From positions 1 through 54,806 of the IMG/VR virus record IMGVR_UViG_3300020205_001884: a stretch of 54,806 nucleotides of DNA; one strand, written 5' to 3'. Each line of letters begins with the position of its first letter. Positions within the stretch are counted from its first letter, which is position 1. This document shows, in pieces, positions 1 through 54,806 of the stretch. Source of the DNA: a virus (taxonomy: Duplodnaviria > Caudoviricetes). The translations under genes and the position numbers were made by a program. Below the pieces are notes generated by a model. That model saw nothing but the letters and a program-made list of their open reading frames with translations, was not told the origin of the DNA and searched no databases.

Positions 1-1914
1 AATTAGACTGATTGCCGTACCAACACCATTAGGATCAGAAACAAATATTTCATAACCATTTCCCGATGGGAACACTATATCCTCAACACTAACAGAACCA
101 GTCAAAGAAGAAGCTATGATTACAGAATCGTCTGTGTTTTGTGTAAACGATATACCATTTCCAGCAATGAATTGTAGAGTATCTGTAGTGGACTCTGGAT
201 TATATGTAAGATCCGAAGCTCCAGCTGTACTAAATTTGAATGTCTTGAATGTGTTTGGTATTTCAAAATTTATTGTATCAGTTGCAGAATTTCCTGTTAT
301 GGTCAATGTGGTACTGGTCAAGTTTAAAATATCTGTTGGGCCGGATGCAACAAGATCAGTACCAGAAGGAACATTTATCGTCCTGAACACATCTTGAGAA
401 CCCGCCAAGCCAGTGGTACGAATTTCGATTTCATTATTAGTGGTTACATTAAATCCTATGTTTGTTCCAGCTACAAATCTTAAAGGATAATTTATAGAAT
501 CTATGTCTATTGTTTCTTCTGATCCTTCTCCATAATTTACAGTAACGGAGCCAATACCAGTAGTAACAGAAGAAGACGATGCAAGAATGATTCCTGTACT
601 TGAGGTAAGAGCAACAAATACTGGTCGCATAATTCCGCTAGAGTAAGTACCTTCTTCTACAAAGTCACCAGCAACTGTTTGCGAAAGATAATACTTAGAA
701 CCAGGATTAAGAGAAGCCGCACCAACAAATGCAAATTCACCAGAAAGAACCAGTGTTACTACATTTGCACTTATTGATTCTACTATTCCAATTACATCAG
801 AACTTCCTATTCCATCTGCAATACCAAGAGAATATTGAGCATCACCATCTGTTAGTGTAGAAACTACTACAAGATCACCAACACTGGGAGTTACTGCAAA
901 ATCTGTAGTGCTTATTCTATTTGTAAATTTCTTGTCAAGGAGTCCAGAAGAATTTGTTAATGGGACTTTATTGGCAGTTCCAGTTGGTCCGCTTATAAAT
1001 TGACTAGAATTTTGGATATCTGAAATATAAATTTTTCCATTTATATTTACTATATTATCAAACAATCCAATTTTCTGCATAGTAAGTACAGCATCGTCAC
1101 CATCGGTTGATGTTGGAGTATAGTTATAAAAACCTGCTGTATTTTCAGAAAATTTCAATTTCCATGTTGCAGGCCATTCAGTAGTAGTTCCTACCCCGGC
1201 ATCATTCCATGCTTCTGGAGCAATTCCAACATTAAAGTTGAAAGAAATACCAGTTGGTTTTATATTGTCTGTATCGGTACTTGTCAATGCTCCGGCATTT
1301 ATATGTGTACAGAAATTAAATACAGATTCTGTGTTATTAAGTATTGAATCGGACACAATTCCATAAAAATCAGAGGTACCCAATCCTATATTATTATTGA
1401 AATACCAAATAGAATCGAATCCTTGATATTCTAAAGAACCAATACCGCCTGCTTTAATCTCAGAATTCCATCGATCTCCTGCTGAATTTGTCGCATTTAA
1501 CCAAATATCATTATCAAATTTTATTGTTTCACTAAATGTGTGTTGGTGTTTTATTGTTGGTGGTAAAATTGCTTCTGTAGCTACAGATCTTAAAACTCCA
1601 GATCTATCCAGCAAAAGACGATCAGTAGCAAGTACCGGAGATGTGGTAGTTGCAGAAGATAATTGAGAAACTCCAATAAAACTTAATGTTAATTTATTAG
1701 CAGCAGTGAATGCAATTGCAGGGCCGGCATCTACATTGACAGTTATAACACCATCAACTGTAGTTGTGCAGATGCCATCTCCCTGAAACACATCAGAAAC
1801 ATATAACGAGTTCATTCCATTGATAATATCGTTAGTTCTTGACAACCAAGTAACCACGGTATCTGCATTTGTTAATGTATCGAAATTAAATAATGGCTCT
1901 CGGAATGTGCTCAT
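1..1914 (-). CDS. Large virion structural / fibre-like protein, partial (runs off the left edge; not in the ORF track)
   Basis: The ATG at 1914 overlaps the TGA of the 66-aa ORF (ATGA). Manual translation MSTFREPLFNFDTLTNADTVVTWLSRTNDIING... stays open to position 1. It is S/T/G-rich and beta-rich, with a segment 'DVIGIVESIS...LVLSGEF...LNPGSKYYLSQTVAG' typical of phage fibre or decoration modules. It lies downstream of VrlC. Confidence 0.8.
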   Translation of the reverse strand, partial: MSTFREPLFNFDTLTNADTVVTWLSRTNDIINGMNSLYVSDVFQGDGICTTTVDGVITVNVDAGPAIAFTAANKLTLSFIGVSQLSSATTTSPVLATDRLLLDRSGVLRSVATEAILPPTIKHQHTFSETIKFDNDIWLNATNSAGDRWNSEIKAGGIGSLEYQGFDSIWYFNNNIGLGTSDFYGIVSDSILNNTESVFNFCTHINAGALTSTDTDNIKPTGISFNFNVGIAPEAWNDAGVGTTTEWPATWKLKFSENTAGFYNYTPTSTDGDDAVLTMQKIGLFDNIVNINGKIYISDIQNSSQFISGPTGTANKVPLTNSSGLLDKKFTNRISTTDFAVTPSVGDLVVVSTLTDGDAQYSLGIADGIGSSDVIGIVESISANVVTLVLSGEFAFVGAASLNPGSKYYLSQTVAGDFVEEGTYSSGIMRPVFVALTSSTGIILASSSSVTTGIGSVTVNYGEGSEETIDIDSINYPLRFVAGTNIGFNVTTNNEIEIRTTGLAGSQDVFRTINVPSGTDLVASGPTDILNLTSTTLTITGNSATDTINFEIPNTFKTFKFSTAGASDLTYNPESTTDTLQFIAGNGISFTQNTDDSVIIASSLTGSVSVEDIVFPSGNGYEIFVSDPNGVGTAISLI

Positions 1915-2111
1915 TGATTGTTACCTTTTAAAAGCATTTGTATAATTTGCTCTAATTCTTGTACTCGTTTTTCTAAAATTATATATCTATCATTTTCTTT
2001 TTTAAACCTCTTGGCTTCAATCAATTTAGATCTATCGCATGCCAATAATGCACCCGTTTTAACATCTCGACGAACATCATCTCTACCAGTAATGGAGATT
2101 TTGTTGTTCAT
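1911..2111 (-). CDS. Small conserved hypothetical protein (coiled-coil C-terminus) usually found after VrlC in T4-like phages
   Basis: Pattern 'VRRDVKTGALL...LEKRVQELEQIIQMLL'; translationally coupled on both sides. Confidence 0.7.
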   Translation of the reverse strand: MNNKISITGRDDVRRDVKTGALLACDRSKLIEAKRFKKENDRYIILEKRVQELEQIIQMLLKGNNQ

Positions 2112-5100
2112 AGAACTGCAATTCCTCTCATATCTTTAACACGAGGAACATATGCAGCATTTTCACTATACAAGCAGATTTTTATAGCAAATCTTATAAA
2201 TTCTGCAGATGATGTTGGTGGTAAATCAAATTCTACATCAACAAATTCGTCTTCATATTGAGTAGAATATGCATCAAATGCAGTTGCTCCCATTTTTGGT
2301 ACCATTTGAACATATGGATTTTCATGGAAATTTCTGGTCTGTTCTACTGTTTGAGTTTTCAAGAAAGCTTGAATTTTGCTACCAGTTGGTTTATTTACAG
2401 ATAGTATCAATTTAAATCCATTCGACTCAAATCCGTCTTCCAGTGTTACTATTTTTGTAATATATCTAGCTCTTCTAATATTAGTAGTTTCTGAGGCATA
2501 GGGATTCAATTCACCATTGAGTTCTATGTTGTTACTATTCTCTATTAGATTCTTTACTGCAAATAATGTCAATCTTTCTGTATTAATTACAGGAGAAATA
2601 TCTTTATTTGTTGTAATACCAGTAGCAGTAAAATACAATTTACCACTGTCAAGAAGGGTTTGTGTTGATGTATATTTGATATCATCGTTTGCATTGATAG
2701 TATCATCTATAAAATTAATAGAAGTTCCTGTTGTCCAAGAAATCTTTGCATTTTCGAATTCTTGATATGTGTTATTTAGATTCAATAATTCGTATTGAAC
2801 TGTTTTACCAAGAGAAGCCGTTTCTACTGTGAATGTATATGGAGTGTTTGTAGTAAACTCGCACTTATTCATAGTCATCATCATATCCATTGCTGGTTGT
2901 GGTAACCATGTACTTGCATTAGATGATGTGAAGAACACACCAACATATGGCTGTTCTGTTACTCTTTGTGTGCTATTTAAAAGAGTTTGTCCTATTTCAG
3001 CTATGTAAATTTCATATTCATCTGAAGTTGATTTAACAACAAAGGAATGTTCTCCCGGTTCGAGATAAACAGGATGTTCAAATGTAAATTTAGTTATACT
3101 TGCAACATTATTAGAAGCCGGAAGATCTGAAGTGTTTACTTGAGATGGATGTAAAATACAAATACCACCAGAATAAATCTTATTGATATCCGGGAATCCG
3201 TTTACAGTTGGTCTTACTTCCACTGTTACTGGAATGTTTGTATCGTTTGCTGGTTTTCTAGCAAAGAATATATCTATACTGCTTAAGAAGATACCATCAG
3301 GATACAATTCTCTATTTATTTCAAATGTTTGTGCAAGAGGATCTCTCTTTTTGGTAGTAACAGTTGTCTGTGTTTGTACTCGTTCTTCAGTTCTGTTAAC
3401 ACTCTCAACATCAAATGTTCTTACCGTTGCGCTAGTTCCTTGTCGAACTTGTGACACACCATATGCACTGAATGTTGCTCCTGCAATAGTAGATGCACGG
3501 GTGAAATCATTACTAGAACTATCAGATACAGTAAACTTTCTATCGCCAGTTCTGAAAGTTGCTGCAGGCATATCAAAAATTATAAATGCACTTCCTTGAG
3601 CATTTGTTTTTCTTATCGTAGCAGCACTAAATTTCTTAGCGGAATCTAAAGTAGCAGAAGCGATTGCAGCATCAACTTCTGCAATACTATCGTAAGAATA
3701 GCATTGTCCAGATACATCAATTCCATCAAAGAATGGATATAATCTTGAATTTGATTTCATTCCAGTAACAAACACTTTAATTCTCTTGGCTCTCATGTAT
3801 GGAATTATAGAAACATCTACAATTCTATCTCCAAGAGATACTCTATCTGTTGATGTAGAAACTTGTTCTCCAACAATTTCTCTGCTTTGTTGTGTTGTTG
3901 AAACAGTGGTCGTTCTTATGAATCTTCCTCTGTTGTTGTTACTTGGATTAAATACTCCATTATTTTTTCTGCCTCTTTGGCGTGTTTTTGAAGTTTGTCT
4001 ACTGAAGGTACTCCAGTTACCATAATCAAGTGCAAATGGTCCTTCAGTCGAGCTGTTCAATTGTTCCACTATTCCTTGCCAAGCATCATTACTTCCAGCC
4101 AAGTTTACATTCAACTCTGGTATTGTGTTTGTATCTACCCAATCATCTTCTCGCGGAGACAATCTGATAATACCTTCACTTTGAACTACTTCAAATGGAG
4201 TTACTGTTATTGATCGAGTTGCTTGTGGTTGAACAACAAACGGTATTGATGTGAATGGCATCATATACAAACCAGTAGAAACATCACCATTTTTGGTTGT
4301 TCCTGTTACTCCAGTTTTATCATTAAATAACTCTATAAATGTAGTTTCCGCTGGTAATGGTATCAAAGGAATTGGCACATTATCAAATTTAGGTCTTGCA
4401 CAATTTTCTTGTTTGTCAATGGAAATATAATAATCTGGTTGAGAAACATCGCCTATTTTATGACTTTCAAAAGAATCGACTATTATTCCATTCTTGAATC
4501 TGTTATTGCCCTCTGCATCTTCTACTAAAAGAGAATCTGCATTTTTTTCCAACAGAGACAGAGCAGAATATACTTCTAATTGTTGAACTCGTTTCTCAAT
4601 TCTGCCGATATCTCTCATGGTATATCGCTTATTGTCTGTGTAGTTCAGTGTCAAATCTTTATTGGTGAAGATATATGATGGTTTATCAATTTTGTACAAC
4701 ACCAATCCACCTTCTGGTAGGGTTGGATATGTTGGACTTATACTAGATTCACCATATACAATCTTAAATGCACCATCTTTGTTGATGTACAATACATCTT
4801 TTCTTGGTAAATATATACCAAGAGTTGTGTTTATAGTAGATGATTGTGGTAATATTACAAATTTAGTATTACCAGCATCATTATTCTCTGTCATTAATGG
4901 TCTTGTGTCTATTATTGCAGAAGAGTGATAGGTACTACCATCTACTTTAGAAGAATAGAATGGCATATCCTTTACAGACGATTGCGCGCCTGTGATATCT
5001 CTATATGATTCTCTTACTATTATACCTGCAGTGCCTGTATTGATAGAGTTTGCAATACCAGTAACAGAAATGTATACAGAAAAATCTGTTGCATTCAAGC

Positions 5101-7966
5101 CAGTCTGTGTATAAACTGCTGAGATAGGAACAAAAGGAACAATTGGTCCTTGTAATGGATCTGTATTTTTATTTTCTTGCAATCCATCAGCACCCAATAC
5201 GAGTAGTGATTTGTTATAAGAATAATCGTCAGTTTGATTGGAGATACCGAATGCGTTTTTATGATTGGCACTTAACGGCAAGACTCCACCAACACCAAGG
5301 AAGAATACAGATATCAAAGAATCGACATCATACTTTGAAGTTTCTGCTACCCATTTACCTTTAAACTCTCCAGTAGTTTGATACTTCAAAAGAATAGTTT
5401 CAGTGAATTGTTCTTTTGTTTTTGTTTTTGTCACACTAGATGCAACGCACTTTACCTCTGCGCCTAATATCATTTTCGTGATTCCCCCCGTTGCGTCCGG
5501 GGTTTTTCTACGAACTATTATTTGATTTCTAGGAGAAGTTGGAGAATCTTGTAATAGATCGTAATATACAGAACTATGCTGTGCTGGTTTTGCATCTGTA
5601 TTTGCTTGCAATCCGGTATATTTTATTAATTTTATAGAATTGCCATTAGAATCTGCACCAAATGAGTATGAAGAAGAGAAGCTGCTAGCAAATTCTGCAG
5701 ATGAGATATTATCTCCAATGTCCACTATAAGTGTGTCTGCTGAACTAGATTCTCCTCCAGCACTGAAATCTATATTATAAATTTTCTGAATAGTTAATTC
5801 AGTTGTACCAAAATTAGAAACACCACCTGTAACATTTTCCATAACATCACCACCCGGCAAAGGTAATATCATTTTATCTGCAAATGGTTCATATAAGGTG
5901 GTTATAGGCATACCATTAACAATAGTTTGCGCCACATTCAATACAGGGAATATCTTTGTATAGTTTATACTATCTACTGTTTCTGTACCTGCTATACCAA
6001 TCTGAGAAACATTACTGAATGAAATGGCATCATATTTCATATCAGAATCCATTAAATGTATTTTATAATTGCCAGAATCTTCTTCTATTGCCTTGACGCG
6101 GGTGTTTCCAATAGATGATCCTTTTACTATCGTTCCAACAGAGGCGCTGCCGGTGAGATTTGGATCTGTTTGATCGGCTGCTGTGCTTTCTTGTAATACA
6201 GCACCTGATGAAAAATTATACCAATCAAACTGTGTCGGACCAGGAACGATGTTATTAAATTGTCTGATTGGTAGAATATTTCTTTGACTTCTGTTTAGAA
6301 TAGTAAGATTAGCAGTACCATCTCCACCTTCAGTTGCAATGGTACCAATACGGAATCTGGCAAGTGGTTGTGTTTTTGGTACTAATGTATTATTAGTGTC
6401 AAACAATTTAGGATCAATTGTGCCGTATTCGTATCGTTTGATTACCAATCTAGACGGTATTGTAGACAGCGCCGTTAGATTTGGCTCCCAAGAAACAACC
6501 TTACCTGCAGCATATTGAGTTATAACACCAGCTGGAGATTCTGTTAGTGCTTGTATTACAGTTTCTCCGACTGAGTATTCATAATCTGGATTATACGAAG
6601 TTTCGTTCGTTTCTATTGTTTGTACAAGATACTCGCCATTAGAAGTTCCTGCATCTGTAGTTGGCCAACCTTGATAGAATTCTGAACTAGTTTTATATGT
6701 TGATGAAGATGCTGTATTTTTTATATTAATGAAAGAACCGCTCTTACGAATAAAATTACTTTTATCAATAGAAATAGCAGATCCTCTAGAAATTAAAACA
6801 TTATTTTGATCTTTTTGATATATATTTCCATATTTTATTTCAAATAATTTACTAGGAGCAAGAACAATTAATACCTTAGTTTGACTATCCCAATTCAAAA
6901 ATGTACCAGTTATTTTATATTCTGTGTCAGAACCCCTACCAGTGGCTCCTCCATTTCCAGAATGTTTTCCAGCTGCTTCCCATTTCCACTGATATACTTC
7001 TTGTCCAGCAATAAAATTAGATCCACCTTCATCTGCAAATGCAATCCTCTGTACAGTACCACATTCTGGTGTACTTATTTTTTTAGTATTATTTATTCCA
7101 TATAAGCAGCAAGAACTTTTGCAAGAATTATTAGAATCACCAATACAGAGAAATGTACCACAGTCAGTACAATTGCCATTTTGATTTATAGCATCGTTCA
7201 ATGGAGCATCAAATTGAACGAATATGGAAAGTCTTTGAGATACAGTATCGATTGTACTCGCCAACACAGTTCCTTTATTAATAATATTGCTGTTGCATAT
7301 ATTAGTCTCTGAGGACTTTAATACGACTCTTTGTCCATATTCAAATTCACCAGAACCTATTGCAGTTCCTTCTGTACCAGTTGAATTTGTACAAGCAAGT
7401 CGATCAACTACGCCATATGCTTGTTCTGTTGTTAGTTTATATACATTTGACGCAGTTTGAATACTACTAACTGCAGATCCTGCCCACATTGGGTTTGCTG
7501 GATATACTATGCCTGAAGTAAAAGGAGCAATTTCGTTACAAAATATAACACCATTATTTACATTAAAGTTTGATGGAGCACCACTTTGATGAAACAGTTC
7601 TTTGATGAATAGAGTTCCTCCACCAGTTTCTTTAGATCCGGGAACCCAACGCAGTGCAGTGCCTTCTGCAATAACAGTTCCAGTTGCTCCATCTATTTGC
7701 TTGACTCTAAAATTCTTAGAGATTTCATAATTAGCACTGAATATATCTTCGCGAAATCCTAAATGTCCATCGGTACGATTTATTGGATCATATCCAGTTC
7801 TAAAATTTCCACGCCAATTGTCATTAAATACTATTTTAATAACATCGCCTATTTTGTCTGAAAAATTACTAGCAGTATATGTGGTAGATGTTGTCTCACC
7901 AGATACTACCATCAAATTTGATGCTAAATCGTTCTTAAATTCGTTGTTCGTATTAGAAGTGGTCAT
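2108..7966 (-). CDS. VrlC/DUF4815-like baseplate-associated structural protein, C-terminal part
   Basis: Motifs 'NKRYTMRDIGRIEKRVQQLEVYSALSLLE', 'NRFKNGIIVDSF', 'DPLAQTF', 'GIFLSSIDIFF', 'QPYVGVFFTSSNASTW' and the terminal 'PRVKDMRGIAVL'. Confidence 0.85.
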   Translation of the reverse strand: MTTSNTNNEFKNDLASNLMVVSGETTSTTYTASNFSDKIGDVIKIVFNDNWRGNFRTGYDPINRTDGHLGFREDIFSANYEISKNFRVKQIDGATGTVIAEGTALRWVPGSKETGGGTLFIKELFHQSGAPSNFNVNNGVIFCNEIAPFTSGIVYPANPMWAGSAVSSIQTASNVYKLTTEQAYGVVDRLACTNSTGTEGTAIGSGEFEYGQRVVLKSSETNICNSNIINKGTVLASTIDTVSQRLSIFVQFDAPLNDAINQNGNCTDCGTFLCIGDSNNSCKSSCCLYGINNTKKISTPECGTVQRIAFADEGGSNFIAGQEVYQWKWEAAGKHSGNGGATGRGSDTEYKITGTFLNWDSQTKVLIVLAPSKLFEIKYGNIYQKDQNNVLISRGSAISIDKSNFIRKSGSFINIKNTASSSTYKTSSEFYQGWPTTDAGTSNGEYLVQTIETNETSYNPDYEYSVGETVIQALTESPAGVITQYAAGKVVSWEPNLTALSTIPSRLVIKRYEYGTIDPKLFDTNNTLVPKTQPLARFRIGTIATEGGDGTANLTILNRSQRNILPIRQFNNIVPGPTQFDWYNFSSGAVLQESTAADQTDPNLTGSASVGTIVKGSSIGNTRVKAIEEDSGNYKIHLMDSDMKYDAISFSNVSQIGIAGTETVDSINYTKIFPVLNVAQTIVNGMPITTLYEPFADKMILPLPGGDVMENVTGGVSNFGTTELTIQKIYNIDFSAGGESSSADTLIVDIGDNISSAEFASSFSSSYSFGADSNGNSIKLIKYTGLQANTDAKPAQHSSVYYDLLQDSPTSPRNQIIVRRKTPDATGGITKMILGAEVKCVASSVTKTKTKEQFTETILLKYQTTGEFKGKWVAETSKYDVDSLISVFFLGVGGVLPLSANHKNAFGISNQTDDYSYNKSLLVLGADGLQENKNTDPLQGPIVPFVPISAVYTQTGLNATDFSVYISVTGIANSINTGTAGIIVRESYRDITGAQSSVKDMPFYSSKVDGSTYHSSAIIDTRPLMTENNDAGNTKFVILPQSSTINTTLGIYLPRKDVLYINKDGAFKIVYGESSISPTYPTLPEGGLVLYKIDKPSYIFTNKDLTLNYTDNKRYTMRDIGRIEKRVQQLEVYSALSLLEKNADSLLVEDAEGNNRFKNGIIVDSFESHKIGDVSQPDYYISIDKQENCARPKFDNVPIPLIPLPAETTFIELFNDKTGVTGTTKNGDVSTGLYMMPFTSIPFVVQPQATRSITVTPFEVVQSEGIIRLSPREDDWVDTNTIPELNVNLAGSNDAWQGIVEQLNSSTEGPFALDYGNWSTFSRQTSKTRQRGRKNNGVFNPSNNNRGRFIRTTTVSTTQQSREIVGEQVSTSTDRVSLGDRIVDVSIIPYMRAKRIKVFVTGMKSNSRLYPFFDGIDVSGQCYSYDSIAEVDAAIASATLDSAKKFSAATIRKTNAQGSAFIIFDMPAATFRTGDRKFTVSDSSSNDFTRASTIAGATFSAYGVSQVRQGTSATVRTFDVESVNRTEERVQTQTTVTTKKRDPLAQTFEINRELYPDGIFLSSIDIFFARKPANDTNIPVTVEVRPTVNGFPDINKIYSGGICILHPSQVNTSDLPASNNVASITKFTFEHPVYLEPGEHSFVVKSTSDEYEIYIAEIGQTLLNSTQRVTEQPYVGVFFTSSNASTWLPQPAMDMMMTMNKCEFTTNTPYTFTVETASLGKTVQYELLNLNNTYQEFENAKISWTTGTSINFIDDTINANDDIKYTSTQTLLDSGKLYFTATGITTNKDISPVINTERLTLFAVKNLIENSNNIELNGELNPYASETTNIRRARYITKIVTLEDGFESNGFKLILSVNKPTGSKIQAFLKTQTVEQTRNFHENPYVQMVPKMGATAFDAYSTQYEDEFVDVEFDLPPTSSAEFIRFAIKICLYSENAAYVPRVKDMRGIAVL

Positions 7967-7999
7967 TTATAGCTTTGCCTTTATTTTATATATCTCTGA

Positions 8000-9973
8000 T
8001 TAAGCAGGAGGATTAATTACTTCTACAAATAAAACACTCTCATGGGGAAAGAGTGCATCCACATCCGCTTCACTAATTTTGTTAATATCGACTATGTTTG
8101 CTTCATTTACTAATTTAAATTCTTCATTATTTTTAAATGGAGCCCATGCCAATATTTTTGATTTTTTCTGACCGCCGGTGGTGGGGTATAATAAAATAGT
8201 ATTTGTATTGACATCGATTAAATCTAATAATGGCAATTTCTCAAAATCTACATTACTTGATTGATTTGCATCTCTTGCTGCAAAAGAACCGTAGACATAA
8301 TTACCCAATTCAAAGTCAACATTTAATCCACTCAGAGATTTTATACTTGATTGATTACCACTATTTACATATTCAACTACTCTTGGTGCAAATGTTTCGT
8401 ATTCATAACCAAACACATATGCTTTTCCTGATTGTAATGTGATTGCTAATTTATCAGAACTTCCTACAGGAACATCCAGTCTTGAATATGCTCCCTTTGG
8501 ATCAATTAAAACTTCCACAGAAGAAACTAATAATAATTTATTTGTAGAACCTGTTGATTGTTTAAAATAATAGGAAGTACCGATAGATGATAATTTTTTA
8601 TTATTTTGTAATTCTACTACCAGCTTTGCAGTATTTTGTCCAGTTTCTTCATTATGATCTACAATAATATCAACAACTTTTGCAACAGCAAAAGCAGAAT
8701 CATTTAAATTAGTTGCAGAGAATGGATTAAAATTTGGTTGATTTGCTTGCCATATATACCCACCAACACTTATTAATACATTTGCCGCCTGTCCTATATT
8801 GCTAGCAAAAACTTCAGGAACAGATGTATCAGCTATGGTTAAAACATATTTGTCGTTTCTTAAATGATTTTTTACATCTGCAATAAAGGGAACCACGGTA
8901 TAAGAACCAGACTCGTCTTGTGTTCTTCGTGCAAACAAATCTAAAATTTGTGAATATGAGGATTTATCTTTAATATAATCCACAACTCCGCGTGTTGTTC
9001 TCAGAAGTTGTATGAAATCTGTATTTACATAATTCTCAATATCTACAGAAGAATTGTCATATTCAATTGCTTTTAATGTAAAATTGATACTATAACGATC
9101 TCCACCGGGAGCATTGTAGTTGTAGAATCCTCTTGCGGGATCTTTCAGAGTAGAATCTTGAGTGGCTGTTATAGTTTCTCTGTTTACAGTATAACCAATT
9201 CTATGTGATGGTTTTGCAAACAATCGAACCGCTTTGTTGGCAAAATTATAATCTAATCCAGTATCAACTGTTATTTCTGATTCATCTTCTGCAGATTTCT
9301 TGAACAGAGCAACTGTTTGTTTTGTAGATTTAACAAAATATCCATCAATATAGAAGATACCATCATCAACTGTTACCAGATATCCCTCTCCATATGGAGC
9401 TATTGTATATTGAGTTGGTGTGCCAGCTTGTTCTGCTGGATTTATAACTTTCAGAAACGGACCAGACGAACTCAATCCAATGTAGTGAGATCGTTGTATA
9501 TCAAAAGTTCCTGCTTGTTCCGGTGCAACCGAAACTGTATTATAGAAGGCAACAGGGTAATCATCGTTTACTGAATAATTAGATGGTTCAAAATACGATA
9601 TCTTGATAGTAGCCAATTCTGTAAATACAGAACCAGATTTGCTGAATACTTTAAGAAGATTGGAAGGCAATGTATCCAAATAAGTATCAGCAGAGTTTGT
9701 AGTGACTCCAGATGCGCTATGTGTATATTTCTCTACACGAGCATACGGATTGCTTACAATTTGTATCTTTCCTCCAAAGACTTGACTACCATCTTGAAAA
9801 ATGCTATCAGCAAATTTAGCAAGCTGTGATTGTAGAATTGTTTGTAGTTGTGTCAATTCTCTAGCTTGAACGGCATATCCTGGCTTGAAAAGAATTTTTA
9901 GAAAATTCTTTGCATCATCAAAGTCGTCAAAGTAAGGTGAGCTACTACTAAATTCTGGATTCTTAAATGTCAT
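8000..9973 (-). CDS. VrlC/DUF4815-like protein, N-terminal part
   Basis: Motifs 'SPYFDDFD..KNFLKILFKPGYAVQARELTQLQTILQ', 'YNYNAPGGDRY', 'ARRTQDESGSYTV', 'GKAYVFGYE'. Confidence 0.85.
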   Translation of the reverse strand: MTFKNPEFSSSSPYFDDFDDAKNFLKILFKPGYAVQARELTQLQTILQSQLAKFADSIFQDGSQVFGGKIQIVSNPYARVEKYTHSASGVTTNSADTYLDTLPSNLLKVFSKSGSVFTELATIKISYFEPSNYSVNDDYPVAFYNTVSVAPEQAGTFDIQRSHYIGLSSSGPFLKVINPAEQAGTPTQYTIAPYGEGYLVTVDDGIFYIDGYFVKSTKQTVALFKKSAEDESEITVDTGLDYNFANKAVRLFAKPSHRIGYTVNRETITATQDSTLKDPARGFYNYNAPGGDRYSINFTLKAIEYDNSSVDIENYVNTDFIQLLRTTRGVVDYIKDKSSYSQILDLFARRTQDESGSYTVVPFIADVKNHLRNDKYVLTIADTSVPEVFASNIGQAANVLISVGGYIWQANQPNFNPFSATNLNDSAFAVAKVVDIIVDHNEETGQNTAKLVVELQNNKKLSSIGTSYYFKQSTGSTNKLLLVSSVEVLIDPKGAYSRLDVPVGSSDKLAITLQSGKAYVFGYEYETFAPRVVEYVNSGNQSSIKSLSGLNVDFELGNYVYGSFAARDANQSSNVDFEKLPLLDLIDVNTNTILLYPTTGGQKKSKILAWAPFKNNEEFKLVNEANIVDINKISEADVDALFPHESVLFVEVINPPA

Positions 9974-9980
9974 TTTTTCC

Positions 9981-12395
9981 TCAAGACTCGATTAGGAGTT
10001 TTAGATTTTCTGTATTTTCTATCCGTCTTTGTATAGGACCGGCATCATTTATATATAACAAATTTCCAGAATATCTAACCACAGTTGGTTGGTAGATTAT
10101 ACTTTGTACTGTCAATTTCATATTTGTATATGTGGTTGGATTATACAAATCATTTATAATGTATAAATTATCATTACTTACTGTAAATACTCCATTATAG
10201 TTATTTACATACAAATACACAATATCAGTATTGCTAGTTCCGCCAGGAATAGCAGTTCTTATTAATTTTCCAACAGTTCCTTGTGTTCCTTGTCGTATAA
10301 GAATGTTGGTATCTAAAGAAATCCCATCTGCTACGAGTTGTTCTGGTGTGTTTATTAGTCCAGCACCTCTATCAATAGCACATTCAAGTATATAAGAGTA
10401 TCCTACGGTACTATCATCTCCAATTGTTTGAATAGTTTCACTGACTGAAACCAGTGTACCTCTCTTACCAACCGAGGCAACACTTCCTGTGACACGGAAT
10501 GCAGTAACTACCTCACCGGGAATATACGAACCGTCTTCATATCTTGCTGGCAAGAAACCAGTAGTCACATTTTTTACTTTTATTGTTGCTTTGGTAGGAT
10601 AGTGTGGGTGTACAAAACCATAACCCGTTGGTGGGGGTACAATCTGAGCAGTTGCAAAACTGGTACCACCATTTAAAGAACTATCCAAAATAAAGTCAGA
10701 AGAATTGTATGTATTTTCATATACTACTTCTATACTGTTAGAACAATTATTATCACAGTCTTGGAAAATAAATTCTTCGTCATCTCCAGTTTCTGTTGTA
10801 TTTTTTAGATTTTTGATTCTATAACCAGAATATGTTTCAAATGCACCATTGACTAAAGAACAAGTAAGAGCAGTAGAAAACCCGGTACTTGTTACATTTG
10901 TTATTATTGCTCGGAACTGATCTGGATAGTTGTTAGGTCCTCTAGTAATAACATCATTAATTTCAAAGAAATTTGCAGGATTTGTATAAGGTGTGACTGT
11001 TGTTCCTATTGTTATGGTAACTGTAGGATCAATTGCTTCTATTATCATTTCTTTTACTTCAATTACAGTTGTTCCAGCAATTTCTTCTAACCCATTTATG
11101 AATTTTTTGGGACTCTTTACCAGAGATATTTGTGTATAATATGTGTTTGGAGAAATTATATTTAAATATTCGGCTCCATCGTATACAATTCCTGTATTTT
11201 CTGGGGCAGAATACACAACCGGATCACTCTCGCTCAAAGATGATAATGGCTTTATTTTCTTAGAGATCATTATGTGTCTTGCACCAAGAACTTCAATCAC
11301 ATCTGATGCTAATCCATTCAGACCAATCACTGGTTTAATTACTGTTCCATTTTCCACTAAAACAGACACATCAACATAACTATAATTAGAACCACCATCA
11401 ATCATTGTTATTTTTGATATTAGTTTATCTTCTGTCATTACTGGAATTGCAATAGCTGAAGATCCATTTCCAATAATTTCTATTCTTGGTAATATAGAAA
11501 ATTGTACACCCTGTGGTGGTGATGCAGCAGAACTCGGATTACATAAAGTTAATTGTAAATATCCAGTGGTAGGATCAACAGCCGATGTTTGTATTGTTGC
11601 TGTATATTTGTTTTCAAAGTAAATAACATATTTATTATCGTAAAATCCATCAGTTAGTGCTAATTCTAGTCTTCCGCTAGGATCTATTGTTATTATAGGA
11701 AATTCTGCAGTATCTGTATTTTGTGATGCTATAAAATATAAAGCATTTGTAAAATTAACATTTACTGCACCAGCGTATGCATTTCCTTGAACTGAAACAT
11801 CAATCGCTTCTATTGCTCCTCTGATTGCTGCTGATGCAACATTCTGTTGATACAGTCTTTGATCTGTATACAAATCTGTTCCAATTTCTTGAATAGGAAT
11901 AAAATTAGGATAATCAAATTTTTCTAAATCTTCTTCTGAGATTTGATATAAAAATTTCCAAGTATATCCATCTAGTTTTATTTCTGGTTCTGTGCTCAAA
12001 GAACTAGGAGGATATGTACTTGTCGCAGAGGTATTTGATGGACTGGCCAAGCACAGATAAACAGATCGATTATCTGAATTATATGCATAAAACAAATCAC
12101 CCGACTCGTATTGATTTTTATCTTTGTTCAAAGCAACATAAACTTGATTTGCTTGCCACGGTATATTTTTAATCATCAAAGAAACATCAGATCTTAGAAT
12201 TTGATTCATAAAAAACATATTATCAAATGCAGTATAATCCGCTTGAATTGTGTCTGGTGTGGGCAATATGGTTGCCACGGAACTTGTAACTGCATTGCCA
12301 ATAGCAAGGAAGTACGAATGATCTTTTGATGCATTAAAGTCATTCAACAAAACTTTTGCTGTATTTTCTCTTCCTCTTTGTCTAAATGTTGCCAT
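9981..12395 (-). CDS. gp8: Baseplate wedge subunit gp8-like, enlarged
   Basis: Motifs 'W..NQVY', 'FYAYN..RSVYLCL', 'DGYTWKFLYQI' and C-terminal 'YSGNLLYINDAGPIQRR..TENLKLLIE'; synteny. Confidence 0.8.
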   Translation of the reverse strand: MATFRQRGRENTAKVLLNDFNASKDHSYFLAIGNAVTSSVATILPTPDTIQADYTAFDNMFFMNQILRSDVSLMIKNIPWQANQVYVALNKDKNQYESGDLFYAYNSDNRSVYLCLASPSNTSATSTYPPSSLSTEPEIKLDGYTWKFLYQISEEDLEKFDYPNFIPIQEIGTDLYTDQRLYQQNVASAAIRGAIEAIDVSVQGNAYAGAVNVNFTNALYFIASQNTDTAEFPIITIDPSGRLELALTDGFYDNKYVIYFENKYTATIQTSAVDPTTGYLQLTLCNPSSAASPPQGVQFSILPRIEIIGNGSSAIAIPVMTEDKLISKITMIDGGSNYSYVDVSVLVENGTVIKPVIGLNGLASDVIEVLGARHIMISKKIKPLSSLSESDPVVYSAPENTGIVYDGAEYLNIISPNTYYTQISLVKSPKKFINGLEEIAGTTVIEVKEMIIEAIDPTVTITIGTTVTPYTNPANFFEINDVITRGPNNYPDQFRAIITNVTSTGFSTALTCSLVNGAFETYSGYRIKNLKNTTETGDDEEFIFQDCDNNCSNSIEVVYENTYNSSDFILDSSLNGGTSFATAQIVPPPTGYGFVHPHYPTKATIKVKNVTTGFLPARYEDGSYIPGEVVTAFRVTGSVASVGKRGTLVSVSETIQTIGDDSTVGYSYILECAIDRGAGLINTPEQLVADGISLDTNILIRQGTQGTVGKLIRTAIPGGTSNTDIVYLYVNNYNGVFTVSNDNLYIINDLYNPTTYTNMKLTVQSIIYQPTVVRYSGNLLYINDAGPIQRRIENTENLKLLIES

Positions 12396-12405
12396 TGTGG
12401 TCCTC

Positions 12406-15400
12406 TTATGTACTTTGATCAGTATTGATAGAAGTATCTAGTAATATTTGTTTTATTGTGGCATCTTTAATTGGTTTTGTTGCTCTGAATGCAGTAGATT
12501 TAGACTCTATTTCATAGACAGGTAATGATCTGTTTTCTGTAATAACATCCAGTGGATCTAGCGTATCAATTACTTCAAATCCAGCAACATATTCAAGAAC
12601 ATCGGCATGTACATCTTTTACTAATTGTAGATCGTTCTTATGTGCAGATGTCCAGAAAACATATCCTCGCTCAATGAAATTTTTAATATTTACGAAAATT
12701 TCATTTCTAACTTTGTTATAGAAAGCAGAATCTCTAACATGATTTCTTCCATCCCACGGCTCTAGAGCAGGATTAGTAATAGGTACTGGAGCTGGTTGTG
12801 CAATGCCTTGATCATGCCATGCTGGTGTTAATTGCCATATATTACCATAATCCTGAGTAGCACCCTGCCCGACTGCTGGAAAATATTGTCTATACAAAGA
12901 ACGCAAAGTCGGACTTAACAAATAATAGTTTTCTACATAAACACCTATCTCCGTATTTCTTCGATACCAACACCACATATTATTTGGATCTAATCCTGCC
13001 CAATTTGAAATAGTACCCATATTATGTTTTCCAATATTCCATTCACCAGAATTCAAATAACCACTCTGAAGAATTACATAAGGACAATATTGATATGCTC
13101 CTGCACTATAAACCAGTCCGTTTGGATCTGTTGGTGTTCTATAATCTTTACCCAGCGGATCTAGTTTACGATACCGTTCTCTTCCTTTATTTGCCCAGCA
13201 AGCATCTGCGTATACTGGATTTATGCTATCTAGTGTGGCGCCGCCTGGAACAGAAATTGCTTTACATACTTCAATGGAAGTATCCGTTAAATACACGGTT
13301 TTTCTAGGAAAAGTGGTATTTACTATTTGATTGAATTCATTCAATATCGGTGCTTTAGGATCTCTTGGAAGTGCTTCTGCTATGACAGTCTTTAGTGTTG
13401 GCCATTTTTCCATTAGCCATTTTCTGTAGTCACCGACTGGAGATTTAGATGCAGCAGTAGCACCAGATGACATGGTGCCTCCATTTGCATAATTAAATGC
13501 CCCCTCTCCGGCATCTAATCCAATAGAAGTTATTCCAATATCAATCCATGGCTGTAATTCGTTAGTTAAGAATGCTGCATGTGCTGCGATATTTGCAGGA
13601 TCTGGAATTTGCCAACCTCTTCCAGTAGCAACATTTTGCCCTACACTACTAACACCGGCTTCACCAACCATTGCAATATGAGTACTTGCATTAGGAACTC
13701 CATCTACTGTTGGAATTGCATAACCTATATAAATTCCAACATCTGCATCTGAATGGGTAGGGCTAGCAATCCACTCACCTAATTTATCCAACCATTCATC
13801 CAATCTACCATTTGGATTGAAAGTAGCAGCATTTGCTTGTGCTACAGTCTGTGGTATGAATAAATTGGTTGTAGGATCTTTTACTGTTATTCCTGACCAG
13901 CAAGATTCTGCCGGATTTATTATACCTCCAGTATATACTCTATTTTTCATTGCAGAAGATATTGCAGATGTATAACCTCCACCATCGGCTGACAAATATC
14001 CACATGGAAGCCATAGCATAAATCTACGAACTCCTCTGTTATAATTCCAATCAAGATGATCTTGTATAAGTTTAGCAATTCCAGTATTTTTAGTAAAGAT
14101 ACTCACACCATTAACAAAATTAAGATACTTTGCTGCAGCATCTCCTCCCGACACAGAATCTGGTATTGTTGATACCGGTCTTCTATCGACATTGAAATTT
14201 GCTGCTGGTTGTGGCCAATCTCTGATATAAGTTCGTTCAGGATTTTTCATATATTTGGCCAAGCTTGCATCTTTTCTTGCAGCCAAAATATACATCAACC
14301 CCTGAACACGCTTAGAAGTTTCTGAGAATCTTCTGTGTGGCCAACCAGAACTATCCAATGCTTGTGCTTCTGCTACAGTTGCTGGTGGTGTTGTAATGAA
14401 TGGATCAAATCTTCCATTTTGACCATGATATCCAATCCAATAAGAATCATTTCCATAATCTTCATATGGCACAGCAACCATATCATCATATGATGCATAC
14501 TCTACAGCAATTCCATAAATGTGTCTTCTAGCATTTAAGAGTGTATGTATTCCAGCACCACCATGAGATCCAGCCGGGATTATAGGATCAGAATAACAAT
14601 ACCCAATACACCTTTCAATCCCATCATTAGAAAAAGACACATCATAACCAAAAGGACTCATTATTGGACTAATGTAATTAGCAATATCATTATCCCGCCA
14701 TGCCAGCAGCCCACCATCCTGCATACCAGCATATAAAAGTTCACCATCATCTGCAATTTTAAATACTGGAGATCCGCTATCTCCATCGTGGAGTGAACCA
14801 TCTGCGACTAAAAATCGACCACCAATCGACGCACTAAGTTCGTCTGGAGACGGAACTAACGATATTTCATAATCACCACTAACTCTCTTATACGATCTTC
14901 CTTGATTTTCAAAAACCCATAAAGTTTCTCCTGCATCAATTCTAGACCAATTTGCAAATTTATTATAAATTTTTACATCATTTCCATCAAATGCATCCTG
15001 TGTACCTCCAAATTCAAATAACAGCTGATCAATCGGCCGCGGACCTGTCCATAGTTGGCCAGACACTTGTGTAGAGCCATCCCAATATACTTTTGTAATT
15101 GTTTTAAAGTACATTTGTCCAGATTTTCCTAAAAATCCAATCTGTCTGCCTATAAAATCTTGTTGACGATCCCATTGAAAATAATGCAGACATGCTAATG
15201 CGTGTCTAGGAGAAATTAATACAACAGCTCCACTATTTGTATTATAAAAATTTATATCAGTCGGATCTATTGTTATTGTTAATTTCGATTGATTTTGATA
15301 AACTCCTCTTTGTTTAAAGGATCTGTATCGTATACCAATACCAGAAAAATCTACACCGGCTAATGTTGCTCGACAGGTTTCACTATACCCTATTGGTATT

Positions 15401-15513
15401 CCATCTATACTACTCTGTGGAATTCCATCAATTAATGGTAATATAAATTGTGCAGACGGATTAAAAGTATAGACATCATGGATTACGGGATTATAATTTT
15501 TAAGTATTGCCAT
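12406..15513 (-). CDS. Multidomain protein: N-terminal trypsin-like serine protease plus a putative glycoside-hydrolase-like (TIM-barrel) domain
   Basis: Catalytic triad motifs 'VLISPRHALACLH' (His), 'PIDQLL' (Asp) and 'GDSGSP' (Ser). Later 'DWNYNRGVRRFMLWLPCG' and 'GITSIGLDAG' suggest a GH-like barrel (inference). Confidence 0.65.
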   Translation of the reverse strand: MAILKNYNPVIHDVYTFNPSAQFILPLIDGIPQSSIDGIPIGYSETCRATLAGVDFSGIGIRYRSFKQRGVYQNQSKLTITIDPTDINFYNTNSGAVVLISPRHALACLHYFQWDRQQDFIGRQIGFLGKSGQMYFKTITKVYWDGSTQVSGQLWTGPRPIDQLLFEFGGTQDAFDGNDVKIYNKFANWSRIDAGETLWVFENQGRSYKRVSGDYEISLVPSPDELSASIGGRFLVADGSLHDGDSGSPVFKIADDGELLYAGMQDGGLLAWRDNDIANYISPIMSPFGYDVSFSNDGIERCIGYCYSDPIIPAGSHGGAGIHTLLNARRHIYGIAVEYASYDDMVAVPYEDYGNDSYWIGYHGQNGRFDPFITTPPATVAEAQALDSSGWPHRRFSETSKRVQGLMYILAARKDASLAKYMKNPERTYIRDWPQPAANFNVDRRPVSTIPDSVSGGDAAAKYLNFVNGVSIFTKNTGIAKLIQDHLDWNYNRGVRRFMLWLPCGYLSADGGGYTSAISSAMKNRVYTGGIINPAESCWSGITVKDPTTNLFIPQTVAQANAATFNPNGRLDEWLDKLGEWIASPTHSDADVGIYIGYAIPTVDGVPNASTHIAMVGEAGVSSVGQNVATGRGWQIPDPANIAAHAAFLTNELQPWIDIGITSIGLDAGEGAFNYANGGTMSSGATAASKSPVGDYRKWLMEKWPTLKTVIAEALPRDPKAPILNEFNQIVNTTFPRKTVYLTDTSIEVCKAISVPGGATLDSINPVYADACWANKGRERYRKLDPLGKDYRTPTDPNGLVYSAGAYQYCPYVILQSGYLNSGEWNIGKHNMGTISNWAGLDPNNMWCWYRRNTEIGVYVENYYLLSPTLRSLYRQYFPAVGQGATQDYGNIWQLTPAWHDQGIAQPAPVPITNPALEPWDGRNHVRDSAFYNKVRNEIFVNIKNFIERGYVFWTSAHKNDLQLVKDVHADVLEYVAGFEVIDTLDPLDVITENRSLPVYEIESKSTAFRATKPIKDATIKQILLDTSINTDQST

Positions 15514-15522
15514 TGTTTAATA

Positions 15523-18500
15523 CTAACAGTTAAATGTTGAAAATGAATTGTTCCTTATACGCGAACTGTCATTCATTGGAGTTGGTAGGATGTATGGATT
15601 TGCCACTATGTCTCTGCAACCTGCATGTGGGGTTTCTCCTTGGGCACAAGGTCTCAATTGATTGTTGTATCCCGGTGGTGCAGAAACTTCATTTGGGAAA
15701 TATGAACTAACTACACTTTGTAAATTATTGTCAGACCAAATAATTTCGTCTTTATTCTTTAAAGCAGAACCTAATTGACTTCTAACAAGGAAATCATTCC
15801 ACATATTTACCCACACAGAATGTCTTAAAAAACTCTTTCTATTGGTGTTTTGAAACAAATTAGCAGCAACATATTTACGATCCCCTGCTTGATGATTTGC
15901 AACAGATTCTGATATTGGAAACGAACTAACTTCTATAGTATTGAATTCGCAACGACAAGCTGGTATTGCACACGGACATGTATAATTGAATGATTTTTTA
16001 TATCCACCATTAACAGGATCACTTGAATTATAGAATTCGTATCCCGAAGGTGCTACTTGAGATCCGCAGACTCCTTGCACCATGAATGAATATAATTTAC
16101 CAGATGATTGATTATTGAATAAACCGATTCTTGCTTGTTCGCTATGATGCACACTCATCTGTCTGCTTTTATTTGTTTCAGAATTATTCATCAAGGTTTC
16201 ACCACCGGCAGTAAACCCATCTGATGTTGCCGCATAGTATTTATGTGCATTATTTACAAGATCTCCGTGTACAGAATTTGGATAATGATTCAATCCAGTT
16301 ATAATGAAATTACTTGGATCTATTTGAGGCATAAGAGCAGTCATTTCTGGTCTTAAATCTAAAACATCAGGTTCACCTTCAGCTGGTTCAAAAATGCACA
16401 TTTTTGCTATTGCTGCAGCCAAGGCGAATACCTTGTTTTGTACTGCTTTCAGTGCCTTTATATTGAATTCTCTTTTATCTTCGAAAGATAATTGATTAAA
16501 CGCAGCATCGCCAGGATAATCTATATCTAATTCATCACAATATGGACAAGTAGCAACTCTAGATTGATTGTCTGAAGTATTTTCTAACAGATCCAATTCA
16601 CCCCACATCAGTGGGCCGGCAGTAGGATACCATTCTGATTTCCAATTTTGATAATAAGGGAAACTCATCATATCATAATGATTTATGTTTGCTTGAGATC
16701 CCCATACTTCACGAATTTTGTTATTCATTTTTCTGGTTAGTTTTACATATGAAACTACTTTCTGCCATATCTTATCATTCACCAGCACACCACCCATACC
16801 ACCATATTGACCTGGTCCAAATCTAGCAGTCATATCTAATCCACGAATTTGATCTACTAATTGATCTTCAAAATTGACAAATACTCGTTTCGGTGTATAT
16901 ACACCATTAACAAAATCATCATCTGACCAAGTTTTCCAGGCGTCTCCTTGAGTTATGCACGGTGGTACTATAGGTGAATGCATTATCTTATATGCATATT
17001 CTTCTTGTTCCTTTGCGGACTCAAGTACCTTTGTATATGTGGACATGAAAAGTGCGTCTGCACATCCATCATCTTCGCGTATCGGAGCAAATATAAATCC
17101 ATTATACTTCCACATATTGCCTGGTTCATATTTTGTTGGCAACCCATCATTCTCTGAGCGAATTTCTTTTGCACCAGAAACGATCATTGGACATTCATGT
17201 CCGGGAAGTAATCCAGCTGAAGGGTTTGGTAGTATTATGTTATCATTTACTAATTTAATAGCAACACCATCTGTTGCTCCAGCTTTAAGTAATGAAACTT
17301 TTCCCCACGCCCACAATTCTCCGTTGCGTTTTAGTGCTAGTGTGAATCTTGCGCCAGCATCTATCCAGAGACATTGACCAAGATCTAATGGAACATTACA
17401 TTCTCCCTCTGTATTTTCTCCCCAACACACAACTGTGCCGTTTTCTCTGAGGGCACATGTATGGTGATATCCACCATTTATTTGCTTAAATGGACCATTT
17501 GGTAATCCTGTAGTTCCGTCTGAATTTTGATATGGAAGCGACTCACCCCATTCATTTCTATCCCATGCAAAAATACTACCGTCTGGTCTGATAATTTGAC
17601 TAGTATAATATCCTGTTCCAATTGCCTTTACAGAATTAATATTTCTCTTAACCCGTTTAACCTCAAAATATGTACCATATCCGTGTGGTATGGCCGGTGG
17701 GTTTCCATTTCCACTTGGTTGACCAACACGACCCCATCCCAAATTTTCTCCAGTATCTGGATCTACGGGAGCAGGACCACTTCCGGTGATTGTGTAATAC
17801 CAATTTTGACCCCATGTTTCTATGTTGCCAGTTTCTGTTAATAATAAACTATGGGCTCTTCCAGCAGCAATATCGATGTATTTCTTTAATGCTGTACCAA
17901 AAACAGAATTATATACTAGTGCTCCACCTTCGGCCGCGGAATTTTCATAGCCAATTTCAACTCCTCCAGATGCCTGTACCATTGGAATATTCTCTTGGGC
18001 TCTCCTCCACCCACCACTACCAACAGAATAATTGACTCCGGGTGAGCCTAAGTTTGTGTCTCTTGTTGTATGTCTGCTAAATTGATAATCGTTTGGTGCT
18101 CCGGTGTACTGTGCCCAATTTATTTTACCACTCCAAGCAAAATTTCCACCTTGTTCTATTGGATATGTTTCTCCAGTTATTACATATGGAGTATCATACG
18201 CACCATTTGGATTTGCTTGAGTATATTCATTATTTGAATGAAACGGACAGCCTAATAAATTATTTCTAAATATTCTATAATGTCTATTTTCTGGCACAGG
18301 CACACAACTATTACTCATTGGTTGACCGTCAGTACCACCATCAGTAGTGTCATCAAAAGTATACATCAATGATGATTTCTTTTGATCATAAAAGAAATCT
18401 TGATATGGGATCCAATCTATAATATATTCGTGATTCGTTGCAGTTGGAGTAGGAATAAGACCAATTGGTGTCCATACAGTATTTGGATCACTACATTGAG

Positions 18501-21500
18501 CAGATTCATTGCTACCCCAAGTTACTGCTTGTCCATCGTCAAGAAGTGCTATATAATGTCCGGCACCTGCTGCAACTTTTTTGATAGTTCTTCCCTTGAA
18601 AGTTACTTGTTGTTGGAAAAATGCAGTACTTCTTTCAACTTCTCCATCAACTCCACCCCACCCAACAACTGTACCATCTGTTTTAAGCCCAATAACACTA
18701 CCATATCCAACAGCTATTTGTTTGTATTTTAGAACTGCGAGATTATTCGGTGGTAATATTGGATATCCAGCATAAGTAGACGAAGCTGTTTGCCATTTTA
18801 ATGTACCATCTGCAAGTGTATAGAATACTACATTTGACCATCCAGTAGCTACTGAACTATAATCAGTACCGTTTGTATTGTTTACTCTATAGTCATATGC
18901 AAGATCGCTACGACCACCTTCGCTTCTGCTTCTTTGCCAGAAACTACTGTATACCGGAACAATAGGTAGCAGTTCACCGGGGAGTCTTACTTGTTCAGAG
19001 GGGTTAACGGAAACCATAAACTCCATAGGAGTATCTTTTCCCTTGGTATCATCAAATGGTTGATGAATTTTTACAGTTGTTCCGTCTTCTAAAGTCACAT
19101 AAGGAAACCATGTATTTCTTTGAGTTGCAGATGTATAGTATGTGGTGTTATTTGGGAATGGTTGTTCTGGACGCAAAGGCGATCCCCATTCTCCAGATTT
19201 GGACATTTGTTCTATCCATTCTGCAGCATGAAGAGGTGGTGCTTGATAACAACCTTGTCCAGAATAGCAAGCATCTCCAGTACACAATATTTGTGTTTGA
19301 TTAGGTGCATATTCTATTTCTACTGGTATAAGTCGACCATTAGTATCTAATCGGTAATTATTTTTATAATACCAGTTAACATTTCCAGAATGATGACCAG
19401 AACTTTCAATTCTGGCATCTGTCATATACTGCAATCCACCAATAGATTTCCCATTTGCATCAAAACCAACACCAGAACCGAAATCGTGAGTAGCTCCGCC
19501 AAAAATGGCATGTTCTCTTGCAATAAGACCTTGTGCTACTGTATTTCGTAATAAAGTAACATATTTGAATTCGGTAGTTTCTTGTTGTGTATTTTCATCT
19601 AGAATATAGATTGGCGGAACTGAAGTGGTTGTGGTTAACCAGGCACCTCTAGATGCGCTGTCGAGAGTAATTGTTTGAGGAATATCTGTTCGTGATGTAG
19701 ATGCTCCGAATGCTCTTAATGTCACAGAAGCTGATGGTTTGGCTGTAATTCTCCACAAATATTGATTTGTGCTTAGAAGTCTACCACCGGAAATAATAAC
19801 ACTAGAATTTACTGCTATTCTGTTTACAGCAGTTGGCTGAGCGCGAGAATTGCCACTAGTGACTCTCCATTCTTCAAGAACATTGTGCATATCCAATGTG
19901 CTTTGTGGATTTTCTGGAGAAACTCCATTAAAATAATTAATAAATTTAGCACCATGCAAACAGCTATGTAATATTATTTCTTTCCAATATTGCTTTCCAA
20001 CATCACCTGTCAATGGACCATATCGATAACGATCAACATCTCCACCAACATCTGTGCTTACAATCCACGGCGCAAATCTTTGCCATGCACTAGAATCGCT
20101 TCTATGAATAGCTTTCATTAGTCTCATGTCTAATAAGAAAGCCAACCAAGTCGGACTACTGTATCGTAATGTTGTAGCTGGTGGTGTGGAATTTGGATCT
20201 ATACTAGAAAATAAATATCGCTCATCATCAGTAGTTGGATTTATGATATAGCTAAATGTTCCAAATGCATTTGGTGTAAGTTCTCCATAGAATGGAGGAG
20301 AAACAAGTACATCTAGATTTGCTCTCATCGGAGATGCTTTCCATCCATATCCATTATCAACATACTCAAATTCTACATCATTTAAGGGATAGTTATAATC
20401 TTGTGTCAAACCAACATTGCTGAAATTAGCAGATGATAAAGCATCTAACCACATGTATGGTCTGTAGAAAGAACTTCCCCAGTCTATAACAACTCCGGTC
20501 CACGCACGAGTTGCTGCCTGAGCATTTGAATTTCCCCAAGGGAATACAGCCATATTGTTTTGTGAATTTTCAGTATCTCCAAGATATCCATACATTGGTG
20601 ATAATGCTTGTGCGGCTGTAGTGGCAGTAGGAACATACCAATTATTGGAATATATAGAAAATAAACTTCTCTGTCTATTGTCTGTTTCTGTTTTGCATAA
20701 ATTATATCTATCCATGAAATCCTGATCTATAGTTTTATCATTTATAGGATTCACAGTTGAAGTGAATCTAGGATCTGTTACTATCGCTTCTAGTGCATCT
20801 GGATCTGAAAAATCTCTTTCACAACTGTAATGACTGTTGCCTACTGCACATGTTTGCCAAGTTTGTTGTGTATAAGATTCTGGAACATAGTTTACAGTAG
20901 GAATTGATTGGAAAGGTATATTGGAAAATCCTGGAATATCTCGTTGTATTTGTCTCAGACCTTCTCCGGTTAATCTAAAATCCAATCCCGGCACATTTAC
21001 AAAGTGTGTCATATCTGTAGATTGGAACTCACCCTCAACAATAAATCCACCAATGGTAGGATTGCTTCCAACAATACCAGAATGAGAAATTCTAGCACAA
21101 TTAACAAAAACATTATTTATTGCTTTTGTTTTATATAAGGTTGCATTTGCTACATTTACGGTAATTGTTCCGGGAGTTCCTGGAGTAGAGCTAGAAAAAT
21201 TATATATTTCATGTAGCCAAGGTGCGCGATTTTTGTACTCAGGTGTGCGAATATCAGACACAGCCATCACTCCTTTGAAGCTTAAACTTGGATATGCAGT
21301 AGGACCAAAAGTCATAGTCCAAGGACTGTATCCTGTGACTGGTATAGTTGTTATTCCATCGCGATCTAATGGACCGCCAGATTCATACCAAGGATAAGCG
21401 TCTGTATTAATTACATAAAATGCCTGTCCAGATAATGATGTGTTCCACACTGTTTGATTATTTAAAACATCTCCATATCCAGTTGGACACTCTATAAAAA

Positions 21501-24351
21501 TATTGTTTTCTATTTTGTGGTTAATCCCACCATTCATACCAATTCCACCACCAAAATCACCTCTACCACATTTATAAAATACATTTTGACTTATTGTATT
21601 TCCGGATAACAAATCATCAAAATATATGCCTATAACACCCTGTATACGCTTATCGTCATTAGTTACTGGTCTTGTATTTGGGGATCTTCCGCCAGGACAT
21701 CCGGCATCTCCGCTGCCTACTGAGACAGGACCACCATATATAAATCCACCATCTTGATCAGGTCCAATATCATTAAAGAAATTGTTTCGTATTATGATAT
21801 CAAAGGAAGATGCATTTCTTCCGGCGTATATTGCACCTGCATCATCATTATTTTTACATAACTTATAAAAATGATTATATTCTATTACTATATCATTACC
21901 AAGAGAAGCCCATACACCACTCGGACCCTCTGATATTAGATTGTAAGAAACTGTATTGCCAACTCCCTCTATTCTTACTGCTACAGAAGTATCTAATAAT
22001 TTACCAAATTTTTTAATAGAGCATCTAGTAACTACTTTATTAGCTGGCTCCAGTGTTTGTTTATTACCACCTGTATTGATAATTGCACCAAGTCCAATAT
22101 CATGTATATCACAACTATCAATGGTTATGTTTTTACCACCGGGTGCGTTTATTGCATGTTTCTTTATATTATAGATTTTGCATTTCAATACTGTAACATT
22201 TTCACACAATTGAATTTCTATACCGGATCCAGCACTATCTCTGAAAGTTAGTCCTTCGAATCTTATATTTTTAGCACCATATAATTTGAATAATGATCGC
22301 AATCCTCCTTTAACATTCCATATGTGTCTGGATTGCATTGCTCCTCCGGTTTGTGTCCATCCAAACGGAGAATCTTCCCAACCCGGATATGGGAAATCTA
22401 TTCTACTAATATTTCCACTAGGATTATATCCGACCTCAGTTGTGTCGTTAGATTTAACACCAGCACCGGCTACAGCTCTGTGTGTTAATCTTATACTAGA
22501 ATTACTATTCAGTGCGGATTTAGGCCAGAAGTATAATTTCTCATTAGCTCTATCGATAAAATATTCACCGGGAGAATCCAATTCTTCTAATATATTCAGT
22601 GCGTACCATCTTCTTGGAGTTGGGTTTGATAAGTACGCATACTGACCACCACAAATAGATGGATCCTCACAAAGAATTCCAGTTGTTGCATCGCATAATG
22701 TATAATTTTGTATTCCATAATTAGATTTTCTGGAATTCACTGTGATTCTTCTATTGACAATATCGAGAGATACTACTTTATAATTTTCTTGTGCCCAGTC
22801 CCATCTCCAAGAACCATACAACCAAATTCCATCATTAATAGCCGTAGATGTCCATTTAGAAATAACAGAATCATACTCCGAGGAATATGTAAACACACCA
22901 TTTCTAAAACAATCAGCAGTACCATCATTATTTGCATCAGTTGAAATAAATTCTCCACATGGATCTGGAGTAGTGTCACCAGCTCCAATATAAAATCTAT
23001 CTACACTCCACTGACCAGTTGTGCCAGAATCAACTACAGTTTTAATAGTAGCACACTCTGCCAAAGAAAAGCCATGACTATTTGTATTATTTTTATTAGG
23101 CCATCTAGCGACAACCATTGTCTCATTGTCAAAAATTAAATCAGGAAGTGCTGGTAAATCTGATGTATATCCGACCTGCGAACCAACACCATCTCCTTTC
23201 CACATGGAAGGATATCCTGGTCCAATATCAAAAGAAGAAATATTAGCAACATATACATTTCCTCTTGCAGCAGCAGATATACGACTCCACTTAGGATCAC
23301 TAGAATTTACTAATGTAAATGCTGTGTGTTCAATTGCTTCCGATCCAGTTATGATTACTTCATCAGATGCAGATTTTGGTTTGAATGTTAAAGTTCTACC
23401 ATCCTTTGCACTATATGTGCTATTCATGTATAGAATAGGATTTGCATCAGTTCCAAGCATTCTGTATGTGCCACCAGCAATGCGAATCTCTATATTGAGA
23501 TCGCCGCCAGCTGCTGTATATGTTTTTGCTAAAAGAGCTGCTTTAGCAATAGTCTTGACCGGACCAGAAGTTCCAGATATGGTAGAATTTTCTCCAGTCC
23601 ATGCATCATTTCCAATAGAATCTGACACATATATGTTATGAGTTGTGTATCGTGGAGGAATGGATGTATTCCAAATTTGTGGCATACCACCATCACCGTA
23701 GAATGTGTTATCTGTAATATAATCAAAACTAAGACCATCATTTGAACATCTATTCAAAAACTGAAGAATGCTAGTTTTAGCATCTGCAATCACATTTTCT
23801 TGCCACGGTGTCCAGATTAATTTTCTGCCATTTATTTCTGTTCCATCAGAATTGGTGTAATAATCAATCATATCTAATGACGACCATGTCCAATTAGCAG
23901 GAGCAGCACTCCAGAATGTTGGCTGCACAACTCGTCTTCCTTCTGGTATTGCTTCTAGTGCTGCTTTAAAATCATTATATTTAGTAGTATTTACAAAATA
24001 ATCGTCGCCTGGAGTAGGTGTCCATTCTCCCGCGTAATCAACATACACAAAAGGTACAACAGAAATTGCATCTTCGTGAACTTGTCTATTCCATGTCGCT
24101 GCCCATACTTCATAATTGAGAGAGGATGCATTTGTAGGAAGCTCAGGAACTACTATATCGGTACTCGGCGGATAAACAATATCTGTACCCGGAAGTCCGT
24201 CCGTACCCAGAATTTCGTCTGTAGTTGTTGTTTCTGGTTCGGTTGGTAATGAACCCAATACCTGATTGAAAACATTTTTTGGATCATTTATAATAGGTCC
24301 AAGACTGTCTGTTGTGGTTGTTGGTATTACAATAGCATTAATTTTTTGCAT
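15523..24351 (-). CDS. Giant multidomain protein with a right-handed parallel beta-helix (GH141/pectin-lyase-like) and RCC1/BLIP-II beta-propeller repeats; putative depolymerase or adhesin
   Basis: Beta-helix motifs 'VARWPN', 'GSWRWDWA', 'NILEELDSPGEYFID...LYFWP', 'DDAGAIY', 'GIYFDD'. RCC1 repeats 'AAGAGHYIALLDDGQAVTWG', 'AAGRAHSLLL..GNIETWG', 'GGYHHTCALRENGTVVCWGEN..GECNVP'. Confidence 0.75.
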   Translation of the reverse strand: MQKINAIVIPTTTTDSLGPIINDPKNVFNQVLGSLPTEPETTTTDEILGTDGLPGTDIVYPPSTDIVVPELPTNASSLNYEVWAATWNRQVHEDAISVVPFVYVDYAGEWTPTPGDDYFVNTTKYNDFKAALEAIPEGRRVVQPTFWSAAPANWTWSSLDMIDYYTNSDGTEINGRKLIWTPWQENVIADAKTSILQFLNRCSNDGLSFDYITDNTFYGDGGMPQIWNTSIPPRYTTHNIYVSDSIGNDAWTGENSTISGTSGPVKTIAKAALLAKTYTAAGGDLNIEIRIAGGTYRMLGTDANPILYMNSTYSAKDGRTLTFKPKSASDEVIITGSEAIEHTAFTLVNSSDPKWSRISAAARGNVYVANISSFDIGPGYPSMWKGDGVGSQVGYTSDLPALPDLIFDNETMVVARWPNKNNTNSHGFSLAECATIKTVVDSGTTGQWSVDRFYIGAGDTTPDPCGEFISTDANNDGTADCFRNGVFTYSSEYDSVISKWTSTAINDGIWLYGSWRWDWAQENYKVVSLDIVNRRITVNSRKSNYGIQNYTLCDATTGILCEDPSICGGQYAYLSNPTPRRWYALNILEELDSPGEYFIDRANEKLYFWPKSALNSNSSIRLTHRAVAGAGVKSNDTTEVGYNPSGNISRIDFPYPGWEDSPFGWTQTGGAMQSRHIWNVKGGLRSLFKLYGAKNIRFEGLTFRDSAGSGIEIQLCENVTVLKCKIYNIKKHAINAPGGKNITIDSCDIHDIGLGAIINTGGNKQTLEPANKVVTRCSIKKFGKLLDTSVAVRIEGVGNTVSYNLISEGPSGVWASLGNDIVIEYNHFYKLCKNNDDAGAIYAGRNASSFDIIIRNNFFNDIGPDQDGGFIYGGPVSVGSGDAGCPGGRSPNTRPVTNDDKRIQGVIGIYFDDLLSGNTISQNVFYKCGRGDFGGGIGMNGGINHKIENNIFIECPTGYGDVLNNQTVWNTSLSGQAFYVINTDAYPWYESGGPLDRDGITTIPVTGYSPWTMTFGPTAYPSLSFKGVMAVSDIRTPEYKNRAPWLHEIYNFSSSTPGTPGTITVNVANATLYKTKAINNVFVNCARISHSGIVGSNPTIGGFIVEGEFQSTDMTHFVNVPGLDFRLTGEGLRQIQRDIPGFSNIPFQSIPTVNYVPESYTQQTWQTCAVGNSHYSCERDFSDPDALEAIVTDPRFTSTVNPINDKTIDQDFMDRYNLCKTETDNRQRSLFSIYSNNWYVPTATTAAQALSPMYGYLGDTENSQNNMAVFPWGNSNAQAATRAWTGVVIDWGSSFYRPYMWLDALSSANFSNVGLTQDYNYPLNDVEFEYVDNGYGWKASPMRANLDVLVSPPFYGELTPNAFGTFSYIINPTTDDERYLFSSIDPNSTPPATTLRYSSPTWLAFLLDMRLMKAIHRSDSSAWQRFAPWIVSTDVGGDVDRYRYGPLTGDVGKQYWKEIILHSCLHGAKFINYFNGVSPENPQSTLDMHNVLEEWRVTSGNSRAQPTAVNRIAVNSSVIISGGRLLSTNQYLWRITAKPSASVTLRAFGASTSRTDIPQTITLDSASRGAWLTTTTSVPPIYILDENTQQETTEFKYVTLLRNTVAQGLIAREHAIFGGATHDFGSGVGFDANGKSIGGLQYMTDARIESSGHHSGNVNWYYKNNYRLDTNGRLIPVEIEYAPNQTQILCTGDACYSGQGCYQAPPLHAAEWIEQMSKSGEWGSPLRPEQPFPNNTTYYTSATQRNTWFPYVTLEDGTTVKIHQPFDDTKGKDTPMEFMVSVNPSEQVRLPGELLPIVPVYSSFWQRSRSEGGRSDLAYDYRVNNTNGTDYSSVATGWSNVVFYTLADGTLKWQTASSTYAGYPILPPNNLAVLKYKQIAVGYGSVIGLKTDGTVVGWGGVDGEVERSTAFFQQQVTFKGRTIKKVAAGAGHYIALLDDGQAVTWGSNESAQCSDPNTVWTPIGLIPTPTATNHEYIIDWIPYQDFFYDQKKSSLMYTFDDTTDGGTDGQPMSNSCVPVPENRHYRIFRNNLLGCPFHSNNEYTQANPNGAYDTPYVITGETYPIEQGGNFAWSGKINWAQYTGAPNDYQFSRHTTRDTNLGSPGVNYSVGSGGWRRAQENIPMVQASGGVEIGYENSAAEGGALVYNSVFGTALKKYIDIAAGRAHSLLLTETGNIETWGQNWYYTITGSGPAPVDPDTGENLGWGRVGQPSGNGNPPAIPHGYGTYFEVKRVKRNINSVKAIGTGYYTSQIIRPDGSIFAWDRNEWGESLPYQNSDGTTGLPNGPFKQINGGYHHTCALRENGTVVCWGENTEGECNVPLDLGQCLWIDAGARFTLALKRNGELWAWGKVSLLKAGATDGVAIKLVNDNIILPNPSAGLLPGHECPMIVSGAKEIRSENDGLPTKYEPGNMWKYNGFIFAPIREDDGCADALFMSTYTKVLESAKEQEEYAYKIMHSPIVPPCITQGDAWKTWSDDDFVNGVYTPKRVFVNFEDQLVDQIRGLDMTARFGPGQYGGMGGVLVNDKIWQKVVSYVKLTRKMNNKIREVWGSQANINHYDMMSFPYYQNWKSEWYPTAGPLMWGELDLLENTSDNQSRVATCPYCDELDIDYPGDAAFNQLSFEDKREFNIKALKAVQNKVFALAAAIAKMCIFEPAEGEPDVLDLRPEMTALMPQIDPSNFIITGLNHYPNSVHGDLVNNAHKYYAATSDGFTAGGETLMNNSETNKSRQMSVHHSEQARIGLFNNQSSGKLYSFMVQGVCGSQVAPSGYEFYNSSDPVNGGYKKSFNYTCPCAIPACRCEFNTIEVSSFPISESVANHQAGDRKYVAANLFQNTNRKSFLRHSVWVNMWNDFLVRSQLGSALKNKDEIIWSDNNLQSVVSSYFPNEVSAPPGYNNQLRPCAQGETPHAGCRDIVANPYILPTPMNDSSRIRNNSFSTFNC

Positions 24352-24353
24352 AA

Positions 24354-26282
24354 TTATAAGTCGTTTTCTATAAAGAGAAATGCAGCAAATGGGTGTTCTG
24401 GTCCGGGATTATCTGTTGAAATTTGATCTGTAGAATACATGTCTGTTGTATTTGTAATAGGAGGTACGATTGATAATACTACGGTCCAATTTGGTACAAG
24501 AATCCTAGTTTCTCTTTCTCTTTGTTGCGGCCTTTCAACTTCTACCTCTGCTGCTATATACTCTTCTAACTCATCAGTAGAATATGTTATTTGATCTGTG
24601 CTTACATCTGTTCCAGCATCAGTAGAAGTTGTAGATACTACTGGTATATCTATACTAGGAGGAAACGGTTCATATTCCGCAATAATTAAACTTGCTACTC
24701 TTTTATTAAATGGTGCAGTTCTTGCCACCAAATTTTGGAAATCATCTACATCCTGATCAAATGCACCAACATCAAATGAAGTGAAACTTATTTGTTTTGC
24801 TTCGATTATAGAATCTATGATGTCATACTTATAGAATGCTTTATATCCAGCTGGATGTACAGCTTCTTTAAGAATATCAGAATAGCGATATGGAGTTATA
24901 GCAGCGCCAATTTCATATGAATTTTGTTGATAATAGAAATTATCTTGGAGTACTGCTATTTGCGATAATAAAGAATATTTGTTTTGGTATTTACCTTGCT
25001 CATAAAAGATATAGCCAGTTTCAAATTCAATAATACAATTATTGATCTCTCCGTTTATCACGATTGTGTATGCTTCATTTATAGGCGAAGTATACTCAAA
25101 TCCAGGATTTAAAATTTCTATTTTCTGAATTTTACCAAATTTATCTATTTCCTGAACAGATGCAATAAAATTATAACCATCAACCGGAGTTGTATCTAAA
25201 TCTGTAGTTTCAACAGAATTACACGAAGAACATGAATGAGATCCTGTGTTTTCAAACCGTATCTTTTGACCAACTTTGAAATCATAAACAGGACAATCTT
25301 TTGGTGTTGCAGAAACTACCATAGGACTTAGCGTCAATTTTGTAGTTTCTTCTATACCAGCTAAGATGTATTTGTAATACACAGTAGAAGATGGTAAAGT
25401 GCCATTTATTCCAGATAAAAGTAGAGTTGCGTATATACTACCTTTTTTGGTTATAACAATAACATCATCAACATATGCTGAAAATACTTTATCACCAGAA
25501 TTGTTTAATGCATAGATTTCAGTGGAATGTATTGTTTCTAATTGTTCATGGGAATTTACTTTTGCAATTACAAATACAGATTCTTTCCATTTAGCTTGTG
25601 ATGCAATTAGCATCTTTTCTCGTGGATAAGTTAATGTAATTTCTGTATCAAACATCAAACGAAAAAGAAATCTAAATGAGTCTTCTGTTCCTTTTTTGGA
25701 ATAAAATTCTCTAATTCTTTTTATTACTTTAGTTACATCTACGCCAGCACCTGTCTCTTTGTCCTTAGAGAATTGCGTAGGAAAAGATGAAAGATATGTT
25801 GCATAAAATTTATCAAGCAATTCTGGTGGAATGGTATCAACATCCAAGAACTGCTCTATACTGTGTGGAATTAAATTTGGATCTTTTGATGATTCCAACC
25901 AAATATAATAATATTTTACAAAATCAACAAATACTGAATATTCTTGTTCTAAAAAATCAGGAATACTAGAACTAACAACCGAAGATAATTTGTTCTTTAA
26001 TTCTATCGTTATTGGTTTAGCTGAAAATTCTACAGTATTTCTTGTAGAAATTATCTCTTTTCCATATTTATTTTTTACATATGCAACAAGTACATGATCC
26101 CCTTCTGGTACTGTTATTTCAAATAAACCAGATCTTGCAGTTTTTTCGAAAAGAACACCATCAACATCAAATATAACTTTATTGAATATCCCCTCAGTAT
26201 CCTTTACCTCATAATTAATAACAACTCGATTTGAAAAAATCAAATCTCCTGCTGTTGGAGTTTTAATCGTGAGTGATATCAT
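24354..26282 (-). CDS. gp7: Baseplate wedge initiator gp7-like (compact)
   Basis: Motifs 'IPDFL..EY..FVDFVKYYY.WLE', 'IREFYSKKGTEDSFRFLFRLMF', 'QDNFYYQQNSY', 'VHPAGYKAF'; lies downstream of gp6. Confidence 0.8.
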   Translation of the reverse strand: MISLTIKTPTAGDLIFSNRVVINYEVKDTEGIFNKVIFDVDGVLFEKTARSGLFEITVPEGDHVLVAYVKNKYGKEIISTRNTVEFSAKPITIELKNKLSSVVSSSIPDFLEQEYSVFVDFVKYYYIWLESSKDPNLIPHSIEQFLDVDTIPPELLDKFYATYLSSFPTQFSKDKETGAGVDVTKVIKRIREFYSKKGTEDSFRFLFRLMFDTEITLTYPREKMLIASQAKWKESVFVIAKVNSHEQLETIHSTEIYALNNSGDKVFSAYVDDVIVITKKGSIYATLLLSGINGTLPSSTVYYKYILAGIEETTKLTLSPMVVSATPKDCPVYDFKVGQKIRFENTGSHSCSSCNSVETTDLDTTPVDGYNFIASVQEIDKFGKIQKIEILNPGFEYTSPINEAYTIVINGEINNCIIEFETGYIFYEQGKYQNKYSLLSQIAVLQDNFYYQQNSYEIGAAITPYRYSDILKEAVHPAGYKAFYKYDIIDSIIEAKQISFTSFDVGAFDQDVDDFQNLVARTAPFNKRVASLIIAEYEPFPPSIDIPVVSTTSTDAGTDVSTDQITYSTDELEEYIAAEVEVERPQQRERETRILVPNWTVVLSIVPPITNTTDMYSTDQISTDNPGPEHPFAAFLFIENDL

Positions 26283-28168
26283 TTAATCGGTTTTCTGAAT
26301 GCAGACTCAATCAAGTTAATAACAGTTGCATTTCTATCATTTGTGTCTATTGATAATATGGTGTTAGGATTCACAAATATATCGCTGTCTACAACATTCG
26401 CAAATATCTTTATGGTATTGTTTTCGGCAGAATATATTGGATTGAATTTTACTAAATTCATTTCTCCAGTTTCATAATCAATTGTGCCAATAGATTCTGG
26501 CGATAATACAGACAGATCTAAATTATCAAATCTTCCAATTGAATAACTCAAACCATCTTGTTCATAGCCAATATAAATCAATCCAAATCCATCGTCATAT
26601 AGCTTACAGACACGGACTACATTTTTGTAATCCAAGTATGTAAATGAATTGCTTTGAATGTTCGGCACATCTATACTATTACTCCTTTGAATTGCATTTT
26701 GGAATTTTACAGTATAGGATCTTGCTGCACCATATTCTGGTATCAAACGATATTCTAATTGAGGAGTAATTGTCACACTCAATATAGAAGAATCCATATC
26801 AAGAATAGAAGCTTCCAGTTCATTTGCTATCAGATCTGCGTCAAAGATATCCAAATTAGTTATTATGTAATCATCAATTGCTTTGATTATTTTTGCATTT
26901 AATTGAACAATTGATCCTTTATTTTTAACAATATCTACCTTAGCATCACAATTTATAATAAGGTATATTATATTTGGATCTACCAGTTCAGGTACAACCC
27001 CAACAACTCCTCTGTTCTTAGTCAAAGATTTCAATATGGCATTCTTTTCACTGCTAGTAAGTGCTGCTCGATTTTCCGGTTTAATACAAATGAATACTTT
27101 ACCGTATGCAGGTGGATCGTTTTCTTCTCCTCCCCAGCATTTTATAGATTTGATGAATGCAAAATCTTTTTGTAAAATTATAGAATAATCACTTGCAGTC
27201 ACTGCTCTTTCTTGTGTAGTAAAATTCTTTGGAGCATTGTACTTGATGGAATTTGTTGTTTCTTTCTCCGAACCACCAAAAGAAGGTAGTACGACTTTTA
27301 CAGTATCTACAGAATCTAACGAATTAAATACTCTATTGGATTCTGCATCTGTGAATCCTATGTCGTTTGCTTCTGTTCCGCTACTTTCTAAGAAGGTAAT
27401 AGTAACTAGATTACCTTCGTTTAATCTTTTACCCAAAATACCATCGCCAAAATATATTCTATAATACTCATCCGGTCCTTCTTCTAAGAAGAATACATTA
27501 GACTCACCATTGATTAATGTTATATTTTGAGATTCTGTCCAAGTAGCATCACTTCCTGTATCATTTGAGGCGCTATTTTGAACTGTTATCGATATAGTTT
27601 GTGTGTCTATATTTTTGTATCTGAGTGTGAATTTTTGAGTTGGATTTGATCCATCTATAACGAAAGAATTGGTTCTTAAGAATCCTTCACGAATAGCAAC
27701 GGATCCTGTTGTGTAGTTGATAGGAGTTATTCCATCAACATCGATTTCGTTTACACTAAAGGTTGCTTCTTCTAAATTATAGAAAAAGAATGCAGTAGAA
27801 TCTTTATTGGCTTTAAATGCTTGATATTTTGGTAATATGAGAGATCCTACTATCGCTCCGGTATCTGAAGCAGATCTAACAATTTCCACTATGCAAGTGG
27901 CACTTCTAGAAGAAGAGGGGGTATATCCTAAGTTTTTAGCAATAGACACAACAGAAGATCTTTTCTGTGCAGTATCCAGAAAAGCTTCATTGAAAGTTAT
28001 GTTATTGTATAATGCTTGATAATGTGTGTTGTATGCAAGTATGTCCAACAGAATATTTAAGGTAGATCCCTCAAAATTGTAACCACTAAACTTATCTTGA
28101 TTCTTTAAGAACGAAATAAGATTTTGTTTGATGTCGTTGTAATCTAGCTTAGAAAAATCCGGATTCAT
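26279..28168 (-). CDS. gp6: Baseplate wedge subunit gp6
   Basis: Motifs 'LDYNDIKQNL..FLK.Q..F..YNFEGS.L..LLDILAYNTHY', 'QERAVTASDY', 'WGGEENDPPAYGKVF'. Confidence 0.93.
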   Translation of the reverse strand: MNPDFSKLDYNDIKQNLISFLKNQDKFSGYNFEGSTLNILLDILAYNTHYQALYNNITFNEAFLDTAQKRSSVVSIAKNLGYTPSSSRSATCIVEIVRSASDTGAIVGSLILPKYQAFKANKDSTAFFFYNLEEATFSVNEIDVDGITPINYTTGSVAIREGFLRTNSFVIDGSNPTQKFTLRYKNIDTQTISITVQNSASNDTGSDATWTESQNITLINGESNVFFLEEGPDEYYRIYFGDGILGKRLNEGNLVTITFLESSGTEANDIGFTDAESNRVFNSLDSVDTVKVVLPSFGGSEKETTNSIKYNAPKNFTTQERAVTASDYSIILQKDFAFIKSIKCWGGEENDPPAYGKVFICIKPENRAALTSSEKNAILKSLTKNRGVVGVVPELVDPNIIYLIINCDAKVDIVKNKGSIVQLNAKIIKAIDDYIITNLDIFDADLIANELEASILDMDSSILSVTITPQLEYRLIPEYGAARSYTVKFQNAIQRSNSIDVPNIQSNSFTYLDYKNVVRVCKLYDDGFGLIYIGYEQDGLSYSIGRFDNLDLSVLSPESIGTIDYETGEMNLVKFNPIYSAENNTIKIFANVVDSDIFVNPNTILSIDTNDRNATVINLIESAFRKPIK

Positions 28169-28560
28169 CTATTCCTCTCTAGATTAACTTGCAGAGATTG
28201 TGATTGTAAATTTTCTTGATTTACTACTCCATAAGTTATCTGTATTGTTAAACCATTCTGATCTTCCGAACTAACAACATCTACTTCTTGTAATTTAACT
28301 CGCGGTTCGTACTTATTGATTATATATTCAACTTTTTCACGAATTATATTCTTTCGAATGAAATCTGGAAAATTCTCAAACAAAACCTCTCTCAATCCTA
28401 CATCTATGTCTGGATTGAAAGGTTTATCGAATTTATTGAGTAATAGCAAGTTTTTCAGGGATTGTTTGATAGCATTACCATCTTTTAGGATATTAATATC
28501 CCCCGTTGAAGGATTTTTAGTAAAATCATTACTTATATCTGTTATGTTTAATTTTGCCAT
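28165..28560 (-). CDS. gp25: Baseplate wedge subunit gp25 (sheath initiator)
   Basis: Motifs 'AIKQSLKNLLL...KPFNP', 'YEPRV'; adjacent to gp6. Confidence 0.9.
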   Translation of the reverse strand: MAKLNITDISNDFTKNPSTGDINILKDGNAIKQSLKNLLLLNKFDKPFNPDIDVGLREVLFENFPDFIRKNIIREKVEYIINKYEPRVKLQEVDVVSSEDQNGLTIQITYGVVNQENLQSQSLQVNLERNR

Positions 28561-29210
28561 TATTTGGAAGTAAGTAAGGTGTTTATGATCCTAGTATTCT
28601 TTTTAACAAAAAACTCAAAGGTATCTACTACATCTGCATTTATCGCATCAACATGTGCCCAAGAACACCACTCACAACAATAGTAACCATATGGAGTCAA
28701 TGAACTGTCGGTTCTCAATGGAACCAAAATAAACGCAATAGTGTTTCTTGCTTCTAAAAATCCCTTAAAATGACAATCTGCTAATGTATTTGTAAAGATT
28801 AATCTTGGTTCGTCTTCTTGTAATATTTTTAATTTTTCAATAAACCGAGTTAACAGAACTCCTTGTTGCTGATCTATTGTGTTCACAACCCCAAGACTAC
28901 AAGATTCGTGCGTAATTGAAAACTTTAATATACTTTCACCTGTGAAGAAATCCCCACCATTATGAAACTGTGAAATGAATACTCTGGCGGAATCAAGTTC
29001 TAGTCGCATCTCAGTCAGCAATTCATTTACTTGTGTGTGAACTTTTGTAAAATCCTTTCCAGTACCGTTGCAGAAAAGAGGGTGTTTGCATTTTGTACGA
29101 ATATTTAATTTTCTTATTAAAGTGATTACACACCCAACAAGAAACGAAACTACAGCCACGCCAATACCAAACCACACATCAGGAGAAAGAGATTTGAAAA
29201 ATGTTAACAT
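28560..29210 (-). CDS. Single-TM protein with a GAF-like C-terminal domain; putative holin with T4 T-like architecture
   Basis: Hydrophobic N-terminal segment 'VWFGIGVAVVSFLVGCVITLI' followed by 'LELDSARVFISQFHNGG...FSITHE...IAFILVPL...YGYY'. The holin function is inferred. Confidence 0.45.
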   Translation of the reverse strand: MLTFFKSLSPDVWFGIGVAVVSFLVGCVITLIRKLNIRTKCKHPLFCNGTGKDFTKVHTQVNELLTEMRLELDSARVFISQFHNGGDFFTGESILKFSITHESCSLGVVNTIDQQQGVLLTRFIEKLKILQEDEPRLIFTNTLADCHFKGFLEARNTIAFILVPLRTDSSLTPYGYYCCEWCSWAHVDAINADVVDTFEFFVKKNTRIINTLLTSK

Positions 29211-29243
29211 ATTAGTGTCCTATAAATTACCGAACATTGTTAT

Positions 29244-30857
29244 TTATTTATTTTTAGTATTGGTTGGAACCCAAGGTTTTTTATTATTTTTAAGATAGGT
29301 ATTGGTTGTCTTGGCGTCTGTTACTTTATTCAAGTATGGATCCTTATCATTTATTGGTTTTGGATCTCTCCCAAATCTTGGAGCAGTTTCGGTTTCTGGA
29401 ATATACAGCTTTGGTGTGATTGTTTTAATATTCTGAGGAGCTTTCAACTCTATCTTATCACTAGAGGAACGAATTAGAGCATAATTTTCTGCTACAAACT
29501 CAAAACTTGCAGCACTATACAGTTTCATGGGAGAAATCCCATCTATTGATGAGAATATGTCCATATTAGCAAAAGATTTTATCAACATGGTTCCAGAAGA
29601 GTGTAATGTAAGATCTGTACCAGAAGTCACATCTAGAGTACCACCAGCACGAATCATGCCATATCCATAAATATCAACAGTCATTGTGTTGCTATATTTT
29701 TCTGTTTTTATTTTAGCAGATTCGTCTGAATTGCCAGCAACCTGTACTATCTGATTTCCGCTAACATACACTCTTTTAGCACCCTCCAAATATTCCGCAT
29801 AATAACCAGAAGGGTTTGTGAGGTATTTTTGATCAAATTCACCATCGATTCTTTCATCGCGATTTCCTCCTATTTCATGAATAACATTTCCACCAACTAC
29901 CGTGTGCATGTGTCCAACCACTTCTAAATTATAATCTCCACCAACTGTGTGATTGTAGTTACCCTGATCTTGTAAAATGTTCACATCGCCTTTGTTCACA
30001 CGCATATTCAAATCGCCTTCTGCTAATGAAACATTCATATTTCCTTTATGAACATATATGTTTACATTGGCATTACCCGATATGTGGATATCAAAATTTA
30101 CATTCTTTTCTGGTGTGTTATCGTCTTCGTCACTATTAATCAGAATCTTCAATCCTTTGTCTATAGTAACTGTAGAATACCCACCTAAATGAACATAATT
30201 GTCTCTAAACACATGGATATAATTGTCTCGAACATTTTGATGAATCACATCTCCATTCGGAAAGTATTCATAATTAGAACCAGATCTATGAAAGAATGAA
30301 ACTCGTTCGCTTCCCGGCGTATCATCAGTTTCAGTAACATGTCCGGATTCTGTTTGAGTTACTTTATTGAACGGGTATATTGTTCTTGGCTTAAATTCTT
30401 CGCTTTTCTTTTCTTGTCCATTACAAGGATCTTTTTCTTCAATCTTCTCGCCATTGATACGACCGTGTTCTGTTTTTGGTTGTGTCCATTGATTAACTTG
30501 TGGTTTTTCAACTGTTGGTGTTTGTGTTTGGGGATTTACTTGTGCGGTTGGTTGAACTGCTCCGGGAGGAGTAGAACTGGCTTTCACCTTTCCGCCGGCT
30601 ACTGCTGGACTTCCACCGCCGCCACCACCGCCACCGCCGCCTCCACCACCCGCAGCTGCGGCTAACGCCGCTTGAGATGCTGCTGTATCTGTTGCATTAT
30701 TTGAAGATGGATTTACCTTTCCACCAGAAACAGTAACATTAGTTGCAGATGTAGTGTTTGGCAAAGGTTTTCTATTTCTAGAACCTGTCTTCCCCTTTAC
30801 CTGTTTTGCAGTACCATTTGGTGGTATTATATTTGGATCATCGCAATTATTTGACAT
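29244..30857 (-). CDS. gp5: Baseplate hub/needle gp5, C-terminal beta-helix part
   Basis: Motif 'YPFNKVTQTESGH..E.DDTPGSER...HRSGS..E..PNG' and VxG-type 8-residue repeats ('TVGGDYNLEVVGHMHTVVGGN'). Confidence 0.85.
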   Translation of the reverse strand: MSNNCDDPNIIPPNGTAKQVKGKTGSRNRKPLPNTTSATNVTVSGGKVNPSSNNATDTAASQAALAAAAGGGGGGGGGGGGGSPAVAGGKVKASSTPPGAVQPTAQVNPQTQTPTVEKPQVNQWTQPKTEHGRINGEKIEEKDPCNGQEKKSEEFKPRTIYPFNKVTQTESGHVTETDDTPGSERVSFFHRSGSNYEYFPNGDVIHQNVRDNYIHVFRDNYVHLGGYSTVTIDKGLKILINSDEDDNTPEKNVNFDIHISGNANVNIYVHKGNMNVSLAEGDLNMRVNKGDVNILQDQGNYNHTVGGDYNLEVVGHMHTVVGGNVIHEIGGNRDERIDGEFDQKYLTNPSGYYAEYLEGAKRVYVSGNQIVQVAGNSDESAKIKTEKYSNTMTVDIYGYGMIRAGGTLDVTSGTDLTLHSSGTMLIKSFANMDIFSSIDGISPMKLYSAASFEFVAENYALIRSSSDKIELKAPQNIKTITPKLYIPETETAPRFGRDPKPINDKDPYLNKVTDAKTTNTYLKNNKKPWVPTNTKNK

Positions 30858-30861
30858 TATA

Positions 30862-31704
30862 TTATCCTAAAATTTTTCCATTATTGGCATTCAATGGTTC
30901 TTCTTTTACCAATTTCCAATTTTTAAATTCTGAAGATAACATAGTACTGGCAACAGAATTATCTCCATATCCAAATCCACTCAATGTTCCTTTATTTGTA
31001 TTAGAAATATTAATAACACCACATTTGAATTTCTCTTCTACTTTTATATCTGCAATCTTAGAATAATCATATAGACCATCCGGTCTTGCAGTTTTCTTTA
31101 ATTCTATTATTGTGTTTGCTATTTTGGTAGGATCATTTATTGCAATAGAACGACCATCTTTGCTTGTTTGTTTTTGTGGTTCCTTTTCGGTGAGCTGAAC
31201 TCCACGATCTTTTGTTACTTTATCTTTTCCAAATGGATATTTCCGTTCAACATCTTTCGATGGAAATTCTTTTAGTTCCTTTTTAGTTCTAGGATCTCTA
31301 AATCCATCTCCATAATTTTTCTGAAATGTTTCTTTTGCCGAAGTCTTTTGCTGTAAAGTATCGGAACCAGTTGTGTCTTTTTTCTCAGTTTCTTCCGGAA
31401 GAGTTGGTAACCACCCAATGATCACGGGTTGTTGACAATCAACTCCATCTTTAAAGAAACCAAAAACCCAAAGACCTTCTGCAATTCCGGTTGGACTGCT
31501 CTGTGGTGTTGCACCGGTCGTGGGTGGTTGTACTACTTCTGCCCATGGCAAAGCCGATGTCGGGATATCCTTTTGAAATGGACTATGATATCCATGTATT
31601 CTTACACGAACTCTGCCCTTTTGTAGAGGATCTATACGATCTTCAACACACCCCCACCACCATCTAAATGTAGGATTTCCTAATGTTGGATTAGGCATAT
31701 TCAT
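30862..31704 (-). CDS. gp5: Baseplate hub gp5, N-terminal OB-fold part
   Basis: Motif 'FRWWWGCVEDRIDPLQKGRVRVRIHGYH...LPWA...G.WVFGFF.DG...QQPVIIG'. Confidence 0.88.
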   Translation of the reverse strand: MNMPNPTLGNPTFRWWWGCVEDRIDPLQKGRVRVRIHGYHSPFQKDIPTSALPWAEVVQPPTTGATPQSSPTGIAEGLWVFGFFKDGVDCQQPVIIGWLPTLPEETEKKDTTGSDTLQQKTSAKETFQKNYGDGFRDPRTKKELKEFPSKDVERKYPFGKDKVTKDRGVQLTEKEPQKQTSKDGRSIAINDPTKIANTIIELKKTARPDGLYDYSKIADIKVEEKFKCGVINISNTNKGTLSGFGYGDNSVASTMLSSEFKNWKLVKEEPLNANNGKILG

Positions 31705-32983
31705 CTCCTATAGAATCTTTAATTGCTTTTACGCGCATAGTATACACAGCAGTTGCTGCTGTTGGTGTTACTCCTTGTCGCATAACGATATCATGTGTTA
31801 TTTCTACTACTAGAAATTTTCCACTGTAAAATATATCAGTTTGTTTCATTTGTACTTTACTTGTATCCAGAATTGATTCATGTAATGGTCGTCTAAATTC
31901 CAGTAAATCTCCAACTTTCATTTCACTGTTTCCAGGTACAACCATATTCAATGTCATCTGATTTGATAATTGCATAGATGTTAGTCTATTTCCAACCCAA
32001 TCGTCCTGAAGACCAACTTCATCTTGTCCTGATGCATTTTCAGAACAATCGTATAAAAATCTTTGCTTATTGTATCTTCTTACTGCTACTCCACTCTTTG
32101 CAATATCATCAAATAATGGATCTTTTGTTGTATCTACTATTGGTTTATTTGATATTTTTGTGTATTGATCTGGTTGTAGGACATGCGTTTTTGAATAGTA
32201 ATTGCCTGTAGTGCTATCAAAGGAAATGATTTCTGATGAATACATTCCTCCTAGTGCGTTGTCTATTGGCGCAAAAGATTCGGAGCCGTGCTTCAATATA
32301 CTATACTTTGCATCCATCATGGTTAGATCTGGAGTTGGTAAAATGTATTTGTACTTCCATTTTACTTCTTTTTTCTTAAAGGAAGATAGTGGTTTAAAAT
32401 AAAACTTGTGATCTATATCCTGATAGAAAATAAAATCAACATCTTTTGGATTTTCTGATGCTCTTGCTTGCTTTGATAGATTTGTTATATGGGAAAAGAC
32501 TGAATCGTATGGAAGGACTTTTTTGACTTTACCAACAGATTTTGTAGTTTCACATTTTATATCAAGTTCCTTACACATTTTTGTCACTATGTCAGAAACA
32601 GTATCATCAAAATATCTTGATATCATTCTAGATTCATTAATAAAAACATATTTAGAACTAAAATAACCAATCGCAACGCTGTTTGTAGTTCCTTCTGTTG
32701 GTCCAGGCATATACTTGTAGACAAAAAATTCTTTGCTTTGAATTTCTTTTTCAGAACTATTGCCAAGCATACTATGAAAAGAAAATTCAATTTTAGTCAA
32801 TCCGTTGAACCCACCAATAACTTGAGATAATCTGGAACTTGCTGTATCAAATACAACAAAAAATCCACGCAAAACAGGTTCAAAGACACTTTCAGTTAGT
32901 GATATCTCTTTTATGATATCAGAAACATCAATATCTTTTATTTTGATAACTGGTCTATTTGTATTTAAAACAAGTGGAATCAT
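31691..32983 (-). CDS. Baseplate hub protein (gp27-like / late control D-like)
   Basis: Motifs 'ISLTESVFEP.LRG', 'DFIFYQD...FYFKPL', 'VPGNSEMKVGD', 'YSGKFLV..ITH'; lies between gp53 and gp5. Confidence 0.65.
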   Translation of the reverse strand: MIPLVLNTNRPVIKIKDIDVSDIIKEISLTESVFEPVLRGFFVVFDTASSRLSQVIGGFNGLTKIEFSFHSMLGNSSEKEIQSKEFFVYKYMPGPTEGTTNSVAIGYFSSKYVFINESRMISRYFDDTVSDIVTKMCKELDIKCETTKSVGKVKKVLPYDSVFSHITNLSKQARASENPKDVDFIFYQDIDHKFYFKPLSSFKKKEVKWKYKYILPTPDLTMMDAKYSILKHGSESFAPIDNALGGMYSSEIISFDSTTGNYYSKTHVLQPDQYTKISNKPIVDTTKDPLFDDIAKSGVAVRRYNKQRFLYDCSENASGQDEVGLQDDWVGNRLTSMQLSNQMTLNMVVPGNSEMKVGDLLEFRRPLHESILDTSKVQMKQTDIFYSGKFLVVEITHDIVMRQGVTPTAATAVYTMRVKAIKDSIGDEYA

Positions 32984-32984
32984 A

Positions 32985-33710
32985 TCAATCAGCTCTCGCT
33001 AATACTTTAAATGCGTTTACATATGTCGAAATATATGTGGGGTTTATTAAAAATATACTTCTTCTGTTTTCGTTTTCTTGTACTTCATAATCATAATTAG
33101 AAACAATATTTTGCTGTCCCTCTGAATTAATATAAGCATTTAAATATGTTCTATTTTCATCACCATCGTTTGTATGGTGAACTGCATATATGTTTTCGTA
33201 TACTACTCTAGAAACAACCAAGGATGCAATTATTTTTTTATTTATATCAAGAAATTGAACAACAGATCCAGAAATAACAATTTCTTCTGTTTTTGTTATT
33301 ACTATTTTATTTAAATTTCTGTCACATTCTGATACCGTGCTTAGTTTTCCAGCAGAATTTATAATATACTTGGTATCACAAAAATTAAATTGATTGTTTA
33401 TATCAGTTTCCTTGAAAAACAAAGCAATCCTATTGCCATATTTCGATTCCACATATTGTCCCAATTCTTGCGAAGACATTGGCCAATCAAAATAACGACT
33501 CTTAATATTATTGACAAGAAGAATAGTCCAATAGTAATCAACACTTCCATAGTAATCAAAAGAAACACTCTCTGGAGTTTCTCCTTCACCTATGGAATAT
33601 TGATCTACCAAATTACTTTTAGATACATCACCAGTAAGTGAAATTCTCTTTAAGATATCTGGAATTACTATTCCATTATATTCGGTTGTTCCTAATTTAT
33701 TGAAATACAC
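32985..33710 (-). CDS. gp53: Baseplate wedge protein gp53 (GTG start)
   Basis: Motifs 'Y.I.EGETPE.VS..YYG...YYW.ILLVNNI....DWP', 'NYDYE..ENE.RRSI'. Confidence 0.88.
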   Translation of the reverse strand: MYFNKLGTTEYNGIVIPDILKRISLTGDVSKSNLVDQYSIGEGETPESVSFDYYGSVDYYWTILLVNNIKSRYFDWPMSSQELGQYVESKYGNRIALFFKETDINNQFNFCDTKYIINSAGKLSTVSECDRNLNKIVITKTEEIVISGSVVQFLDINKKIIASLVVSRVVYENIYAVHHTNDGDENRTYLNAYINSEGQQNIVSNYDYEVQENENRRSIFLINPTYISTYVNAFKVLARAD

Positions 33711-33719
33711 AATTAACCT

Positions 33720-34499
33720 TTACTTTGAATTGTCGCTGTATAGTTTCTGAATTGATTGCTGAGTTTGTGGGAACAGTTCTTGTAATTCTATAGTCAAGAC
33801 TGTATGTACTGCAGTACCATCATCATGAAATGCGGGCATTCCTGAACCAAATGAATTTATCGTAAGATTGGTCATAGCACATGGTAGTGTACTGATGATA
33901 ATTTTGCTTTGTACCTGGAGTTTCACTCTGAACAAATATGGAGTAAGAAAATTCATATTACTTTCTAATCGTGGATGCATCTTTAAACGAAAATCTTCTA
34001 TCATTCTATTATACCCCTTAGAATCTTCTCGTCTAAGCGGAATAAGATCCCAAGTGAATTGAAAATTTCTCAAATTGGATGATTGAAACAGTAAAGTATT
34101 TACTGTATTTTTTGCAATTCCAGCATTCTGCCTCAGAGAGTCCATTACACCGGGAAGAATGCCAGCACCAGCGACAATATCAAGACCACTACCATACATG
34201 GCATTTGCTCCTACTGCACCACTGTCAGAACCAGCACCACCACCCGTTTTACCACCAGTAAATAAAGCACTCAATGCACTATCGCCTAATTCTTTTTGTT
34301 GCCAATCTATGGAAAATACATTATTCAGTTCTTTTGGTAACTGTAAATAATATGACATTATTGGAGTAGCATTGGCACCAAATTCAGTAGGTTCTAGTAT
34401 TTCTATTACAGACCACATTCCACCAGATTGATTGCCGTTTGCTCTTGGTGGTATTAAGTTTGAATATTTGCCTTCAGATTTGCGTTCTTTATCTGCCAT
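33720..34499 (-). CDS. gp48: Baseplate tail-tube cap gp48-like
   Basis: Motifs 'LLFQ..NLRNFQFTW.LIP', 'P..F', 'LTIELQE'; divergent from gp4. Confidence 0.75.
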   Translation of the reverse strand: MADKERKSEGKYSNLIPPRANGNQSGGMWSVIEILEPTEFGANATPIMSYYLQLPKELNNVFSIDWQQKELGDSALSALFTGGKTGGGAGSDSGAVGANAMYGSGLDIVAGAGILPGVMDSLRQNAGIAKNTVNTLLFQSSNLRNFQFTWDLIPLRREDSKGYNRMIEDFRLKMHPRLESNMNFLTPYLFRVKLQVQSKIIISTLPCAMTNLTINSFGSGMPAFHDDGTAVHTVLTIELQELFPQTQQSIQKLYSDNSK

Positions 34500-34521
34500 T
34501 TTCGCAATTACTCCGTTTCTG

Positions 34522-34536
34522 CTAAATAGTATGTAT
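34522..34536. promoter_or_regulatory. Back-to-back T4-type late promoters: CTAAATA (+, 34522-34528) for gp4 and ATACATA (-, 34530-34536) for gp48
   Basis: Variants of the gp55 TATAAATA box at the divergence point of two late operons. Confidence 0.6.
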
Positions 34537-34996
34537 GTCCTATAAAGGTAAATTTAAACCAAAGAACCCATCAAAGTACTCTGGGGATCACACAAATATT
34601 GTGTATCGTTCTCTGTGGGAAAGAAAATTTATGACTTTCTGTGACAACACCGAAAACATAATCAAATGGGCATCAGAAGAACTTCCAATACCGTACATAT
34701 CCCCCGTAGATAAAAAATATCATAGGTATTTTGTTGACTTTATAATAGAAGTAAAAGAGAAGAATGGTGAAGTTCAAACATATCTAGTAGAGATAAAACC
34801 ACATAGAAAATGCTCAGAGCCTGTGAAAAAGAAGAAGATCACAAAAGGATATCTACACGAAATAGTAGAATGGCAGATAAATAAATCAAAATGGGCATTT
34901 GCAGAACAATTTGCAAATAAACGCAACTGGAAGTTCAAGATAATAACAGAGAAAGAACTATTTGGTGGAAAAGAACCAACAACCGACGAACTCTGA
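34535..34996 (+). CDS. gp4: Head completion nuclease gp4
   Basis: Motifs 'YKGKFKPKNPSKY.GD..NIVYRSLWERKFM..CD', 'WASEE..IPY.SP.D...HRYFVDF', 'EIKP'. Confidence 0.93.
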   Translation: MSYKGKFKPKNPSKYSGDHTNIVYRSLWERKFMTFCDNTENIIKWASEELPIPYISPVDKKYHRYFVDFIIEVKEKNGEVQTYLVEIKPHRKCSEPVKKKKITKGYLHEIVEWQINKSKWAFAEQFANKRNWKFKIITEKELFGGKEPTTDEL

Positions 34997-35540
34997 GGAT
35001 GCTCCCAAGAACGCAGCAAATTGGTTCAAAGAAAGCATTAAAGGTATTGTTAAAACTCAAAAAGGAAAACCATCCGATTATAAAGAGTTTTTTCAAGATA
35101 GTGAGAAGAATGTACGCAGAAAGCTGCTGGGACAGGTTTTACTTTTCAACTATAGACCCACTTCCAGAATACGGGTATACGATAAGTTTCCATTAGTAAT
35201 AGTCACTGGAATGACGGGAACTGGGTTTTCTGGTATAAATTTGCATTATATCCCACCAATGGACAGATTGAAGATTGTATTGATGATGGACTCTCTTTTA
35301 TATAATAGAAAAGAAGAAGATCCTCAAAAAATGCGTATTAAGATATTGTCATTATTTAATAAGAAAATCTTTGCTAAATATTACGGAACAGTATTTAATC
35401 AATACACCACTGCTAATATTTTTGGAAAACCTAAAATAACGACACCAGAAGAATGGACAAATTTTGCGTTTCTTCCCGTATTCAAGGGAATCAATCCAAG
35501 TAGATTATATTCTCAGATTCTAAAGGAAGTAAACAAATAA
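34962..35540 (+). CDS. gp2: DNA end protector protein gp2
   Basis: Motifs 'F.Y.P......YDKFPLV', 'GF.GINLHYIPP..R', 'PEEW..F..LP'. Confidence 0.85.
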   Translation: MVEKNQQPTNSEDAPKNAANWFKESIKGIVKTQKGKPSDYKEFFQDSEKNVRRKLLGQVLLFNYRPTSRIRVYDKFPLVIVTGMTGTGFSGINLHYIPPMDRLKIVLMMDSLLYNRKEEDPQKMRIKILSLFNKKIFAKYYGTVFNQYTTANIFGKPKITTPEEWTNFAFLPVFKGINPSRLYSQILKEVNK

Positions 35541-36088
35541 TGGCAATATCATCATCAGTAACTGGGTTTTCTGCAATAGCACTAGCAACAAATGGATTGG
35601 TTAGACCTAATCGATTTTTTGTAGAAATTAATTTTCCATTTGCAAAAAATAAAGGAGTTGCAAATTTCGATTCATATGCAGAAAGTGTAGAGTTTCCTGC
35701 GATGGCAATTGGAACTGCAGACTATCAATATAACACACATCCCACTCTGAAGGTGCCATATGCAAAACTACCAGCACAGGTGTGTAATATTACATTTAGA
35801 TTAGATGGAAGCGGCAATCCAGTAAAAGGATTATATGAAAACATCGAAGAGATTGTATCGGCTCAGAGTGGAGAATATTTTGTAGCATATGCAGATACCA
35901 TATGGGGTGAAATCAAAATAAATGTAATGAATATACAAGACAAAACAATATACAATTTGACATTATCGAAAGTGTTAGTAACAAATATAGATACTACACA
36001 ATATTCATTCGATGAGAGAGATTCTTACTTGAAGCAAACAGTATCATTTGCATACCAAGAAGCAAAATTTGAAACCGGCGGAGTGTGA
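35540..36088 (+). CDS. Tail-tube-like / baseplate tube initiator (gp54/gp19 family)
   Basis: Motifs 'GLVRPNRF.VEI', 'AESVEFP', 'KVPY', 'VSFAY'; lies between gp2 and gp26. Confidence 0.7.
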   Translation: MAISSSVTGFSAIALATNGLVRPNRFFVEINFPFAKNKGVANFDSYAESVEFPAMAIGTADYQYNTHPTLKVPYAKLPAQVCNITFRLDGSGNPVKGLYENIEEIVSAQSGEYFVAYADTIWGEIKINVMNIQDKTIYNLTLSKVLVTNIDTTQYSFDERDSYLKQTVSFAYQEAKFETGGV

Positions 36089-36117
36089 TTGAAATATACC
36101 CTTTAGGAGATTAGATA

Positions 36118-36822
36118 ATGGCATTACCCAAGATCGACTTTGTAACATATGAATTGAAATTGCCCTCTAGCGAGCAAAAAATAAAATATAGACCATTCTT
36201 AGTAAAAGAAGAAAAAATTCTTCTCATTGCTGCAGAATCTAAAAACAACGAACAGATTCTATTAGCACTAGAACAAGTAATCACAAACTGTCTATTAGAT
36301 CAAGTTGATATAAGCATCCTACCTTCTTTTGATGTTGAGTATATCTTTCTGAAGATCAGAGAGAAATCTATGGGAGAAATTATAAAGGTAAATATAGTAG
36401 ATCCAGAGGAAAAGAAGAAATTTGAAGTAGATGTTGATCTAAGCAAAGTTATAGTTAAGAGATCGCCAAAACACGAAAAGCGCATAAAGCTATCGGAAAA
36501 TATGTTCGTTGAGATGAAATATCCAACAATGAAAACGATCATGTCAGTAGATGCAACCAAGCCACTCATAGAGAATGGATTTGATATATTGACTAGTTGT
36601 ATCGATAAGATATACGATAAAGATGTTGTGTATGCTTCAAAAGACTACACTAAGAAAGAACTTCAAGAATTTATAGAACAGTTCCCACAAGACATGTACG
36701 ACAAGATTGGTAATTTCTTCGAAACCATGCCAACGCTATATTACGAAAACGACGCAATATCTCCATATACAAATAAAAAGATAAAGGTAGTATTGGACAA
36801 ATTTATCGATTTTTTCAATTAG
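36118..36822 (+). CDS. gp26: Baseplate hub assembly chaperone gp26
   Basis: Motifs 'MALPKI....YEL.LPS....IKYRPFLVKEEKILL.A.ES', 'FDVEYIFL.IR.KS.GE', 'MKYPT', 'FFETMP.L'. Confidence 0.92.
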   Translation: MALPKIDFVTYELKLPSSEQKIKYRPFLVKEEKILLIAAESKNNEQILLALEQVITNCLLDQVDISILPSFDVEYIFLKIREKSMGEIIKVNIVDPEEKKKFEVDVDLSKVIVKRSPKHEKRIKLSENMFVEMKYPTMKTIMSVDATKPLIENGFDILTSCIDKIYDKDVVYASKDYTKKELQEFIEQFPQDMYDKIGNFFETMPTLYYENDAISPYTNKKIKVVLDKFIDFFN

Positions 36823-36848
36823 GGCTTACTAGTGAATCTCTTGAAAAC

Positions 36849-37007
36849 ATGTATAGAACCAATTTTATACTAATTCAAGAACACAAGTATAGCCTAAGTG
36901 AATTGGAGAATATGATACCTTGGGAGAGGGAAATCTATTTGAATATGTTAATTAAACATGTCGAGGACATAAATAGAAAAAGAGAGATGCTGAATAAGAA
37001 GAAATAA
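36849..37007 (+). CDS. gp51: Baseplate hub assembly catalyst gp51 (52 aa from the ATG; not in the ORF track; probably also made as a gp26 -1 frameshift fusion)
   Basis: Manual translation MYRTNFILIQEHKYSLSELENMIPWEREIYLNMLIKHVEDINRKREMLNKKK*. 'HKYSL.ELENMIPWERE.Y' is the gp51 family signature. Confidence 0.88.
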   Translation: MYRTNFILIQEHKYSLSELENMIPWEREIYLNMLIKHVEDINRKREMLNKKK

Positions 37008-37008
37008 T

Positions 37009-38958
37009 ATGGAAAAAAGCAGTAAACCATTACCAAAGACAAATACCGGAACAAAGGGGTATGGAACTGTAGTTGGTAAAATTGCTAAAATGGTATTAGG
37101 AAATAAGTCTGATATGTCAGCAGCAGCGACTAAAGGTCGTCGACCAGCTAAATCTCCCAGAAAAAGACAGAATAGAAATGTAGCCAAACCCGAAAGAACT
37201 GGTACTCCAGCAGAAAATGCTGAAAGAGTTGTCGGAGGTTCTACTGTAACTAAACCTACTAGTATAGCATCCGGTGATAATTATACTAAAAAAGCACTAG
37301 ACATTTACACCAATCTAGTAAATTTTGTCAAGAAAAGTGTAAATGATTTAGTACAAAAAACAAAAACCATTGTTGGTATGTCCAAAGATACTGGCGTATC
37401 TTCTTCTGTTGGAGCATCCAAAAGCGCATCTGTAAATCCTTCTATAGAAGAATCGCGAGAAACTGCAGAAGGCAAAGAGAAAGAAATTCAATTAGAATCT
37501 GAACAAGTCTCTCTGTTGGAGAAGATTAAAAAAGTATTAGAAAAGATATTGAAGAAGAGCGGTGGTGGCGGTGAAGGTGGGGGAGGACTGCTTTCTTCCT
37601 TGGGAGATGTTGCAGCAATAGCATCATTGGTGCCTGGTAAAGGTAAAATGATGGGTGCATTAGGAAAAAAAGCATTACCAAGGATGGCAGGTCAATTTGC
37701 AGGTATTGCAAAGTCTGGGGGGTTAGCAAAACTAGCCAATGCACGCGGTGCAAGTCCAATAGTAAGTTCATTGGCTAAAAAATCGGATTCTGTAGTTCGA
37801 GGAGTTGGTGCAGTAAAAACTAAGGTGGCAGAGACTGCTACTAAAGCAGCCGGATCAGTTACGAGCAAAGGGGCTCAAATGCTTGGGATGGGCACAAGTT
37901 TAGCTAGTAAAAGTGCCACTACAGCAGGCGCTGCAGGAGCCGCTGGAATAACTGGTGCAGCAGGAGCAGGAGCCGCTGGAATAACTGGTGCAGCAGGAGC
38001 AGGAGCCGCTGGAGCAACTAGTGTTGCTGGAGCAGCGGGTGCTGCAGGCGCGGCAGGTACAGCAGGAAAGAGTGCAGGATTCTTTTCGCGAACATTTAGT
38101 GCTATGGGTGAACTGGCGTCTGCTCCAGCCGCGCTGGCAAAAGCAATTGCTAATCCAAAAGCATTCTTAGCAGGACCTGGTGGCAAATTGATGCTGAAAA
38201 GCATAAAAGGTAGCGCACTGATCTCTGCCGTTTTAGAACCACTCATTGCAGTCTTTACTATAAAAGCCATCCAAGATGATCCAAATATGAGTGTTGAAGA
38301 AAAGAAAAAAGCAATTGGTACAGAATTGGGTGCAAGACTTGGTTCTGGTCTTGGTGCTATCATTGGCGGTGCTGTTGGTACGCTTGGAGGACCACTTGGA
38401 ATGATTGCTGGTGGATTGGTTGGTTCTCTTGGAGGAGAATATTTGGGTGGTGCATTAGTAAACGCAATTGGACCGACTGGTGTGTATGATTTTGCTGCCA
38501 GTATACCCGGTATTGGTCCAAAGATACAGGTAGAGGAAACAAAACCTAAGCAAGATGCTCCTACTGTCCCTGCTGGCCCAGCGCATCCTGAATATGGAGA
38601 CTTACCATCCATGTCTCAGGCAATGCAGAAGCCTACAGTTCCAAGCACAGGAACACCACAGTCCCCAACTCCTGCTACTGGAAGCAGCCCAGTAACGCCT
38701 AGTGCGGTTGCCGCACCATCTGGTAAAGCCTTGCAGACACAAACACAGCAATCTATAAATTCCGGTATACAGCAACAAGCCGAAGCAAGACAACCAATGG
38801 CTTCTACTGCGCCTGGAAATACTGTAATTAATAATTATTACAACACCACAACCAATAGTTCACCTTCTGCTGAATCTAGTGCGCCAAATATGACTGCAAG
38901 TCCAGAACCATCTATGCAAAGTATGTTGGTTGGTAATGTTGGTGGCGTAAGTACATAA
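37009..38958 (+). CDS. Ala/Gly-rich tape-measure-like (gp29-position) protein
   Basis: Follows gp26/gp51; has glycine-zipper hydrophobic helices ('GLGAIIGGAVGTLGGPLGMIAGGLVGSLGG') and a low-complexity C-terminus with 'TVINNYY'. Confidence 0.6.
   Translation: MEKSSKPLPKTNTGTKGYGTVVGKIAKMVLGNKSDMSAAATKGRRPAKSPRKRQNRNVAKPERTGTPAENAERVVGGSTVTKPTSIASGDNYTKKALDIYTNLVNFVKKSVNDLVQKTKTIVGMSKDTGVSSSVGASKSASVNPSIEESRETAEGKEKEIQLESEQVSLLEKIKKVLEKILKKSGGGGEGGGGLLSSLGDVAAIASLVPGKGKMMGALGKKALPRMAGQFAGIAKSGGLAKLANARGASPIVSSLAKKSDSVVRGVGAVKTKVAETATKAAGSVTSKGAQMLGMGTSLASKSATTAGAAGAAGITGAAGAGAAGITGAAGAGAAGATSVAGAAGAAGAAGTAGKSAGFFSRTFSAMGELASAPAALAKAIANPKAFLAGPGGKLMLKSIKGSALISAVLEPLIAVFTIKAIQDDPNMSVEEKKKAIGTELGARLGSGLGAIIGGAVGTLGGPLGMIAGGLVGSLGGEYLGGALVNAIGPTGVYDFAASIPGIGPKIQVEETKPKQDAPTVPAGPAHPEYGDLPSMSQAMQKPTVPSTGTPQSPTPATGSSPVTPSAVAAPSGKALQTQTQQSINSGIQQQAEARQPMASTAPGNTVINNYYNTTTNSSPSAESSAPNMTASPEPSMQSMLVGNVGGVST
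37933..38013 (+). repeat. 33-bp coding tandem repeat (about 2.5 copies; AGAAGITGAAG)
   Basis: gcaggagccgctggaataactggtgcagcagga starts at 37933 and 37966, with a partial third copy at 37999. Confidence 0.85.
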
Positions 38959-38988
38959 AAAAAGGATGATCCGAAGATCATCCCTTTT
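38957..38988. terminator. Bidirectional intrinsic terminator between the convergent tape-measure-like gene and gp32
   Basis: GGATGATC-CGAA-GATCATCC (a cUUCGg loop on the minus strand), with an A-run on the left and TTTT on the right. Confidence 0.85.
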
Positions 38989-39010
38989 GTGAAACTATTA
39001 AAATTTAAAC

Positions 39011-39931
39011 TCAGTCTTCCTTAGCCAACTTCTCGAAGTACGAGAGAGCATTCTCTTCTTCCGCATCTTCATCGACAGCGGTCTTCTTTTCAGGCATCTT
39101 AGGAGCAGGTCTCATCTTCGGAGAACCGAAACGAGCCTCGGCTTCTGCTTCCATCTCTTCCATCTCTTCGGCAGACTTTGCCTTCTTATCGTTACCACCT
39201 TTGAGAACCGAATCCATCTTCGTCTTCAATTCATCATATGACTTGAAGTTTTCTGCAGCAGTGAACTCCTTGAGAGCATATTGCTTCTTCCAAAGTTCTT
39301 CCAACTTGGCATCTTCACCACCAAGCAAAGCCGACGGAGTTTCAAATTCACTCTTGTCGTAGTTGACATAACCCGCAACCTTACGGATCTTCAACTTGAA
39401 ATTAGCACCTTGCCAGAAATCGAAGATGTTGATTGGCTCATCATCCGGGAACTCCGGTTGAATCTTCTCCATCAACTTATCGAAGATCTTCTTGCCATAC
39501 TTGAACAGGAAGATCTTTCCCTCGTTCTCAGGATGCTTTGGATCGGAAACGACCATGATGTTTGAGACATAACTCAACTTGCGCTTACGATCACGCGCAA
39601 CTGTCTTGTCATCTTCATTGCCGCTATTCCACAATTCATTGTTTCCTTCACAGATTGGGCACTTCTTACCCAATGTGGTTGGGCAATTCTCAATGAGCCA
39701 GCCACCCTTACCTTGGAAACCATGACTGAACACACGCGCCCAAGGAATATCTTCTCCCTCAACAACTGGCAGAAAACGAATTACTGCAAAACCATTTGAT
39801 GCTTGATCCAACTCTGGCTTCCAGAATCGATCATCCTTGTAGGACTCTGCACCACCCTTGTTGAGTTTCTCCATCTCCTGAGTGAGTTTGGAGATATCCT
39901 TAGACTTCTTCTTTAAATCTTTAAATGACAT
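39011..39931 (-). CDS. gp32: Single-stranded DNA-binding protein gp32
   Basis: Motifs 'DDRFWKP..D...NG.AVIRFLP', 'ENCPTTLG..CP.CE', 'GK.FLFKYGKKIFDK', 'FDFWQGANFKLKIRKV.GY.NYDKSEF', and an acidic tail 'LSYFEKLA'. Confidence 0.96.
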   Translation of the reverse strand: MSFKDLKKKSKDISKLTQEMEKLNKGGAESYKDDRFWKPELDQASNGFAVIRFLPVVEGEDIPWARVFSHGFQGKGGWLIENCPTTLGKKCPICEGNNELWNSGNEDDKTVARDRKRKLSYVSNIMVVSDPKHPENEGKIFLFKYGKKIFDKLMEKIQPEFPDDEPINIFDFWQGANFKLKIRKVAGYVNYDKSEFETPSALLGGEDAKLEELWKKQYALKEFTAAENFKSYDELKTKMDSVLKGGNDKKAKSAEEMEEMEAEAEARFGSPKMRPAPKMPEKKTAVDEDAEEENALSYFEKLAKED

Positions 39932-39983
39932 TTATATCCTTTCGTGTACGAAATATTAAGAGTTTAGTAACTGTATACGATGT

Positions 39984-40011
39984 ATTATACTGAAATATTT
40001 AGACAAGTCAA
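39984..40011 (-). promoter_or_regulatory. sigma70-type promoter for gp32 (TTGACT-16 bp-TATAAT) with a late-type CTAAATA box (39996-40002) inside the spacer
   Basis: The minus strand reads TTGACTTGTCTAAATATTTCAGTATAAT. Confidence 0.7.
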
Positions 40012-40247
40012 ATGGGAAGTCTAGAAGTTCTTGGAAGAAGATTCAGCGACTGTCCCTCTGCTTTGATCTTTTCAATGATTGGCTTAGACAAATGTTTGGC
40101 AATATATGAAGGATCGATTTCATGATTTTCACAAATTTGAAGAACAGCATCCATATATGAGCAATTCTTCTTTTTGATTATCTTTTCAACTTCTGTTTGT
40201 ATATTTAATTCACCTGATTCAAGTATCATAATTTCTCCTAATATCAT
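40008..40247 (-). CDS. gp33: Late transcription co-activator gp33 (true start probably the second Met at 40229)
   Basis: Motif 'EVEKII.KK..SYMDAVL..CE..EIDP..IAK.LSKPI.EKIK.E...LNLLP....LPI'. Confidence 0.88.
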   Translation of the reverse strand: MILGEIMILESGELNIQTEVEKIIKKKNCSYMDAVLQICENHEIDPSYIAKHLSKPIIEKIKAEGQSLNLLPRTSRLPI

Positions 40248-40834
40248 TGTTTAATAAAACTACCCCAAAATATATCTAAAAACTCATCATACATAAATTT
40301 TTCAAGACCATTACTTTTAACTGCATTTTGTATTTGCTCATAACAAGATTCATAGTTATGAAATGCTCCAACTATATTATATTGTTGTTTTATATTATTC
40401 CAATTTTGCAATTCGTTTGGAGAATCTGCATAATCATGTAACATTATTACATCGTTTAATTTTAAAAATTTACAATATAAATTGAACTCATTAACTTTAT
40501 TTCCACCATCACATAAAAATAAAATTCTTCCTCCATTTTTAATTATTTGTGATAATTGTTCGATGGATGAAGAAGAAAAACAATCTTGAATGTTGATACA
40601 TTTATATGCTCTATGTGTTATTGGTATTTCTATGCACTTAGGATTTATATCGTAACTCAAAAATGCACAATTTTCTTTTTTATTATCATTTAACCATATA
40701 GAAAATCCGCCACGGTTTGTTCCAATTTCTATAATTGTATCAAATTCCTTAATTATTTTAGAAAAAATGTTTAAAGTATTTGGAACCTGTGCTGCTTGTA
40801 TATTTTCTATCCAAATAAATGATTCAGTTGTCAT
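40244..40834 (-). CDS. Class I SAM-dependent methyltransferase (CmcI/Methyltransf_24-like)
   Basis: Motifs 'IIEIGTNRGG', 'LFLCDGG', 'VIMLHDY'. Confidence 0.7.
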   Translation of the reverse strand: MTTESFIWIENIQAAQVPNTLNIFSKIIKEFDTIIEIGTNRGGFSIWLNDNKKENCAFLSYDINPKCIEIPITHRAYKCINIQDCFSSSSIEQLSQIIKNGGRILFLCDGGNKVNEFNLYCKFLKLNDVIMLHDYADSPNELQNWNNIKQQYNIVGAFHNYESCYEQIQNAVKSNGLEKFMYDEFLDIFWGSFIKQ

Positions 40835-40846
40835 AGTTATTTCTTT

Positions 40847-42193
40847 TTATTGTTTAAAAATGTTAGAAAAATATTCATCTACTTTGTGTTCAATATAATC
40901 TAATTGTTCATTAGTTATAACTGGACTTGTCCCTAAGAAAAAAGTATCAGTTGTAACTTTAGTTGCAACTGGAAATTTTAGTTTAGGATTTTCACTATAA
41001 ATTGATTGATATGCTGGTTGAAGTAATAAGTTACCACCAAAATAATTTCTAGTTTGTATTTTACTATCTTCTAAGTACATAGTAAAGTTATTTCTTTTTA
41101 AATTCACTCCATCTCTTATTGTTAATGGAAAGGCAAACCAAGATGGATTTGCCTTTTCGGTAGTCTTTGGGAGATGAAACAAATTTTCATATTTTGCAAA
41201 AATATTATAAAGTCGTTTAAAATTATTTTTTCTAATCTGTATCATGTTATCTAATTTATCTAACTGAACTAACCCAATAGAGGCTTGCATTTCTAGTGGT
41301 TTTAAATTATATCCTATTTCTTCATAAATGTATTTGTGATCCATTATTTCATCTGGAAGAGATGGCAACCAATTACTAAATCGTTTTTTACATAAACCAT
41401 TTTTTAAACATGATGCCGCTTTTCCAGAACAATAACAACCACGCCCCCATTCTCTTAAACTTTTAATAACAACTTCCTGTTCTTTGCTTTTACATGCAAC
41501 AAAACCCCCTTCACCCATAGTCATATGATGTGCGGGATAGAAGGAACAGGATGACATTTCTCCAAAAGAACCCAACAATTTACCATCGTATGTACTACCC
41601 AGTGCATCGCAACAATCTTCTAATAAAATTAAACCATATTTTTTTACTATATGATTAACTTCATCCATGTTGGGAGGGTTGCCTAAGACATGAGCAAAAA
41701 ATAAAGCACTTGCACCATCCTTTGCGGCTTTTTCTAATTGCTCTATATTTAAATTTAATGTATCTATTTCTATATCAATAAAAACAGGAATATATCCATT
41801 TTGTAAAATAGGATTTACTGTAGTTGGAAATCCGGCAACAGGTGTTATTATTTTAGAACCTTTTGGTAAATTATAAAGGTTTTTAGAACCAAGCCCGCTA
41901 ACAATTAATAAATTTGCGCTAGAACCACTATTAGTCAATGCACCATAGGGCTTTCCCAATCTAGTAGAAAACTTATTCTCAAATCTGATACCATTTTCTC
42001 CCAGAGCCAACCAACCATCTAATAAAGTTTCAATAGCACTAATGTATTCGTTTTCATCAAATAACGAACCAGAATATTGAACAACATCTACACCGGGTGT
42101 CCATTTTTTTTGTTTATTTTCTAATTTAAACTGGACCAATTCTTTTATTTTTTCTCGTAAAATCTCATTAAAATTAATATTTATTGGAACCAT
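40847..42193 (-). CDS. rfbH: NDP-4-keto-6-deoxyglucose 3-dehydratase (RfbH/DdhC, DegT family)
   Basis: Motifs 'NSGSSANL', 'AHVLGNP', 'EDCCDALG', and 'SFYPAHHMTMGEGG' (His instead of Lys), plus the Cys cluster 'WGRGCYC...C.....C' and 'DHKY.Y..IGYNLK'. Confidence 0.9.
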   Translation of the reverse strand: MVPININFNEILREKIKELVQFKLENKQKKWTPGVDVVQYSGSLFDENEYISAIETLLDGWLALGENGIRFENKFSTRLGKPYGALTNSGSSANLLIVSGLGSKNLYNLPKGSKIITPVAGFPTTVNPILQNGYIPVFIDIEIDTLNLNIEQLEKAAKDGASALFFAHVLGNPPNMDEVNHIVKKYGLILLEDCCDALGSTYDGKLLGSFGEMSSCSFYPAHHMTMGEGGFVACKSKEQEVVIKSLREWGRGCYCSGKAASCLKNGLCKKRFSNWLPSLPDEIMDHKYIYEEIGYNLKPLEMQASIGLVQLDKLDNMIQIRKNNFKRLYNIFAKYENLFHLPKTTEKANPSWFAFPLTIRDGVNLKRNNFTMYLEDSKIQTRNYFGGNLLLQPAYQSIYSENPKLKFPVATKVTTDTFFLGTSPVITNEQLDYIEHKVDEYFSNIFKQ

Positions 42194-43077
42194 TTGTAAA
42201 TACCTTTTGGATGTTTAGGTGTCCATCCCATATTGTTTATTTTATCAGTGTTCAGTGCATATCGAAGATCTTGTCCCCATCTATTAGGAACAAATTGAAT
42301 AGTGCTTTCGTGATCTACATTATACCAATCTAAAATACTTTTAACAACATTTATATTTTCAATTCTATTTCCACTTCCTATATTGAAAATTTCATTCTTA
42401 ATATTTTTCTCTATTAAAAATAATATAGCATCTGCATTATCTTTTACATAAATCCAATCCCTAACATATGAACCATCTCCATGAATTGGTATCTTTTTAC
42501 CATCTTGTATACATTTGATAGTTTTTGGTATTAATTTTTCTTCATATTGGCGTTCGCCGTAATTATTAGAACTTCTTGTTATAATGTAGTTAATACCATA
42601 AGTTCTGTGATATGCCAATACTAGTGCTTCGGCAGAAACTTTAGTTGCAGAATACGGATTACTTGGTTTTAAAACATCATTTTCCGCAAATTCACCATCA
42701 GATCTGTCTCCATATACTTCATCTGTACTTATTTGAAAAAATAAAGGTCTTTCATATTCTGGTTTACCTCTGCATATCTCCAACAAGTTATGAACACCTA
42801 AAATATTACTATTAATGAATGGTTTTGTATCGTTAATGGAATTGTCAACATGAGTTTCAGCTGCAAAATTTACAATAACATCACATGTTGGTATATTTTT
42901 AAGTTCACATATATCGACCTTCAAATGTTTATAGTTTGGATCGTTGTCGAATGGTAAATTATGATTAGAACAATAGCCCATAAAATCAATATCAAGTACA
43001 GAATGTTTATTTTTTAAACATGCTTCAATAAAATGACTTCCTATAAATCCTCTTCCGCCTGTTGTTATAATTTTCAT
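42181..43077 (-). CDS. rfbB: dTDP-glucose 4,6-dehydratase (RmlB/RfbB)
   Basis: Motifs 'TGGRGFIGS', 'NFAAETHVDNSI', 'ISTDEVYG', 'PSNPYSATK', 'NNYG.RQY.EKLIP'. Confidence 0.9.
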   Translation of the reverse strand: MKIITTGGRGFIGSHFIEACLKNKHSVLDIDFMGYCSNHNLPFDNDPNYKHLKVDICELKNIPTCDVIVNFAAETHVDNSINDTKPFINSNILGVHNLLEICRGKPEYERPLFFQISTDEVYGDRSDGEFAENDVLKPSNPYSATKVSAEALVLAYHRTYGINYIITRSSNNYGERQYEEKLIPKTIKCIQDGKKIPIHGDGSYVRDWIYVKDNADAILFLIEKNIKNEIFNIGSGNRIENINVVKSILDWYNVDHESTIQFVPNRWGQDLRYALNTDKINNMGWTPKHPKGIYKWFQ

Positions 43078-43931
43078 GCTAAATCCTCTATTATAGAATC
43101 AACCGATTCCAAAACTTTTATTTGTTGTTCATATCCATATGATAATAATTTTGTATTATCTAACCACATATTTTGTATTTGTACAATTTTATGAAATTCT
43201 GGTGTAGATATAGATTCTATAATGCTTTTTGAGTTTAATTTATTTTTAGCATAAAAGATCAAATCTCTGATACTCCTTGGTTCAGAATTACTAATATTTA
43301 TTATATCATTTAATGGTGCAGAATCTGTACAAATTTTAATTGCCCTAACACAATCTCGCACATCCATGTAATCACGAATACTACAACCATCGTCATATAT
43401 TTTTATATTTTCATTGTTTCTGAGATTTCCTATCATATATTGTAATGCATTCTTTTTGTTTGAAATTTTTGCATCACCTATTCCTATGATATTTGTTAGT
43501 CTTAATATTCTATAATTTAATCCAAAAGTATGACAATAAGATTTTAAAAGATTTTCTGCTGCATATTTTGTTATTGAATAGAATCCTGTAGGATTGCATA
43601 TAGATGTTTCTTTTGCAGGCAGTTCATTTGTTTTACCATATACAAACCAAGAACTAATAAAATTAAAAACAACTTGTTCTTTACTTTGTTGTTTTATTTT
43701 TTTACACTCTTCTAAAACATCTATGAGTTTAATTAAATTAGTTTCAATATCTAGATATGGATCATCGTAAACATTATAATTATCTACGGTACTAATGAAA
43801 TATAAAATGTTATTAGTTTTTGGTGTATTATCATTTCTTGGTATAGGTATGCTACAATCTGAAAATATTTTTATAAAATATTTTGCAATAAAACCAGAAG
43901 AACCATAAATTGAAAATTTTACATCATTCAT
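43074..43931 (-). CDS. NAD-dependent epimerase/reductase (extended SDR)
   Basis: Motifs 'GSSGFIA', 'FISSWFVYG', 'YSITK', 'RDYMDV.D'. Confidence 0.8.
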   Translation of the reverse strand: MNDVKFSIYGSSGFIAKYFIKIFSDCSIPIPRNDNTPKTNNILYFISTVDNYNVYDDPYLDIETNLIKLIDVLEECKKIKQQSKEQVVFNFISSWFVYGKTNELPAKETSICNPTGFYSITKYAAENLLKSYCHTFGLNYRILRLTNIIGIGDAKISNKKNALQYMIGNLRNNENIKIYDDGCSIRDYMDVRDCVRAIKICTDSAPLNDIINISNSEPRSIRDLIFYAKNKLNSKSIIESISTPEFHKIVQIQNMWLDNTKLLSYGYEQQIKVLESVDSIIEDLA

Positions 43932-43934
43932 AAA

Positions 43935-44726
43935 TTAAAAAGTAACAAAAGGTTCCACTTTAGTATAACGATAATCGTGAACTGTTTCAGTTTTATTATT
44001 AAATTGGGATCTTGGTTCTCCATTAAAACCTACTGCAAAACACATTTCAATATCTTGAACCCAATTTCTATCGTCTTTATGGCCCCAAGATGTAACTTTT
44101 TTAATCATTTCTTCTTTTGTTCTAACCCAACTATAATGATGAAACATTATGCTATCATTTATTCCTGTAGTATATTTTTTGCTTGTAGGATACTGTTCAG
44201 TGTCAAACCAAAACCATCTTTCTGCACCTGTCTCTAAAGAATGTGTATTTATTGCTTGCATATTATGAAAAGATCCACAAAATTCATTAACAGTAGCTCT
44301 CCAGTAAGGTTCTCTGTAATACCAATAACAAGCAAAATTCATATGATCATAATTTTTAATATCAGCCGAAGTCTCCAACCATTCTTTGAATAAATTTCCA
44401 TCAACAATTTCATCTACATCTAAAAATAAAATATTATCAACTTTTCCTACTAAATGATCATATCCCAAAATACGACATTTATTGTGTCCATCTCTTGGAG
44501 CGTGTTTGAAATTTTCTTCAAAAGGAAACGATATGAAAGTAATGTCTGGATTTTGCAATTGAAATTGCTGAATTTTAGTCAAATCTTGCAAATTGCCATT
44601 AAATAATTTTTCGCAAAAAGTAATTACAATATTTTTACTAAATTTTCTAACATTGTCTATACAAGGTTTTAAAAATTTATGATCGTGTTCGCAATAATTG
44701 ATTACAGTGCCTATATTTTTGGACAT
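43935..44726 (-). CDS. Glycosyltransferase, GT-A (GT2-like)
   Basis: DxD motif 'LFLDVDE' and 'HHYSWVR'. Confidence 0.6.
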   Translation of the reverse strand: MSKNIGTVINYCEHDHKFLKPCIDNVRKFSKNIVITFCEKLFNGNLQDLTKIQQFQLQNPDITFISFPFEENFKHAPRDGHNKCRILGYDHLVGKVDNILFLDVDEIVDGNLFKEWLETSADIKNYDHMNFACYWYYREPYWRATVNEFCGSFHNMQAINTHSLETGAERWFWFDTEQYPTSKKYTTGINDSIMFHHYSWVRTKEEMIKKVTSWGHKDDRNWVQDIEMCFAVGFNGEPRSQFNNKTETVHDYRYTKVEPFVTF

Positions 44727-44749
44727 AATAACTCTTTCTAATTAGTTTA

Positions 44750-45409
44750 TCATAATTTTAATATAAAATTCAAATCTCTTCCAGTTCCATGTCCCGTTCC
44801 ATGAAATCCAAACACTTTATTTATGTCATCATTTAACTCAGTGTTCATTTCTAAAGAAAATTTACTTGCCAGTTCAACCGGAGCAAATTTAATTCCATTT
44901 TTCTTTAATACTTCATCAAATACATAACACAACTGATAATCTTCGTTTCCTTCAATATAATTCAATTTGGAAGCTTCTTGCAAGAATTTTTTACTGCGTA
45001 AACAAAAACCACCATTTCCAACTCTTTTATTTGGATCTACCCAATTAAAATATAAAGGCCAAGGAGCACCAATATAATCATATTGTAAAAATTCATCTGT
45101 CCATAAATGTGGATTGATTATAAATCCATCAGTATGGTATATTATACAATACTCAGTATCAACATAATCGTTTAATTTTTTAATACAAAAACGACTATAT
45201 TCTTGGTATGACGGAATATGAACATTATGTATCTCTATGCTAGAATTTAGAGATACTGCTCCAGAAAACCCTGTTAATATTTTTACTTTACCAAAATTTA
45301 TAGATTTTAATGAATTATTTGCTATTTTAAATAAAGTATCAAACTCATTTTTATCGGGGGTTCCGCCTATACCTATCAAAGTTATATTATTTAATGTTAT
45401 CATTGACAT
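44750..45409 (-). CDS. DUF5672-like GT-A protein
   Basis: Motifs 'DGFI.N...W.DEFL.YDYIGAPW', 'VGNGGF.LRS', 'ED', 'FGFHG'. Confidence 0.8.
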   Translation of the reverse strand: MSMITLNNITLIGIGGTPDKNEFDTLFKIANNSLKSINFGKVKILTGFSGAVSLNSSIEIHNVHIPSYQEYSRFCIKKLNDYVDTEYCIIYHTDGFIINPHLWTDEFLQYDYIGAPWPLYFNWVDPNKRVGNGGFCLRSKKFLQEASKLNYIEGNEDYQLCYVFDEVLKKNGIKFAPVELASKFSLEMNTELNDDINKVFGFHGTGHGTGRDLNFILKL

Positions 45410-45993
45410 GTGTATCTATATGATGCTTTGACTTTTCCCATTTGAACTAATTCAAACCCATGTTTTTCTATCAATGCTGTATGAACAACCGTGTGATCAT
45501 AATAATCTGTAATATCATCAAAAACTAAAAACCCACCACACGACATTCTATCTTTAAAAAATAAAACCTGATTATACACATCTTCTAATGTATGACGAGC
45601 ATCAAGAAAAACCATAGAGTATTTTTCATAAATTTTTTGTTTTGTTTCTTCGAAAACAGGAACTCCATCTGAAAATCGTTTAAAAAATTCAGTATCTGTT
45701 AAATTATAAAAAATAAAATTAACAGAAGTATTTTTACTTATACTATAAAGACTGGAAATAGCAGAATTTCTCATTTCATTATCGTATATACATTGTCCCG
45801 GATATGGTAATGTTCCATATGGATCTACTCCGATATGGATTTTGGGGATCGTATATCCTTGTATAATGATTTGACTACTCCCCCCTGCGCGTATTCCAAA
45901 TTCTATAGATAGTCCTTCTATATTATTTGCTGCATTAACAGCATTTTGCAAAATTTCATATTCAGACGAATCTTTTTCTAGTATAATATTCAT
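45400..45993 (-). CDS. SAM-dependent methyltransferase (TylF/Methyltransf_24-like)
   Basis: Motifs 'IEFGIRAGGS', 'GVDPY', 'VFLDARH', 'GG.LVFDD'. Confidence 0.7.
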   Translation of the reverse strand: MNIILEKDSSEYEILQNAVNAANNIEGLSIEFGIRAGGSSQIIIQGYTIPKIHIGVDPYGTLPYPGQCIYDNEMRNSAISSLYSISKNTSVNFIFYNLTDTEFFKRFSDGVPVFEETKQKIYEKYSMVFLDARHTLEDVYNQVLFFKDRMSCGGFLVFDDITDYYDHTVVHTALIEKHGFELVQMGKVKASYRYTCQ

Positions 45994-46616
45994 TGTGTAT
46001 TTCCTAATAATTTTTTATTTTGATAGATAAAATCCTCATGACCAAGAATGCCTTCATGGTAATGTTCTTCTATTTTAAGTATTTGTTCGAATCCTAATCT
46101 ACACAATAATATATCTATTTCTTTTTTATGAGGAGATTTGATATTATAATCAATATTTGCAGTTTCTACCTGTATATATTTACATGCCATAATTGTATTG
46201 ATTCCGCCGCTAATAATATCAAATTCAGTTCCTTGTGTGTCTAGTTTTATATACTCAAATGTTTCTGTGTGATTCTCCAATAAAGCATCCAATGTATTGG
46301 TCTGTATCTCTATGAAGTCATTTTCTGTAAAGTGTATGGTATTTTCTTTGTAATACGATGATCCTGTTGATATTAAAAATAAAGGATTTATATAAAATTT
46401 TACTGTTTTTATAGTATCAGATAGGCAGCAAATTTTATAATTTAAGTTTTTATCTTTTAAAAAACATTCACAATATGGATTTGCTTCTATAGATAATGTT
46501 TGTCTATTATTCCCACGCACCTGTTCCGCCCATTCTCCTGTATTTGCGCCAATATCTAGAATTCTTGTTATATTATGTTCATTTAAAAAATTTAGAATTG
46601 TAGTGTATGGTGTCAT
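45990..46616 (-). CDS. FkbM-family methyltransferase
   Basis: Motifs 'ILDIGANTG.W', 'IEAN', 'TLD', 'IKLDTQGTE'. Confidence 0.85.
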   Translation of the reverse strand: MTPYTTILNFLNEHNITRILDIGANTGEWAEQVRGNNRQTLSIEANPYCECFLKDKNLNYKICCLSDTIKTVKFYINPLFLISTGSSYYKENTIHFTENDFIEIQTNTLDALLENHTETFEYIKLDTQGTEFDIISGGINTIMACKYIQVETANIDYNIKSPHKKEIDILLCRLGFEQILKIEEHYHEGILGHEDFIYQNKKLLGNTQ

Positions 46617-46628
46617 TATAATTTCCTA

Positions 46629-47600
46629 TTACTGTAAAAATACTGTTTTAAATTTCTCCATAACAAGTTTTGGAGAAAATTTAGTTATGAGTGAATGATA
46701 ATCTTGAACAAATACACCATCCTGTAACATATTGAATTTCTCATATAGATCATCTTGAGATGTATATATTAAGTCCGAGGATTGTAAAAGTTGTACATGA
46801 TGAAGATCGTGTCCTTCATTAAACGCAAAGACTGGTTTATTGTGATATAAAAATTCGCAAATTGACAATCCAAAAGATTCCCCATCGGATCTAGCATGTA
46901 TCATAGCATCGCACATATTTATGAAATTACTTTTAGCAATCTCATCAACAACAGAATCACAAAATATTACTCTATCGTGTTGTATAAACTTATTAGTATT
47001 TAAAAAAACAAAATAACAATTAGAATTTGCTGTCAGATACTTTAATATTGTTTGATATACTTCTGGTATATCAAATGTATCAGCACCACCATATCTTCCT
47101 ATTACTAGAGCATTTTTTGGTATTCCCAATAATGATCTGGTATATTTTTTTGTTTCTGTGGGAGTAACCATACTAACAATATGAGGAACCCAGTTTGTTT
47201 TTACTTTATATTTAATATTAATAGTATTTGATAACCATTCTGATATGTACGCATAACATGACCCGTGTGGCTGATATTCTTGAAATACTGCATGGATTAT
47301 ATTTTTTACATTACTTAGATAATTATCATTATTGCCAGCTTTTATAAAATAAACACAATCAATATTGTTGTTATTGCAGATATAATTTACATAAGATATC
47401 CCCTGTTTAACTCGACTATATGGTAATACTTTAAATCTTGTATTAAATTTTGATAAAACTGCGGAATTAATTTCATTATCTGTATTATAAAGAATAACAC
47501 TTTCATTATTTAATATTTCTTCATTATATTTGGCATAATTAAATGTTGAAACTTCTGTTCCTCGCTCATTTAATTGATTGCAGTGAAATAATAATTTCAT
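46629..47600 (-). CDS. Glycosyltransferase, GT-B (GT4-like)
   Basis: Motifs 'ERGTEV..F.YA.YNE.IL', 'GRYGG', 'CDAMIHAR..GESFGLSICE'. Confidence 0.8.
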   Translation of the reverse strand: MKLLFHCNQLNERGTEVSTFNYAKYNEEILNNESVILYNTDNEINSAVLSKFNTRFKVLPYSRVKQGISYVNYICNNNNIDCVYFIKAGNNDNYLSNVKNIIHAVFQEYQPHGSCYAYISEWLSNTINIKYKVKTNWVPHIVSMVTPTETKKYTRSLLGIPKNALVIGRYGGADTFDIPEVYQTILKYLTANSNCYFVFLNTNKFIQHDRVIFCDSVVDEIAKSNFINMCDAMIHARSDGESFGLSICEFLYHNKPVFAFNEGHDLHHVQLLQSSDLIYTSQDDLYEKFNMLQDGVFVQDYHSLITKFSPKLVMEKFKTVFLQ

Positions 47601-48442
47601 ATTAGTTTTTGTATGTTTGCAAATATCATATCGTCTGCAGATTCCATGTTACATACTATTTCAAAATTGGTTTTAATTGCATTTATTTTTGATTGGTAAA
47701 GATCAGCAGATAAAGTGGAAGGATCAAAATTTTCGGTAAACATGATAATGCCATCTAAATCAAAATATTTACCTATTTCATCTGTACCAAAATAAACAGG
47801 AATAACTCCGTTTGCAAAACAATCAGTTATTTTTTCAGTAAAATAACAATTATATTTTATATTTTCTATGGCAATACTAAAATAATATGGTTTCATTGCC
47901 TCTGTTTTTGGTTTATGATGATAATGTGATCCGTTATGTGTTCCTATAGAATTGGCACCAAAAACATTTCCATATAAATCTACTTTTGATTTTAATTTAT
48001 GAGCACATGATAATCTATATCTATGACCTTCTGTCATAGAATTGTTTGAACATAAAAAAGATACAAGTTTTGTTTTATTATGAATACCAAATTCTGATTT
48101 TGGTGTCCAAGGTAAATTGCTTCCAGCAAAATTAAACACAAAAAAATTACGATCTAAATTTATCAATTCTTGATCACAAGTAAATATGTTGAAATATGAA
48201 TTTTTATAAAGATCTAAATTTTGTTTAATACTTTCAAAAATTTGTTGTTTTACAGTTCTGGATTCACAAAACCAACCAAATTTTTTATTATGCTTATTTG
48301 TTTTGGTTCCCTGAACTAAAGCAGAATCCATGTATACTTGTATCTCAGAATTTTTATTTGTCCAATTAAATGATTTAGGAGTCAATGTTCCGCAAGATGA
48401 ATAATTAATATTAAAAGGATTTCCTATTGCTTGTATTTTCAT
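47597..48442 (-). CDS. GT10-like (alpha-1,3-fucosyltransferase motif) glycosyltransferase
   Basis: Motif 'YYFSIAIEN....YFTEKI.DCF..G.IPVYFG'. Confidence 0.8.
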   Translation of the reverse strand: MKIQAIGNPFNINYSSCGTLTPKSFNWTNKNSEIQVYMDSALVQGTKTNKHNKKFGWFCESRTVKQQIFESIKQNLDLYKNSYFNIFTCDQELINLDRNFFVFNFAGSNLPWTPKSEFGIHNKTKLVSFLCSNNSMTEGHRYRLSCAHKLKSKVDLYGNVFGANSIGTHNGSHYHHKPKTEAMKPYYFSIAIENIKYNCYFTEKITDCFANGVIPVYFGTDEIGKYFDLDGIIMFTENFDPSTLSADLYQSKINAIKTNFEIVCNMESADDMIFANIQKLI

Positions 48443-49047
48443 ACTCTTCCCCGTTTTCTAATATTAAATTCTATATGTCTTTTATCCATTGATACAGAAT
48501 TGCCCATTAATATTTTAACATTTGGTAAATTTTTAGGACTTGCATATGACCAATGATATTCTCTAATTTTAATATTTTTATGTTTTTTATAATCATTATA
48601 AAGATCTATCAAAATTAGATGATCCAGATCTCTGATCGCTTTTTCAGCACCATCAATCCAATCATTGATAAAAGTTATAGATTGTTGTGTATTATTAAAA
48701 TATATGAAACAAGATTCTGGTATTATTTCAGTTGGTCTAGTTTCTCGTATAGCAGCACAAATATCAAAATTATTATCAATAAAATCATGAGGATAGTTTC
48801 TAATATGACAATCAATATCCATCCACACCACTGGGGTATTTAATTGTTGCATTTTTTCCAAAATATATCTTGGTTTTCTTAAACAATTTTCCATATAATT
48901 TGTTTTTGTTGGCAATTCATCTATAGAATAATTTATAGACACATTATCAAGTTCTTCTTTTAATCTCAAATAATTATCTTTGTAATAAGTAGATATTGCT
49001 GGATTACTATCAGAATAAAAACTTATCAAGGTATATGGCACATTCAT
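48439..49047 (-). CDS. Nucleotide-diphospho-sugar transferase (GT-A), paralog 1
   Basis: Motifs 'ISFY', 'NCLRKP.YI', 'VWMDID', 'IYFNNT', 'W...DH'. Confidence 0.7.
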   Translation of the reverse strand: MNVPYTLISFYSDSNPAISTYYKDNYLRLKEELDNVSINYSIDELPTKTNYMENCLRKPRYILEKMQQLNTPVVWMDIDCHIRNYPHDFIDNNFDICAAIRETRPTEIIPESCFIYFNNTQQSITFINDWIDGAEKAIRDLDHLILIDLYNDYKKHKNIKIREYHWSYASPKNLPNVKILMGNSVSMDKRHIEFNIRKRGRV

Positions 49048-49628
49048 ATTATTTTTCCTTCATTTTTTCTTCTATTTATTACCAGTTGTGTATGTTCTTT
49101 TTTCCCTAAAGTTTTAGACATAATAATTGTTACTTTGGAATCAGGTCTAATTGAACAAGTAGAATCTGAAAAATTTTTTCTTGTTTCGTTTGGTGGTGTA
49201 TACCACAGTTCCTTCAAAACTGGATGATCTAATTCTGGTTTATTTATGGAACACCCATCAATCCAAGTATTAATAAATTGTTTTGATTTTTGTGTATTAT
49301 TAAAATAAATCAATGCACTTTCTGGACAACCATTCGATTTAATGACACATGCTATATCTTCATCAATATTATCCATTTCCATAGGAAGAATATTTACAAT
49401 AGAATCGGCATCTATCCATATTATTGGTTCATTAAATTTTTGCAAACAATCTGAAATAAATTTTGGTTTTCTTAAACAATTTAAAGCATAACTTCCCAAA
49501 TTAGGCAATTCCTCTATATAAATTTTTCCGCCTAATTTTTCTATTGTATTTTTTAATTTGAATGCACTATCTTTATAAAAAGTGCATGGAGGTATATCAG
49601 AATAATATGATACAAACATTGTATTCAC
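49044..49628 (-). CDS. Nucleotide-diphospho-sugar transferase (GT-A), paralog 2
   Basis: Motifs 'VSYY', 'NCLRKP.FI', 'IWIDAD', 'IYFNNT', 'W...DH'. Confidence 0.7.
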   Translation of the reverse strand: MNTMFVSYYSDIPPCTFYKDSAFKLKNTIEKLGGKIYIEELPNLGSYALNCLRKPKFISDCLQKFNEPIIWIDADSIVNILPMEMDNIDEDIACVIKSNGCPESALIYFNNTQKSKQFINTWIDGCSINKPELDHPVLKELWYTPPNETRKNFSDSTCSIRPDSKVTIIMSKTLGKKEHTQLVINRRKNEGKII

Positions 49629-50254
49629 TTTATTGTTCCCTTCAGTCTTCGACTTGCTTGGGTGTGTTCAATCACTACGGGCTTTTCCGGCTCAAACCAT
49701 TTGCAGTCAAATACCTTGCAATATGATTGTGGAAGATTGAAAGTACGCAAACCTTTGTTGTCAAATTCTTCCCATACTTTTTGCAAGCTTTGCTGTTCCC
49801 AGACCGTAGGATTTGCTTCGCTTTGTTTTTGCCATGCGTGAATCAAGTCTATAGCAATCTGGGTATTGTTGAAAAACAATGTACCACCTGCCAACGCTTC
49901 ATTGCCACGAGTCCAAGGCTTTAGATGCTTGTTTCTTTCTTGATTCCAAACATTAGGTATCCAATAGCAACCAAAATCATAATTCTCTAATTCATCGAAT
50001 AATTTTGGATGTCCCACAAATCTAGCATCAGCATCAGTCCATACAACTCCACATTTCAATTCATGTATTGCACTTAATGTGACTTGTGCTTTCATTGTGC
50101 AGTTGTGAACCCAAGACTTTTTACTTGGCATTTCATATGATTTGAACGGATATTGTGTAGTAGTATTCTCTTGTAAAAAACTATGACAAGATCTTCTCCA
50201 TGCCACAGCTTCTTCTTTATATTCTGGCGTATAAAATGTTATAACTGAAATCAT
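49625..50254 (-). CDS. Nucleotide-diphospho-sugar transferase (GT-A), paralog 3
   Basis: Motifs 'ITFYT', 'W..NC..K', 'VWTDAD', 'GTLFFNNT', 'WEQ..LQ', 'LPQSYC', 'VIEH.QAS'. Confidence 0.72.
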   Translation of the reverse strand: MISVITFYTPEYKEEAVAWRRSCHSFLQENTTTQYPFKSYEMPSKKSWVHNCTMKAQVTLSAIHELKCGVVWTDADARFVGHPKLFDELENYDFGCYWIPNVWNQERNKHLKPWTRGNEALAGGTLFFNNTQIAIDLIHAWQKQSEANPTVWEQQSLQKVWEEFDNKGLRTFNLPQSYCKVFDCKWFEPEKPVVIEHTQASRRLKGTIK

Positions 50255-50877
50255 GATCTATTCACCTTCTGTTCAACAGATGCTAGTTTATGTAGGATGA
50301 CTGCACCATGTCTTCCATGCAATCTATCTATCTGACAATACGATTGCGGTAGGAACTCTGTAATAGGTTGTACATCGCACCAGGCTTGCTGCAGCGTCCA
50401 TTGATCCCATGCACGGGGATCTTGCTGCTTTAGATCAATCCAACGATCACATAGCTTTATAGTATTCTCACACACTCTCATAAAGATTGTGCCAGAATTA
50501 AACCAACAAGCAGGTGTTGTGGCTGGCCAGTTAGTGGGTAAATGAATTCGTTCTCTACCAGCCGGTACTTTGCTTTTACCGCCTGGTTCTCCCCGAATCA
50601 TGAATTCTTGATTACCCAATAAAAATAAATCTGGATACTTTATAATCTGGGCATCGCTGTCGATCCAGATAAGACAATCTCCATGTGCAGATTCTAATAG
50701 CATTTCTTTTATGAATTCTGCTTTCAATGCACAATTCTCTACCCAAGTACCTTTGTCTTGTTTTTGTTTAATTACAAAATCGAGAGAGTGTTTCTTCAAA
50801 CTACTCTCCAATTCTTTTATTAATTGTGGATATATCCCATTCGGTGTATAGAACGAGATAAATTTTAACTTATTCAT
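50251..50877 (-). CDS. Nucleotide-diphospho-sugar transferase (GT-A), paralog 4
   Basis: Motifs 'ISFYT', 'W..NC..K', 'IWIDSD', 'NSGTIF', 'WDQ..LQ', 'LPQSYC', 'VILH.LAS'. Confidence 0.72.
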   Translation of the reverse strand: MNKLKFISFYTPNGIYPQLIKELESSLKKHSLDFVIKQKQDKGTWVENCALKAEFIKEMLLESAHGDCLIWIDSDAQIIKYPDLFLLGNQEFMIRGEPGGKSKVPAGRERIHLPTNWPATTPACWFNSGTIFMRVCENTIKLCDRWIDLKQQDPRAWDQWTLQQAWCDVQPITEFLPQSYCQIDRLHGRHGAVILHKLASVEQKVNRS

Positions 50878-51755
50878 TTTTTGCGTTTATGCATCATATT
50901 AAAGTACACACCCATGTCTAATTTAGGCTTGGGTTTTTCTTTTTCTTTTTGTCTAGTTTCTCGCATCAGGCGAAAATAATTATTCATATTATTGTCCTGC
51001 TCCGATTGTTTATTCTTAGGAATTTCTCGTGGTTGTTCTGCTTGATATGATCCTATATCAAATTTTATTTCTCGAAACATCACATTTTCCGAAACTTCTG
51101 GAGTATATTTTGGAACTCCCATATTTTCAAAAGCAGATCCACACTCCCAAGAATACCAATTATATCCTTTGTTTTTTGCAACAGGATACCATGTCTGTAA
51201 AAATGCTGCAGTCTGATCTAATGTCTTTTTAAAATTGTGTTCTTTCTTTTTATCGAATGCTGCTATGGGATATGAATACTTTGATTCAAAATTATCAGCA
51301 GTAAGATCATTCCCAGCAAATATTAAATTCTTGACACCAGACACATGCAACCATTGTATTGCGAAAGTCAGTGTTTTATGTGGTCCACGAAGCAAGGGAG
51401 TAGATGGATCAAAAAGCAGTGATTCATATTTTTGATTCGCTTCTCTTCCCTCATGATATGGATGTTGTATCACATGCTTACCGGGAGTTCTAGTAGTTTT
51501 GTTTGGTACTACCTTTATTATATCCGGATCATCCCAAGCAGTCTTTCCTTCTTCCCCGTGCATCTCATTCAAATTATCTGCAATGAACCAATAGTTCGGT
51601 TTCTTTATTGATCTTATTGTTGTGCTTATTGCACAGACTGGCAATCCAAGAGAAAACACATCAACTTTATTGAGAGAAGGCCCAGAGCAAGCAACTATAC
51701 ATGTATCAGTTGGGAATAAGTAACTCATTGTTGTTTTCCTTGTAATACTCATCAA
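50874..51755 (-). CDS. Maf/DUF115 (CstII-like fold) putative glycosyltransferase; start probably at 51728 (MSYLF)
   Basis: Motifs 'CIVACSGPSL', 'P.YW...D', 'AIQWL...G...LIFAG.D'. Confidence 0.6.
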   Translation of the reverse strand: MMSITRKTTMSYLFPTDTCIVACSGPSLNKVDVFSLGLPVCAISTTIRSIKKPNYWFIADNLNEMHGEEGKTAWDDPDIIKVVPNKTTRTPGKHVIQHPYHEGREANQKYESLLFDPSTPLLRGPHKTLTFAIQWLHVSGVKNLIFAGNDLTADNFESKYSYPIAAFDKKKEHNFKKTLDQTAAFLQTWYPVAKNKGYNWYSWECGSAFENMGVPKYTPEVSENVMFREIKFDIGSYQAEQPREIPKNKQSEQDNNMNNYFRLMRETRQKEKEKPKPKLDMGVYFNMMHKRKK

Positions 51756-52380
51756 TGGCTTCTTTGAGATCTTTTACATAATCCATAGGATCTCTTTCAT
51801 AAACCATTACGCTGCCTTCTTCGCAAGACATCAATATTGCTATATTACGAATGGCAATTCCCGTTCTTTCCTGAAACATTATTGCATATGCAGTCGCTTG
51901 CATAAAGTATTCTTTAATGTCTTTATCTGATTTGGGTGCTTTACTTGTCTTAAAATCTATAACAGATAGTTTACCATTATATTCAGCAATACAATCTACT
52001 CTACCTGCCATCTTCAAAGTACTAGACCACAATGCAGTTTCGAGTGATTTGATGTTGGTTATCTTATCAAGTTCTTCCTTGATTTGAGTAAACATGTAGT
52101 AATCGCCAGGGCGTTTCTGCTTACCGGCTTCTACTGCAATCTCGTCATTGAGTATATAGTTTTCAATTATAGTATGAAAGTGCGTTCCGCGAGCCAGTAC
52201 TCGACGAGATTCATCGGGATTCTTTCTACGCCATTCGGCAAAGAAAGCCCGCTTCTTCCATCCTGTTATTGTAGTAACGGAAGGATACTTGTTGCCGTCT
52301 GGTGCAACATAGAATCGTTTACCGTTTATTTCTTCTGTTCTTAAATTGTCTTCAATCGCTACTATCTCATGATTAAACAT
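51706..52380 (-). CDS. PD-(D/E)XK exonuclease (Cas4-like exonuclease of T4-like phages)
   Basis: Motifs 'G.RFY..PDG..YPSVTT', 'RGT.FH..IE', 'AGRVDCIAEY.G.LSVIDFKTS', 'YF.Q..AYA'. Confidence 0.88.
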   Translation of the reverse strand: MFNHEIVAIEDNLRTEEINGKRFYVAPDGNKYPSVTTITGWKKRAFFAEWRRKNPDESRRVLARGTHFHTIIENYILNDEIAVEAGKQKRPGDYYMFTQIKEELDKITNIKSLETALWSSTLKMAGRVDCIAEYNGKLSVIDFKTSKAPKSDKDIKEYFMQATAYAIMFQERTGIAIRNIAILMSCEEGSVMVYERDPMDYVKDLKEAIDEYYKENNNELLIPN

Positions 52381-52389
52381 ATTTTACTT

Positions 52390-53001
52390 TCAGTCTAGGG
52401 TGGGAGTTCCACCTTGTATTCTCATCTTAAATTTAGAACCAATGCCACTCTTTTCCACTTGATCGGGGGCAAATGTTCTGATGTCATTGTGCGAATCTGC
52501 TCCAGCTGGAATGTATCCAATTGGTGAAGCAGATCGATTGCCTTTGGAATATGGCATTACAGCAATCATTCCGTGTTCGCCAGGTATCATGGATGCTATC
52601 CTAGTCGTCTTCATCTTCTTACCACTTTTACCACTACCACTTACAAGATAATGTCCATCTGTATGAGGAACAATATAATGTCTGTCTAGTTCGCCTTCTT
52701 GATCTGCACCAAATACTGGTTCCTTTTGGAGATAGACTGCAACACCTCTACCACCTTGAAGATGTGTGTTTATATGTCCATGAAGCTTTTTAGAAGACTC
52801 ACTTCTTGCTGCGCCTGTTACGCTACCAGCAATATCCTTGTTGGTCAACTTAACAGGATGTAACAGATCTATATCTTTTGCAAATGTTCCATCAGGCTTT
52901 TTGGCAGCGGTGTAAGCCGCTGGAACCGAACGCTTTGCTTCTTCTAATTTTTGAGCAATGAGTTGGGTTACTTGTCTGAGTGTAAAGAAATTGATTGCCA
53001 T
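52390..53001 (-). CDS. Hypothetical basic protein under a late promoter
   Basis: 203-aa ORF with an AGGAG Shine-Dalgarno and a CTAAATA box at 53030-53036; no recognisable family. Confidence 0.7.
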   Translation of the reverse strand: MAINFFTLRQVTQLIAQKLEEAKRSVPAAYTAAKKPDGTFAKDIDLLHPVKLTNKDIAGSVTGAARSESSKKLHGHINTHLQGGRGVAVYLQKEPVFGADQEGELDRHYIVPHTDGHYLVSGSGKSGKKMKTTRIASMIPGEHGMIAVMPYSKGNRSASPIGYIPAGADSHNDIRTFAPDQVEKSGIGSKFKMRIQGGTPTLD

Positions 53002-53061
53002 ATGCCAGTTCTCCTGTGAATTATATTACTATTTAGCACGAATAGAACTTCTATTGGCATA

Positions 53062-53093
53062 TATAAAGAACCGGACTCTTTGCAGAGCCCGGC
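53062..53093 (-). terminator. Intrinsic terminator of the anti-23S sRNA
   Basis: Minus strand GCCGGGCUCU-GCAA-AGAGUCCGGU-UCUUUAU: a 10-bp stem with 2 G.U pairs that form only on this strand, a GNRA loop and a U-rich tail. Confidence 0.8.
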
Positions 53094-53201
53094 CCCCCTG
53101 ACGGTCTAAAGGTAGCGAAGTTCCTATAACGCATGAATAGCGTAATCAAGTTCGCAACTGTCTCCGAATCCTGACTCCCGGTATTCAATCCCTCAAACCA
53201 C
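53063..53201 (-). ncRNA. Putative structured small RNA complementary to 23S rRNA H69-H71 (domain IV)
   Basis: Plus-strand blocks TGACGGTCTAAAGGTAGCGAAGTTCCT / GCATGAATAGCGTAAT / CTGTCTCC / GACTC are collinear with 23S ~1917-1943 / 1964-1979 / 1990-1997 / 2004-2008 (recalled E. coli sequence). The promoter and terminator define the opposite strand as the transcript. Confidence 0.75.
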
Positions 53202-53204
53202 ATG

Positions 53205-53212
53205 TATTTATA
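53205..53212 (-). promoter_or_regulatory. Perfect T4 late promoter TATAAATA driving the sRNA
   Basis: Plus-strand tatttata at 53205-53212; no annotated ORF lies between it and the terminator. Confidence 0.75.
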
Positions 53213-53219
53213 AAGGCAA

Positions 53220-53285
53220 TCATCTAGATCTTGCTGAAATTCTTTTAGCTCTGCGTAGATTTTCCTTATCCGCAGAATTAATCAT
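53220..53285 (-). CDS. Putative 21-aa basic peptide MINSADKENLRRAKRISARSR
   Basis: GGAG Shine-Dalgarno just upstream of the ATG (ttGGAGatattATG); lies directly downstream of a sigma70 promoter. Confidence 0.5.
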   Translation of the reverse strand: MINSADKENLRRAKRISARSR

Positions 53286-53295
53286 AATATCTCCA

Positions 53296-53326
53296 AATAA
53301 AAAGAGAACGAGGTTAGTCGTTCTCT
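53296..53326 (-). terminator. Intrinsic terminator for the 145-aa gene transcript, abutting the -10 box of a sigma70 promoter
   Basis: Minus strand AGAGAACGA-CTAACC-TCGTTCTCT-TTTTATTT. Confidence 0.75.
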
Positions 53327-53354
53327 ATTATACTGGTATTCTTATGTAAGTCAA
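53327..53354 (-). promoter_or_regulatory. sigma70-type promoter TTGACT-16 bp-TATAAT
   Basis: Minus strand TTGACTTACATAAGAATACCAGTATAAT; same architecture as the gp32 promoter. Confidence 0.7.
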
Positions 53355-53357
53355 GGT

Positions 53358-53407
53358 GGTCTTAATAGGTCTTGAAGGGCCTTAGTAGGACTACACAGGT
53401 ATGTAGA
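53358..53407. repeat. Five degenerate 10-bp direct repeats
   Basis: ggtcttaata/ggtcttgaag/ggccttagta/ggactacaca/ggtatgtaga, with GG recurring exactly every 10 bp. Confidence 0.5.
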
Positions 53408-53426
53408 ATTTTAAAGAAGTGGCCTC

Positions 53427-53864
53427 TTATGGAGTTTTTCTTAAGAGATCTGCTTTTTCTTTTCTCATTGCGGCCAATTGTTTAGCTGCGGCTCGTTCGT
53501 TGGATGCTGCTTTTATTTTTGCACATTCAGCCTTTGCTTCTTTCAATTGATCTGCTACAGCGGCTTCGTCGGGTTTACCTTTTCTTCTCAGTAATTCCTT
53601 TTCCAAAGAAGTAACTCTGGCAGAACATTGTATAACTGCATTATCTAACATTTCTGCGCCTTGTTTTCGTTTCTCGACTGCTTCCGTTCCACCTTGAATA
53701 ATAGCACCAACACCAGATCCGCCAATTACTTTGCCGGCACTGCTTAGCAGACCTTTACCTATTGTGCCCAATGCACCTTTCATAAATGTGCCAACTTCTT
53801 CGTCAACAGATTGATCACAATTGCAGTCTTCATTTGAATTAATGTATTGGGAGAATTTCTTCAT
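53427..53864 (-). CDS. Hypothetical protein; candidate head internal (injected) protein
   Basis: N-terminus 'MKKFSQYI...VDEE' resembles the T4 capsid-targeting leader; a perfect TATAAATA lies 8 nt upstream (53873-53880). Confidence 0.6.
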   Translation of the reverse strand: MKKFSQYINSNEDCNCDQSVDEEVGTFMKGALGTIGKGLLSSAGKVIGGSGVGAIIQGGTEAVEKRKQGAEMLDNAVIQCSARVTSLEKELLRRKGKPDEAAVADQLKEAKAECAKIKAASNERAAAKQLAAMRKEKADLLRKTP

Positions 53865-53872
53865 AGTGCCAG

Positions 53873-53898
53873 TATTTATAACAAAAGATTACTACATA
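53873..53898. promoter_or_regulatory. Divergent late promoters TATAAATA (-, 53873-53880) and CTACATA (+, 53892-53898)
   Basis: Late-box motifs placed just upstream of the two divergent ORFs. Confidence 0.6.
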
Positions 53899-53914
53899 AT
53901 TTGGAGAAATTCAA

Positions 53915-54661
53915 ATGGCAGGAAATATAGCAGAACGACAAGAAAATAAATTCATTGATGAGATAACAAGTGCAATTAAACTGAATGGAAAATCAAAATC
54001 TGGAATAACATTAATTGGCGTAAATAATATTAAAATAAATAATGTAATACAGGCAAAAAAACAAAATGCAAGAACTTCTTCTGGTAATGAAAATTATACA
54101 GATGTTATATTAACATTAAACAATAACCAAAAATTAAATATATCCATGAAAGGCACTAGTGCTGCTTCATTTGGTGGTGGTGGACTATCTGGACTAGAGA
54201 AAATTATTCCGGGTATTGCTACTAAGTTTTTAAAACAAGTATACAAAAAGTTAAAAAAATCATTAAAATGTGGAGATAAAGTACCAGATCAATATGGTGC
54301 GATAACTGAAGCACAAGCAAAAAAAATTATAAAAGGTAATAAAGCGGTTGGTGGACCAATTGATTATGTGTATGTTGGTCCAATGGAGTTAAAGGCGGAC
54401 TTTGATAAAGCGGCATCTACTTTAACATTCAATGGTTCGTTTTTTACTCCAGTTGCGTTCGCTAAGGAACATCCTTTATTTTTGCGACTGAGAGCAAGAA
54501 GGGAAGATCAAACATTCGATCCTTCGGCTATGGATAAAAACGGTACACCAAAAATATACGGAACTTCTTGTTCTAGAGGAGATTCTGCTGGTAGAATTGT
54601 AATGACTAAATCTGTACCAAAAAATGCAGAGGCATTTACTATTGACCTTGCATTGAAATAA
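53915..54661 (+). CDS. Putative PD-(D/E)XK restriction-endonuclease-like protein
   Basis: N-terminal 'ERQE' helix and a 'YTDVIL.......NISMKG' (D...SxK) motif; GGAG Shine-Dalgarno. Confidence 0.5.
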   Translation: MAGNIAERQENKFIDEITSAIKLNGKSKSGITLIGVNNIKINNVIQAKKQNARTSSGNENYTDVILTLNNNQKLNISMKGTSAASFGGGGLSGLEKIIPGIATKFLKQVYKKLKKSLKCGDKVPDQYGAITEAQAKKIIKGNKAVGGPIDYVYVGPMELKADFDKAASTLTFNGSFFTPVAFAKEHPLFLRLRARREDQTFDPSAMDKNGTPKIYGTSCSRGDSAGRIVMTKSVPKNAEAFTIDLALK

Positions 54662-54677
54662 TTATTTTTTTGTAAAG

Positions 54678-54698
54678 TCGGGGAGACCTACTCCCCGA
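54678..54698. terminator. GC-rich hairpin between the convergent nuclease-like gene and the tRNA
   Basis: TCGGGGAG-ACCTA-CTCCCCGA; the U-tract is weak. Confidence 0.5.
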
Positions 54699-54709
54699 AA
54701 CAAATAGAA

Positions 54710-54792
54710 TGCAAGAGGAGGGATTCGAACCTTCGTAGAAATTAATCAGCAGATTTACAGTCTGCCCTCGTTGACCACTTGAGTACCCTTGC
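54710..54792 (-). tRNA. trnY: tRNA-Tyr(GTA), class II variable arm, CCA not encoded
   Basis: GCAAGGG/CTCTTGC acceptor stem with an A discriminator, D-arm CTC..GG..GAG, anticodon arm GCAGA-CTGTAAA-TCTGC, T-loop TTCGAAT. Confidence 0.92.
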
Positions 54793-54806
54793 CAAATATC
54801 CAAGGT

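Follow-up and report, generated by a model that had tools for sequence, protein, structure and literature searches.

Why should a phage genome carry, in an intergenic region, a patch of DNA that resembles part of bacterial 23S rRNA, and what could be made from it? We studied this question in a stretch of viral DNA of 54,806 nucleotides (hereafter the window), for which a sequence-only reading had proposed a phage small RNA antisense to helices 69-71 in domain IV of 23S rRNA (H69-H71, helix names that we take to apply to this region of the E. coli molecule). Comparison with the 23S rRNA of E. coli K-12 (rrlH, L002 760-3663) gave exactly the counts of that reading. The block at 53099-53125 matches nucleotides 1917-1943 at 23 of 27 positions and the block at 53131-53146 matches 1964-1979 at 14 of 16, while 53158-53165 and 53173-53177 are identical to 1990-1997 (8/8) and 2004-2008 (5/5), respectively. 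The blocks are collinear, and the rRNA-like strand is the plus strand of the window, on which 53099-53177 corresponds overall to 1917-2008; the position of the H71 hairpin is filled by ATAA.

A blastn search of the window element against E. coli genomes gave no match because the exact words are too short, and the comparison was therefore made by local alignment. Against the whole 23S rRNA, the plus strand of 53040-53230 aligned to 1919-1997 with a score of 39, whereas the best score of the minus strand was only 19, at another site. Under another scoring scheme, the element scored 42, compared with at most 26 in 30 shuffles. The likeness extends to the family of related elements described below: all 25 representatives aligned best to 23S 1913-2015 (scores of 35-77 against 31 or less), and an independent blastn search matched a copy of the L012 type to annotated 23S rRNA records at 27 of 30 positions. 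In five of five whole phage records, one of them complete, the element was the best 23S match and occurred once per record. No other piece of 23S, 16S or 5S rRNA was found in 489 kb of loci or in the five whole records, nor was an anti-16S element, for example at the second RNase E entry site around nucleotide 919. G002 matches 23S 2322-2341 at 19/20 positions, but within an open reading frame, and this was taken as chance.

The transcription signals around the patch point to the opposite strand. The late promoter that the sequence-only reading had placed on the minus strand is present (Table 1), and its motif occurs three times in the window, compared with 9.8 copies expected by chance, all three on the gene-bearing minus strand. 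T4 late transcription starts a few bases downstream of the promoter, and the predicted closing helix P1 begins 2-5 nt after it. At the other end, the hairpin and the T-run behind it make a terminator only when read on the minus strand, the orientation that had also been claimed. Its stem contains one G.U pair that would be A.C on the plus strand, and the close relative L003 has A-U at this pair. A simple terminator scanner passed over this terminator owing to its interrupted T-run, and a second scan recovered it. A 50-aa open reading frame at 53051-53203 was rejected as a coding gene: its ATG lies 1 nt after the promoter, it extends across the terminator, and relatives do not preserve its frame, with indels of 1 and 11 nt relative to the L006-type copies. 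We consider the minus strand of 53063-53201 to be probably the gene of a stable, structured small RNA, a short non-coding unit that is bounded, like trans-acting base-pairing sRNAs, by its own promoter and terminator.

Table 1. Features of the minus-strand element and its surroundings in the window, ordered along the direction of transcription
Feature	Position	Strand	Basis or remark
21-codon remnant of a zinc-finger gene (dksA/traR type), on the upstream side of the promoter	53220..53285	-	context
T4-type late promoter TATAAATA	53205..53212	-	motif
Predicted sRNA, ~137 nt	53063..53201	-	ends inferred from promoter, helix P1 and terminator
5' strand of predicted closing helix P1 (GUGGUUUGAGGG)	53190..53201	-	RNAalifold, 8 A-type sequences, and pair counts
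5' strand of predicted helix P2 (UGAAUACCGGGAGUCAGG), partner of the anti-1964-1979 block	53171..53187	-	RNAalifold
GGAGACAG, complement of 23S 1990-1997	53158..53165	-	8/8 match
Complement of 23S 1963-1979, 3' strand of P2	53130..53146	-	14/16 over 1964-1979
4-nt linker in place of the H71 hairpin (~1944-1962)	53126..53129	-	alignment
Invariant segment GGAACUUCGCUACCU, complement of 23S 1928-1942; candidate seed	53110..53124	-	family comparison
3' strand of P1 (CCUUUAGACCGU), complementary to 23S 1919-1930 except at the mismatched 1925/1926	53101..53112	-	
Intrinsic terminator: 9-bp stem 53071-53092, GCAA loop, then T-run	53062..53092	-	-21.6 kcal/mol
Downstream gene, 203 aa, no family match	52390..53001	-	context only

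Contigs from viruses and metagenomes contain the same module at 64 loci, which comprise 52 distinct sequences. Its recurrence as a promoter-body-terminator unit in different gene contexts bears out the earlier proposal of a free-standing RNA gene on the minus strand. The family was gathered with four IUPAC patterns, which bias its apparent conservation. On the strand opposite the rRNA-like one, the module comprises a T4-type late promoter, a body of 80-140 nt and an intrinsic terminator. A (T/C)TAAATA motif occupies the equivalent promoter place in 40 of the 52 distinct sequences, and a terminator follows on the antisense strand in 51, the remaining one being cut by the contig end; these terminators are strong, at -13 to -28 kcal/mol. 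The members are antisense to the same 23S segment and omit H71, in place of which they carry a linker of 3-8 nt or, in L060 and L065, an unrelated hairpin. In most subtypes the complement of 1990-1997 is kept as (G)AGACAGUG, although it lies outside the first search pattern, and in subtype B the rRNA likeness extends to about nucleotide 2015. The element is co-oriented with its flanking genes and tRNA genes and often lies within or beside phage tRNA/tmRNA clusters, in the company of RNA genes related to translation. We regard it as very likely that these loci represent a real, transcribed sRNA gene family. The gp32 protein encoded in the window is nearest to those of T4-like cyanophages (53-56% at the amino acid level).

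The element matches no RNA family in Rfam. A search of the whole window at the gathering threshold identified tRNA-Tyr only; at E<=10, positions 52950-53450 gave only RAGATH-6, a junk match of 17.7 bits against a cut-off of 170 bits; and 13 family loci gave only tRNAs, one tmRNA and tRNA look-alikes. The LSU rRNA model RF02541 had no match in 52950-53450 at E<=10, in the whole record, where one candidate was scored and rejected, or in the 13 family loci at E<=1. A 23S gene or pseudogene was discarded as an explanation: only about 1913-2015 is represented, with H71 replaced by 3-8 nt. Among 50,697 phage records, blastn found no match for the window element or the L043 type, and the L012 type matched only 23S rRNA contaminant records, apart from one weak chance match; no cultured phage in these searches carried the element. 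Across 185,579 prokaryote species genomes, a search pattern for the element matched nothing but a true 23S gene. A search of openly accessible articles did not turn up any account of a phage RNA antisense to rRNA. These results suggest that a phage sRNA family antisense to rRNA is new, and that it is a widespread structured family of uncultured T4-like phages. An inverted fragment of the 23S rDNA (about nt 1913-2015), from which the H71 hairpin was lost, is presumably the ancestor of the family.

We further studied the fold of the putative RNA. No RNAalifold consensus emerged when 27 RNAs were aligned globally with MAFFT, and subtype alignments were therefore used. In the predicted closing helix P1, which is partly supported by covariation, the 5' end of the RNA pairs with the segment complementary to 1921-1930. 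Across 23 distinct sequences, 85.1% of P1 cells can pair, compared with 77.5 +/- 1.8 in shuffles, and the covariation score is 0.339 versus 0.196; none of 500 shuffles reached either value. Slid registers of P1 were only 17-57% paired. Position 1925 covaries with the RNA 5' end, being U-A in the window, G-C in L006 and A-U in L013. The RNAduplex energy of P1 (-13.5) is slightly better than that with a shuffled 5' end (-10.6), and in a narrower test of six P1 pairs without the marine subtypes, covariation did not exceed that of the shuffles; the structure statistics of P1 are modest overall. In a second predicted helix, P2, another 5' segment would pair with the anti-1964-1979 block; among the base pairs of this helix are A-U to G.U switches, which only the minus strand can accommodate. 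The G.U pairs and such switches in P1, P2 and the terminator would all be A.C on the other strand. In the D and E types, AAYUUCGCUA is enclosed as a 10-nt loop by a stem with a C-G to A-U covariation.

The invariant segment GGAAYUUCGCUACCU, which except for Y is the complement of 23S 1928-1942, is predicted to be largely single-stranded. The mean unpaired probability of AAYUUCGCUA is 0.73, compared with 0.34 for the rest of the RNA, and is the higher of the two in 38 of 39 sequences; the parts of the antisense arm in P1 and P2 have values of 0.18 and 0.29. All eight structural subtypes display this segment. It is present at each of the 64 loci, in part because the search patterns required it; where they did not, it is intact in 10 of 10 loci, and RTTCC is present in 15 of 16. 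By prediction, the RNA thus presents an exposed, accessible segment complementary to a target encoded elsewhere, as trans-acting sRNAs do.

Homologues keep the rRNA complementarity unchanged over these ~15 nt only: the flanks are eroding, and their mismatches are not wobble-compatible. The positions at which the family as a whole differs from 23S (1918, 1925/26 and 1967) show mismatches rather than wobbles, and 1925/26 and 1928 track the internal helices, not the 23S target. Where the anti-1964-1979 block was not forced by the search, six to eight of its eight core bases are 23S-like, and in L059 and L064 the block is missing. About half of the members have C at the polymorphic Y, opposite A1938. 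The 15-nt target is identical in laboratory strains of E. coli, and the exact target word, with A1938, occurs in 39 of 61 sampled genomes; a G1938 form was found in none of 301 genomes sampled from one bacterial phylum, which may not be that of the host.

To assess whether such an RNA could engage 23S rRNA, it was cofolded with naked E. coli 23S 1905-2000. All eight representatives gained -30 to -47 kcal/mol over the separate folds, compared with -8 to -9 on average and -18.5 at best for shuffled sRNAs, and the best predicted duplex across the whole 23S rRNA falls at this site. The antisense RNA proposed from the sequence alone is partly supported, with the correction that most of the antisense arm is predicted to be sequestered in P1 and P2.

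Most of 1913-1998 is base-paired or buried in the mature 50S subunit, so that invasion is plausible only for nascent, unfolded or free particles. We tentatively favour, at slightly less than an even chance, the reading that the RNA acts in trans by pairing with H69-H70 of the nascent or free host 50S subunit and so controls its making, joining or survival. The RNA would be transcribed from its late-type promoter and end at the intrinsic terminator, as the motifs suggest. Its exposed segment would nucleate pairing with 1928-1942 in the helix/loop-70 region, which is single-stranded and open to nucleases in 50S subunits outside the 70S ribosome. On unfolded or nascent rRNA, the duplex may then zip into the flanks, as the G.U-rich internal helices would be weaker than the heteroduplex, and H71 would be left out as a hairpin.

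Of the possible consequences, we would favour the trapping of 50S subunits that are newly made or loose: H69, H70 and the 3' strands of H64/H61 would be unable to fold and no new functional 50S would arise, whereas engaged 70S ribosomes, with the site buried, would keep translating phage mRNA. Should host transcription have ceased before the late promoter becomes active, this promoter would speak against a role in blocking ribosome synthesis. Alternatively, the RNA might mask or guide cuts by RNase E (after nt 1942) and by MazF-type toxins (UU^CCU). RNase E is reported to start 23S decay by cutting once, after nt 1942, when subunits are free or particles defective (PMC4931109), and MazF-mt6 and MazF-mt3 are reported to cleave helix/loop 70, which is single-stranded, in 50S subunits while sparing it in 70S ribosomes (PMC5408214). 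As shares of the tentative pairing reading, each of these consequences is unlikely taken singly: the trap is the least so, a shield of the cut site comes somewhat below it, and a guide of cuts is the most doubtful.

Would the invariant loop necessarily be made for 23S rRNA? An unlikely alternative is that the phage RNA presents this loop to a phage or host protein, or to an RNA other than 23S, and that its 23S likeness is a trace of captured rDNA. The drift of the flanks, which track the internal helices instead of the target, would fit such a recognition element, as would the C.A mismatch at 1938 in about half of the members and the three-helix, tRNA-sized architecture within tRNA clusters. 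However, the invariant part is exactly 23S-complementary over 15 nt apart from Y, and its exact target is found in the 39 of 61 genomes mentioned above; the rRNA likeness of subtype B reaches ~2015; and within the window and the five whole records the complement of the loop occurs only in the element itself. Nor did a comparison of the neighbouring genes identify a protein partner conserved across subtypes. The 203-aa gene family follows the element in only 11 loci, and other subtypes have a signal-peptide protein, a 55-aa membrane protein or tRNAs downstream.

The same neighbours bear on a cis-acting leader, attenuator- or riboswitch-like, whose conditional terminator would control the tRNA cluster, the 203-aa gene or others. 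The order of promoter, structured RNA, terminator and co-oriented genes is the classic layout of such a leader, and in the C and F types a tRNA-Lys lies 65-170 nt downstream; nevertheless, we find this improbable, given that the downstream genes vary between subtypes, the terminators are strong and, in a coarse test on truncated RNAs, the terminator 5' half was unpaired at 0.53 compared with 0.40 for the body. As this half is not preferentially paired upstream, no antiterminator is apparent.

On the upstream side of the promoter, the intact form of the zinc-finger gene (70 aa, PF01258, 26.6 bits) occupies the place of the window's remnant in L006, L007, L011, L015, L017, L022 and L031. This dksA/traR-type gene is confined to the L006 group and was not counted as evidence. 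TraR needs an N-terminal DxxDxA motif (PMC9239242). In the phage gene this motif was not apparent by eye, as the protein starts directly with the zinc finger.

Slightly less probable still than a leader is a function of the plus strand, whose transcript would be an rRNA mimic (a minimal H69-3'/H70 without H71) serving as decoy or substrate for a factor that recognizes 23S; a MazF-type toxin, RNase E, a methyltransferase or a pseudouridine synthase are candidate recognizers. The A/G change at 1938 would be neutral in an H70-like helix (A-U to G.U), the plus-sense folds are equally or more stable in the B and G types, and phage tRNAs are reportedly decoys against tRNA-cutting defence (PMC11464382). 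Against these points, the plus strand carries no promoter or terminator, both signals being opposite in nearly all members; the neighbouring genes and tRNAs all run the other way; dozens of G.U pairs turn into A.C; and the Rfam LSU model gives no match. Known rRNA-mimic leaders and sense decoys (r-protein leaders, the 23S-methyl motif) were likewise set aside as relatives: here the rRNA-like strand is not the transcribed one, and there is no Rfam match. Finally, a DNA-level relic or site without RNA function (captured rDNA, exon flanks of a mobile intron or a homing-endonuclease site) is very improbable: the best-kept stretch (~1913-1942) coincides with 1911-1936 of 23S rDNA, which we take to be a known homing site, but promoter, terminator and compensatory helices are kept in 64 loci of different contexts, neither an endonuclease nor an intron adjoins the element in the family loci, and the pattern is confined to a true 23S gene in the prokaryote genomes searched.

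If pairing with 23S rRNA is true, these phages act on the ribosome by RNA-RNA recognition. To our knowledge, phage effects on translation run via proteins, tRNAs or mRNA-targeting sRNAs, and pairing of an RNA with 23S would therefore be a different route. The phage RNA would be the first naturally occurring antisense regulator that acts in trans on an rRNA, among bacteria as among their viruses. Since all bacteria share the same sequence at the presumed target, 1928-1942, a single RNA would suit any host, which would explain its retention by very different T4-like phages. The reading would make it testable whether a small RNA can invade late 50S assembly intermediates, whether RNase E entry at nt 1942 is a regulated point of ribosome turnover in infection, and whether phage tRNA/tmRNA clusters hold further ribosome-directed RNAs. 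It would also supply an antisense design, natural and already tested by evolution, for a conserved target of antibacterials. Even without rRNA pairing, the element represents an undescribed, widespread structured RNA family in uncultured T4-like phages.

Among known systems, the phage RNA most readily compares with trans-encoded base-pairing sRNAs of bacteria and phages, which likewise have their own promoter, an intrinsic terminator, a length of ~100 nt and a structured body with an exposed conserved seed of imperfect complementarity to a distant target; here, however, the presumed target is rRNA rather than mRNA, and the RNA derives from antisense rDNA. The trap model resembles the U3/U8-type snoRNAs, small RNAs that pair with conserved pre-rRNA, steer its folding and prevent helices. 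The snoRNAs are RNPs of eukaryotes, equipped with box motifs and dedicated proteins and required for assembly, whereas the phage RNA is viral and its presumed effect inhibitory or protective. As for box C/D and H/ACA guides, the promoter and terminator of the element are bacterial, and no fibrillarin/Nop5 or Cbf5 was seen among its neighbours. The chloroplast AS5 RNA is a natural antisense RNA to 5S rRNA that reportedly affects 5S stability (PMC3017836); it is cis-encoded, organellar and fully complementary, while the phage RNA is viral, would act in trans and is partially complementary to 23S domain IV. Antisense RNA duplexes mask single-stranded RNase E sites of mRNAs during infection by marine cyanophages (PMC3113571), and phage induces host RNase E (PMC9692554). 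Those antisense RNAs are kilobase-long host cis-transcripts protecting mRNAs, in contrast to a short phage RNA that would act in trans at the 23S site of RNase E. T4 rnaC and rnaD were rejected as relatives, with local scores of 14-19 at best against the window RNA and 23S strands, at noise level; they are likewise small RNA genes among the tRNA genes of a T4-type phage, of unknown function. Synthetic antisense PNA and oligomers against H69 of 23S reportedly interfere with translation at the intersubunit region (reviews PMC7038079 and PMC10777018); these are man-made, short and unstructured, carry no information on whether such RNAs occur in nature, and address the same target region as the phage RNA.

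Comparison with E. coli K-12 rrlH reproduced, exactly as reported, the identities of the four 23S-like blocks named in the sequence-only reading (23/27, 14/16, 8/8 and 5/5), confirming the earlier observation of such blocks in the window. Local alignment placed the plus strand of this region on 23S 1919-1997, with ATAA in place of the stretch that holds H71 (H69-H71 being helices of 23S domain IV), and under a second scoring scheme the window scored 42, whereas none of 30 shuffles exceeded 26. The late promoter TATAAATA and the hairpin with its T-run are both minus-strand signals, as had been claimed, and all genes neighbouring the element lie on the same strand. TATAAATA is strongly under-represented in the window (copies at 33239, 53205 and 53873 versus 9.8 expected), and all three copies share the strand of the genes, in keeping with use as a promoter. 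The window is a 54.8-kb fragment of the virus record with an estimated completeness of 25%. Judged from its genes it is a T4-like phage, and its gp32 is nearest to those of T4-like cyanophages (53-56% amino-acid identity).

To collect relatives, we used a first pattern of two conserved words and a gap too short for H71, which matched 13 viral contigs, 39 metagenome contigs and one contig among 185,579 species genomes. Three of the metagenome matches and the species-genome match were true 23S genes in which only a masked or collapsed stretch had produced the match, and these were excluded; in L052, L054 and L057, true 23S genes from the metagenome and genome collections, NN stands in place of H71 and gave the short-gap match. 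Anchoring a second pattern on the H69-loop side brought in 14 further loci of the family, together with L068, a coding sequence that was rejected as a false positive; a third, anchored on the other side, recovered only known loci (n = 10). The analysed set comprised 64 loci with 52 distinct sequences. Common to every structural subtype (A to H) was a promoter-body-terminator module on the strand opposite the rRNA-like one, with an RNA body of 80-140 nt. A strong intrinsic terminator was present in 51 of the 52 sequences, the exception being cut by the contig end, and the late-promoter motif (T/C)TAAATA in 40. The 12 others are three truncated sequences (L019, L035, L044), two that carry TATAGATA (L013, L033), and L025, L027, L040, L059, L060, L065 and L072; another terminator-like hairpin lies directly 5′ of the body in L059, L060, L065, L072 and the L028/L036 group. 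The plus strands of all 25 representatives aligned best with E. coli 23S 1913-2015 (scoring 35-77, with shuffles reaching no more than 31), the likeness reaching ~2015 in subtype B. In each of five whole phage records, which include a complete genome of 147 kb, the element was the best 23S match and was present once; no 16S-like piece was found in these records. There is good support for a new and widespread family of phage sRNAs that are antisense to 23S H69-H70.

Subtype H matches E. coli 23S 1920-1942 plus 1953-1978 at 47 of 49 positions and lacks only the 5′ half of H71; a 6-bp stem, GUUCGG/CCGAAC, encloses the seed, and the contigs are G+C-rich. This subtype may have been captured independently or more recently. 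A variant in L059 and L064 has the anti-1913-1944 part only, without the partner of P1; its RNA strand has no late promoter, and TATAAATA on the other strand faces the downstream gene.

RNAalifold predicted four elements in the A-type copies, namely the helices P1 and P2, a small stem and the terminator. The A-type helices contain seven or more G.U columns, and several of their pairs switch from A-U to G.U; the other strand would have A.C in all these cases. The C/F and D/E alignments agree with this picture. Thus the helices, besides the promoter and terminator, indicate that the minus strand is the RNA strand. In the D/E types, the 10-nt loop AAYUUCGCUA is enclosed by a stem of 5 bp that covaries from C-G to A-U. 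A formal count of P1 over seven pairs in 23 distinct sequences of all subtypes found 85.1% of cells paired and a covariation score of 0.339; 500 shuffles gave 77.5 ± 1.8% and 0.196, and none of them reached either observed value. Both sides had changed at four pairs, one being seen as U-A, G-C and C-G, and slid registers paired just 17-57% of cells. In a narrower test that left out the marine subtypes there was no excess over shuffles. The gain in P1 duplex energy was modest (-13.5 versus -10.6 kcal/mol with a shuffled 5′ end), and in 21 of the 34 sequences compared the minus strand did better than the plus strand. P1 starts 2-5 nt past the promoter, so the RNA 5′ end would be paired. A 50-codon ORF across the window element is not conserved and was rejected as coding.

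The invariant segment, GGAAYUUCGCUACCU, is the complement of 23S 1928-1942. Seed invariance was partly forced by the search patterns; where these left it free, the seed was intact in 10/10 loci and RTTCC in 15/16 (ACTCC in L061). In partition-function folding of 39 distinct RNAs, AAYUUCGCUA had a mean unpaired probability of 0.73 versus 0.34 for the rest of the RNA and was the higher in 38, while the P1 3′ strand averaged 0.18 and the anti-1964-1979 block 0.29. This block is variable or absent in members whose search left it free, positions 1925/26 and 1928 are variable and change in concert with their partner in the internal helix, and wobble with 23S is mostly impossible for the flank substitutions. 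About half of the members have C at Y, which sets C opposite A1938; a target with G1938 occurred in 0/301 genomes and the A form in 39/61 (genomes sampled from one phylum). Since the seed is intact and exposed while the flanks vary, sequence comparison and modelled folding support a conserved, exposed seed of 10-15 nt with decaying longer complementarity. The picture given by the sequence-only reading is corrected in this respect, as the flanking complementarity to 23S erodes and positions in it follow the internal helices.

The family element lies within or beside large tRNA clusters and shares their strand, with tRNA-Lys 65-170 nt downstream in four loci (L009, L012, L030, L032), a phage tmRNA gene adjoining it in L062, and tRNA-Tyr at 1.5 kb in the window. 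No constant neighbour protein family was found across subtypes among the family loci. Members of the L006 group have a dksA/traR-type zinc-finger gene of 70 aa (PF01258, 26.6 bits) that ends just 5′ of the promoter and is intact in L006, L007, L011, L015, L017, L022 and L031. One protein family (~246 aa) with a signal-peptide-like N-terminus occurs near the element in 17 loci at variable distances, ~180 nt past the seed in L026, L033, L046, L050 and L053, and also in L023, L024, L030, L045, L056, L059, L064, L066, L069 and L071. No second copy of the loop complement was found in the window or the five whole records, and therefore no phage mRNA target is apparent.

Features of the window and of family loci (L numbers), with coordinates where available
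Feature	Location	Coordinates (strand)	Remark
23S-like region	window	53040-53230 (+)	local alignment
Late promoter	window	53205-53212 (-)
Terminator hairpin	window	53071-53092 (-)	T-run
Zinc-finger gene	window	53220-53285 (-)	last 21 codons only; upstream part is other sequence
TATAAATA copy	window	53873-53880 (-)	immediately before start of gene 53864-53427
Intrinsic terminator	window	53326-53303 (-)	of gene 53427-53864; abutted by promoter match
Promoter match	window	53354-53327 (-)	sigma-70-like; TTGACT, 16 nt spacer, TATAAT; 11/12
gp6-type baseplate wedge	window		phrog_219, E 2e-151
gp5-type hub	window		T4-like marker
gp32 homologue	window		phrog_224
P1 (closing helix)	A-type		5′ end with anti-1921-1930 segment; RNAalifold
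P2	A-type		second 5′ segment with anti-1964-1979 block; RNAalifold
Small stem	A-type		GCG/CGC, 13-nt loop; RNAalifold
Terminator	A-type		RNAalifold
Zinc-finger gene	L006	330-542 (+)	intact
Subtype H element	L025	2099-2138
Subtype H element	L027	4494-4533
Anti-1913-1944 variant	L059	5723-5746
Anti-1913-1944 variant	L064	909-932
tmRNA gene, phage-borne	L062	1696-2033	Rfam 113.9 bits
tmRNA gene, phage-borne	L072	6560-6893	beside or near element
tmRNA gene, phage-borne	L011	8766-9170	beside or near element; permuted; ARAGORN only
tRNA	L072	3215-3300	ARAGORN; four-base anticodon (cagg); in phage tRNA cluster

Computed heteroduplexes with naked E. coli 23S 1905-2000 gained 30-47 kcal/mol over the separate folds in 8/8 representatives, against 8-9 on average and 18.5 at most for shuffled RNAs, and a search of the whole 23S put the best sRNA duplex at this site. 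Published work indicates that in 50S subunits outside 70S the target loop is unpaired and accessible (PMC4931109, PMC5408214), that RNase E initiates 23S decay with a single cut after nt 1942 (PMC4931109), and that MazF-mt6 and MazF-mt3 cut UU^CCU in helix/loop 70 in 50S and not in 70S (PMC5408214). C1942 is the exact end of the invariant block. Our data show that the architecture of the RNA gene is conserved, that signals of structure fall on the antisense strand, and that an invariant segment, exposed in the predicted folds, is the complement of a universal 23S word; that the sRNA acts via pairing with 23S is plausible from sequence and modelling, and we place it a little short of an even chance. 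The loop would dock on 23S 1928-1942, and where the rRNA is unfolded or nascent, pairing would extend into the flanks, H71 remaining a hairpin. We favour an outcome in which the sRNA would trap newly made or loose 50S and spare 70S ribosomes already engaged, because full-length invasion needs unfolded rRNA and a small RNA can outnumber nascent rRNA more readily than mature ribosomes. Alternatively, the sRNA might shield the RNase E- and MazF-sensitive loop at the same site, or guide a nuclease to it. There is precedent for shielding, in that duplexes mask RNase E sites in cyanophage infection (PMC3113571) and host RNase E is induced by phage (PMC9692554). A ribosome-preserving role would be the better fit to late-type promoters and the tRNA/tmRNA neighbourhood; the trap would be the better fit to how far the ancestral complementarity extends.

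No Rfam family matched the element in the window or in 13 family loci, blastn against 50,697 phage records found no cultured phage with the element, and no phage RNA antisense to rRNA was described in the literature searched; these comparisons bear out the earlier statement that no such phage sRNA family was known. T4 rnaC and rnaD are unrelated to the element. It would work like trans-acting antisense sRNAs, although it is not a member of that family. U3/U8-type RNAs bind pre-rRNA, and the element, while not belonging to the U3/U8 family, would resemble them if it traps 50S.

Follow-up and report, generated by a model that had tools for sequence, protein, structure and literature searches.

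A conserved, self-closed small RNA of T4-like phages that is antisense to 23S rRNA and may pair with the ribosomal RNA of its host

We suggest that an uncultured T4-like lake phage encodes, on the minus strand of the DNA analysed here, a conserved and self-closed small RNA of about 140 nt that is antisense to 23S rRNA of the host type and that would pair with the host 23S rRNA. Based on the sequences of the RNA, of its relatives and of candidate host 23S genes, we put the probability of this reading at about 0.55. The RNA lies in a window of 54,806 nucleotides, i.e. the whole stretch of DNA that was analysed, from the IMG/VR virus record IMGVR_UViG_3300020205_001884, which is estimated to be about 25% complete. 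The gene set of the window is of the T4-like myovirus type and includes several baseplate wedge and hub proteins, a tail tube protein, a head closure protein, a DNA end protector and a gp32-type single-strand-binding protein. The small RNA is located in the 425-nt gap between the minus-strand ORFs 52390-53001 and 53427-53864, and the features of this locus are as follows.

53205..53212, minus strand: TATAAATA box, likely T4-type late promoter, upstream of the small RNA
53058..53201, minus strand: whole predicted small RNA, about 142 nt, between the box and the terminator, with both ends predicted
53190..53201, minus strand: 5' arm of the closing stem P1, GUGGUUUGAGGG, the only part that is not colinear with antisense 23S
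53101..53112, minus strand: 3' arm of P1, CCUUUAGACCGU, which, apart from two changes, is antisense to helix 69 (3' strand)
53062..53098, minus strand: G+C-rich terminator hairpin after the closing stem, followed by a U run (as far as 53058)
53030..53036, minus strand: CTAAATA box, after the terminator and 29 nt before the start (53001) of the next ORF
52390-53001, minus strand: ORF downstream of the small RNA

TATAAATA, which we take to be the T4 late-promoter consensus, occurs three times in the window against 9.8 copies expected, and one of these copies precedes the small RNA. More generally, the intergenic NTAAATA boxes of the window all (9/9) face a start on the same strand 7-271 nt downstream. 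On the strand of the RNA, the sequence signals thus predict both a promoter and an intrinsic terminator and, with them, the ends of the transcript, and the ORF at 52390-53001 is predicted to have a promoter-like site of its own in the CTAAATA box. Because the TATAAATA box lies before the element, the hairpin and U run lie after it and the next ORF has its own box, the element looks like a transcription unit of its own. T4 late promoters presumably start transcription 6 nt after the box; with such a start, the closing stem would lose its first two pairs. Within 52400-53900, contigs of three metatranscriptome runs cover 52898-53046 and 53321-53579 only, both outside the small RNA.

The surroundings of this locus hold further observations. 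A near-consensus sigma-70-type promoter on the minus strand (TTGACT-16-TATAAT, 11/12; window 53303-53354) abuts the terminator hairpin of the upstream gene by one base. At 40847-51755, about 12 minus-strand sugar-modification genes stand in a row, among them an aminotransferase, two nucleotide-sugar epimerase-like proteins and at least two paralogous nucleotide-diphospho-sugar transferase-like proteins (PF03407). The structural region contains two very large minus-strand ORFs, one of 2942 aa (15523-24351) with faint PHROG hits only, and one of 1952 aa (2108-7966) that matches large families of unknown function.

Relatives of the small RNA were collected by pattern scans of public viral and metagenome contigs, and 93 loci with 72 distinct full-length copies were retained after removal of three coding chance hits and one true 23S gene. 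By sequence, these copies would represent a family of small-RNA genes of uncultured T4-like phages with at least 72 distinct members. The family does not coincide with a catalogued one: a search of the whole window with Rfam 15 at the gathering threshold gave the tRNA only and no match for the small RNA, the region 52900-53500 at E-values up to 10 gave only RAGATH-6 (E 9.3), outside the element, and eight related loci at E-values up to 1 gave only tRNAs and weak tRNA look-alikes. Likewise, the window region had no blastn match among phage records or E. coli genomes, blastn of three family queries against 50,697 phage records gave only true 23S genes in contaminated records and short chance matches, and the short form of the RNA had 0 copies in one genome per species from 185,579 species.

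Several lines of evidence identify the minus strand as the probable RNA strand. For 53101-53201, the predicted folding energy of the minus-strand RNA is -31.0 kcal/mol (z -2.51), and 2/200 dinucleotide shuffles are as good; that of the plus-strand RNA is -18.8 kcal/mol (z -1.26), and 25/200 shuffles are as good. Among 24 distinct transcripts, the antisense-of-23S strand is the more stable one in 18, with a mean z of -1.81 versus -0.92. An NTAAATA box lies upstream in 52/72 distinct relatives, compared with 14/72 for the opposite strand of the same stretch, and a terminator-like hairpin with a U run lies at most 80 nt away in 64/72, compared with 8/72 in the other-strand reading. All 233 tRNA genes (233/233) in the 44 of 93 loci that hold any tRNA are on the strand of the RNA, as are six predicted tmRNA-like genes among the 93 loci, and the nearest flanking ORFs are co-oriented with the RNA in 55/71 cases (hand count). 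Because folds, boxes, terminators, tRNA orientation and flanking ORFs agree, we conclude from these signals that the minus strand is the RNA strand, in line with the preliminary description of this DNA, which regarded the minus strand as the functional one.

The tRNA and tmRNA-like genes adjoining the small RNA would form an island of translation RNAs. ARAGORN predicts permuted tmRNA-like genes in L010 (8766-9170), L029 (3465-3869) and L053 (7570-7944), and also in L085, L089 and L096; their tag peptides end in AMAA or LAMAA, and the genes adjoin tRNA clusters on the same strand as the small RNA.

The closing stem was the central element of the fold proposed in the preliminary description, and it stands. 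Positions 53201-53190 pair with 53112-53101 over 12 contiguous pairs, seven of them Watson-Crick and five G.U, exactly as claimed. The fold is also strand-specific in the proposed manner, with the 5' end paired to the antisense 3' part: the closing duplex of the window, to which that of the relative L007 is identical, is predicted at -14.5 kcal/mol on the minus strand versus -4.5 kcal/mol on the plus strand. In a first set of relatives, an end-to-end duplex forms in 18/18 distinct arm pairs, at -7.6 to -15.8 kcal/mol, and it is weaker on the sense strand (mean -8.5 versus -11.2 kcal/mol). Moreover, arms pair better with their own partners than with those of other relatives. In the first set, own arms give -11.24 and foreign arms -10.19 kcal/mol, with 338/10000 permutations reaching the observed total, and in the 72-sequence set the values are -12.55 and -11.25 kcal/mol, with 0/5000 permutations reaching it; both tests ignore kinship. 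Compensatory pairs are seen as GGUCC/GGACC versus GGCCC/GGGCC and as GUCAC/GUGAC, and the seventh pair of the stem is U-A in some relatives versus G-C in others.

When the whole model of the preliminary description is placed on a MAFFT alignment of 22 distinct sequences, 81.1% of cells are paired, compared with 35-46% for slid partners. On the same alignment, no covariation beyond column make-up was found, as column shuffles give 81.4%. The model does not beat column shuffles because the 3' partners hardly vary and, as a consequence, support for the stem rests on conservation, on the few compensatory pairs and on the permutation tests. From these we conclude that the closing stem is probably real and conserved, with modest covariation support, and that the end-to-end stem is predicted to recur in all lineages examined that keep the anti-helix-69 part.

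The relation of the RNA to 23S rRNA can be seen already with the E. coli gene. The plus strand aligns locally to rrlH (23S about 1917-1996) with a score of 76, compared with 51.5 +/- 4.7 (maximum 67.5) in 200 shuffles. When the RNA is aligned to a 23S of the host type, its positions 13 (about) to 103 follow the antisense of 23S (about 2018-1917) in colinear order, with helix 71 missing, and the 12-nt 5' arm alone falls outside this colinearity. Within the colinear part, four blocks (8 + 17 + 19 + 9 = 53 nt) are perfectly complementary to the 23S of genomes that mostly carry the label Phycisphaerales (Planctomycetota). The blocks used below are the following.

53109..53125, minus strand: block A (17 nt), perfectly complementary to host-type 23S about 1927-1943, with UUCCU of helix/loop 70 in its target
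53130..53148, minus strand: block B, 19-nt exact complement of host-type 23S about 1960-1978, containing UAUUCAU at 53133-53139
53157..53165, minus strand: block C, exact complement of the host-type 23S sequence ACUGUCUCC

To find candidate hosts, a single genome from each species was scanned for true 23S genes with A at position 1969, which gave at least 120 matches. Among the 120 matches listed, 97 are labelled Planctomycetota, mostly Phycisphaerales; all four blocks of the window are exact in 37/120, and among the matches listed 30 of these 37 are Planctomycetota. An order-level sample of 151 genomes from the order of one matching genome, 78 of which have a readable 23S in this region, gave 79 23S matches, and the exact state of blocks A and B of the window is present in 26/79 (hand count, including the unpublished genome G108; 25/78 without it). 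These matches suggest that the departures of the RNA from E. coli 23S are not noise and that the blocks match one host lineage. Because of this rRNA signature alone, we infer that the host is probably a planctomycete of the Phycisphaerales.

The blocks are also conserved within the family. One base of block A varies, being C in 36/72 and U in 36/72 relatives, and no other base of this block does; the variable base faces 23S position 1938, which is itself G or A among candidate hosts. Block A is intact in 17/17 loci from a scan that was anchored only on block B and the stem arm. Block B has at most five changes in 70/72 distinct relatives and, by eye, its substitutions are a mix of wobble-keeping and pair-breaking ones. 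A search of the window for a second copy of the block A target gave one match with three mismatches, which is at chance level.

Other members of the family keep more of the rRNA than the RNA of the window. A helix-71-like hairpin is present in some of them, antisense sequence of helices 72-73 in some, and in many the stem is followed at once by antisense sequence of the helix 69 loop. The forms found with the block A anchor (L047, L050, L060, L062, L067, L087, L091, L096, L097 and L099) retain a covarying helix-71-like hairpin and have a block B unlike that of the lake forms, and some of their contigs are taken as marine. These block B differences suggest tuning to other host groups. A viral contig, L066, carries at about 14376-14567 a nearly unaltered antisense 23S segment with helix 71 intact, which stops after the helix 69 strand and lacks a clear terminator; this copy may be a recent capture or an assembly chimera. 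One lineage, that of L012 and its relatives, has a possible RNA-binding neighbour two genes downstream of the RNA: the predicted product (321 aa; L012 5447-6412) carries a WYL_2 Sm-like SH3 domain (E 2e-11), and other lineages do not share it. Finally, the group L100-L219 (e.g. L102 611-669) consists of abundant viral contigs of 80-160 kb, mostly from one metagenome, in which a 16-letter block B motif lies by chance inside a conserved coding gene.

Inside the closing stem, the fold that we predict differs from the one first drawn. All four helices of the preliminary description can be drawn in the window, and the general idea that the parts diverging from rRNA supply the intramolecular partners holds, in that the 5' arm and UGAAUA are such diverged stretches. 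The inner helices are not upheld as drawn. Two segments are central to the revised fold.

53182..53187, minus strand: UGAAUA, which both the minimum-energy fold and the RNAalifold consensus predict to pair with UAUUCA
53113-53122, minus strand: AACUUCGCUA, predicted unpaired segment of block A

According to the preliminary description, ACGC/GCGU closes a loop in which UAUUCAU is open. For the subgroup of the window, the RNAalifold consensus instead has UAUUCA paired with UGAAUA, with all six pairs kept in 5/5 sequences, one of them as G.U in one sequence, and this helix continues into a second one in which the pairs vary between A-U, G.U and G-C; the minimum-energy fold of the window likewise pairs UAUUCA with UGAAUA at 53187-53182. 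The ACGC/GCGU pairs are kept, from the innermost outward, in 64, 59, 49 and 21 of 70 relatives without real compensatory change, so that the fourth pair is found in 21/70. The small GAGU-CAGG-AUUC hairpin can be written in the window and is not conserved: GAGU/AUUC is paired in 43% of cells among 22 distinct relatives and cannot form in the nearest, L003-type relatives. GCGAA/UUCGC is compatible with pairing in 85.5% of cells (22 distinct sequences), and in relatives GCGA is instead the tetraloop of a hairpin with a compensatory change of CAGU/ACUG versus CUGU/ACAG. For block B and its own upstream partner, no covariation was detected (-8.82 versus -8.70 kcal/mol; 496/5000 permutations). Thus, of the proposed closed multibranch RNA, the closure by the stem is retained, the multibranch layout is not, and the molecule is better described, on the predicted folds, as one long imperfect arm.

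The site offered for pairing would also be a different one. AAYUUCGCUA, within GGAAYUUCGCUACC, has a mean unpaired probability of at least 0.5 in 60/72 distinct RNAs, while the core of block B reaches this value in 17/70 only; block A is more exposed than block B in 64/70, and block B is predicted to be mostly paired. In other words, block B would be largely paired with diverged, sense-like stretches, which leaves open an internal loop on the 3' side, GGAAYUUCGCUA, and the segment that is predicted to be both exposed and invariant is AAYUUCGCUA, the complement of 23S helix/loop 70. The idea that UAUUCAU serves as the toehold for invasion of 23S is not supported, since this heptamer is predicted to be paired in the window and gives -3.1 kcal/mol with 23S on its own. 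By comparison, a duplex of -34.0 kcal/mol is predicted for naked RNA between block A plus the stem arm and positions 1918-1943 of E. coli 23S, at an opening cost of 11.2 kcal/mol. A toehold mechanism that starts from a site other than UAUUCAU is therefore plausible on these models.

We propose the following mechanism. The small RNA would be transcribed late in infection from its late-type promoter and would pair with host 23S rRNA on free 50S subunits or with nascent rRNA. Pairing would start at the open loop of block A, which is complementary to the single-stranded helix/loop 70, and would then spread into the G.U-rich closing stem, where the 5' arm would be released by strand displacement. 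The outcome could be that subunit joining is hindered, that the rRNA is marked for cleavage or that the site is shielded. A review describes UUCCU of helix/loop 70 as single-stranded and as cut by MazF-mt6 in 50S subunits and not in 70S ribosomes, and a mutation in helix/loop 70 as abolishing subunit association (PMC5408214). According to a second review, translation and growth of E. coli are blocked by a PNA directed against helix 69 (PMC12828698).

In its fullest form, this proposal describes a self-masked antisense RNA in the tRNA/tmRNA islands of T4-like phages of planctomycetes and other aquatic bacteria that would, late in infection, dock on helix/loop 70 and helix 69 of free 50S subunits by its open loop, unzip its own stem to give a duplex of about 26 bp and, in this way, control subunit joining or shield the site from rRNA-cutting defence toxins. 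We put this complete scheme forward tentatively, as one that we would not back at even odds. Doubts about stoichiometry and access arise from the great abundance of 23S rRNA and from the position of this region, most of which is hidden within 70S ribosomes. In addition, an exact likeness to host 23S would also be expected from simple conservation of a captured fragment.

The main rival to pairing with 23S takes up this last point. It holds that a real folded RNA acts together with a protein or another RNA, and that its 23S likeness is the trace of a captured fragment, the bases of which were kept for this other role. That block B is mostly buried in the helices of the RNA itself is in line with this idea, as is the result of the column-shuffle control, which gave no excess of covariation; the variants of block B include changes that would break pairs with 23S, without a clear bias for sparing wobble pairs, and both conserved blocks contain a YCGCUA core that could be a repeated protein-binding site. 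However, the invariant blocks match the 23S of one host lineage exactly, including positions at which it differs from E. coli, and the variable base in block A mirrors a polymorphism of the hosts. Nor did the search for a partner encoded nearby identify a neighbour protein common to all lineages: the flanks differ between lineages, and PHROG and Pfam matches of the flanking proteins were uninformative. Overall, we find an action without 23S pairing doubtful, while taking it seriously.

The remaining explanations concern the position, the strand and the origin of the element. It is quite unlikely that the element is a cis-acting leader or attenuator of the gene at 52390-53001 (minus strand), with the hairpin and U run as a regulated terminator: it is co-stranded with this ORF and directly upstream of it, with the terminator in between, but the ORF has its own CTAAATA box after that terminator, and in other lineages the RNA precedes unrelated genes or tRNA genes. 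The plus strand does resemble 23S and keeps UUCCU of helix/loop 70, and its product could then imitate 23S helices 69-72 in the sense orientation and serve as a decoy that draws off a protein or toxin recognising this part of the ribosome. This strand folds worse, as exemplified by the closing duplex, and terminators, promoter-like boxes and all the tRNA genes point the other way, which makes a sense decoy very improbable. Still more improbable is a functionless remnant of host rRNA DNA that the phage has acquired. The colinearity with 23S, and the nearly unaltered antisense piece in L066, would be expected of such a fragment, but not at least 72 distinct copies in many phage lineages in which blocks A and B are fixed while the variable parts have diverged, and in which copies have acquired a promoter-like box, an added 5' arm and a terminator.

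An RNA that pairs with 23S would have its closest counterparts among structured antisense RNAs. CopA/CopT of plasmid R1, RNA I/RNA II of ColE1 and seed-type sRNAs are trans-acting antisense RNAs in which a short open segment makes the first contact and pairing is then extended. Like these, the phage RNA appears to come from a stand-alone gene with a promoter-like box and an intrinsic terminator; it is predicted to be folded, to leave a short conserved stretch next to a helix unpaired and to be complementary to one defined target over a long distance. However, its candidate target is rRNA, while theirs is an mRNA or a replication primer, and its complementarity is divided into four blocks over about 100 nt of the target and is partly masked by its own sense-like arms. 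In kind, the molecule would be a structured antisense RNA, and what is new is the target class, the block-wise layout and the self-masking. We know of no bacterial or phage small RNA that acts by pairing with mature or nascent 23S rRNA, and of no chaperone or partner for a phage antisense-23S RNA. A full-text literature search, with subscription journals largely outside its scope, did not yield any description of a phage-encoded RNA antisense to rRNA.

Box C/D guide RNAs of archaea and eukaryotes also pair with rRNA, through antisense elements of 10-20 nt. The antisense stretches of the phage RNA are longer and more numerous, and by eye it contains neither a C box (RUGAUGA) nor a D box (CUGA); to our knowledge, the partner proteins of box C/D RNAs are not bacterial. 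Among phage RNAs, rnaC and rnaD of T4 (species 1 and 2) are similar in being small RNAs beside the tRNA genes of T4-type phages, on the tRNA strand and of unknown function. We rejected them as relatives, because their complementarity to E. coli 23S (39.5 and 38.0 versus shuffle means of 39.6 and 39.4) is at chance level and, by eye, they share no sequence blocks with the phage RNA. Ribosomal protein leaders that mimic rRNA, and the 23S-methyl motif, are non-rRNA transcripts with rRNA-like sequence, which is sense and binds protein. Such a sense mimic was rejected as a match, because folds, tRNAs, boxes and terminators indicate that the transcribed strand here is the antisense one. With regard to the site, the anti-helix-69 PNA (a synthetic antisense agent) and the cleavage of helix/loop 70 by MazF-mt6 and MazF-mt3 resemble the proposed mechanism in that they show that this 23S region can be reached in free 50S subunits and attack on it stops translation or subunit joining (PMC12828698, PMC5408214). 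The PNA is man-made and MazF is a protein toxin, and neither is a natural viral RNA.

If the RNA pairs with host 23S as suggested, phages would be able to take over translation through an RNA as well as through the proteins known for this, and the RNA would represent a natural, RNA-based handling of ribosomes that is absent from the literature searched. A widespread family of RNAs that matches, base for base, the rRNA of one host lineage at the subunit interface would also provide a sequence-based link between uncultured phages and their hosts. Moreover, the RNA could be a natural template for antisense inhibitors of the ribosome, and its predicted fold would show which bases are offered first.
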